Source: Macrostomum lignano (taxonomy: Eukaryota). From it: a stretch of DNA of 64,000 nucleotides. The stretch covers positions 529,136-593,135 of the forward strand of contig NIVC01000163.1 in NCBI GenBank assembly GCA_002269645.1, read 5' to 3'. Positions 1 to 64,000 of the stretch are shown here, one piece after another. Both the position numbers and the translations under genes were made by a program. The notes below the pieces were generated by a model, which did not search any database, was not told the DNA's origin, and worked only from the letters and a program-made list of their open reading frames with translations. Every line of letters begins with the position of its first letter. Within the stretch, counting starts at the first letter, position 1.

Positions 1-1245
1 GAATGCAGGGAAGGAGAATGCAGGGAGGATACAGGGAGGAGCGTGCAGGGAGGAGAATGCAGGGGGAGAGTGCGGGGGAGGGTGCAGGGGGAGAGTGCAG
101 GGGAGGGTGCGGGGAGGGTGCAGGGGGAGGGTGCAGGGGGAGAGTGCAGGGGGAGGGTGCGGGGGAGGGTGCAGGGGGAGGGTGCAGGGGAGAGTGCAGG
201 GAGGAGAGTGCGGGGGAGGGTGCAGGGAGGAGAGTGCAGGGGGAAAGTGCAGGGGGAGAGTGCGGGGGAGGGTGCAGGGGGAGAGTGCAGGGAGGAGAGT
301 GCAGGGGAGAGTGCAGGGGGAGAGTGCGGGGGGAGGGTGCGGGGGAGGGTGCAGGGGGAGGGTGCAGGGGGAGAGTGCAGGGAGGAGAGTGCGGGGGAGG
401 GTGCAGGGAGGAGAGTGCAGGGGGAGAGTGCGGGGAGGGTGCAGGGGGAGAGTGCAGGGAGGAGAGTGCAGGGGAGAGTGCGGGAGGAGAGTGCGGGGGG
501 AGAGTGCAGGGGGAGAGTGCAGGGGGAGGGTGCGGGGGAGGGTGCAGGGAGGAGAGTGCAGGGGGAGAGTGCAGGGAGGAGAGTGCAGGGGAAGAGTGCA
601 GGGGAGAGTGCAGGGGAAAATGCAGGGGGAGAGTGCAGGGGAGAGTGCAGGGAGGAGAGTGCAGGGGAGAGTGCAGGGGGAGAGTGCACGGGGAGAGTGC
701 AGGGGGAGAGTGCACGGGGAGAGTGCAGGGAGGAGAGTGCAGGGGAGAGTGCAGGGAGGAGAGTGCAGGGGAGAGTGCAGGGGGAGAGTGCACGGAGAGA
801 GTGCAGGGAGGAGAGTGCAGGGAGGAGAGTGCAGGGGAGAGTGCGGAAGGAGAGTGCAGGGGAGAGTGCAGGGGAGAGTGCAGGGGAGAGTGCAGGGGAG
901 AGTGCAGGGGAGAGTGCAGGGGAGAGTGCAGGAGAGAGTGCAGGGGAGAGTGCGGAAGGAGAGTGCGGGAGGAGAGTGCAGGGGAGAGTGCAGGGGAGAG
1001 TGCAGGGGAGAGTGCAGGGGAGAGTGCGGGGGAGAGTGCGGGAGGAGAGTGCAGGGTAGAGTGCAGGGGAGAGTGCAGGGGGAGAGTGCAGGAGGAGAGT
1101 GCAGGGGGGAGAGTGCAGGGGAGAGTGCAGGGGAGAGTGCAGGGGAGAGTGCAGGGGAGAGTGCAGGGGGAGCGTGCAGGGGAGAGTGCAGGGGGAGAGT
1201 GCCGGGGGAGCGTGCAGGGGAGAGTGCAGGGGGAGAGTGCCGGGA
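1..1245. repeat. G-rich 12-14 bp minisatellite (GCAGGGGAGAGT) in a channel intron
   Basis: Directly visible tandem array. It ends next to the donor (CTCAC at 1251-1255). Confidence 0.95.
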
Positions 1246-1255
1246 GGACACTCAC

Positions 1256-4059
1256 CAGCTGGTAGAGGCCCGCACTGATGGCCCAGATGGAGATGATTCT
1301 AATCAGCAGGGACACCAGTCTGATGTACTTCTCAGTGCGCAGGATGTTGCAATAGATCATGGAGTTCACCAAATACTTCAGACCATTGATTCTTGCGAAC
1401 TGGAACACTGAAGTGCAGTGGCGTGAATGAAGGTGGCTTATTCAATCGAAGCTGATTTGTGACCCAATTCATTTAGCAACTATGGAAAAACTCCAGTTCT
1501 GCAGTGATAGCCCGGGCTGCTTACCAATCATGTGCTTGTTGAGGGCATACATGATGACGGACGGGATCAGGGTGAGGTGGTCAGCCATGGTGTCCAAGGT
1601 CAGCCAGAATGCTTGCAGCGAATTGCTGGACAGAAGCTGGAATTGAAGTTTTTTGATAGTTTTCATTTGAATTTTTATTACCGATTGACTAAGGAGTCAT
1701 TACTAAGGAGAATCCCCTAGTTAGAGAGTCATGGGCAGGATAGTTAGTGAGTCAGGAGAGTCAGGAGAGTCAGGAGAGTCAGGAGAGTCAGGAGAGTCAG
1801 GAGAGTCAGTGAGTCAGGAGAGTCAGAAGAGTCAGGAGAGTCAGTGAGTCAGGAGAGTCAGGAGAGTCAGGAGAGTCAGTGAGTCAAGAGAGTCAGGAGA
1901 GTCAGGAGAGTCAGGAGAGTCAGAGAGTCAAGAGAGTCAGAGAGCTAGAGAGTCAGGAGCGGCGGAGTTAGTCAGCCAGAAAAGAATCAGATTCTGGAGA
2001 ACCACGAGAGTCAGAGTCAGAGATTCAAGTGAGTCAGGAAATCCAGCTCAGTGATCCGTGTCGATGGCTGTGCACATTAAGAATTCTATAAATCTGTACC
2101 AAGTGCCGATATGTAGCGAAAATAACTTAGCAAACGCAGTGTTTGCATAGGAATTCTAAAACTTGCACCAGTACGTACAAGCGAGTCGAAAGAAGAAGAA
2201 AATGCATCTCACCCTGATGATAAAAAATCCCAGATAGAACAAGTTAATCGCAAAGTCCACGTGCACAACAGGAAAATGCTTTGTAGAATGGCACACCAAC
2301 AAAGTGCGACTTTCCATTGGCCCGGTCTGGATGTCTGTGAACTGATAGGTCATCAGGATGTAGATGACGAAGGACGCGATGACGCAGAGGGAGTGAATCA
2401 CCAACTGAAATTTGTTAACGATAGAGAGCTGCTGATGTGTAAAAGCCTAAGAATCACTGCAATGATGGGGTCCTAGGCATAGGTTAGTGTTTAACGAGTC
2501 TTCCTGCTATTGGTCAGTTAAGCAACGCTGGTTTTGGTTAGTACGCAATTGATGGAAGCTGAAAAAATCAACAAGAATGGTGTCATAACCATCGATTAGC
2601 AGATACAAAGTGAATTAAGAGTCCTTACTAATGGGTCTTAGGCATGCAGTTTGGTCGTTAAAGAGTCCTTACTAATGGGTCTTAGGCATGCAGTTTGGTC
2701 GTTAAAGAGTCCTAACTAATGGGTCTTAGGCATGCAGTTTGGTCGTTAAAGAGTCCTTACTAATGGGTCTTAGGCATGCAGTTTGGTCGTTAAAGAGTCC
2801 TTACTAATGGGTCTCAGGAATGCAGTTTGGTCTATAAAGAGTCCTTACTAATGGGTCTTAGGCATGCAGTTTGGTCGTTAAAGAGTCCTTACTAATGGGT
2901 CTCAGGAATGCAGTTTGGTCTATAAAGAGTCCTTACTAATGGGTCTTAGGCATGCAGTTTGGTCGTTAATGAGTCCTTACTAATGGGTCGTAGAATTAGG
3001 TTAGAATAATGACATACGCATTTTGTAAAAAGCCAACTTCAATTTTTTATCTACTCTTCTGCTTTTTTGTCACCGCCTTGGAAAAAACTTGGCCGCAAGT
3101 TTTTTGTTAAACGCAAAAATTTAATGGTTGCAAAAATGTTTTGATGGCATTTTCAGACAGTCCAAATCCTATGAATATTGATAAAAATAAATATTTTTCT
3201 TCGCTATCCCATCGTCTCTATCCCATCGTCTCTATCCCATCGTCTCTATCCCATCGTCTCTATCGCATCGTCTCTATCGCATCGTCTCTATCCCATCGTC
3301 TCTATCCCATCGTCTCTATCCCATCGTCTCTATCCCATCGTCTCTATCGCATCGTCTCTATCCCATCATCTCTATCCCATCGTCTCTATCCCATCGTCTC
3401 TATCCCATCATCTCTATCCCATCGTCTCTATCCCATCGTCTCTATCCCATCCTCTCTATCCCATCGTCTCTATCCCATCGTCTCTATCCCATCATCTCTA
3501 TCCCATCGTCTCTATCCCATCGTCTCTATCCCATCCTCTCTATCCCATCCTCTCCATCCTATCCTCTTTACCGCATTCACTGTACCCTATTCCTCTCTCA
3601 AAGACTCTCTCTTTTGTGTTTCCCTACCCATTGTGTTTATCTTCCCATCAGTGCATACCTGTAACACCCCCCATCTTCGCACAAAATATCTTGATCCTAA
3701 TAAAAGTTTAAAATAGAAAAAAATCTACATGTACTTACCATAAATTTCCCCAGATTGTTGGCTCCCTTCATCAGCGCCATGCTGTACAGGTGAACCCTGG
3801 TGACAATGCCAGCCTGACTACCCAGCCTGTGAGGCTGTCCGCTTAATTCGTCTTCATCTTGGTCAGTTTCCGAACTGTCCTCAGGATGCTTACTCCTCCG
3901 ACAGACGACCCGCCCGACGCTGATGAGTATGAGCATGCAGACATAGACTCCGAAACTGCAGCCCAGGAAGATGTACCATTCGGTAGATCTGCAATAGTCA
4001 TACTTACTGGCTGGCGTAGTCACAGAGTCCATGCTGCCATTTCCTGCTGTAGCAGCCAT
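1256..4059 (-). CDS. slo: Slo/BK-family (KCNMA1-like) potassium channel, 5' part (S0-S5); gene continues beyond the left edge of the window
   Basis: Exons 4059-3739, 2404-2213, 1636-1525 and 1407-1256 join in phase at GT-AG sites. The ATG at 4059 follows an in-frame stop. The peptide aligns with BK: S0 EWYIFLGCSFGVYVCMLILI, GANNLGKFMLVIH, S2 VDFAINLFYLGFFIIR, S3 FWLTLDTMADHLTLIP, and NILRTEKYIRLVSLL..IWAISAGLYQL (BK: NILKTSNSIKLVNLL..TWLTAAGFIHL). Confidence 0.88.
1745..1950. repeat. (AGTCAGGAG)n intronic microsatellite
   Basis: Visible tandem 9-10 bp units. Confidence 0.9.
2617..2988. repeat. 44-bp minisatellite, about 8 copies, intronic
   Basis: Unit AAGAGTCCTTACTAATGGGTCTTAGGCATGCAGTTTGGTCGTTA; copies start at 2617, 2661 and so on. 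Confidence 0.95.
3205..3560. repeat. 14-bp minisatellite (TATCCCATCGTCTC), intronic
   Basis: Visible array; explains ORFs 3141 and 3178. Confidence 0.95.
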
Positions 4060-5080
4060 GTCGGGCACAGCTCTGCCCGAGTCCAACTTGTGATGGTAGT
4101 TCTTATCCAGCGCGACCCCTGCGTTTCTGCTTCTGCTTCTGTTTCTGCTGACGCCTGTGCTTTGGGCGCTTTCCTAAAAGAGAACGGGCAGTCCGCAGTC
4201 AGTCGTTTCGTTGCAAGCAAAGTGCTGCTTTATTTTTTTCTCTCTCTCTCTCTCTCGCGTCTTGTCTGCCTCTCTTCTCTTCTCTGTGTTTATTTGTCCA
4301 AGTTAAGCAGACAATACGTCTTGTTGGAGGGGTGGGGTCTGAGAGCCTTTGGCACTGCGGTGGCTGCTGCTGCATTTCTCTGAGTTTGAGTAAGGTAGAA
4401 AGCTGAGAAGAGGCGGGGTAAGTGGAGGTGAGCGCTTTCTCTCGTGCTTGCGCGCAACAAACCTGCACGAACGCATCTCAAGAAATGCAAGAGATGCCCA
4501 AGGATGTTTTACGAATAGCAGCTGGACTGGACACTGCTAATACAACAATTAATATCAGATTGAATCTAATCCAAGTAACATTAAGTTAATAGTCCTTGGT
4601 CTCGAGAGGATTATTAAAATACAAGGTAACTCTATATAGCCAAGGCTAGATACTAAAAATGCCACATCGAGGGCACATTTTGTGCAATTCAAAACATGGA
4701 ACAGCCTTGCTAAACATACAACTCTGTTGTTTTTGTCGCGCTAATATGCCAATCTACTTCTAATGCTTACCTAATTCCAATTTTGCAGACGCTTCAGGTG
4801 ATTAGGCTGGAGCCCTGGCCGATTAAATAATTGGTCATGCCAAGGAGGCCAAAGCCCCCCCCCCCAGTTATACTTGGTCTCATTTTAAAGCTGAACAAAC
4901 TCTTCATGTTTGACTAAAAAAGTCTGAGCAGTAGAACAAGAGCCCCTGCACTCACGACTAAAGTTAAGTTTTTTAAACAAGAAAATTTCAACTTATAAAC
5001 TGGACCAGTCAACTTTATAGAGAGCCGAGTCAGCCACAATCTGAAAAAATAAGACAGAATAAAAGAACTTCTCTAGAGAG

Positions 5081-5735
5081 ACGACTCTGTCTCTAGAGAG
5101 CTGAGTCAACAAGTCTCTAGAGAGACGACTCAGTGTCTCTAGAGATATGAGTCAACGAGTCTCTAGAGAGCTGAGTCAACAAGTCTCTAGACTTAGAGAG
5201 ATGAGTCAGCAATTCTCTAGAGAGCTGAGTCAATAAGTCTCTAAAAAAGCGAGTAAACTTCTCTGGAGAGATAAGAAAGACTAGAAGGCCATCTTATGCG
5301 TAAACTTTGGTTCGAGAAAAAGTCGCCACTCAAGATCTACGTTCTGGGCCTCCTTGGCCAAGATCGCAGAAAATTAACTCGAACCTTCCTGCAATTAAGT
5401 AATTACACGACTCTGTCTCTAGAGAGCTGAGTCAACAAGTCTCTAGAGAGACGACTCAGTGTCTCTAGAGATATGAGTCAACGAGTCTCTAGAGAGCTGA
5501 GTCAACAAGTCTCTAGACTTAGAGAGATGAGTCAGCAATTCTCTAGAGAGCTGAGTCAATAAGTCTCTAAAAAAGCGAGTAAACTTCTCTGGAGAGATAA
5601 GAAAGACTAGAAGGCCATCTTATGCGTAAACTTTGGTTCGAGAAAAAGTCGCCACTCAAGATCTACGTTCTGGGCCTCCTTGGCCAAGATCGCAGAAAAT
5701 TAACTCGAACCTTCCTGCAATTAAGTAATTACACG
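5081..5735. repeat. Tandem duplication of a 326-bp unit rich in CTCTAGAGAG
   Basis: ACGACTCTGTCTCTAGAGAG starts at 5081 and 5407; both copies end in TTAAGTAATTACACG. Confidence 0.9.
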
Positions 5736-5902
5736 GCACCCTGTCGGCATTGTTTTATGGCGAATAAATTTGCAATTGCGAGGTTGAAGAGCACGCGAAA
5801 GTCCAATTATTTAGACATAAAGCCTTTCATCCGACATTACTTTTACTCAAATGCTGTCCGTCCATGGCTTTTATATAAAGTACATTTAGATTTGTATAGC
5901 TG

Positions 5903-6655
<753 letters not shown>

Positions 6656-6657
6656 TT

Positions 6658-6995
6658 ACAGGACGGACTCGATCACCGTCTGGAACAACGCCGCCCTCTG
6701 GCGGTGAGGCAGGGCCTCGGACTGCAGGACAGCCCTCACGGAACGAAAGGCCGCCCTGGCAAGTCCGCGGCGACGTCACTAGTCCTCGTGAACGTCAGGC
6801 ACCAGAACGCCGAGGTAGACAAACTGCTGACAACACGAAAGCCTCGTCACCTGCTTGTCAGCGTCCCGGCAGAAAATTGCAGCCTCGATGTCGTCCGCCA
6901 CGCAGAACACGACAGTCTTCTGCGTGTTGACCACCGGCCGACACTCGCCGCAACGCCTAACAGCCGATCCAGCTGGCGCTGGGCGCCCTCGACGG
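6658..6995 (-). mobile_element. Decayed RTE-like non-LTR retrotransposon fragment (end of RT plus downstream region)
   Basis: Minus strand reads VEGAQRQLDRLLGVAASVG/VVNTQKTVVFCV..QQFVYLGVLVP..RRRGLARAAFRSVRAVLQSEAL..RAALFQTVIESV, with a frameshift and stops. This is a typical LINE RT C-terminal pattern (NxxKT, FxYLG). Confidence 0.8.
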
Positions 6996-6999
6996 CTTC

Positions 7000-9900
7000 A
7001 GGGGGCATCGTCCGGCGGATGCAGCGAGGAGGCGGAGGATACCGCCCATTCCGCTAGCCCCTGGCGACCAAAGACTTCCATCGAAGTGATGTCGCTCAGG
7101 GGGACCCGTAGGTCTCGCCTGCAGCGCTTTTTCCTCCTCAACGGCGTTGGGGAAGAACTCAGCTCGTCACGTGTCCCTGAGGTACCGGGCCAGCAGCAGG
7201 ATGCTCTCGGGCCTATACAAATGTCGGAGAGATCCGAGTTTGGCCCAAGGTGAGTGAGCCTGGCCCTGGTGAAAACGGGCAGTGGCAGATAAAGTGCTCG
7301 GCGTTCTCACTGCCTGAGGGGCAGAAGGGGCACCGCTCCTCGGGTACTTGGCCCTGAAGGAAGCGGTGGCGAGAGAAGCAGCCATGCCCGGAGAGGGCCA
7401 TGCTAACTGAGGTCTCTGAGGTGTCTGCGGTTGAGCCTGAGGAGGGCTCTACGCAGGAGAGGAGAGGGGCAGGGGACGGCCGCACGGGATTGCCTACAAT
7501 TCCGGGTGTCGTGCCACCTGCGGAGATGCTCGGAGTCAGTCCAGCGCTTAACGCGGGAGTTGATCACCGAGGCGGGGATGGGGGCCCCTGGGCCCGGCCC
7601 CAGCAGCGCCGGCGGAGCCAGCCTTAGTCAGCAGGTCAGCGCGCTCGTTGCCGAGGAAACCGGCGTGGCCCGGGATCCATCTGAGCTCCACCTGGTTGCC
7701 TAGCGCAAGCCTGTTGAGCTGGGTGTTGCAGTCCAGGACGGACCTGGAGCTGGTGGTGCTGCGGCAGAGGGCCCGAAGGGCTGCTTGGCTGTCATAGTGA
7801 AAAATAAATTTCCGACCGCTGAGCTGCCTTCGGCGCAGCTCTGCCGCGCAGGAGCTGATGGCAAGCACCTCGCTCTGAAAAACACTGGAGTTGAGTCCAG
7901 TGTGCTGGGAGTAGCTCCACACAACTTCTCCATTGAAGAAGACGCAAGCTCCGAAGCCAGAAAGACCATGCCTCATAGAGCCGTCAGTGTAACAGTGGAC
8001 TTCAGAATCGCTCCCGCTGTCTCTCGTGTGGAGGCTGAATAGTGACCTTATACCTCTGGCTCAGGATCTAGTCCGTGAGGATGTTGAGCCCACCACACTC
8101 CTCGAGAGCCTTAAGGCAAAGATCGGAGTGCGGGATAAGCGACCGCTTCTTAAAGACCCGCACTTTCTTGAAGGCCACCCCAGCATCTAGAAGACGCCGG
8201 GTGCTCTTCGCCGCCTCTCCTTTGATATAAATACCCGGAGGGGCACAGAGGAAGGCATTCATGCCTTCAAAAGGAGTAGAGGGTGGAGCGCCCATAGTCA
8301 TGCGGCAGGCTCTGCCCTGGATTTTGTAGAGAGCGTCGAGGTTGCTTATGACGCTCAGACGGCTGGCCCGCACGAGGCTGTCGTAACTGATCGAGGGGCG
8401 TAAGAATGGCAGTGTAAATCCACCCCAGCTTCCTGGGGGTGAGCCTCCAGGTGGTGCCCACGGCGTGTCTGACCTGAGCCAGGACAGTAAGAGCTTTTTT
8501 AGCTTTAGTTTGAAGTTGCGGAGTCCAGTTAAGCCTGTGGTCCAGAGTGAGGCCCAGGCAGCCGACCTGCTTCTCCATAGAAATGTCCTTTCCATAGAGG
8601 GTGAGCGGCTTAATGGTCCAGAGCAGTTTGTTGGTAGACATGACCGCTGTGGTTTTCTACTCTGAGAGCCTGAGGCCACATTGGTTTGCCCAACGCTCCG
8701 CTCGTCCCAGAAAGCCCTGCAGGAGATCTCTTGATGGTGTCGACTGAGGGGTCCGCGCTTATTGCGGTCACATCATCGGCATAGCCCGCCTTGAGAATAG
8801 GGTCATGGAGATCACTGCATAGCAACTCATCCATGCCCATGTTCTAGAGAAGGGGGGTGAGAACTCCGCCCTGGGGCCCCCTTTCTGAACAGGCGCCGTA
8901 AGAGAGCTGCCGTTCAGGTGGGCCACGACAGTGCGGTTCTGGATCATGAACATGATCCACAGGACAAGGTGAAGGTGGGTGGCCCTGGATTCCAGGGCTC
9001 TGCAAAAGGCCTCGAAGATGACGTTGGCGAAAGCCCCCTCAATGTTCAGGAAAAGCGAGAGGGCAAAGCCGTTGCCAAGAACGGCCCTCTCCAGGAAGTC
9101 GACGATGACATGAAGGTCCACTGAAGGTCCATGCAAGTCCACTCTCAGTAGACCTGCCCGCGCGGAAGGCGTGCTGGTTCTGAGAGTGGGAAGCGCTTCA
9201 GCTCGACCGAGAGCAGGCGCCAAAGCACCAAACTTTCGAGTAGCTTAAGGCAGAAGGAAGTGAGGCTGATAGGCCTGAAGGCCTTCACCGATTGGAAGTC
9301 GCTCTTCCCAGGCTTGGGGATAAAGACCACCCGGGCCCGAACTGGCGGGACGCGGTGTAGTCAATGAGGTTGTCTATCGCGTCGCAGACCACTTGAGCAT
9401 CGCCCGGGAAGTAAGCGGATGCTGCCAGCACAGGTTTATTGGGAAGGAGGTTATTGATTTGAACAACACAGATGTCCCCGGTCGAGAGATCAGGTCTCAT
9501 ACATGCCTTAAAAGCATTTGCAGCAAAGATCAGAGATCTTGGGCGAGGCTGGGAGTCCGCCATGCAAAAGCAGTGATTAGCCAGATGGTACGTTATTTGG
9601 CTTACCTTTAGTCAACCAGGGCTCCTGCACGAAGACTAGGCCCGAGAGCTGTCGCACGCATCAGGTTGACGCGTCACGCAGTGCTGGATGTTGATCTGCA
9701 GACACCAGGTTGACGCTGGCATCACTGCACCTCGGCGCTCACCAGCTTCGGGTCGGGGTCACCGGTGTCCATGGGCTCTTCAGCAAAAGGCCCCGATCGG
9801 TAGGAAGGCAATAGGCAGCGTTCGCCGCCCTTCGCCCATCAGCTACGGGGGCCTTGGAGCAGCCAGCCACCTGGGCAGGCGGGTCCGTCTCAAGTCGGCC

Positions 9901-11034
9901 CTGCCCTGGGCGTCTCGGCGACCTCTCGCCTCAGCTTGCTGATTTTGGCGGTGCGGACCGCTTCAGTTGCGCTTCAGCTTCAGTCGGTCGCCTTCGCCCT
10001 CAGCAGTGCCGTTCTGCCGGGCGGGGCGCTCGCTTTGGCAGCCTGGGCAGAAGCTCCCGCCTCGGACCCGGCCGCCTCCACGTCCCGCCCGCCCTGCTTA
10101 CCGCCGTCGGCCTCGTAAAAGCGGATGCGTACATGCAAGTTGATGAAGCTGCCGTGCGGATAGCGCCTCATCCAGGCGTCCGACAGCCCCAGGATGGATG
10201 TGAAGCCGGTGCCGTCGTGCGCTTTAGGTTAGGGTGTCATTTACCACTAGACCCACGGTAGAGAGCTCTCGGTTGACTGCTAGCAGTCCTTTCCGGAGCT
10301 CGTCAGAAGAGGTAACGACGCTCTTGGCCGGAACCCAGATTCGAAGCCTCTTGGTCTGGGGGCACTCGTCCTCTCTGCAGAAGGCTAGGTTGAGGTCCCA
10401 GCTTTGCTCGGGCAGCAGCTCAAGGAGCCGCCGACCCGAGTCAGCATCACTGGGGCAAATAAGACGGCACGAGTCCCTCGTCGCATTCGAGTGAATGTTC
10501 AGAGGCGTGCCCTTCAGAGTGAGCTTCCACAAGAGGCCATCAACAGTGCGGCTCACCTGCTTCAGCTGGTCGGGAGACAGGCATACGTCCTTTCCCAGGA
10601 TGACAACCACCAGTTGCCTCTGCCGACTCAGCGTAGGAGGCCCGGGGTTCGGTGGAGTCTTCATTAGGTGGGTTGGCTGTCCACCCTCCCGCCTGCATCA
10701 GCTTCCCTATCCTGGGCAGGGACTTCAGTAGGCTCAGGGCCCTCTTCCGCCGCCGCCCCCGATTGGGAAGCTTTCACTGCTGCGGGCTGTTGGCCCCTGG
10801 CGCCGGTTAGGCTTCTGCCCTCCTTGGCCCGCCTCGCCTTGTTAAGCCGACGACGGGCAGCTCCAGAGGTGGTGCTCAGCTGCTGGGCAGCTGAAGTGGC
10901 AGGTGTCTTCTCGGAGGCACTGCGCTCAGATTTTGCTCCACGGGTCTCGCCGTGGCGTCCCCGATGGTTGCGGATGGTCGCGGAGGCGCTGTGTCATCCA
11001 CAGCCGGCAAGTTTCTTCGGCTAGAAGCTGTCAT
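7000..11034 (-). mobile_element. Decayed LINE with ORF1 and ORF2 (APE endonuclease, RT, RNase H, CCHC), LOA/Lian/R1-group-like, internally deleted
   Basis: ORF2 starts near 9722 (MPASTWCLQINIQHC..VQEPW..SAYFP). It has RT motifs VFIPKPGK..FRPISLTSF, FLNIEGAF and GYADDV, RNase H motifs SVFQSEVLAI..DSQAAL..WIPGHAGFLGNERAD (7548-7976), and a C-terminal GHGCF..HRF..CPFC..ENAEHFICHCP. An ORF1-like piece lies at 10224-10664. Many frameshifts. Confidence 0.9.
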
Positions 11035-11131
11035 GTCGTACATAAAAGAAGATTCATGCAACCCATAAAAGAAGCGTCATGTCAGACATAAAGAAGTGTG
11101 CATGCAAAAAATAAAATAAGCGTCATATAAA

Positions 11132-12012
11132 TGTAGTAGGTGTTTTGTTCTATCCTTTTATAATCGCACCATTGCCACCGGGTAAACTTCTACTCTATTG
11201 AAATGACCTAACTACTTCTCATGTATTCTGGTAGCGTTTCTAATGTATTCTGGTAGCGTTTCTAATGTATTCTGGTAGCGTTTCTAATGTATTCTGGTAG
11301 CGTTTCTAATGTATTCTGGTAGCGTTTCTAATGTATTCTGGTAGCGTTTCTAATGTATTCTGGTAGCGTTTCTAATGTATTCTGGTAGCGTTTCTAATGT
11401 ATTCTGGTAGCGTTTTTAATGTATTCTGGTAGCGTTTCTAATGTATTCTGGTAGCGTTTCTAATGTATTCTGAGCGTTTCTGATGTATTCTGAGCGTTTC
11501 TGAGTTCTGATGTATTCTGGCAGTATTTCTGACGTATCCTGGTAGCGTTTCTGATGTATTCTAGCCCGAGCGGTTTTACTGGTAACATGTACTATTTCCA
11601 GTTCTGGGCGTTACTGAGATCAGAGGGTTCACAAAGTCACTCTTACGATTTGCTTGTATAATTTCCCAATTACCTTTATTAGTAAGATTCTTGGTAGCAC
11701 TTTCGATTTTATTCGATTCAAAGTAAAAAAACTCGTAAAGATTTAAATATTTCTAAGCAAGGCTTATCAACGAAAATGAGAGTGCGTGCGAGAGAGTGGC
11801 CGGCTCAGTCGGTTCGCGTCTGGTGTATTTGCGGCAAAAATTCACTTGTATATATAGGGTTTTGATGGGCAGAATTAAAACAAAAAAGAATAACCGATAA
11901 TGTATCGTGCAGTAAGGCAAACTTTTTAAATGCTTTTTCGGTTTCCGCGCAGTTTTAACTTGTCAAGAAATAACTACTTACGCGTGTAAAAGTACCCTAG
12001 CCTACTATTACA
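11132..12012. mobile_element. Probable solo LTR (881 bp) inserted in a minisatellite
   Basis: Termini TGTAGTAGG...CCTACTATTACA (TG..CA, imperfect inverted), with TAAA on both sides (11128-11131 and 12013-12016). Contains TATATATAG near 11847, a minus-strand AATAAA near 11677-11682 and an internal 22-bp array. Confidence 0.65.
11218..11560. repeat. 22-bp minisatellite (AATGTATTCTGGTAGCGTTTCT) inside the putative LTR
   Basis: Visible array that degenerates rightwards. Confidence 0.95.
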
Positions 12013-14849
12013 TAAAAATAAAAGAAGCGTCATTTAAAACATGAAAGAAGCGTCATGTAGACATAAAATATGAGTCATGTAAAAAATAAAAGAAGCATCA
12101 TATCAGACATAAAAGGCGTCATATAAAAAATGAAAGGAGTTTCACGTCAGACATATAGGAAGCGTCATTTAAAAAATATAGGAAGCGTCATGTACAAAAT
12201 AAAAGAAGGGTCATGTAAAACATAAAATAAGCATCAGGTCAGACATAAAAGAAGCGTCATGTCAGACAAAAAGGGTCATGTCAGACATAAAAGAAAAGGT
12301 CATGTAAAACATTCCTGAGGTGTCAAGGCTTGGGGGGAATTGCTGAGAGGTCAATGCTTACGAGGGAGGAGGGTTGCAAACATGTCAAGGGTGAGAGAGA
12401 ATTTCACAAGAACCCTACAGTCAAAAGTTGTAAAGCATGATCAGACTGACAGTTGGCACATATAACACGACACACAATTCGAAGATGTAGATAAAGATTT
12501 AAACATAAAAATTAGCCTAAATAACTACGTAAATATATTAATTCTCATAAAACGATTGAATGATTTTCAAAAAACTGGAGAGCGTCTAAAGTCCCGTGAC
12601 TGCAATCACGAACGAAGCCACAAAACACAAAATTTTGAAAAGAAATTAGAAAACAAATTTTTGCCACCTTTTCTACTATCTCAAGTAGTAATTAACCATG
12701 CAATTGGAGAATTACAAAAAGGTTATTTTTCAGCTGGCGCAAAGTGCTAGTTGGGAGTACACAATGTTAATTAAATTAAAAATTATAACAAAAAACTAAT
12801 CGAAATCTGCGGTAATTTTTTTCATTTTTTAGAGTCGGATCTAAACGGACCATTGCGGACGAATAACGGACCCGCAGAAGTACAATGAATGACGGACTTT
12901 TTACATTAAGTAACTGAATATAGTCCTTTGGCGTGATTTACTGTAAAAACTAGACATTTTTCCAAACCAGACGCAATTCCCTCGTGAGGACCCGTCGAGT
13001 CCGAAAGATGTCCTAGCCTACCTTTTACACCGGGATGTGTTGTAGCAGCGACTGCGAGTCTGCATGGATGAGAACAAGTCAAATATCTGGTGAAAAATAC
13101 CAAACCAAAAAGCTTTAATGCAGTAGATAACATTATGTATGTATGGATGATTTTGACAATTATATCTTGATACAGTTCAATAGCCTAGAATATGGTTCCA
13201 CGCAAATGTCTACATACTTGATAAAAAATTCAAGCAATTTTCACTGGGGTCGTTTTTGTGAGTTTAAATTTAAACTATTTTTCAGTTTTAGCACTAAAAA
13301 TCACATTTTTAGTATATTGGGACTACAGATTTTAGTAAATCAGAAACCATACTCAATAAAACTAATTCTAGCTTCCAACCCACGACGACAGGGGCAAAAT
13401 ATATCTACAAATAATAGGGACCAGAAGAACTACATGATATTTTTATGCTTTAAATAGGATCTAACGTACCTTCGTATTAAAACAGAAGATCCATAGTAAA
13501 ATAAAAGTTAAAAGGAAGCCGATGATAAGACCGATAATTAATCCAACGGTTGTGTAAGCAGGACCAGTACTATAAGCTGCTTGTACTTCAACTTCAAAGC
13601 ATGCGCAAGTAGGCATTGGCCGTTGCTCCGCCTTCAAAGGCTGCTTCTTTTCTGTTTTAAGAAACTGATATGTCTAAAACGGGGTAGTTTATCTAAATGT
13701 ACTCACTCATCTACTGGACAAGAGAATGCCTTAAAAAGTTCCTGCAATTCATTTGAATGACTAGGAAACAAAGTCAACAAAACTCAAAATGCTTAAGTGC
13801 TATGCAAATTTAACTTTCCTAATAATAAACACGTTTAATTTGTTTGGTGCTTTTACTTTTAGTTGATAAAAACATATTTTTTTAAAACAATAATATCTGT
13901 GTTTTAACTTCAAAGCCACAATTTACAAAAAACAATTTTTCAAAACAATGTTTTCCAAGAATGTTTAAAATTTTAGTCGGTAGGCGTCAGGCATATACGA
14001 GCTATATAATATAATATACCCTGCCAATGAAAAATTCATTGCTGATTACTTGCTTGGCTAGATAGCCTAGACCTAGATTCTTAAATGAGATAGGAGGAAG
14101 ATTTAAAACCTTGAAGTGTTGTTAAGCAAATTTGAATGGTATAAAATTTGCTGCTAATGCTAATGTGCTAACTTAGCACTGCTAAGTAATATACATGGAC
14201 CTCGCAATTGAGTTGAAATTCTTAAGAAAATTTATACAAGACAATATTTTTTGCTCAATGACAATGATCTTAGGTTTTTCATTGCATGTTTTATTATTTT
14301 CTTATAAAATTATTTAACTAGTCTCTATCCTTTTTCATAGTGTAGCCATCATACCAATACCATAATTACTATATTGTTTTTAACAACATATTCTATCTTT
14401 AAGTAATGGCAAATAAAATTAATTTCAATTTTTGTTTTATATCTATAGTAATTCTTTTACATATATTGAGTTCCATATTATAGTTTTTTAATTGCATTTA
14501 TATAGATAGATACAAAGAATAAAAGGATCAGCTGTTTAGTAGTATAGTAAGCTTTGTAAAAAACTGATTTATTAAAAAAACAGAGTAAAATCTATTATCT
14601 AATAAATCCTTAGTTTTTTCAAGAAATATTTTTTTGCAAAATAGTTATCTATATTTCAGTTATCTAAAATATTTTATTAAGACAGTACTTTAGGTGACTT
14701 TATGCTTAAATTTCATATTAAAATATTACATCACTTTTATGCATGACATTATCGAGTGAAAAACTGTCTTAATGCAACATTTGTATGCAAGCTATGGCCT
14801 TGTACTTCCTTGCAGACTGTGGCAGTGTGTTGGACAACGACTACTTAGC

Positions 14850-17016
14850 ATGGATACTTCTCTCCCAACTAAGAAGGTAGCTCGTATATCTGTTAACATG
14901 TTTGCATTTTTATTTATTTGCTAGATTTTTATGCAATGTTGTTTTCAACCATAGGATCTTTCCAAGCTGAGCCCAGAGCAGAGACAGGAGCTGCTGGATC
15001 CACTGCTGCAGAGCAGTTGGAAACTGGTTGATGGTCGCGATGCCATCTTCAAGAGTTACAAGTTCAAGGATTTTCAGCAGGTATGCATGCTATTTCCCTA
15101 AGGGTGATTTTCTTAAGGGTAGGCCTACAGCTTACTGTGACTCTCAAATGCAAAATACAACCATTGTAAAGCAACATCTTATGCATGACTGAGATTGTGC
15201 TATTGTGAATGGGTGAGATTTGACTTGCTGAATACTATTGTGGGTGAGATTTGACTTGCTGAATACTATTGTGGGTGAGATTTGACTTGCTGAATTCTAT
15301 TGTGGGTGAGATCTGACTTGCTGAATACTATTGTGGGTGAGATTTGACTTGCTGAATACTATTGTGGGTGAGATCTGACTTGCTGAATTCTATTGTGGGT
15401 GAGATTTGACTTGCTGAATTCTATTGTGGGTGAGATTTGACTTGCTGAATTCTATTGTGGGTGAGATTTTGACTTGCTGAATTCTATTGTGGGTGAGATT
15501 TGACTTGCTGAATTCTATTGTGGGTGAGATCTGACTTGCTGAATTCTATTGTGGGTGAGATTTTGACTTGCTGAATTCTATTGTGGGTGAGATTTTGACT
15601 TGCTGAATTCTATTGTGGGTGAGATTTTGACTTGCTGAATACTATTGTGGGTGAGATTTGACTTGCTGAATACTATTGTGGGTGAGATTTTGACTTGCTG
15701 AATTCTATTGTGGGTGAGATTTTGACTTGCTGAATACTATTGTGGGTGAGATTTGACTTGCTGAATACTGTTGTGGGTGAGATTTGACTTGCTGAATACT
15801 GTTGTGGGTGAGATTTGACTTGCTGAATACTATTGTGGGTGAGATTTTGACTTGCTGAATTCTATTGTGGGTGAGATTTGACTTGCTGAATACTATTGTG
15901 GGTGAGATTTTGACTTGCTGAATTCTATTGTGGGTGAGATTTGACTTGCTGAATTATATTGTGGGTGAGATTTGACTTGCTGAGTTCTATTGTGGGTGAG
16001 ATTTGACTTGCTGAATTCTATTGTGGGTGAGATTTGACTTGCTGAATTCTATTGTGGGTGAGATTTGACTTGCTGAATTCTATTGTGGTGGATGAGATTT
16101 GACTTGCTGAATTCTATTGTGGAGGATGAGATTTGACTTGCTGAATTCTATTGTGGGGGAGATTTTGACTTGCTGAATTCTATTGTGGTGGATGAGATTT
16201 GACTTGCTGAGTTCTATTGTGGAGGATGAGATTTGACTTGCTGAATTCTATTGTGGGTGAGATTTTGACTTGCTGAATTCTATTGTGGTGGATGAGATTT
16301 GACTTGCTGAGTTCTATTGTGGAGGATGAGATTTGACTTGCTGAATTCTATTGTGGGGGAGATTTTGACTTGCTGAATTCTATTGTGGTGGATGAGATTT
16401 GACTTGCTGAGTTCTATTGTGGAGGATGAGATTTGACTTGCTGAATTCTATTGTGGGTGAGATTTTGACTTGCTGAATTCTATTGTGGGTGAGATTTTGA
16501 CTTGCTGAATTCTATTGTGGGTGAGATTTGACTTGCTGAATACTATTGTGGATGAGATGTGACTTGCTGAATTCTATTGTGGGTGAGATGTGACTTGCTG
16601 AATTCTATTGTGGGTGAGATGTGACTTGCTGAATTCTATTGTGGGTGAGATGTGACTTGCTGAATTCTATTGTGGGTGAGATGTGACTTGCTGAATTCTA
16701 TTGTGGGTGAGATGTGACTTGCTGAATTCTATTGTGGGTGAGATTTGACTTGCTGAATTCTATTGTGGGTGAGATGTGACTTGCAGTCAATCGCAGAGCC
16801 CCGAAATCAATTAATATCTTCTCCCAATTCCAGGCATTTTCCTTCATGACCAACTCGGCCCTGAACGCTGAGAAGCTGGACCACCACCCGGAGTGGTTCA
16901 ACGTCTACAATCGAGTTGACGTCACGCTGACCACGCACTCCTGCGGTGGCATATCCAGTCGGGACGTCCGTCTGGCCAGCGTAATGGACGCGGCGGCGGC
17001 CAAGTATTTTGCCTAA
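14850..17016 (+). CDS. PCBD: Pterin-4-alpha-carbinolamine dehydratase (PCD/DCoH)
   Basis: Exons 14850-14876, 14955-15080 and 16834-17016, all phase 0. Protein [77 protein letters not shown] carries the hallmark HHPEWFNVY. Confidence 0.95.
15215..16785. repeat. 31-bp minisatellite filling a PCBD intron
   Basis: Unit ATTGTGGGTGAGATTTGACTTGCTGAATACT. Confidence 0.97.
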
Positions 17017-17320
17017 TCAAGCTTCTATTAATAATTGATGATTTCGCATTGTACTACTCAATTTGACTAATTTAGTAGCGTATTTCGAATTATATTTTTG
17101 TTCTGTTAAAAATGTGCTATAAGAAAATAAATATGATAAAAGTAAACAGCGACTTAACAAGTTGAACTGCTGACTAACATTGAGAGGGTTAAATTATAAC
17201 TAGTAATAATAATACTGAATTAGCAATTATTACAATATTATAATGAAAACTAAATAACTGGGTTAAAATCTATAAGCTTTGAAAAATCAACACGCTCACC
17301 CAGATTTCTCATTTTCTACG

Positions 17321-19288
17321 GGATCCCATGCTGATCCCAGATCCCATGCTGATCCCAGATCACATGCTGATCCCAGATCCCATGCTGATCTCAGATCCCA
17401 TGCTGATCTCAGATCCCATGCTGATCCCAGATCCCATGCTGGTTCCAGATCCCATGCTGGTTCCAGATCCCATGCTGGTTCCAGATCCCATGCTGGTTCC
17501 AGATCCCATGCTGGTTCCAGATCCCATGCTGGTTCCAGATCCCATGCTGGTTCCAGATCCCATGCTGGTCCCAGATCCCATGCTGATCCCAGATCCCATG
17601 CTGATCTCAGATCCCATGCTGACCCCAGATCCCATGCTGACCCCAGATCCCATGCTGACCCCAGATCCCATGCTGATCCCAGATCCCATGCTGATCCCAG
17701 ATCCCATGCTGATCTCAGATCCCATGCTGGTTCCAGATCCCATGCTGGTTCCAGATCCCATGCTGGTTCCAGATCCCATGCTGGTTCCAGATCCCATGCT
17801 GGTTCCAGATCCCATGCTGGTTCCAGATCCCATGCTGGTTCCAGATCCCATGCTGGTTCCAGATCCCATGCTGGTTCCAGATCCCATGCTGATCTCAGAT
17901 CTCAGATCCCATGCTGACCCCAGATCCCATGCTGACCCCAGATCCCATGCTGACCCCAGATCCCATGCTGATCCCAGATCCATGCTGATCCCAGATCCCA
18001 TGCTGATCTCAGATCCCATGCTGATCCCAGATCCCATGCTGGTTCCAGATCCCATGCTGGTTCCAGATCCCATGCTGGTCGCAGATCCCATGCTGATCTC
18101 AGATCCCATGCTGATCTCAGATCCCATGCTGATCCCAGATCCCATGCTGATCCCAGATCCCATGCTGATCCCAGATCCATGCTGATCTCAGATCCCATGC
18201 TGATCTCAGATCCCATGCTGATCTCAGATCCCATGCTGATCCCAGATCCCATGCTGATCTCAGATCCCATGCTGACCCCAGATCCCATGCTGACCCCAGA
18301 TCCCATGCTGACCCCAGATCCCATGCTGATCCCAGATCCCATGCTGATCCCAGATCCCATGCTGATCTCAGATCCCATGCTGGTTCCAGATCCCATGCTG
18401 GTTCCAGATCCCATGCTGGTTCCAGATCCCATGCTGGTTCCAGATCCCATGCTGGTTCCAGATCCCATGCTGGTTCCAGATCCCATGCTGGTTCCAGATC
18501 CCATGCTGGTTCCAGATCCCATGCTGATCTCAGATCTCAGATCCCATGCTGACCCCAGATCCCATGCTGACCCCAGATCCCATACTGACCCCAGATCCCA
18601 TGCTGATCCCAGATCCCATGCTGATCCCAGATCCCATGCTGATCTCAGATCCCATGCTGATCCCAGATCCCATGCTGGTTCCAGATCCCATGCTGGTTCC
18701 AGATCCCATGCTGGTCCCAGATCCCATGCTGATCTCAGATCCCATGCTGATTTCAGATCCCATGCTGATCCCAGATCCCATGCTGACCCCAGATCCCATG
18801 CTGATCCCAGATCCCATGCTGATCTCAGATCCCATGCTGATCTCAGATCCCATGCTGATCTCAGATCCCATGCTGATCCCAGATCCCATGCTGATCCCAG
18901 ATCCCATGCTGATCCCAGATCCCATGCTGATCCCAGATCCCATGCTGGTTCCAGATCCCATGCTGGTTCCAGATCCCATGCTGGTTCCAGATCCCATGCT
19001 GGTTCCAGATCCCATGCTGGTCCCAGATCCCATGCTGATCCAGATCCCATGCTGATCTCAGATCCCATGCTGACCCCAGATCCCATGCTGACCCAGATCC
19101 CATGCTGATCCCAGATCCCATGCTGATCCCAGATCCCATGCTGATCTCAGATCCCATGCTGGTTCCAGATCCCATGCTGATCCCCATGCTGACCCCAGAT
19201 CCCATGCTGACCCCAGATCCCATGCTGACCCCATGCTGATCCCAGATCCCATGCTGACCCCAGATCCCATGCTGATCCCATGCTGATC
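17321..19288. repeat. 18-bp minisatellite (GATCCCATGCTGATCCCA)
   Basis: Visible; the source of the DPRSHA/MLIPDP ORFs. Confidence 0.97.
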
Positions 19289-19299
19289 AGATGCTCCCC

Positions 19300-19585
19300 A
19301 CCAGCCTCGCCTCCACGCCTTCCTCGCCTATAGCAGCGCCCAAGCGTTCTCAATCGGGTTTAGGTCGGGCCACCGGGCCGTCCAGTCTTGGACATTCGCG
19401 AGTTCGAAAGCCACTGCTTGGCCTCGGCGACCAGCACTGTCCGGGAAGACGGCCTCGCTCTGGCCGGCCGAGTGGATGCCAGCCCAGGGCCGCACTGAGG
19501 GGAACTGGCTGGCGTCACTGCGGCGCCGCTCCTGCTGCACGCCCCAGCTCGCGACCTGCTTCTGAATTGGGGCAGCATGCAAGTG
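19300..19585 (-). mobile_element. Tc1/mariner transposase remnant, internally deleted
   Basis: Minus strand SVRPWAGI.. followed by DWTARWPDLNPIENAWALL, a degenerate Tc1 WPxxSPDLNPIExxW motif around the third catalytic residue. Confidence 0.75.
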
Positions 19586-19685
19586 GAGCCCTTTGCAAAT
19601 CAGTGCGCCTGTCGACCCACAGTCAGCCTTCTGTTAGGCTTAACCCTAACCCACCCCTAATCAGTTGGCAAAAGCATATGCACCA

Positions 19686-21870
19686 CCTGCAGTAGCTTTG
19701 GCGCCCCCTGCAGTAGCTTTGGCGCCCCCTGCAGTAGCTTTGGCGCCACCTGCAGTAGCTTTGGCGCCCCCTGCAGTAGCTTTGGCGCCCCCTGCAGTAG
19801 CTTTGGCGCCCCCTGCAGTAGCTTTGGCGCCCCCTGCAGTAGCTTTGGCGCCCCCTGCAGTAGCTTTGGCGCCCCCTGAAGTAGCTTTGGCGCCCCCTGC
19901 AGTAGCTTTGGCGCCCCCTGCAGTAGCTTTGGCGCCACCTGCAGTAGCTTTGGCGCCCCCTGCAGTAGCTTTTGCACCCCCTGCAGTAGCTTTGGCACCC
20001 CCTGCAGTAGCTTTGGCACCCCCTGCAGTAGCTTTTGCACCCCCTGCAGTAGCTTTGGCACCCCCTGCAGTAGCTTTGGCACCCCTGCAGTAGCTTTGGC
20101 GCCCCTGCAGTAGCTTTGGCGCCACCTGCAGTAGCTTTGGCACCACCTGCAGTAGCTTTGGCGCCCCCTGCAGTAGCTTTGGCACCCCCTGCAGTAGCTT
20201 TGGCACCCCCTGCAGTAGCTTTGGCGCCACCTGCAGTAGCTTTGGCGCCACCTGCAGTAGCTTTGGCACCACCTGCAGTAGCTTTGGCGCCCCCTGCAGT
20301 AGCTTTGGCGCCACCTGCAGTAGCTTTGGCACCCCCTGCAGTAGCTTTGGCACCCCCTGCAGTATTTGGCGCCTTTGGCACCCCCTGCAGTATTTGGCGC
20401 CTTTGGCACCCCCTGCAGTATTTGGCGCCTTTGGCACCCCCTGCAGTAGCTTTTGCACCCCCTGCAGTAGCTTTGGCACCCCCTGCAGTAGCTTTGGCAC
20501 CCCCTGCAGTAGCTTTGGCGCCCCCTGCAGTAGCTTTGGCGCCACCTGCAGTAGCTTTGGCACCACCTGCAGTAGCTTTGGCGCCCCCTGCAGTAGCTTT
20601 GGCACCCCCTGCAGTAGCTTTGGCACCCCCTGCAGTAGCTTTAGCGCCACCTGCAGTAGCTTTGGCACCCCCTGCAGTAGCTTTGGCGCCACCTGCAGTA
20701 GCTTTGGCGCCACCTGCAGTAGCTTTGGCACCACCTGCAGTAGCTTTGGCGCCCCCTGCAGTAGCTTTGGCGCCACCTGCAGTAGCTTTGGCACCCCCTG
20801 CAGTAGCTTTGGCACCCCCTGCAGTATTTGGCGCCTTTGGCACCCCCTGCAGTATTTGGCGCCTTTGGCACCCCCTGCAGTAGCTTTTGCACCCCCTGCA
20901 GTAGCTTTGGCACCCCCTGCAGTAGCTTTGGCACCCCCTGCAGTAGCTTTGGCGCCCCTGCAGTAGCTTTGGCGCCACCTGCAGTAGCTTTGGCACCACC
21001 TGCAGTAGCTTTGGCGCCCCCTGCAGTAGCTTTGGCACCCCCTGCAGTAGCTTTGGCACCACCTGCAGTAGCTTTGGCGCCCCCTGCAGTAGCTTTGGCG
21101 CCACCTGCAGTAGCTTTGGCACCCCCTGCAGTAGCATTGGCACCGCTGCAGTATTTGGCGCCTTTGGCACCCCTGCAGTATTTGGCGCCTTTGGCACCCC
21201 CTGCAGTATTTGGCGCCTTTGGCACCCCCTGCAGTATTTGGCGCCTTTGGCACCCCTTGCAGTAGCTTTGGCGCCCCTGCAGTATTTGGCGCCTTTGGCA
21301 CCCCCTGCAGTATTTGGCGCCTTTGGCACCCCCTGCAGTATTTGGCGCCTTTGGCACCCCCTGCAGTAGCTTTGGCGCCCCCTGCAGTATTTGGCGCCTT
21401 TGGCACCCCCTGCAGTATTTGGCGCCTTTGGCACCCCCTGCAGTAGCTTTGGCGCCCCCTGCAGTATTTGGCGCCTTTGGCACCCCCTGCAGTATTTGGC
21501 GCCTTTGGCACCCCCTGCAGTATTTGGCGCCTTTGGCACCCCTGCAGTATTTGGCGCCTTTGGCACCCCTGCAGTATTTGACGCCTTTGGCACCCCCTGC
21601 AGTATTTGGCGCCTTTGGCACCCCCTGCAGTATTTGGCGCCTTTGGCACCCCCTGCAGTATTTGGCGCCTTTGGCACCCCTGCAGTAGCTTTGGCGCCCC
21701 CTGCAGTAGCTTTGGCGCCCCCTGCAGTAGCTTTGGCGCCACCTACAGTAGCTTTGGCGCCACCTACAGTAGCTTTGGCGCCACCTGCAGTAGCTTTGGC
21801 ACCACCTGCAGTAGCTTTGGCGCCCCTGCAGTAGCTTTGGCGCCACCTGCAGTAGCTTTGGCACCCCCTT
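19686..21870. repeat. 21-bp minisatellite (CTGCAGTAGCTTTGGCGCCCC) interleaved with a 28-29 bp variant
   Basis: Visible; variant unit CTGCAGTATTTGGCGCCTTTGGCACCCC. Confidence 0.97.
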
Positions 21871-21874
21871 GCAG

Positions 21875-22030
21875 TCCGCCGATCAGGACGAAAATCGACG
21901 ACTTTAACAAGCAGAGCGACGAGTTCGGCGATTTGGTGGTGACAAATTTTAAAGATCATTACCACAATCCGACTTATAAGAACCTGCATGGGATTCGATG
22001 GGCATTGGAACACTGCTCGGGAGTTCCGTT
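21875..22030 (+). pseudogene. Isolated exon-like fragment of a GT31 beta-1,3-galactosyltransferase
   Basis: Reads QSDEFGDLVVTNFKDHYHNPTYKNLHGIRWALEHCSGVPFVL, matching GT31 ESxxYGDIxxxxFxDxYxNLTxK...xW...C. Bounded by TTGCAG and GTAATG. No partner exons seen in the window. Confidence 0.7.
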
Positions 22031-22088
22031 TGTGCTCAGTGTAATGATTCTGCTTAGCCTGCTTTTTGATCTAACTCTTCCGCCTCAT

Positions 22089-22427
<339 letters not shown>

Positions 22428-22773
22428 GGATAGGTTGTATGTTACAATGCAGAGCTTCTGTCACGTGCTAGTCAATAATTTTCCGCAGTTGCAGAAGTCT
22501 CCAGTTTCAAGTTTTATAATATTTCAGTCCATTTTACAACACCACAAGAAGGCACTTGCTAGTTTTGTTTAGTTTTCTCACGACCGAAATCTTCCAGACA
22601 GACACTGATCTGCTTTCCAGTTTCCGCATAGACGGCTCAGAATTTTGAACTGAATTCCGGACGAACAGAAACTTATAAAAGTCGACTCGCGAATCAATGA
22701 AGGGGCATTTGTGTTTTACTGCGTCATTTCTTTTTAGTCGTTTGATTGAAGATCTGCCAGTGCCACTGCAGAC

Positions 22774-24510
<1,737 letters not shown>

Positions 24511-24791
24511 AATTTTAAATCGAGTACATCTACGAGTATTTACGATGCAAAAACAACTTCTACTCGAAATATTATACGGTCGTACATTAAGTGTAAAATG
24601 GAGTCATTTGCATGAAGTCTGCTTAGGAATAAGTAACAATAGTACGTACATGTACTTGGTTTCTCGTCTAAAATCAAATTCAATCTAAGTTGCACCTTCT
24701 ATAAATATACAGCAACATGTTGAAGTAGGTATCTGTTTTGAGAATTGTTTGTTAAGACAGAATTTACTGTTTGTTACAATTGGGACACACG

Positions 24792-26090
24792 GAGAGAGAG
24801 GGAGCGGAGAGGAGGCAGTGGAGGGGAGGGAGCGGAGAGGAGGCAGCGGAGAGGAGGGAGCGGAGGGGAGGGAGCGGAGGGGAGGGAGCGGAGAGGAGGG
24901 AGCGGAGGGGAGGGAGCGGAGAGGAGGGAGCGGAGAGGAGGCAGCGGAGGGGAGGGAGCGGAGGGGAGGGAGCGGAGGGGAGGGAGCGGAGGGAGGGAGC
25001 GGAGAGGAGGGAGCGAGAGGAGGGCAGCGGAGAAGAGGGCAGCGGAGGGGAGGGAGCGGAGAGGAGGCAGCGGAGGGGAGGGAGCGGAGAGGAGGGAGCG
25101 GAGGGGAGGCAGCGGAGGGGAGGGAGCGGAGAGGAGGCAGCGGAGGGGAGGGAGCGGAGAGGAGGGAGCGGAGAGGAGGGAGCGGAGGGGAGGGAGTGGA
25201 GGGGAGGGAGCGGAGAGGAGGCAGCGGAGAGGAGGGAGCGGAGGGGAGGGAGCGGAGAGGAGGCAGCGGAGGGGAGGGAGCGGAGGGGAGGGAGCGGAGA
25301 GGAGGCAGCGGAGAGGAGGCAGCGGAGGGGAGGGAGCGGAGGGGAGGGAGCGGAGAGGAGGGAGCGGAGAAGAGGGCAGCGGAGGGGAGCGGAGAGGAGG
25401 GAGCGGAGAGGAGGGAGCGGAGGGGGCAGCGGAGGGGAGGCAGCGGAGGGGAAGGAGCGGAGAGGAGGCAGTGGAGGGGAGGGAGCGGAGAGGAGGGAGC
25501 GGAGAAGAGGGCAGCGGAGAGGAGGCAGCGGAGGGGAGGGAGCGGAGGGGAGGCAGCGGAGGGGAAGGAGCGGGGAGGAGGCAGCGGAGAGGAGGCAGCG
25601 GAGGGGAGGGAGCGAGAAGAGGGCAGCGGAGAAGAGGGCAGCGGAGAGGAGGCAGCGGAGGGGAGGGAGCGGAGGGGAGGCAGCGGAGGGGAGGCAGCGG
25701 AGGGGAGGGAGTGGAGAGGAGGCAGCGGAGAGGAGGGAGCGGAGGGGAGGGAGCGGAGAGGAGGGAGCGGAGAAGAGGGCAGCGGAGAGGAGGCAGCGGA
25801 GGGGAGGGAGCGGAGGGGAGGCAGCGGAGGGGAAGGAGCGGAGAGGAGGCAGCGGAGAGGAGAGGAAGGAGCAGAGGGGAGGGAGCGGAGAGGAGGGAGC
25901 GGAGAAGAGGGCAGCGGAGAGGAGGCAGCGGAGGGGAGGGAGCGGAGGGGAGGCAGCGGAGGGGAGGGAGCGGAGAGGAGGCAGCGGAGAGGAGGGAGCG
26001 GAGGGGAGGGAGCGGAGAGGAGGGAGCGGAGGGGAGGGAGCGGAGGGGAGGCAGTGGAGAGGAGGGAGCGGAGAGGAAGGAGCGAGAGGG
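24792..26090. repeat. Purine-rich 14-bp minisatellite (AGCGGAGAGGAGGC/G)
   Basis: Visible; explains four overlapping low-complexity ORFs. Confidence 0.95.
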
Positions 26091-26330
26091 AAACCAGGAA
26101 ACCAGAAGAGAAGTGCAATAGTTTATCTCACGTCACTGAATGAACGAAGTCAAGGTGCAAATTAAACCAAAACATTGCCAAAACAAAACCATTGAATTAT
26201 TATATTTGGTTCGGGAAGCTGAGGATCAAATACTTCAAACTAATTATAATAGAACAGTTGAGTCAGACTTCTGGAGCATTAAGAAAGTTTATTTTGTGAG
26301 CTCAAAGTAAAGGTACCTGATTGATGACAT

Positions 26331-28039
26331 CTGTCTTGTGAAGCTGACACCTGCCTGTAAGACATGACACCCAGACTCTAGAAATGGTATCCAGCCTCAT
26401 GTACTAAAAATAACACTCAGATACTAAAATTGGCACCCAGTTACACAAAAGGCACCTAGATACTAAAAATGGCACCCAATTTCTAAAAATGGCACCCAAT
26501 TGATAAAAATGGTACCCAATTGCTAAAATGGCACCCAATTGCTAAAAATGGCACCCAATTGCTAAAAATGGCACCCAATTGCTAAAATGGCACCCAATTG
26601 CTAAAAATGGCACCCAATTTCTAAAAATAGCACCCAATTGCTAAAAATGGCACTCAATTGCTAAAATGGCACCCAATTGTTAAAAATGGCACCCAATTTC
26701 TAAAAATGGCACCCAATTGCTAAAAATGGCACCCAATTGCGAAAAATGGCACCCAGATACTAAAAATGGCACCCAGATACTCAAAATGGCACCCAGATAC
26801 TTCAAATGGCACCCAGATACTTCAAATGACACCCAATTGCTAAAAATGGCACCCAGATATTTCAAATGGCACCCAGATACTTCAAATGGCACCCAGATAC
26901 TAAAAATGACACCCAATTGCTAAAAATGGCACCCAGATATTTCAAATGGCACCCAGATACTTCAAATGGCACCCAGATACTAAAAATGACACCCAATTGC
27001 TAAAAATGGCACCCAGATATTTCAAATGGCACCCAGATACTAAAAATGACGCAATTGCTCAAAACGGCACCCTTAACCGACACGCAATGCCACCAGCAAT
27101 TAGTAAAGAGTTGCTCAGCGCATGCTCTACAATAGAATCTCCAGCTCCACAGGATACACAGGATACACCAGCTCCACAAGACTTCTGTCTTGTGAAGCTG
27201 ACACCTGCCTGTAAGACATGACACCCAGACTCTAGAAATGGTATCCAGTCTCATGTACTAAAAATAACACTCAGATACTAAAATTGGCACCCAGTTACAC
27301 AAAAGGCACCTAGATACTAAAAATGGCACCCAATTGATAAAAATGGTACCCAATTGCTAAAATGGCACCCAATTGCTAAAAATGGCACCCAATTGCTAAA
27401 AATGGCACCCAATTGCTAAAATGGCACCCAATTGCTAAAAATGGCACCCAATTTCTAAAAATAGCACCCAATTGCTAAAAATGGCACCCAATTGCTAAAA
27501 ATGGCACCCAATTTCTAAAAATAGCACCCAATTGCTAAAAATGGCACCCAATTGCTAAAAATGGCACCCAATTGCTAAAAATGGCACCCAGATACTCAAA
27601 TACTCAAAATGGCACCCAGATACTAAAAATGGCACCCAGATACTCAAAATGGCACCCAGATGCTAAAAATGACACGCAATTGCTAAAAATGGCACCCAAT
27701 TGCTAAAAATGGCACCCAGATACTTCAAATGGCACCCAGATACTTCAAATGGCACCCAGATACTTCAAATGGCACCCAGATACTTCAAATGACACCCAAT
27801 TGCTAAAAATGGCACCCAGATATTTCAAATGGCACCCAGATACTTCAAATGGCACCCAGATACTAAAAATGACACCCAATTGCTAAAAATGGCACCCAGA
27901 TATTTCAAATGGCACCCAGATACTAAAAATGACGCAATTGCTCAAAACGGCACCCTTAACCGACACGCAATGCCACCAGCAATTAGTAAAGAGTTGCTCA
28001 GCGCATGCTTTACAATAGAATCTCCAGCTCCACAGGATA
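26331..28039. repeat. Tandem duplication (about 850-880 bp), each copy holding a 19-20 bp AAAATGGCACCCAATTGCT array and the DNase 3' end
   Basis: TCTGTCTTGTGAAGCTGACACC starts at 26331 and 27184; both copies end in CTCCAGCTCCACAGGATA (27156 and 28039). Confidence 0.92.
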
Positions 28040-29990
28040 ATGATCGCTAATTTGAGCAGCTTGATCTGTGCTCAAACCGAACTCCGTATCGAAGCGGAAC
28101 ACCCTGGCACCGGGCATGAGTTGGTAGGCCGAGTGCGTGACGATCAGCCGGTCGTAGGCGCAGTCCGTCGACTTCACAGTCGTGTCCACGCCGTCGCCGA
28201 TCAGCCAGAGAAAGTCGGGATCGAGCCGCAGCGGCAGGGCGGCCATCTCGCCGCGGTTCACGTAGCGACAGTCGGCGTTCAGGTCGCCGGCAATCAGGAG
28301 GTTCTCGCGACGTCTGGGACGCAGCATGTCGTGCAGGGCGTTGAGCTCTTCAACCGAGGCGTCTGGCTCGGTGTGCAGACAAATCACCGTGAGTACAGTG
28401 GTCGAGGATGAGCACCGACCGGCCGGTCTCAACGCCAGTCGAACTTCGTACGGTTCGCGCTGGAATCGGTCGCCGGAATCTGCCACTGTCCGTTCGGACA
28501 GAACTTCGGCCACGGATTCTCGGTAGAGAACGGCGTATTGCTCTTTGCTCACCTGGCGTGATTGAGGGTGGCGTTAATTTGATAATAGCAAGTCTTTGTA
28601 GCTACCTGTCTGTCTTTCTAGCTACCTGTCTGTGATCTCGAGTCTTTGTAGATACCTGTGATCAAGTATTTGTAGCTACTGGTCTGTGATTAAGTCTTTG
28701 CAGCTGCCTGTCTGTGATCGAGTCTTTGTAGCCACCTCTTTGTGATAAAGTTTTTTTAGCTACTGGTCTGTGATCAAGTCTTTGTAGCTACTGGTCTGTA
28801 ATTAAGTCTTTGTAGCTACTGGTCTGTGATCAAGTCTTTGTAGCTTCTGGTCTGAATTAAGTCTTTGTAGCTACTGGTCTGTGATCAAGTCTTTGTAGCT
28901 ACTGGTCTGTAATTAAGTCTTTGTAGCTACTGGTCTGTGATCAAGTCTTTGTAGCTTCTGGTCTGAATTAAGTCTTTGTAGCTACTGGTCTGTGATCAAG
29001 TCTTTGTATCTGCCTGTTTGTGATCAAGTCTTTGTATCTGCCTGTCTGTGAACAAGTCTTTGTAGCTACTGGTCCGTGATCAAGTCTTTGTATCTGCCAG
29101 TATGTGATCTAAGTCTTTGTAGCTACTGGTCTGTGATCAAGTCTTTATAGCCACCTGTCTGTGATCAAGACTTTGTAGTTATATCTGTTACTAGTCTTTG
29201 TACATGTAGCTACAGCTGATGCATATTCGAATAATAACTATTCAATCTCTCCAGCTAAATCTGACAATCCATGAAAGCAGTTTCTCTCACCGTGCGGCCC
29301 GTTCTGACGCTGATGACGTAGCTGAACGGGTCTCTTCGCTCATCCCGATTCGCCCGTTCAACCAGCTTTCTAAAAGCTTCGCCACTGAAAAAAGCAGAAA
29401 AAAATTAACGTGCGAGCGTGCGTAACTTTGGTCGCAATCAACGCCTCTAGACACGGGACTCCAGTCCAGTTTAGCCGCCAAGGACCACCTTGCTTCAGAT
29501 GCGAGAATTCAAAGAACGGGACGAGCAGCAGCTCAGCTAAGCAGCCACACGACCCCGACATTTTTCAAGCTACGTGAGAAATTTTAAAATTCAAATCTTC
29601 GTTCTTCTACTTTTCTCAGTAGTCTAAATTGAATCCGTCACACATTTTTCATCGAAATTTGGACTTCAACTAAAATTGTTTTGTTTTATGCCTTCTTAAC
29701 CCGGGCCCCCGGTAATATTGTAACTAGTATCTGAATAACAGAAACCTCTTATCGCGAATCTCCATGACAACCAAAATATCGTAGCGATTCAGAATCCTAG
29801 CCAGATTGTTCATCACGAATGCGTCGCGCGCTTTCTTCCGGCCGAATATCTGGATGTTGAACGATCCGAAACGAATCGGCTGCCGCCTACTACTGGAATG
29901 CCTGGAAGCAGTGGCTGTTCCGGGAATGCAGTCGAGACTGACGGCAGCTGACAGCGCGAAGATCGCTAGGATCAGAGTTGCGGGCTTCAT
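28010..29990 (-). CDS. DNASE1: Secreted deoxyribonuclease I-like protein, about 293 aa
   Basis: Exons 29990-29746, 29384-29291 and 28552-28010 join in phase. Signal peptide MKPATLILAIFALSAAVS. Motifs SFNIQIFG, MEIRD, KEQY, LHTEP, GDLNADC, CAYDR and SDHYPVE retain all DNase I catalytic residues. Confidence 0.95.
28600..29180. repeat. 28-bp minisatellite in a DNase intron
   Basis: Unit GTCTTTGTAGCTACTGGTCTGTGATCAA. Confidence 0.92.
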
Positions 29991-30129
29991 CTGAGACCGA
30001 CACGATTGGAGACTGTTGGGGTCGAGTGAGAGGAACTCTGTCAGTATCTGCATGCGCGTGAGTGTCAGACTAGGGTCATCGGCTGCGTCAGATTATTTTA
30101 TGTCAGAACAGAGTCAGAATAGCGTCATG

Positions 30130-30470
30130 TCTGTGTCAGAATTTGGTCATATCTGTGTCAGAATGGGGTCAGATCTGTGTCAGAATGGGGTCAGATCTGT
30201 GTCAGAATGGGGTCAGATCTGTGTCAGAATGGGGTCAGATCTGTGTCAGAATAGGGTCAGATCTGTGTCAGAATGGGGTCAGATCTGTGTCAGAATAGGG
30301 TCACATTTGTGTCAGACCAGGGTCATCTCTGTGTCAGAACAGGGTCATAACTGTGTCAGACCAGGGTCATCTCTGTGTCAGAACAGGGTCATAACTGTGT
30401 CAGACCAGGGTCATCTCTGTGTCAGAACAGGGTCATATCTGTGTCAGACCAGGGTCATATCTGTGTCAGA
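30130..30470. repeat. 22-bp minisatellite (GATCTGTGTCAGAATGGGGTCA)
   Basis: Visible; probably lies in a 5'UTR intron of the DNase gene. Confidence 0.92.
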
Positions 30471-31137
30471 CTGTTCTTCGAAACCTGTCAAAGGTTGTTT
30501 TACATGACAACATTCTTACAGTTAGAGAGTAAGACCCTTAGTACAGGGCCGCAATCGAAGACAGAGAACAATCCCACAAAAGTCAACTCACCAGAAAGCA
30601 GAGTTGCTTGAAGTTTCTTGCGGTTTAGTAGCAGCAAAAAAAGTAGCCAAGCAATTTATATGCACAGGCACCCTCCAATCAGTAATGCTTGATCACGGCC
30701 CAGTGACTGAATGAGATTCTGATACCAAGCATCGCACTGCTCCACCGCCATTCGAACCGCTACGACACGACTCGTTGTTAGCAGCACAATTTCCTATTTT
30801 ATTCAACAGGAAGTCAGCCATTTATTTGCTCATCAAAATTGGCTGATTTTTATCCTGTCCAAAAGTTAACAGGCTTTCGTCACGACACGCGCGCGCGGGA
30901 CTCGGGGAAATGAAATGTGCTTGAAAAACTGCACGCAAGCTAAAAGTACACGCGCACACGAGTAGTAATCAACTTCAAAAACTTTCTACAGGAATTCGGC
31001 TATGAGTGTGCCAAAATTCTGCTTGCTTGCATTCACGGGCCTGACTGAGGAAATCAAGATAGTCCCATAAATGTGTGGAGAGTTATTAATTTTAACTATG
31101 GAAAACCTACGTTCTTTTAGCTGCATGGTTGGTTCCC

Positions 31138-31657
31138 TCTCTCTCCCCCTCTCCGCTGTCTCCCTCTTCCTCTCTGCTGTCTCCCTCCCCCTCTCTGTTG
31201 TATCCCTTTCCCTCTCTGCTGTCTCCCTCTCCCTCTCTGCTGTCTCCCTCTCCCTCTCTGCTGTATCCCTTTCCCTCTCTGCTGTCTCCCTCCCCCTCTC
31301 TGCTGTATCCCTTTCCCTCTCTGCTGTCTCCCTCCCCCTCTCTGCTGTATCCCTTTCCCTCTCTGCTGTCTCCCTCTCCCTCTCTGCTGTATCCCTTTCC
31401 CTCTCTGCTGTCTCCCTCCCCCTCTCTGCTGTATCCCTTTCCCTCTCTGCTGTCTCCCTCTCCCTCTCTGCTGTCTCCCTCTCCCTCTCTGCTGTATCCC
31501 TTTCCCTCTCTGCTGTCTCCCTCTCCCTCTCTGCTGTCTCCCTCCCCCTCTCTGCTGTCTCCCTCTCCCTCTCTGCTGTCTCCCTTTCCCTCTCTGCTGT
31601 CTCCCTCCCCCTCTCTGCTGTCTTCATCTCCCTCTCTGCTGTCTCCCTCTCCCTCTC
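31138..31657. repeat. 21-bp pyrimidine-rich minisatellite (CTCTCTGCTGTCTCCCTCTCC)
   Basis: Visible. Confidence 0.95.
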
Positions 31658-32058
31658 AAGCTTCGGAAAACGCAAAGTCCAGTCTAGGCAACCTACAAGG
31701 GAATTCTAATTAAAAATAGTTATAACCACTTGTTCCAGTGCGTGGGCTGCAAGAGTCTTATCAGTCGGAAAGCTCTGCAGCCGACCAGGTGCTCAAGGTG
31801 CATTTGAGTCACATTTGGTACTCCGGGCACACACGGAAATCGGCAACACCTTATTCGGAAGGCCAAGCACAGGAAACAGAAATAGAAGCATTCGCAGGAA
31901 AAAAGTGGAAAGAGATGTGAAAGCGGTGGCCCCCGCAGAGGTCCATGTCAAGGTGATTTCTGATACTATAAATACGGCAGCCCTGCAGGAGGCCCATGGC
32001 AATAACAAATTTTTTTCAGTATTCTCTGAAAAAATCTGCTGTCCAGTCAAGTAACAGA

Positions 32059-33383
32059 ATGCTCTGCAGCGAAAATCTTCTGCTGCTTGCGCTCGTGAGC
32101 AGCTGCTGCTGCCTTCAGTCCCTGTCTGCCAGGCGCTTCGGCCCTCAGCCCGCATCCTTCAGAGCGCTGAGTCGCCCAGCTCAGTCCGGAGTATCCAGCG
32201 CGCTCCGCAGTCAGCTGGGGCAGCTGGCTTCGCCCCTGCCTGGCGGAGTGGTCTGCCCGACGTGTCTGCTGGTGGCACCGCAAGCCAGCAGTCGGCTGGT
32301 TCAGGGCTCGGTGGCCCGGCAGGAGTTGCAGCAGGCGATCAGGTCTCGCGGACTGCCTCAGGAGGTGGCGAACCGCCTGGCTGCCCTGGCCTTCGCTCGC
32401 TCCGTCTCCTTCCACACGTTCTCTTTCACCGTGAGCGCCCTGGTCGGCCGCGGCCACTACGAGACCTTCGTCGGGGCTGGCCGGCGCCTCGACGATGTCA
32501 GCGTGGAGTTCGGCATCGTGCACAGCGTCGCCACCGCCCAGCTGGTTGCCAAGACAACGCCTGTGCCGATGCGAAGCTGCAAGCGCCGGTGGTTGATCAG
32601 ACGGTGCCGCTCCTGGACGCAGCAGGTGCCGCGGGGCCTCACGGCCGAGGAGCTGCGGCAGGTGGAGGCTGGACTGAGGCACTTCGCCATCGCTGCCGCG
32701 GCAAGTCGGGTGGCCGCCAGCTCCGGCATGCTGCGCAGCCGCCGATCCGCCGAGGAGGTCGCCAGCGATGCCCCGAGGCACCGGAGGTGGTGGAAGAACT
32801 GCAGCTGGGGGTTTCGACGACCGCAGGCCCAACGGCTGCAACCTCGGAGGACGGCGGCAACGCCACGCTGGTGGAGCTGGTCAGAACCGGATTCGACCGC
32901 CTGGCCATTTCCGCTACCAGCCAGACTCTGCGCCGCATCCCAGTCTCCATGGCAACCGCCTTCGCCTCCGTGTTCACCCGCTCGCTCGGGCTGCCGAAGT
33001 CTCTCGCCGGGCCTCTCAGAGTCGCCGTGATCGAAGCCGCCGTGACAGCGACAGCTGACGGCGCACTGAGGCAGATCAGCGCGCTGTTCAACAGCGAGGA
33101 CGACCCCGCCGCCATCCGCTTCATCCAGCTGGGCCTCGTTCGGCGACAGAGCAGCTTCGACTTGACCTCGGCGACTGTCCGACTGGAGGCCCGGTTCGCC
33201 GACAGACTGCAGCTGCTGGTCAGTCAGGAAGGCGACGACGAAGTCATTCGAATCCGACGGCTGCCTGCTCAGGTGAGTCACCACGACGTTCGACAGGCGC
33301 TGCGGCTGCTGCGGGCCGCCGCTGAGGGCCGCCTTTCCGGGAAACTGCTGCCGGCGGAGACTGCGCTTCTAGGAAAGAAATGA
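32059..33383 (+). CDS. Unknown intronless secreted protein (about 441 aa after fixing one frameshift) with two related domains separated by RSRR
   Basis: ATG at 32059 with signal peptide MLCSENLLLLALVSSCCCLQSLSA. ORFs 31996-33030 and 32262-33383 join if one C is added to CCCC at 32771-32774. GC-rich non-repetitive coding-like sequence, with TATAAAT at 31967. Confidence 0.75.
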
Positions 33384-33729
33384 ATCTGCGCTAACCGCCT
33401 GCATAAAACTGATCAAACTGCCTTATCCTGCCGAACTTACATTAATTGATCCTTACTATACTCTCGTGAGCACGATAAATTGAATTAGTCTAAACAAGAT
33501 TGTGACACGAATTATCAGGCCTAAAATATGATTTACGATATCTATAACTGTCCGACCATTCCTTTGTCCTTTAACATTCCTTTGGACAATATTTAAGATT
33601 CGTGTATTGTGTTAAAAGTTTTCTCGATCTGGCGTTTTATTTTCTATAATGCTAGTTTCATTTCAGATTAATGCAGATTAAGCTTAGGCTATCTTAAATA
33701 GATATACATTTGTAGTTATTAAACTTCTT

Positions 33730-34160
33730 TAACTGACGGATCACTCAATGGACAAGAATTTTCTTAAACGGTGAGGTCACTCCGTGGACAAGAACCTTCT
33801 TTAATAGTGAGGTCACTCCGTGAACAAGAACTTCCTTTAACGATCAGGTCACTCCGTGGACAAGAACTTCCTTTAACGGTGAGGTCACTCCGTGGACAAG
33901 AACTTTCTTTAATAGTGAGGTCACTCCGTGGACAAGAACTTTCTTTAACGGTGAGGTCACTCCGTGGACAAGAACTTTCTTAACGGTGAGGTCACTCAGT
34001 GGACAAGAACTTCCTTTAACGGTGAGGTCACTCCGTGGACAAGAACTTCCTTTAACGATCAGGTCACTCCGTGGACAAGAACTTTCTTAACGGTGAGGTC
34101 ACTCCGTGGACAAGAACTTCCTTTAACGGTGAGGTCACTCCGTGGACAAGAACTTCCTTC
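33730..34160. repeat. 36-bp minisatellite (AACGGTGAGGTCACTCCGTGGACAAGAACTTCCTTT)
   Basis: Visible, about 11 copies. Confidence 0.92.
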
Positions 34161-36037
34161 AAGGGTGAGGTTTTATCAACCTTTATTAAGAAGAGCAATT
34201 AACAAAAGAACCAAGACTGAAAATTCCCTCAAGTGAGTCATTTTTAAACAAAACAGCGGCGTGACACAAAGTACAAACGCAACCGATTACTTTTTCTTGA
34301 AAAAAGAGAGAACAACTGACGCATAGGATTATTATTAGTAGTAATTAGTAGTAACTCGGCGTGAAACTGCAAGTGAAACCTGATGATTAAAATTAGAACA
34401 AAAAACATTAGAACTGCAACAAAAAGTTTTCTAACAAAATTCGGTAGCAGAAGTATAATTATTGATAATTAGTATTATAATTAATAATAAATATGGCTGA
34501 ACAGGAGCATACAGTACAAACATTTGCACAAAATTATAAGCAGTATTAATAAGAGCCGGAAAGTCAAACCGATCGAAAAAAGAATTGAAAATTAAAAAGA
34601 AAAAATGAATAAGAAAACATTTCTTTACTCGAATTTCGAGCTGGTTATTTAAAACAGCATTAGTGATGAAGTGAAATTTTCATAAAGAAAAAGTTACAAA
34701 CTACAATAAGCAGCAATGAGCAGAAAAAACCATTAAACGAAGACAATGTTAAGCCTACTCGTAAATTATAATATAACCCAATCACCATAATGATATTACT
34801 ATTAGTAGCATGTGGATAATTATATTCAAGTGCCAGTTTAATAGATGTATTGATAAGGAAAAAGTTCAATTTTTATACACAAATTCAAGTCGCGAGGAGT
34901 TTTACATTTATAGAAATTAATGCGTTATTAATCAGAATCAAATACAGTACATTATAAAGTTACTATTGACGCTAATTAATTAGCAAAGTAGTAATTTGGG
35001 CAATTTTATTACGGCGGAGAGTCAACAGTCGAACTAGCAAACAAAAAAATAGATAACAAGAAGACTTAAATGCCGACAAAAAAATTCCACACGCACACAA
35101 AAGACAGACCGGAAAAAGGAATCAGCCACGCGAATACAACAGTCGGACCAGAGGGAAAAAAGGTGGAAAACTGCGCTTGACAAAAAATAAATGTATAAAC
35201 GAAATTAAATAAAGAATTAACGCAAATAATATAAAAAACTTGTTATTACCGGATAAAGGGCAAAAAAGTCGCGACCACGATGCGATGGGTGGACGCACTT
35301 TAGTCGGCGGCACAATAGTCATTTAAATGGGCAAAAAATAGCCAGATCGCTTGGAATTTCACTACAGAGTGAGCAAGCAATCACACACACGCGTACAACT
35401 GGTGATGTTCTCTGCTAATTGCTTTCTCTTTCACCTGTGGCTTCATTCGCTAACTAAATATCGACAACGCGAGATTCGTCAATCAATACAAACAATAAAA
35501 AAATGTGTCAGATTTTGGCGCGCTTGATATCATTTCGGCAGTTGCGTTGAGAGTTTTAGAGAATTTTTAGCCTAAAAAACCTGTGTATTTTTTTAGTATA
35601 TTAGACTAGCAACTGTGCCCCCCTTAAGGTGTCGTTCTTCAGAATGAATATAGTTTTAAATTTAAACATAGTAAATCAATCAAATCATCCGTGATCTGGA
35701 TTCACAAAGCTACCATGCACGGTTTTAGTGTATAGAAAACGATCACATACCCACTTAGAGACAAGCCATTTTTAGTATATAAGACTAGCACCTGTGCCCC
35801 CACTAAGGGGTAGTTCTTTACTATAGGTAGTGAACCAATCAACTGATACGTCACCTGGCCTCATTATACACTAGCAACCTACCATACAGGTTTTTAGTGT
35901 ATATGGACTAGCAGCTGTGCCCCCTCTAAGGTTTGTCTCTCGTCTCGTCCAAACTTAAAATATTTTAGTCTACTGCTGACGAGAATACCGCAGATTTATT
36001 AGGCTAAAAATTATAGGTTTCCCCAGTGTCAATAATT

Positions 36038-37841
36038 CTAAGCGGTAGCCTGGGTGTAGCTGCCGCCGGCACCGCGAGCTTGCTGCTGCTGCTGCTGCTG
36101 ATAATACTGCTGGCCGCGCGGGGCAGCACCTCGATGCCAATTACCGTTGCTACCACCGGCTTTGCCGGCGCCATTTCCGCCACCATTATTAATGCCCTCA
36201 CTATTGTTAATATGCCCGGCGTCGCCTGCGGCGTTAGGAGCCAGCTGCTGTTGCTGCTGCTGACCGTTAGCGCTGCCGCCTGTGCTCGAGCGCATTCCGC
36301 CGTTGTTGCGGCCGCCGCGACCGCCGCCGCGCATCTGACCAGACGGCTGCTGCGCCCCGATTGGAGGATTGTAACCAGCCAGTCCGCCGCCAACACGACC
36401 GCTTAGGCGGTTGTTGCGGCCGCCCTGCTGTTGCTGCTGCTGCGGCGGCAGAGGCGGCGGTGGCGGCACCTGCTGCTGGTGGTGCTGTGGCGGCGGGCCA
36501 GTCGTGTAAGCATGCGGATGATGATGAGGTGGTGGCGGATGAGACATCGGAGGCTGCGGCTGCGGCGGCAGTGGTGGCGGCGGCATGTGATGTGGATGAT
36601 GATGCGCCGGACCGTAACCGCCGGGGCCGTAGTGATGCGGAGGCATGTGCGGATGAGGCGCCATCGGGTTGTTGTAGAAGTTGGCCAGCTCGTTCGGGTC
36701 GGGCGTCATGGCCTCCTTTACCTGGGGATGGAGTTGCAATTTTTACAATGCATTTGTAAGTCAGTCAGTGAGTCAGTTAGTGAGTCAGTCAGTCAGTGAG
36801 CCAAGCAGTGGGTCAGTCAGTCAGTCAGTCAGTCAAGTGGGTCAGTCAGTCAGTGAGTAAGGCAGTGAGTCAGTCAGTCAGTTAGTCAAGTGGGTCAGTC
36901 AGTCAGTGAGTAAGGCAGTGGGTCAGTCAGTCAGTCAAGTGGGTCAGTCAGTCAGTGAGTAAGGCAGTGAGTCAGTCAGTCAGTTAGTCAAGTGGGTCAG
37001 TCAGTCAGTGAGTAAGGCAGTGGGTCAGTCAGTCAGTCAAGTGGGTCAGTCAGTCAGTGAGTAAGGCAGTGGGTCAGTCAGTGAGTCAGGCAGTGGGTCA
37101 GTCAGTGAGTCAGGCAGTGGGTCAGTCAGTGAGTCAGGCAGTGGGTCAGTCAGTCAGTGAGTCAGCCAGCGGACTGGTCACCTTAGCCAATGCGTGCCCA
37201 ATTCGATAATAGGCCTCGGGGGGATCGGCCAGGCAGTCAATCTGCAGGTGCAAGGTCTGCTTCAAATGCTGATACTTGGCCTCGCCAGTCTCCAGACACT
37301 CCTGCTCTTTGCGATCGTTCCGCATTGAACCGGCGCCTAGAATGGACATCTTGACGTTGCTCTCCTCCTGTAGTTTTCTCAGACTAGCTCCGCCTTGGCC
37401 TAACAATTTGCCAACAAAATTAAATCCAGGAAATTGGTCCTGCGGTATGAGCACTTTGCTGCGAATCTTGCAACGGCGATTGTTTAACAGGTCGACCATT
37501 TCCGTGACGCCCCAGCGCAGTCGGTGGATTTCTAATTCAAGCAATCGGCGAGCGTTCGGCAACGCGTCTCCGTTTAGTTCGGCCAGTTCAGCCTCCAGCA
37601 CGGCGATCTCTTCCATTCGAGCGCGTTCGCGAGCAGTCAACTGACGATCGTTGCCGCTGTTATAATTGTTGGCGTACTGCTTCTGCTGCTGGCCAGCCGT
37701 GCTATTGTTAGCGCCAGGCATTGTTGGAGAGGCCTGTTGTTGATTCTCATCTTGTTTGCCTGGCGATACCTGCTGCTGCTGCTGCTCAGATGGCTGGTCA
37801 GAATCGCTCAACTGCTTGGCGGCATTGTCCTCAGTAGACAT
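36038..37841 (-). CDS. KHDRBS: STAR/GSG KH-domain RNA-binding protein, KHDRBS (Sam68/SLM)-like, about 447 aa
   Basis: Exons 37841-37182 and 36721-36038 (phase 0). QUA1 region LEAELAEL..ARRLLELEIHRL; KH region KVLIPQDQFPGFNFVGKLLGQGG..LQEESNVKMSILGAGSMR..KYQHL..LHLQI..PPEAYYRIGHAL; P/H/Q/RGG-rich tail. Confidence 0.9.
36760..37165. repeat. (CAGT)n-derived array filling the KHDRBS intron
   Basis: Visible. Confidence 0.92.
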
Positions 37842-38057
37842 TGTGATTGCTTAATGATCTTTAAAATATTTTCTTTAAATTAGTTATTTAAATAATATTT
37901 TTTATTATTTAGGACCTTACAATTGCTATAGCTAGTAGATTAGTCTAAACTAATTATATAATTATTAAATTCAAATCGAAAAAAAAACTGAACTGAAAAG
38001 CAGAAGAAAAATATTGTTTTATAAACAATAAAGAAAACATTCAAATGCAAAAGATTG

Positions 38058-38460
38058 CCCACCAACTGACACTGGGAGGCTGGCCCAGCAACTGACACTC
38101 TGGGAGGCTGGCCCACCAACTGACACTCTGGGAGGCTGGCCCACCAACTGACACTGGGAGGCTGGCCCAGCAACTGACACTCTGGGAGGCTGGCCCACCA
38201 ACTGACACTCTGGGAGGCTGGCCCACCAACTGACACTCTGGGAGGCTGGCCTAGCAACTGACACTCTGGGAGGCTGGCCCAGCAAATGACACTCTGGGAG
38301 GCTGGCCCAGCAACTGACGATCTGGGAGGCTGGCCCAGCAACTGACGATCTGGGAGGCTGGCCCAGCAACTGACGATCTGGGAGGCTGGCCCAGCAACTG
38401 ACACTCTGGGAGGCTGGCCCAGCAACTAAAAATCTGGGAGGCTGGAAGCCCAGCAACTAG
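38058..38460. repeat. 28-bp minisatellite (TGGGAGGCTGGCCCAGCAACTGACACTC)
   Basis: Visible. Confidence 0.95.
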
Positions 38461-39147
38461 GGGTCTGGGATGGAGCGCTGCGTTTTCAACACTATATATC
38501 AAGCTACAGGGATAAATAAATTAATAAAAAACTATACATCTTTCAAAATAGAGTGCAACAGGCTGCACTCGCGTTCATTATTTATTTCTGATTGCATATA
38601 TAATTATAGCACATCAGAATTACTATGTAATTAGCTATAATTATTCGATTATCGCTAATTCATCGGGACACTAAAATAGCATTAGAACACAGGTGAAAGC
38701 TAAATAATTTAGCAAGCAAATAAAATGTCCTGTAATTATGAACTTATTAAATAGAAGACAGAAAGGAAACACAACTGGCCAACAAAACACACGCGCGAAA
38801 AAGGGCAAAAAGCGAGGCAAAAAATAACCAGAAAAAAGTCAACGGTAAAGTGCTACACACGGATGTGCTCGCTACAAGTCTTCCTCTGCGATTGTGTGAA
38901 CAAAGCAATAAATATTGAATTATTGTAATGCAACAGGCACAAAAGCTGCAACGCTATTTTATTAATTCAACTTTTCTAAGCAGTCTGTAATAGAAGCACT
39001 TTTGTCTGCTTCTGCGGAGCCAATTTTGGTCGGAATCATCCATTGAGGCGCCCTATCATCTCAACAGTGAAAAAGAAGCAGCCGAAACCCACCAACTTGA
39101 ATTCTGACAGTTATGCTTTCTCAGCTAGTTCCCAATATTCCAGTGCA

Positions 39148-39625
39148 CAACTGGGGATCTGGGAGGCTGGCAGCAACTGAGGAGCTGGGAGGCTGGCCCA
39201 GCAACTGGGGATCTGGGAGGCTGGCCCAGCAACTGAGGATCTGGGAGGCTGGCCCAGCAACTGAGGATCTGGGAGGCTGGCCCAGCAACTGGGATCTGGG
39301 AGGCTAGCCCAGAAACTGAGGATCTGGGAGGCTGGCCCAGCAACTGGGGGTCTGGGAGGCTGGCCCAGCAACTGAGGATCTGGGAGGCTAGCCCAGAAAC
39401 TGAGGATCTGGGAGGCTGGCCCAGCAACTGGGGATCTGGGAGGCTGGCCCAGCAACTGAGGATCTGGGAGGCTGGCCCAGCAACTGAGGATCTGGGAGGC
39501 TGGCCCAGCAACTGGGGATCTGGGAGGCTGGAAGTCCAGCAACTGAGGATCTGGGGTGCTGGCCCAGCAACTGGGGATCTGGGAGGCTGGAAGTCCAGCA
39601 ACTGAGGATCTGGGATGCTGGCCCA
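39148..39625. repeat. 28-bp minisatellite, sister of the 38058 array (TGGGAGGCTGGCCCAGCAACTGAGGATC)
   Basis: Visible. Confidence 0.95.
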
Positions 39626-40222
39626 GTGGGCAGCGGATTGAGCTGCATCCTGCATTCCTGGCTGATGGTTGCTTCTTTTTCTGGAAGAATTGCTGATTTC
39701 GGCCAGAATTGCACAGAAAAGCGGTAGACTTTTTTGGCGGGCATATAATGTTATTAAACTAAATAGCAAAGCAAAATAAATTAATCATACAGTAAAATGT
39801 TTGATTGTGCTGTTATTAAGCAACTGCATTCTGCTTAGACCTGCATCCTTTTGCTGCTCAATTTTAGTAATATATTTTATGCCTACCATTATAATACTAA
39901 TAATATTCGAATTATAACAATAACTTGAGCAGCGATATGATTTGTTTTAATTTTAACAGTAGTAATAAAGTTTCCTTATAGCATTAGAAATATCAAGTCA
40001 TATAAATTGAATTTAGGTAACTCAAAAACTCAAAAGACGGGTAAAATAGGAAAGAAATGATCCTCTAAAACGACGAAATGACGTCAAATAATCGCCTAAG
40101 AGTCAATTTGAGGCGTTTTATTATCTGCGATCCCAAGGCCTATAATTATAAACCAAAAACTTTATGTACTATTAACGTCTAATTAAGGACTTGATATTTC
40201 TTAATATAAATAAATTAAGCTG

Positions 40223-40527
40223 CTAGTTGTCGCGACTTTCCTAGTCATTTCTTAGTTCACCTTCACTTGTCTCTGTTTACTGTTTTCTCTCTCTCTCTGT
40301 GTCTAGCTCAATCTTGTTATTCTTATCTCTCTCTCCCTTGCTGCCTTCTGATTGGTTCTCCATTCTCGCCTCTCTATTTAGTCGTGCACTCCACCTCTCT
40401 CTTTATTATCTGCAATTCAAACCCCCTAAGTTAATGTCTGGAGCTAGACACAGAGAGAGAGAGAAAACAGCAAACAGAGACAAGTGAAGGTGAACTAAAG
40501 AAATGACTAGGAAAGTCGCGACACTAG
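40223..40527. mobile_element. MITE-like inverted repeat (two arms of about 87 bp, spacer about 130 bp)
   Basis: 40223-40309 is the near-perfect reverse complement of 40441-40527; CTAG at both outer ends. Confidence 0.8.
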
Positions 40528-40703
40528 TAGAGTTAATAAAGTATAAATTAGTTGTCTTTCAAATACATGTACTATTTAAACGACACACACACAGCCAGCA
40601 GTAAATATCCACACACAGGTGACACCAAAGCAAATGCTATGCTAATTCTTGATAACAATTTAGCAACCCGCAACCTAATCAATGAATTGTATAATTCACA
40701 GTT

Positions 40704-51512
<10,809 letters not shown>

Positions 51513-52607
51513 GACTGCTTCAGCTTAGACAGAGAGTTGATAATAGTGCTTCTGAGAAACTGCAACAACAGCATCAAATGTGAAAGGAAGCAGGGCACCA
51601 AGCAGTTAACCTTTTGTGCTCCAGTTTGTAAACTGACTGTATGAGTACAGATGTGAGACTACACTAATTTAAGAAAACTCAAATCTAAATTTATATATTA
51701 AAATACATTTACATTTATTAAAATAATAACATTCTAGTTTATTAGCCCTAAACTAGCATTTGGGACTTGAAACAAAGAAGTTTATTTTGCATTTTCTATT
51801 TTTATTTTGCCTGAATTTAATAATTTCTTTAATAACTTCTTGTTTTTATATTGTTTTTTATATCTAAAAAATGCTAAAAACGTTAAGTCAGGCCTAATAA
51901 ATAATAACAGAAATGAGTTTATTCATAGGAAGCTTACAAAATGATACATGATAATGATGATACAAAATGATTACAAAAAGCTTACATATTTTATATAGAT
52001 AGGCATAATTGCCCAACACCTGTCCAACCCATCCAAACTAGACAGGTGAAATGGCCACTAGCCAAGATAAGTTGCAAAATCGAAAGATTGGGGGAAGAAA
52101 GAAAGGAGAGGAAGAGAAAAGGAAAAGAAAGGAGGGAGAAGAGAGAAAGGAGAAGAAAAGAGAACAAGGCAAGAAAAGTCATATACAAAGTGAAAATTAG
52201 GTTGCAATTGGGAAAAACTAAGTCAAAAATTTGGACAAAACTAAGTCACACTAGATGGGTAAAATTTTGAGGTTGGGCATGTATATAAAAAGGCCTAAAA
52301 AGCAAACATCTTGACCCAACTACTTTGGGTCTTGTCTGATAAGTAATAATCGGGTTTATGCCAAGAAACCCTAAAGCAAAATTATTGCAACTTTTGGCAT
52401 ATGGCAGGAATAATTATGACTGTCTTATTAGGGCAAAATGCCTTGTCATCTACTTAGTACTACTTAGGTATTTATTTGGGTGTGCATTTTTACAACTTAC
52501 CTTGGTTGGCTGCCAAATTGGTCAGCCGAATTAGCTAACTTGGCCAACTGTTGCGCATGTATGTTTAGCCCTAAGCTTAGCCACCTAGATGTCAATGACA
52601 ATGCCTA

Positions 52608-53174
52608 GCTCCATAGTCAGGAAGGTGGCCTCTGAGGGGGAAAATTCCCGCGCACACAAAGGGTCTTGGCGCACATTGGCGCACAAGCGCGGCGCACACA
52701 AGGGGTCCTTGGCACACTTGGGGCACAATCATGGCGCACACTAAGGTCCCTAGCGCATGCGGCGCATAATTGTGGCACATAAGGTCCGTGACATGCATGA
52801 AAATTGTAATGCAAATTAACAATTTTATGTAAAATAAAGGAGATTTGTATAGTCTAGAAAGTCAATGATAAACTTTTTGCTTCTTTAAAATTAACAGTAA
52901 ATAAAATTAGTATAAATTATCGCTAAAAATGTCAATTTTGCATTACTCTATTTGTAGGTATAATTTAAGTTTGTTTAAAATGAAAATATATATAACATTT
53001 TAAAAAGGCTTTTTGTACAAAGGCCTTTCTTAGAAAACTCTATTCGTGAAGAGTGGCACACAGACGGCGCATAGACAATGCACAAATGGCACATAGACGG
53101 CGCATAGACGGCGCACAAATTGTCCCAAAAAAATTATTCTGGCGCACACTATGCCACCTTTTTGACTATGGGCC
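52608..53174. mobile_element. MITE-like element with imperfect TIRs of about 20 bp
   Basis: Left end GCTCCATAGTCAGGAAGGTGGC versus reverse complement of the right end GGCCCATAGTCAAAAAGGTGGC. CTAG context at both ends; internal GGCGCAC repeats. Confidence 0.6.
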
Positions 53175-55788
53175 TAGCCTAGATTATAATTAGTCTTTAT
53201 TCATATTATATTTATATGTAGAGATTAACTTGACAAAAAATTAACAAAGGGTTTTGAGCAAAAAGGCACACTTCATTGACAATTCTAGGTTTTTTAAGGT
53301 TAGAAAGCTAGAACTTTGCCAGCTGCTGGCCCTTGGCCTTGAGTTGGGGCTCAAAATCTAGTTGCCAATGGCTATTTTCAGTTTCCCATTGGCAACTAGC
53401 CAAATTCTTGAGAATGAATAGGCCTCTATTTCCAAGGCTACATTTGAAAAGCAGAAATTAGTTCTCTCAACTTGAGTCTAAGATTGCTATCTATCTATGC
53501 TGCAAACAAAAACAAACTAACAATTCCAATTTCCAATCCATCATATCAATTTTATATGGCACTTTTTTTTACACTTACAAAATCAGTTTTTTTAATTGGT
53601 AACTGGCACAGAGAAAGTGAAATTGCTAGATTGGCCTCTGATGCCTAAAATCCAGTTGCCAATGAAATTTTCAAGGGGCCAAAAACCCCATATGGCCCAA
53701 AAAACTAGATTGACATTGGGAAAGCTGTTAAGAATTTAAGCCAGCATATAAATTTAAAAACGTTTTTAAAAACCTAAACAATAAGCAGAACAGTGAAGTG
53801 AATTACTTTAGAAGTACACTGGTTGGTGCTTGCACACCCAACCCACGTGTACAAACAAATTTTTAAAAATTGAGTTGTCACATTTAGTGTATGTAGTAGT
53901 AGAATTTACGTAATGTTACATCACTAAAATTTAAAATCCTAGATTCGCTCACAAACATGCTAAAACTAATCAACCACAGCAAAAGTGGGGCCTAGTAACA
54001 GACACAGCACTTTCACTATCTTAGTGTTGTGTTTGGTCATTTTAAATAAGAACTTACAAAAATGTGGGTAAATTTAAACGCGAAGTGTTTTGAACAAGCT
54101 AAAAAGTTTAAAAGTATTAACAAAAGTTAAACACAATATAAGAAAATATAGGCAACAAATTCTTTTTTTAAACAGATTTTAAACTAAATTTAGTTTATAT
54201 AAATTACTAGTACTTAAAATATATATATATAAAATGACTAGACTATTGATTGATTATTGATTAAACCAATAAAATTTATAGCATATTATACATAAAGCAC
54301 TAGTTAATGAAGACAAAGTCTTGTCGCCCCAGTGAGCTTTGGGGTTGGAATTTTATAATACCTAGTGTTGTATCGATTATTTAAAAACTTCCAAGGCATT
54401 ATTAACGCTGATGCTCCTAATATTTTGTGTCGTGTCATACATAAAGTTAGCCTAATAGATAAAGTAGGGGGAGAGTCATTGTAAGATGTCTCTAACGTCG
54501 AATGATTTTTAGGAAGTGAATAGGGATGTCGATTCCCCAGGGAATTATCTTATCGGGGACCCCGGGGAATTTACTGTCATTCCCTGGGGACCCCTGGGGC
54601 CCCGGGGAAAAGAAAAGATAAGTAAAAACGGCGGATAACTTAGATTCGTAAGTGGAATTTTTTAAACTTTGATTTAAGCTTTGTACTACATGTTCAAGGC
54701 GCAAGGGTAAAAACAATGTTTTTTAAAACTGTATTTGACAACGTGGCATCACGAAATCGTGCGCGCACCTTTGTCAGAAAGAGTCCAGACTCCGGAGGCG
54801 GAAAATACAGTTATAAATCACCATTTTGTTCTTGTCCAATTGGGAGTATATGTATGACACCCCCCATGCGTCAGTGACTGACGCAGGACGCAGCGCTGCG
54901 CCTGCGTCGTCAAATGCGTCAAGCCGTCAACGCAGACCAACTCAGTAGTCAGTGAGGCTTCTTTTTCCTGACGGGTTTCTACGTGCAATTTCCTTGATTG
55001 AAAGACTGGTAGTGAAAAACGTTTAAACGTGTGTTGTGTTTGAAATACATGTAAAACATTGAAATTAAGCAGTTATGCGGTAAAATAGCATAGACAGAGT
55101 TTCAATCAGCTGTCTGTGAATCATTTTCTTATTTTAACGGCAAAAATTAAGTTACAAATACATTTTTTAATACTTTTTTCTCCCCAGGGTCCCCGGTCCA
55201 ATTCCCCGGGGAGTATTCCCCGACAAGCTCCCCCGGCGTGTGCATTGGTTTCAGTGCAAAATTCCTACCATTTCCCGGTTAATTAGCCCCGGAAGTAACA
55301 AAAGTGTCACAAGTAAACAAGTTTTTTATCAATAATTTTTTACCCAATGAACCGAATCTCCAGAAATTGCACACTGTAAATATGCCGATCGTTATGTGGG
55401 AAATCAGCCGTCATAAAAATAATGCCGTCCCATTGCGTATTTTTGCCTGATTTCAAGCAAAACATTTAAAAATCACTACTCTGATCGATTTCCAATCACT
55501 TTTGACACATGAGCACTTGGAGCAGACTTTTAACAACTTAGTCAATTTTAGCCAGACATTAGTACAACTCGTTGCGGTATCCGCCTTTGATCTAGCATTC
55601 TTTTAAAATTTTATTCATTCATTTTTCGGGCACCCAATCAGCCAAAAAATCACTAATTATCGATTTCTGATCGATTTTTCAACCCGAAAGCAGCGAAATC
55701 AGACGGCGGCAATTTAAAACCAATATAGTACAGCAACTATGCTATAGAAATTCGAGGTCGGATTATTCGCACCATGTTCTCAAAATTA

Positions 55789-56829
55789 CGAGGGGTGTCC
55801 CAAAAGTTCCCGGAATGTCTAACGTAGCTCTTCAACGGAGCCATGATGTTTCACGCCCTTGGTGTCAAATGAAAGGAAGTTTTGTCACGAAGAAAATGAA
55901 GTTAAAAGCATGTTGATATCTGTTTTTATTCAGGAGCTGCAGCAAGAAACGTGCGCAGGGGTCAGGGGTACTGTTACACAACCTCAAAAATCTATGGCAA
56001 TGATTTTAAACAATAAAACACAGAACATTTCATACCGTTGATGAATCCTTGGGACATGCACCGATTCAAAATTCAAAGCGAATCGTCAAGCTCAGCCTGC
56101 GGCTTCTCCACGTAGTCCCCATTCAGCTGAATACACCTCTGCCACTTTGAAAGCATGCCGTCGATGGCCTGGGCAAAAACAGTTCGAGGCATTTCATGAT
56201 GCAGGATGACGCGACGAGTGAAGCCTTCAAGTTCACTGCGGTTCTGGAACACCGGCTACGAATTTTCTGGACCGTCTCTAAAGCGTTCGATCCATTCGTA
56301 AATGGCAGTTTTTTCAGGCTTTTCTTACCATGGATGGAGAATAAGTGGTCAGAAATCTTGGCCCCACTCCATCCTACTGACCAAAGGACAAAAACTTGAC
56401 TTCGCTGACTTTCGAGGCTCTGAAGAGAACCCAATTTGGCAAAGAGATTTCAAGTTGAAAGCAAGCACTTGGTAAGAATTATCTGCACTCGCGCAAAAGC
56501 TCAGATTAGCTTAATGAGAATTTCTGTTTTTTTCCATAGACACTACCACGTCTTTCTGAGACGTTAGTATAGCACGAATTCAAAATGAAAATATCCAAAA
56601 ACGAAGATGAAAAATTATTTTCAGTGATATGTGAGGTTGTGTAACAGTACCCCTGACCTTTGCGCACGTTTCTTGCTGCAGCTCCTGAATAAAAACAGAT
56701 ATCAACATGCTTTTAACTTCATTTTCTTCGTGACAAAACTTCCTTTCACTTGACACCAAGGGCGTGAAACATCATGGCTCCGTTGAAGAGCTACGTTAGA
56801 CATTCCGGGAACTTTTGGGACACCCCTCG
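55789..56829 (-). mobile_element. Mariner deletion derivative with 198-bp TIRs
   Basis: TIRs at 55789-55986 and 56632-56829 (CGAGGGGTGTCCCAAAAGTT...), TA flanks. Inside, a transposase N-terminal HTH (..AIYEWIERFRDG) is joined to the C-terminus (KWQRCIQLNGDYVEK) and the catalytic core is absent. Confidence 0.93.
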
Positions 56830-57412
56830 TACAATGAGCAATAATGCGAAACTCACGTGATTTTTTGAAAAATCGATTCTTATCGATTTTCTCAGCACTA
56901 CAGAATCGTGAAAACAGAACTTTAGACACTTGTAGATTTTTGCATTGCGCATCTAACTGCACTGCTTTGAAGCGCAACAGTTTCGTAAGAAAAAGTGGCG
57001 AAATAATAAAATGAGGGTAATTTTTCTACCAAAAAGACCCACCAAAACTGAAATAAATCAAAGCGCCTTATACCATTTTGCAGGAAATTTAGTTTGACAA
57101 CTTTGATCATCAGATGTCGAAGCCGTATCTCGTAAAGTGTACGATCAAGCTTTGAGATCTCCCCCAGAAGCAATTTTGAAAAAAATCGTCTTTCCAGTTA
57201 ATTTGCGGCTCAGTTAAAAATCTTTGCACTTGAAAGTATATTCATTCGATAGATCTTAAAGTGTTCTATCGATCGACACCTCACTCAACTCAATCGGTGG
57301 TGCAGTGGTTGCAGAACGGGAGCATTTTTTGGCGAAAAAACGTGAAATTTCAAAATGCATGGGAGTGTCGGCCATGTCGGCCCATAAATGAATATGCCAT
57401 AAATTTTATTGG

Positions 57413-59635
57413 TGATGTAACCACGCTCTGGTCGTGGGATAGGGCAGGGGAACTTTTTCGAAAGTGCCTCCTATCGCCGTGCACCCCCTGCACAGAGCTG
57501 TTGAGACTCGGCCAGGTCTTCGACCCCCCAGGCCTGGAGACTCCCGCTCTGCTGCAACCCCCCCCCTGCTGCCTTGGCTCCGTCTCCCCTGCCGCCACAC
57601 TTGCCTTTCCGGAGCTCCCCCTCCCTCTTTGTACCTCCCCCTCTACCCTATCTCCTCTGCGCTCCACCCTATTCTTCATGTACTTTTCCTGTCTCCCCTC
57701 TTTTTGCCCCTTTTCGCACTATTTTCCTGCGCTGTCCCCCTTTCTCTGCGTCTACTTACAGTATTTTGCGCTCACCGCCCCCATCCCTTCTCAAACTCCC
57801 AAACGGTGACGCAAGTCGTGTGACCCCTTCTTCCCTTCGATGACTCATCGATGACTCATCCCCCCTCTCTTGCGCAACCTTTTCTTATGCTATTGTTCTC
57901 CTCCCCAAATTTCTCATGCGACACCCACCCCACCTCCGCTTCTATTGTTCTCGTTTTTGATTCTTTTGTTCTCTTTACCCCCACCAATTATCACATTTTC
58001 TCCGATTTTCTCTCTCTATTGTTCTCGTTTTCGCACCTAATTATCAACTTTTTCCCAATGTCTGTTTTTCTATTGTTCTCGATTCTCCCCAATTATCCCC
58101 GATTTCCAATTCCTTTGTTCTCGACCCCAGCCCCATTGTTTCTCAATGTTTGCTTGCGCAACACTTTTTCGACCTCCCGCTGCGCCAATAATCCCCCACC
58201 CCACCTCCGGATTGCGCAATTCTCCCATTTCTCATGTTGCTATGCCGTTCTCATGCTTCTCATCATGAGTCATTCTGACGTCATTCTGCCGGCAGCCAAT
58301 CAGAGAGAGGGAGTCATGGAAACGACCTTGGCGGCTGGGAAGGCTATATAAGGAAGCGGTTTTCGGCATGAGAATCCTCAACTTTTGCCCACCTTCGGGC
58401 TCCTAGTCTTTCTTTAGACTTGCCGTCAGACTGAGTTCTGACCCATTCGTCTATAAGACGAATCCCTGCCGGTCCGCGGTCTGTTACCGCCAAGTTTTCT
58501 TCAGCTCCCCAAGTGAGCTCGCCTATTGGCCAGCGGTCTGACACCGCCCAGCATCATCAGCTTCGCCTGATCTACACCAGCGCCTCGTCGCTTCAGCGCA
58601 TCGCCGCTTCACTGTCCGCCTGACTGCAGCCTACAGCCGCCCTCGGTCACTCCGTCTCTCTCTCTCTCTCTCTCTCTGTGCAGCTGCCGGTAAGTTCCTG
58701 TTACTGATTTGTGCTCTAATTGCCTTTGCTTATCCGGAGTTTGCCTATTTGTCCATTGTCTGATTAGAGAGCTGAGCCAGTTGTGATACCGTACCTTTTG
58801 CTGTATTTTTACTCAATAGTGAAGCCGCCTAATTGCCTGATTATTTGCCTAAGGGCCTAATTATTAACTATTAACTAACCTCATCATTATTCACTCTTTC
58901 ACCATCATTTCACTCATGGCTTGCTAAGCCTTTCTCCCGGGGTGGCAAAGCATAGGGAAGTTTGGGCAAGCTAATGGCCTCTCCCGTGCAAAGCTCGCCT
59001 GTGAGTGCGTGCTGCGGGGCCGTGTGTGCGTGCAGTAGAGGGATTAGCGAGTCTTGGCACAGAATGGCAGTAGGAAGGTTGCAACCCCATGCTGACGCGT
59101 CCCTTCGCCCTGAGCAATCTAAACTATAGACAGTACATGTTCGCCTCATACTACTCTTAGTAATCAAAGTCGCAAGTCAGCCTCGCTCACAGCCACAAAG
59201 GATCCCCTGCTGAGAAATCCTCCAGATTGAGCCAGAGTTCCCGATCATGCCCCAAGCAGAGTCCCTGTACTCGGCTGCATGTGTCTCCCCTGTTAGCCTA
59301 AATCTCCTGGTAACCATCCCAGACGGGGCTCTAGCCTCGAGAGGTCTGGTAGTAAGATCCAGGTGCGCCAGGTCACATAGAGTGGTGGCAGCCACTCGGT
59401 CATACCATGACCGAGTGACCAACTATTGCACCTTGGCTACAGGTGGGGTCCATGTGGGTCCTTGGCCCTCTGGTCACAAAGCGCTACCAAAGCTATCAAT
59501 CATGTGGGCGGGACAGTCTGGTGCTGGAGGTCCATCAGGTCATTGCCCGGTCATAGGCAGCCTACGGTCATTGCCCCCTCTAGTCATGTGTTCGTCTCTC
59601 AACGGAGCCGACAGGCGACAAGGGCGGTTACATCA
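57413..59635 (+). mobile_element. Long solo LTR (2223 bp)
   Basis: Begins TGATGTAACC and ends GGTTACATCA (perfect 10-bp inverted termini, TG..CA). TTGG is duplicated at 57409-57412 and 59636-59639. Internal CCAAT and TATA boxes. Confidence 0.82.
57805..58352 (+). promoter_or_regulatory. Pol II promoter/enhancer motif cluster within the LTR (U3-like)
   Basis: TGACTCA at 57841 and 57852, TGAGTCA at 58266, TTGCGCAA at 57870, 58154 and 58212, TGACGCAA at 57807, TGACGTCA at 58276, CCAATCA at 58296, TATATAAG at 58345, and about four CTATTGTTCTC. Confidence 0.7.
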
Positions 59636-60879
59636 TTGGTTTAATCAATTCATTAGGCTTTAGACAGAATCATATATTCATGTACAATGCCACTCCCAGG
59701 CCGGTCGAAAAAAGGTTTTAAAAAGACAGACAATTCCTATAAATATGTTTCATGGCATATTAAGCAAAAATCGCCAAAACAAGGAAAATATGCCAGAAAA
59801 AATCGGCCCTTAGCGAGGGGGCCGTCATGGGCCCCCTTGCCCCTCCCTTGTAGCTGGATCCGCCACCGCCACACTGCTACGTACTATCATCTTTTCATTT
59901 TGCAAATTTTTATAACAATAATTCATTTTTTTCACTTTTCACTCTTTATAACCTTCTGGTTTTATCTAAACAACATGACACTAATCAATATATATACTCT
60001 GTTGTTATTCAATCACTTATAAGGCCGGTCTAAATTGAAGCTTTCAGATCGATCACCTGCACCAGTAGTAATTGCCGAATGTACAATTGGTTATTTTAAT
60101 ATAGCTACACCATACACGTACGAGCGTACACAGCTCGTACACCTCGTTAAGAAATTATGCGGTTGCATGTACTGTGCATCTGTATATATTACATGTAATT
60201 AATAGCTCTCCACTTGCATGCATGTAATTCATATACCAGCTCATGTAACAGCTGGTAAGCCTGGACTCTAAACATTTAAAGACATACATATATCATTCAT
60301 ATATGTACATGAGTATACATTGTATACATGCATATAAGTACGATGGCTCAGTACGATAAGTACGATTTGGCGCTCGTATACTTGGATGGCGAATGTCGAA
60401 TGAGTTTTGTGTGTTGTAGGATTCATGAGCAACAAATTTCAGCTACAAAACAGGGGTATGAGCTAGTTAGCAAAATGACTTCTTAATTAATAGACTCCTG
60501 AGACAAACGAGCTGGGTTTCTCAGGGCCTTAACAAAGCAATCTATAATTATTCTGAGGGAACAAATTCAACAGCTCATAGATGTAAAGAATCGCTGCAGA
60601 ATTTGAAATGGGCGTGGGCGACCGCACACATAGAAACAGTTGCCATAGGATGGAGAAGGCAGGGTGTGAGTACGACTTTCTATCAGCATGCAGCTTTGAA
60701 TAAGAAATTAAGTACAAGACCGCGCCTCTATTCAAATTAATACATCAGTTGATTACAGGGATCGTCACCTCGGAGTTTATAATTTGGTGAGAATTGAAGG
60801 GAACAACAAAACCAACAATCCAAAAAGAAAATTCTCTATAATATTTTGATAATCGGTGTTGTTAATACTCATTTTGGCG

Positions 60880-61772
60880 CCTCAGGCCCGACTACAGCAT
60901 CAAATAGTCATTTTGACGCCGCAGGCCAGACTACAGCATCAAATAGTCATTTTGACGCCTCAGGCCCGACTACAGCATCAAATAGTCATTTTGACGCCTC
61001 AGGCCCGACTACAGCATCAAATAGTCATTTTGACGCCTCAGGCCCGACTACAGCATCAAATAGTCATTTTGACGCCTCAGGCCCGACTACAGCATCAAAT
61101 AGTCATTTTGACGCCTCAGGCCCGACTACAGCATCAAATAGTCATTTTGACGCCTCAGGCCCGACTACAGCATCAAATAGTCATTTTGACGCCGCAGGCC
61201 AGACTACAGCATCAAATAGTCATTTTGACGCCTCAGGCCCGACTACAGCATCAAATAGTCATTTTGACGCCTCAGGCCCGACTACAGCATCAAATAGTCA
61301 TTTTGACGCCTCAGGCCCGACTACAGCATCAAATAGTCATTTTGACGCCTCAGGCCCGACTACAGCATCAAATAGTCATTTTGACGCCTCAGGCCCGACT
61401 ACAGCATCAAATAGTCATTTTGACGCCTCAGGCCCGACTACAGCATCAAATAGTCATTTTGACGCCGCAGGCCAGACTACAGCATCAAATAGTCATTTTG
61501 ACGCCTCAGGCCCGACTACAGCATCAAATAGTCATTTTGACGCCTCAGGCCCGACTACAGCATCAAATAGTCATTTTGACGCCTCAGGCCCGACTACAGC
61601 ATCAAATAGTCATTTTGACGCCTCAGGCCCGACTACAGCATCAAATAGTCATTTTGACACCTCAGGCCCGACTACAGCATCAAATAGTCATTTTGACGCC
61701 TCAGGCCCGACTACAGCATCAAATAGTCATTTTGACACCTCAGGCCCGACTACAGCATCAAATAGTCATTTT
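60880..61772. repeat. Highly homogeneous 39-bp minisatellite, about 23 copies
   Basis: Unit TTTGACGCCTCAGGCCCGACTACAGCATCAAATAGTCAT. Confidence 0.97.
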
Positions 61773-63149
61773 GGCTGTCAGGTACTCATCCTGGTGCTGC
61801 AGATACTCATTTTGGCGCCCTGAAGCAAAGTTTTAGGTTTGCATTAAACTGTCCAGGTGAATAGTTATTTGGTCATTTAAAGCTTTTGCAAGATTTGCAA
61901 AATCGCGGCCGTAAGGTGCCCGGGACAAAAAGCTCATGTCGCGTACCTGACCCAGTATAGAGAAATCAATAAGCAGTCTAGACTCAATCTCATTACGGTT
62001 GTTTGACGCAAAAGCCACTATATACCTCTACTTGTTCCATTACAATTAGCAAGCTTTGTGGACATTTAGAAAAGGTGGATACATCCGTGAGACGGCCAAT
62101 TTAATTAGGCCGTTCGTTGTAGAGAGCCAGCAAAGTACAACCATGAATTCGTTGAAATGGCTGCTTGTATGCGAGCGCTCCGTTTCCTTTACAGCAGGGA
62201 TTGACAAACTTTTTTTACCACAAGGACAAGATAAAGAATCCAGCTCATTGATTGCTGCGGCCTGATGAGAGAGGAAAGGAGAGCTAATAGAGGAGAGGGA
62301 AGAGAAAGAGAGCTGAGAAGAGACGCAAGCCTTGAGCAGGCGCGGATTGCTATTGTGAAGTTTCGAAGGACCGAGAGCTGGATAGGGAGGCTTCACGGGC
62401 CCTAATCTTATACCATGTAACTAAAATACGACAGTTATAGGTTGATTACAAATTCGCTTAACAAAAAATTTTAGTAAGTTCAAGGTGATTTCGCATCAAG
62501 TTTGAAGAACTCAAGGTAAATAAATTATAGTGCCTATCCAGGCATACTTCTCCAGACCTTTCCGAAATTTCCATATTTGGCAATACGGTAGAAAATTACC
62601 GTAAGTTACAGCTCGGGCTCTCAAAATAGATGTTTTTGAAGAAGTGTTCTCAACGGGAGAAGACGGTAAGAGTAATTATAACATCGCGGAAAAGTGAGCA
62701 ACTGAAGAGGGGTGCAGTTTGACTGCACGGGTGGGTTTTGCAGATTTTTCTAGAAATAAACGAGTAGGAAATTCGCTGAATCGTGTTCATTTATTGCTTT
62801 GTCGCTAGAGCCGAACTAACATATGCATAATATGACGCGTTGATCAGAGAAATCGAAGGTGAAATTAAAAAAAAACACAAATATTTCATGATTCTGCTAT
62901 AGTTAAGACAATTCGATCTTTAATATTTAATTATCTGCATGTGCACTATTAAAATCCACTTTTAGATTACGGGAAGATAAGAAGATAGAGTCTTTTTACA
63001 TTCTCTTTGTCATTCACTCTCGATAAGCTAGATCTCTGGTTAATAATCATACCCGTATTCTTAAGCATTTAAAAATGTTTAATCGCATTCATGACTTCTG
63101 GTAAATCGTCTCCTTGATTCAAAGTCAGCCCTATCCTATATAGATTCTA

Positions 63150-64000
63150 TTGATCCATCATATCCTCGATTATACGGTCAATCACATCCTTCATTCTATG
63201 GTCATATCCTTCGTTCTATAGTCATATCATTGATTCTATGGTCATATCCTTGATTCTAAGGTCAATCACATCATCAAGGTCATATCCTTGATTCTACGGT
63301 CAATCACATCATCAAGGTCATATCCTTGATTCTACGGTCAATCACATCATTAGTTCTATGGTCATATCCTTGATTAATGGTCAATTACATCATTGATTCT
63401 ATGGTCATATCCTTTGTTCTATCGTCGTATCCTTGATTCAACGGTCAATAACATCATTGATTCTATGGTCGCATCCTTGGTTCTATGGCCATATCTTTGA
63501 TTCTATGGTCATATCCTTGATTCTATGGCCATATCCTTGATTCTATGGCCATATCCTTGATTCTATGGTCATATCCTTGATTCTATGGTCATATCCTTGT
63601 TCTATGGTCATATCCTTGATTCTACGGTCAATCACATCATTGATTCTATGGTCATATCCTTGGTTCTATGGTCATATCCTTATGTTCTATGTCTTATATC
63701 CTTGATTCTATGGTCATATCCTTGGTTCTATGGTCAATCCTTGGTTCTACGGTCATATCCTTGATTCTACGGTCAATCATCTTGATTATATGGTCATATC
63801 CTTGATTCTATGGTCATATCCTTGGTTCTACGGTCAATCACATCATTGATTCTATGGTCATATCCTTGGTTCTATGGTCATGTCCTTGGTTCTATTCATA
63901 TCCTTGGTTCTATGGTCATATCCTTGTTCTATGTCATGTCCTTGGTTCTATGTCATATCCTTGGATTCTATGGTCATATCATTGATTCTACGGTCAATCA
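63150..64000. repeat. 20-bp minisatellite (TCCTTGATTCTATGGTCATA) with ATCACATCATTG variants
   Basis: Visible; runs to the window edge. Confidence 0.93.

Follow-up and report, generated by a model that had tools for sequence, protein, structure and literature searches.

ALF/LALF proteins are small secreted alpha/beta proteins with a conspicuous hairpin that is closed by two cysteines and rich in Arg/Lys and aromatic residues. Their disulfide loop spans ~20 residues. Proteins of the BPI/LBP group (LBP_BPI_CETP, TULIP) are secreted, ~450 aa long, and built of two homologous alpha/beta lobes with a cationic N-terminal lobe; in each lobe, an antiparallel sheet is combined with one short and one long helix. 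Defensin- and cathelicidin-type precursors combine a signal peptide with a cationic Cys-stabilized module that lies beside an anionic segment, with RxRR at the boundary between the two.

The gene described here lies in a 64,000-nucleotide stretch of Macrostomum lignano DNA (contig NIVC01000163.1), referred to as the window, and resembles each of these systems without belonging to any. Its Cys-closed, basic and aromatic hairpin recalls ALF/LALF, but the loop is C-x8-C and the protein also contains a second domain and a convertase site; no ALF match was found among PDB sequences or folds, and just the idea of a clamped cationic hairpin is common to both. The two probably homologous alpha/beta lobes and the cationic N-terminal lobe recall BPI/LBP, but here the lobes are joined by a 40-residue acidic linker, predicted to be disordered, that carries RSRR. 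LBP_BPI_CETP gave no Pfam match, and neither BPI, CETP, nor Takeout was among the best 50 Foldseek PDB matches listed. In contrast to the defensin- and cathelicidin-type precursors, the cationic module is a folded domain of ~200 aa rather than a peptide, the acidic part follows on its C-terminal side, and there is no homology.

Results

Gene copies and the frameshift in the window

A real, transcribed M. lignano gene is present in at least five near-identical copies (the Mlig031296/Mlig014438 cluster), and the locus described here is one of them. Four sister copies in the assembly Mlig_3_7 (P0001, P0055, P0056, and P0057) have intact ORFs of 452–454 aa. Their GenBank models come from an RNA-seq-guided transcriptome (PMC5730564), and these transcript-based models begin near position 32026 of the window. 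A TATA box (TATAAATA, 31967–31974; all features given here are on the + strand) is located ~90 nt upstream of the start codon, and a similar CATAAATAC is found ~110 nt upstream of the ATG of the paralogue P0004 (locus L002).

The initial annotation treated positions 32059–33383 as a single intronless ORF. Such an ORF exists only in the sister copies, because the frame is open in these four and broken in the window. The interval is 1325 nt long, which is not a multiple of 3, and it can therefore not be one ORF; two frames had been joined unnoticed. The signal peptide, domain A, and RSRR share one frame (31996–33030 in the ORF list of the window), the end of the acidic linker and domain B are in another (ORF 32262–33383), and the linker itself crosses the frame change. 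When the intact sister P0056 was aligned to the window with tblastn, it matched frame 1 at 32026–32811 and frame 3 at 32772–33380. The switch lies at 32771–32774, where the window has CCCC. The intact copy L001 has CTCCC at this site, and the nearest sister locus, L005 (Mlig031296g3), which is also intact, has CCCCC and reads DAPEAP at the junction. Over 2.2 kb (31700–33900), only two substitutions and this fifth C distinguish the window from L005. The window copy is broken by a 1-nt frameshift: its product, P0002, has 334 aa and an out-of-frame tail, and the TGA stop codon of the downstream frame is at 33381–33383. The loss of 1 nt from the C5 run most likely reflects an error of the long-read assembly or very recent damage to a single redundant copy.

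Selection, base composition, and introns

The gene is under purifying selection. Compared with L001, the window copy has ~17 synonymous and ~7 true non-synonymous differences, spread over both halves (dN/dS ~0.15–0.17), and the domain B half accounts for eight synonymous and two non-synonymous changes. The GC richness pointed out in the initial annotation is only partly distinctive: the 67.5% GC of the CDS is high compared with the window (46.5%), but only slightly above that of the neighboring exons (52%–65%).

Introns are absent from this gene, Mlig022805, and P0004. The paralogues P0016, P0038, and P0020 form tandem arrays and contain two or more spliceosomal introns (68–314 nt), one of them at a shared position inside domain A.

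Mlig031296, Mlig014438, Mlig022805, Mlig006903, and Mlig018188 were absent from a full-text search and from the supplements of M. lignano papers, and Mlig026167 was absent from the part of these supplements in which it was sought. The supplements were those of the M. lignano seminal-fluid screen and of other transcriptome and genome papers on this species; neither the gene IDs nor a site of expression was found there. A literature search on Macrostomum antimicrobial or rhabdite proteins gave no relevant match. A scan for bacterial promoters and terminators was set aside as irrelevant for a eukaryote.

Layout of the predicted precursor

The intronless gene, with its TATA promoter, encodes a very basic precursor of ~441 aa that is predicted to enter the secretory pathway. 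The order of signal peptide, domain A, RSRR, acidic linker, and domain B proposed earlier was recovered, with all listed motifs present. The start codon and the putative signal peptide (MLCSENLLLLALVSSCCCLQSLSA, aa 1–24) occupy 32059–32130. The signal peptide was recognized by eye in the translation, by its hydrophobic core and small-residue cleavage motif, and relatives start with comparable hydrophobic leaders.

RSRR (aa 226–229, 32734–32745) is a candidate proprotein-convertase site, with the cut expected before S230 (RSRR↓SAEE). It is present in all four sister copies. At the same place, two intronless paralogues of the Macrostomum type have RSRR↓QAE (P0054) and RIRR↓SVV (P0004), followed by acidic tails of net charge −6; this recurrence of RxRR with an acidic tail strengthens the earlier proposal of a furin-type site. 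RxRR is missing in distant relatives and in the paralogues P0016, P0020, and P0038. In the AlphaFold2 model, RSRR is at the end of a long helix where confidence drops, with mean pLDDT values of 88, 78, and 46 in 10-residue blocks, and the linker comes next. The protein carries the furin/kexin consensus R-X-K/R-R in an exposed predicted segment behind a signal peptide, and cleavage at RSRR would be expected from this consensus.

The acidic linker (32746–32861), which spans the frame change, has a net charge of −9 and is predicted to be disordered, with pLDDT of 33–46 at residues ~251–290 of P0001. A candidate N-A-T sequon is found at its border with domain B (32859–32867). Domain A of the window has a net charge of +20 and a pI of 11.9, and domain B has a net charge of +7. 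In the paralogues with RxRR, domain A reaches +33 and +35. Across the family, A domains range from pI 5 to 12 and are not uniformly basic; the extreme charge is a trait of Macrostomum and not of the family.

Domain A

Domain A (aa 43–221, 32185–32721) is the core domain of the family, as delimited by the HMMER matches, the profile envelope, and alignment A1. The family profile recognized P0001 with an E-value of 9.4e-49 and the window-encoded P0002 with 2.1e-48, over ~175 aa. The predicted order of elements is helix, β1, α, α, five-strand β meander, and long C-terminal helix, and AlphaFold2 modeled the domain alone with a pLDDT of 94.7 and a pTM of 0.85.

Two Cys pairs stand out. CPTC (aa 66–69, 32254–32265) would form a small Cys-Cys loop; across A1, cysteines of this type co-occur or are both missing, and sequences of the Macrostomum type have the spacing C-x2-C, and some relatives that are GC-rich have C-x4 to C-x10. 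The second pair clamps a β-hairpin, CKRRWLIRRC (aa 174–183, 32578–32607), which is placed at the β5-β6 turn of the model and has a hydrophobic W-L tip flanked by five Arg/Lys residues. In A1, the first hairpin Cys is invariant and the second reaches a conservation of at least 90%. Hydrophobic tips recur throughout the family, for example, in CHRILFVKKCH and CHHCWLVARCCH. The CxxC and the Cys-clamped basic/hydrophobic hairpin are, as had been noted from the window alone, specific to domain A. From the positions of these cysteines, domain A may contain two disulfides, C66-C69 and C174-C183. A further motif, PRGLTAEE (32629–32652), is positioned by the model at the start of the C-terminal helix, and it holds the R, G, and E that are invariant in A1 as R150, G151, and E156. 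In the window, C174, C183, R192, G193, and E198 occupy invariant or near-invariant A1 columns.

Relationship between domains A and B

Domain B (32862–33347) was defined by the B profile and the model and appears to be a Cys-free, divergent duplicate of the domain A fold. It contains the motifs RSLGLPKSLAGPL (32979–33017) and QVSHHDVRQALRLLR (33270–33314) and a shortened acidic hairpin, QEGDDEV (33225–33245). The B profile matches 12 domain copies in seven relatives and the window protein, and it recognized residues 272–449 of P0001 (~180 aa) with an E-value of 2.6e-40. Other B domains have a conserved Cys (C-K/R-Y-V) and an SKS..GG hairpin, both of which the M. lignano copy lacks. In the model, a β segment (291–307), two α-helices (308–321 and 326–342), and three strands with pLDDT of 80–95 are followed by a low-confidence stretch and a helix at 421–439.

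The homology of the two halves, which had been suggested from shared motifs, is probable, although plain BLASTP of half A against half B detected no similarity (E 68); the resemblance is visible by comparison of family profiles only. When the 43-sequence A profile was aligned to the 12-sequence B profile with hhalign, the score was 34.9 (E 5e-5, 122 colinear columns), compared to 8.5–19.4 for the reversed and column-shuffled controls. The alignment paired the same A and B motifs that the initial annotation had named, and the score was 33.2 when the M. lignano sequences were left out. The order of secondary-structure elements in the AlphaFold2 models is also the same in A and B (β-α-α-β-meander-α). 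Domains A and B are probably old duplicates of one alpha/beta domain.

Homologues and fold relatives

Word-indexed searches for homologues gave just M. lignano proteins or a few sequences, and an exhaustive HMMER search was needed to recover 45 relatives at E<1e-3. The phmmer E-values of distant members range from 4e-24 to 1e-3. M. lignano, with its paralogues, is the only named organism among them, and the remaining relatives are environmental sequences of eukaryote-like or giant-virus-like character; this distribution is based on the sources of 26 of the matches. As the initial annotation had suggested, they are small and uncharacterized, and they look protist-derived. A+B or A+B+B architectures were found in P0005, P0008, P0010, P0013, P0014, and P0024, and B-A-B in P0018. 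Fusions with lectin-type modules also occur: B_lectin in four relatives, WSC twice in P0016, and DUF5648 in P0025. A C-terminal hydrophobic, anchor-like segment was recognized in P0010 by reading of the sequence.

No named family was assigned in the initial annotation, and the database searches agree with this. Pfam gave no match to A or B (both halves, 20 homologues, and all 35 members of A1), and no PDB sequence scored below E 0.15 in phmmer or hmmsearch. When the PDB was searched with Foldseek, neither the whole model nor the isolated domain A had a match at E ≤1e-3 (best TM 0.34, E 0.016); double-hotdog, MHC-I, and Bet v 1-like matches were rejected because their TM values did not exceed 0.34. 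The initial annotation had proposed a pore-former or antimicrobial; no known antimicrobial, lipid-binding, or pore-forming structure was matched at the level of fold in this PDB search. The UniProt entry A0A1I8FGL0 (P0003) is labeled "MACPF domain-containing protein", but its gene model is chimeric; with E-values up to 10 allowed, Pfam found no MACPF domain in P0003 or in the intact protein, and no MACPF or CDC structure was among the best 50 Foldseek PDB matches listed.

The only significant fold matches of domain A were obtained with Foldseek against BFVD. These are five giant-virus ORFans, namely, Borely moumouvirus A0A6G6ADX5, Edafosvirus A0A3G4ZYQ2, Hyperionvirus A0A3G5A862, and Terrestrivirus A0A3G4ZN21 and A0A650DA38 (E 3.7e-7 to 1.6e-4, probability 1.0, TM up to 0.54/0.51). 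They are of like size (~190–270 aa), but their identity to domain A is only 8%–12%, the matches are to predicted models only, and, judged by length, none of them is among the 45 HMMER matches. IMG/VR scans with P0009 and alignment A3 gave no match. The best explanation of these results is an undescribed, presumably extracellular family that is multigenic in M. lignano, has environmental eukaryote-like members, and has giant-virus relatives at the level of structure.

Discussion

We consider the odds slightly in favor of the following reading as a whole: a transcribed multi-copy gene encodes a precursor with a duplicated domain, from which a convertase releases an effector, and the copy in the window carries a lesion. 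In the proposed mechanism, a furin/kexin-type convertase would cut after RSRR in the exposed linker and free the ~22 kDa domain A, with a pI of ~12 and two predicted disulfides, from the anionic linker and domain B. The linker and domain B may form a pro-region that masks charge, or they may act as partners of domain A; domain B is itself basic (net +7) and so fits a purely charge-masking role poorly. Domain A would then bind anionic, glycan-bearing surfaces, such as microbial envelopes or membranes, through the clamped hairpin with its hydrophobic tip and basic flanks. In relatives, targeting might be provided by the fused lectin-type modules (B_lectin, WSC, and DUF5648). The most likely role of such a protein would be that of a secreted defense or surface-binding effector.

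At the level of the gene, the main competitor is a true pseudogene, in which a genuine 1-nt deletion cuts the protein short behind the linker and function rests with the sister copies. As it stands, the window sequence does contain the frameshift. The loss of one copy would be cheap, as the gene has at least five and M. lignano DV1 contains large duplicated blocks (PMC5730564), and the truncated product could even stay active, since paralogues with domain A only exist. However, the lesion is a homopolymer contraction, a typical long-read error; short-read polishing is unreliable in a multi-copy region such as this one, and the assembly (PacBio/Canu, Pilon-polished) has only 64% error-free bases by REAPR. 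Moreover, the two substitutions that separate the copy from its nearest intact sister are the only other changes, with none in the flanks, and so give no sign of decay. We therefore regard a pseudogene as rather unlikely, although it deserves serious attention. The idea that a very short intron connects the two frames, or that these belong to two separate genes, has almost nothing to recommend it. By eye, a GT...AG pair (GTCGCC to CCCGAG) would remove ~20 nt and restore the frame, but the four sister copies read through with one extra base and retain the VASDAP that this intron would excise. A GC-rich intron of 20 nt would also be shorter than those of the paralogues and far shorter than the M. 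lignano mean of 1.1–1.4 kb (PMC5730564), and domain B lacks both a start codon and a signal peptide of its own at the appropriate position. Both variants were dropped because the sister copies are continuous. Horizontal transfer was one of the origins suggested in the initial annotation. A recent transfer from a protist or giant virus would account for the GC-rich CDS and the missing introns, and it agrees with the patchy distribution (M. lignano is the only named organism among the 26 source-checked matches), the fold relatives in Mimiviridae, and the intronless state of this gene, Mlig022805, and P0004. But P0016, P0038, and P0020, with their shared-position introns and tandem arrays, make such a transfer unlikely; the TATA promoter common to this gene and P0004 and a GC content close to that of neighboring host exons also argue against it, and we give it little credence. 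An ancient transfer into the lineage may have taken place. Retroposition or intron loss, the other suggested origin, is plausible for the intronless subclade and only there. An assembly error or very recent lesion in one of several functional copies remains the reading we prefer.

At the level of function, the protein could have a structural or packaging role in a flatworm secretion (mucus or granules of the rhabdite type, the product of adhesive or releasing glands, or seminal fluid), in which the polycation condenses or cross-links polyanionic glycans without any antimicrobial role. The very high pI, the multi-copy gene family, a convertase-type site as is typical of regulated-secretion cargo, and the association of the family with glycan-binding modules are all consistent with this, and so is the basic-protein staining of rhabdites. 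Against it, the gene IDs were not found in the supplements searched, including those of the seminal-fluid screen, and environmental protist-like sequences also belong to the family, which has fold relatives in giant viruses; to none of these can a flatworm-specific role apply. We consider packaging a doubtful explanation, but a better one than a secreted lipid- or small-molecule-binding protein whose domains are helix-grip-like (Bet v 1/START/SRPBCC-like) carriers of hydrophobic ligands. This latter idea is improbable. The order of elements (a β-strand, two α-helices, a meander of five β-strands, and a long C-terminal α-helix) is that of the helix-grip domains, and the weak Foldseek matches are mostly to PYL/PYR, Bet v 1/PR-10, CoxG, a bacterial START domain, and BamC. 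Yet these matches have E-values of 0.05 or worse, TM of 0.14–0.26, and RMSD of 12–17 Å, which suggests that the element order is matched rather than the fold. No Pfam START, Bet_v_1, or Polyketide_cyc match was obtained, and such carriers do not typically have an extreme positive charge, a conserved exposed hairpin, or lectin fusions. A convertase-released defense or surface-binding effector is the role we favor over both.

A bolder extension, which we put forward as a speculation with the odds well against it, is that A and B represent an undescribed extracellular fold family, present in microbial eukaryotes, in giant viruses at the level of fold, and, among the named organisms recovered, only in M. 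lignano. Its common function would be that of a glycan-targeted, membrane- or envelope-active module with the clamped, hydrophobic-tipped hairpin as its active element, and the Macrostomum version would be a hyper-cationic defense protein of two components, activated by a convertase, with a degenerate domain B and the linker as an internal inhibitor. Should the proposed effector role hold, secreted surface-binding or defense proteins would gain a new structural class, with neither a Pfam model nor a solved structure and with an unusual spread over environmental protist-like sequences, giant-virus fold relatives, and a flatworm. The A/B family deserves a domain model of its own, and in the annotation the window copy should either be corrected by one base or be flagged as a pseudogene. 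M. lignano is transgenic and RNAi-tractable, so the family is open to functional study there. Domain A, with its high model confidence and no neighbor in the PDB, is a reasonable target for structure determination.

Reading frame and sister copies

The gene at 32059..33383 (+) is genuine and belongs to an undescribed family whose predicted fold is unmatched and whose distribution is unusual; its function we infer only. The window is Macrostomum lignano DNA: the protein encoded by it was 98% identical to the GenBank entry "hypothetical protein BOX15_Mlig031296g1". The gene is already deposited as a hypothetical protein. All motifs listed in the initial annotation were found at their positions, but the 1325 nt of 32059..33383, which had been taken as one ORF, are not a single ORF. 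The signal peptide, domain A and RSRR are encoded by an ORF at 31996..33030, while the end of the linker and domain B are encoded by an ORF at 32262..33383 in a frame different from that of the domain A ORF; the frame changes inside the acidic linker. In tblastn, the intact sister protein P0056 aligned with the window in frame 1 up to 32811 and in frame 3 from 32772, and comparison with the sister loci placed the junction in the CCCC run at 32771-32774. Of the sister loci, the nearest (L005; NIVC01003295, Mlig031296g3) has CCCCC at this site and, apart from this run, shows only two substitutions against window positions 31700-33900, neither of them in the flanks. At the junction, a more distant copy, L001, reads GCTCCC. 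The segment DAPEAPEVVEEL is read uninterrupted in four annotated sister proteins (P0001, P0055, P0056 and P0057). The initial annotation had therefore rebuilt the true protein and missed a 1-nt frameshift in the window copy.

Mlig_3_7, the M. lignano assembly holding the sister copies, was built from PacBio reads with Canu and polished with Pilon; REAPR rates 64% of its bases as error-free, and 180 Mb of it lie in blocks duplicated at ≥95% identity. Therefore, the homopolymer contraction in this five-copy gene is most simply an assembly error; the rival explanation is that the window copy is a true pseudogene carrying a genuine, very recent lesion. P0055 and P0057 (Mlig014438g1/g2) end in ...LPALPEESRRF and the other sister copies in ...LPAETALLGKK, a further small frame change near the stop codon that is either genuine or due to assembly.

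The GenBank models of the sister copies derive from an RNA-seq, genome-guided transcriptome, from which novel transcripts below 0.5 RPKM without overlap to the earlier de novo transcriptome were dropped (PMC5730564). The sister-gene cluster is thus transcribed. Between the window and L001, the coding sequences differ by ~17 synonymous and ~7 genuine non-synonymous changes (dN/dS 0.15-0.17); a further one, at codon 238, arises only from padding-base placement and was left out of the ~7. Domain B by itself accounts for 8 synonymous and 2 non-synonymous changes, so purifying selection acts on the downstream frame as a portion of one and the same protein. About 90 nt before the ATG (32059), a TATAAATA box is found at 31967; a box similar to it lies upstream of the paralogue P0004 in locus L002. 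Annotated transcripts start close to 32026, which makes it improbable that the in-frame upstream ATG at 31996 is used.

Predicted fold and homology of domains A and B

Domain A alone was modelled by AlphaFold2 with pLDDT 94.7 and pTM 0.85, as six long antiparallel strands (12-16 residues) with a pair of short helices and a long helix at the C-terminus. Foldseek gave no PDB match at E≤1e-3 (best TM 0.34). The weak matches were helix-grip-type proteins (PYL, Bet v 1, CoxG, BamC) at RMSD 12-17 Å, and a helix-grip ligand carrier is the corresponding rival reading. Against BFVD, five matches with probability 1.0 were obtained, all to uncharacterised Mimiviridae proteins: the best from Borely moumouvirus (E 3.7e-7, TM 0.54/0.51), the remaining ones from Edafosvirus, Hyperionvirus and Terrestrivirus, and A0A650DA38. 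In the two databases, no protein other than these Mimiviridae ORFans matched the domain A fold significantly.

Pairwise BLASTP detected no similarity between the two halves. Profiles did: a domain-A profile of 43 sequences reached the B domains of relatives with E down to 1.3e-6 (12-sequence target set), and a B profile reached A domains with E down to 1.5e-4. In hhalign, A and B aligned over 122 colinear columns (probability 67%, E 5e-5, score 34.9), compared with scores of 14 for reversed profiles and 8.5-19.4 for twenty column shuffles; the score was still 33.2 when every M. lignano sequence was removed. The alignment paired RSRGLPQEVANRL with RSLGLPKSLAGPL and PRGLTAEELRQVEAGLR with PAQVSHHDVRQALRLL, exactly the pairs on which the initial annotation had based its claim of homologous halves. 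In the model of the full protein (pLDDT 76.9, pTM 0.70), both halves follow the order beta, alpha, alpha, beta-meander, alpha and are separated by ~40 disordered residues. From the profile comparison and this element order, we take A and B to be ancient duplicates that predate the flatworm gene.

Family, architectures and distribution

The view that the protein belongs to no named family was borne out: Pfam scans of either half, of 20 homologues and of every member of A1, the domain-A family alignment, gave no match to domains A or B, and a PDB sequence search found nothing. When 1.84 billion cluster representatives were searched exhaustively with phmmer (E<1e-3), 45 proteins matched, most of which align to domain A. 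Six (P0005, P0008, P0010, P0013, P0014 and P0024) carry A followed by one or two ~180-aa domains matching domain B, and P0018 is B-A-B. A C-terminal bulb-type lectin is present in four relatives (P0022, P0027, P0030 and P0033), DUF5648 in P0025, and the M. lignano paralogue P0016 is WSC-WSC-A. Family proteins start with hydrophobic leaders, and P0010 ends, as read by eye, in a hydrophobic anchor-like segment. The leaders and lectin-type fusions argue that the family is extracellular and repeatedly coupled to glycan-binding modules. The 26 matches with a traced source came from M. lignano or else from ENA, JGI or Logan environmental or run-level assemblies. P0009 (L006 1-8056, L007 1-7130) lies on gene-dense, seemingly intronless contigs with Ser/Thr kinases and 25.6% GC, and P0015 on a 6079-nt JGI/NCBI contig that is likewise gene-dense and seemingly intronless, with Ser/Thr kinase coding and an HNH endonuclease. 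Such a makeup is compatible with giant viruses as well as with compact AT-rich protists.

In M. lignano the family comprises at least five groups: the A+B gene under study (Mlig031296/Mlig014438); an A-only group (Mlig022805/Mlig026167, P0054); a tandem pair (Mlig018188/026559/019930, P0020); Mlig017382/010958 (P0038), which adjoins the Mlig006903 group; and Mlig006903 itself (P0016, WSC-WSC-A). P0016, P0038 and P0020 thus sit in tandem arrays, one with WSC-WSC-A beside an A-only gene, the other with two A-only genes at a spacing of 3.6 kb (L009 6001-9321; L010 6001-12022). The gene under study, P0054 and P0004 have no introns. P0038 and P0020 have two each and P0016 at least one, and one intron position inside domain A is common to all three, so the family has long been resident in the lineage. 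This makes recent horizontal transfer, one of the two origins proposed initially, unlikely; the other, retroposition, may hold, as the intronless subclade may stem from a retroposed or intron-less ancestor. The coding sequence has 67.5% GC and neighbouring exons reach 65%; its base composition is therefore not foreign.

Features of domain A and a proposed mechanism

In A1, the columns that are invariant or nearly so hold the two hairpin cysteines, R-G and the Glu that opens the last helix. Judged from sequence and model, the cysteines clamp the beta5-beta6 turn. The hairpin tip is hydrophobic (W-L in the window protein; L-F, W-L or W-V in relatives) and is flanked by Arg/Lys in many members, including the window protein. 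Across the family, the two CPTC cysteines occur together, at variable spacing, and probably form a small disulfide loop rather than a redox motif. No pattern pointing to catalysis was apparent.

Mature domain A of the window protein has a net charge of +20 (pI 11.9) and its linker -9. In the A-only paralogues, domain A carries +33 (P0054) and +35 (P0004), followed by RSRR|QAETAVESEKFDLDFQDD and RIRR|SVVEDEALPETVDLLE, respectively, each with a tail of net -6. Within this Macrostomum subclade, a convertase-type RxRR with an anionic segment after it is therefore conserved; distant relatives lack RxRR, as do P0016, P0020 and P0038. On the reading with the strongest support, the secreted precursor would be cut after RSRR, releasing a polycationic, disulfide-stabilised domain A together with the acidic linker and domain B. 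Via its clamped hairpin, domain A would then bind anionic, glycan-bearing surfaces, and in relatives targeting would be provided by the fused lectins. M. lignano domain B has lost the family Cys and the SKS..GG hairpin, with acidic QEGDDEV in its place, yet it is still under purifying selection, which suggests a regulatory, chaperone or partner role, with an activity unlike that of A.

Defence is the most economical guess for the role of the protein; a structural polycation of glandular secretions is the rival to it. Membership of MACPF, BPI/TULIP, ALF or Bet v 1/START was not supported by the tests run. The likeness to cationic binders of the ALF or BPI type, and to cationic precursors that carry anionic pro-pieces, is one of design and not of descent. 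The name "MACPF domain-containing protein" in UniProt A0A1I8FGL0 (P0003) is attached to a chimeric model over 21876-32514 (+) in which Pfam found no MACPF; across 10 kb, the model strings together a Galactosyl_T-like fragment, repeat-flanked fragments, a part running antisense to the Exo_endo_phos gene and one half of domain A.

Neighbourhood

The locus is neighboured by an Exo_endo_phos gene (exon at 28010-28552, -), a KH/BBP-like RNA-binding protein gene with a Q/P-rich tail (36038-37841, -) and an alanyl-tRNA synthetase gene (47196-51512, -; PF01411), which has several exons and tandem repeats in its introns. Neighbour gene order is identical on the Mlig_3_7 scaffold around the L005 sister copy, and L001 has a gene of the same size in the KH-gene position; the sister loci are therefore duplicated blocks. 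In the GC-rich block at 7-11 kb, ORFs at 8068-9223 (-) were reverse-transcriptase/retroelement-like by eye, but the two ORFs scanned gave no Pfam match (E≤1e-3). Tandem repeats are exceptionally abundant in the window (TRF lists 71 rows, with units 4-63 nt long and arrays reaching 2.2 kb; for example 4-1244, 15210-16784, 17322-19280, 19680-21875, 24790-26089 and 26402-27931) and give many long spurious ORFs on both strands.
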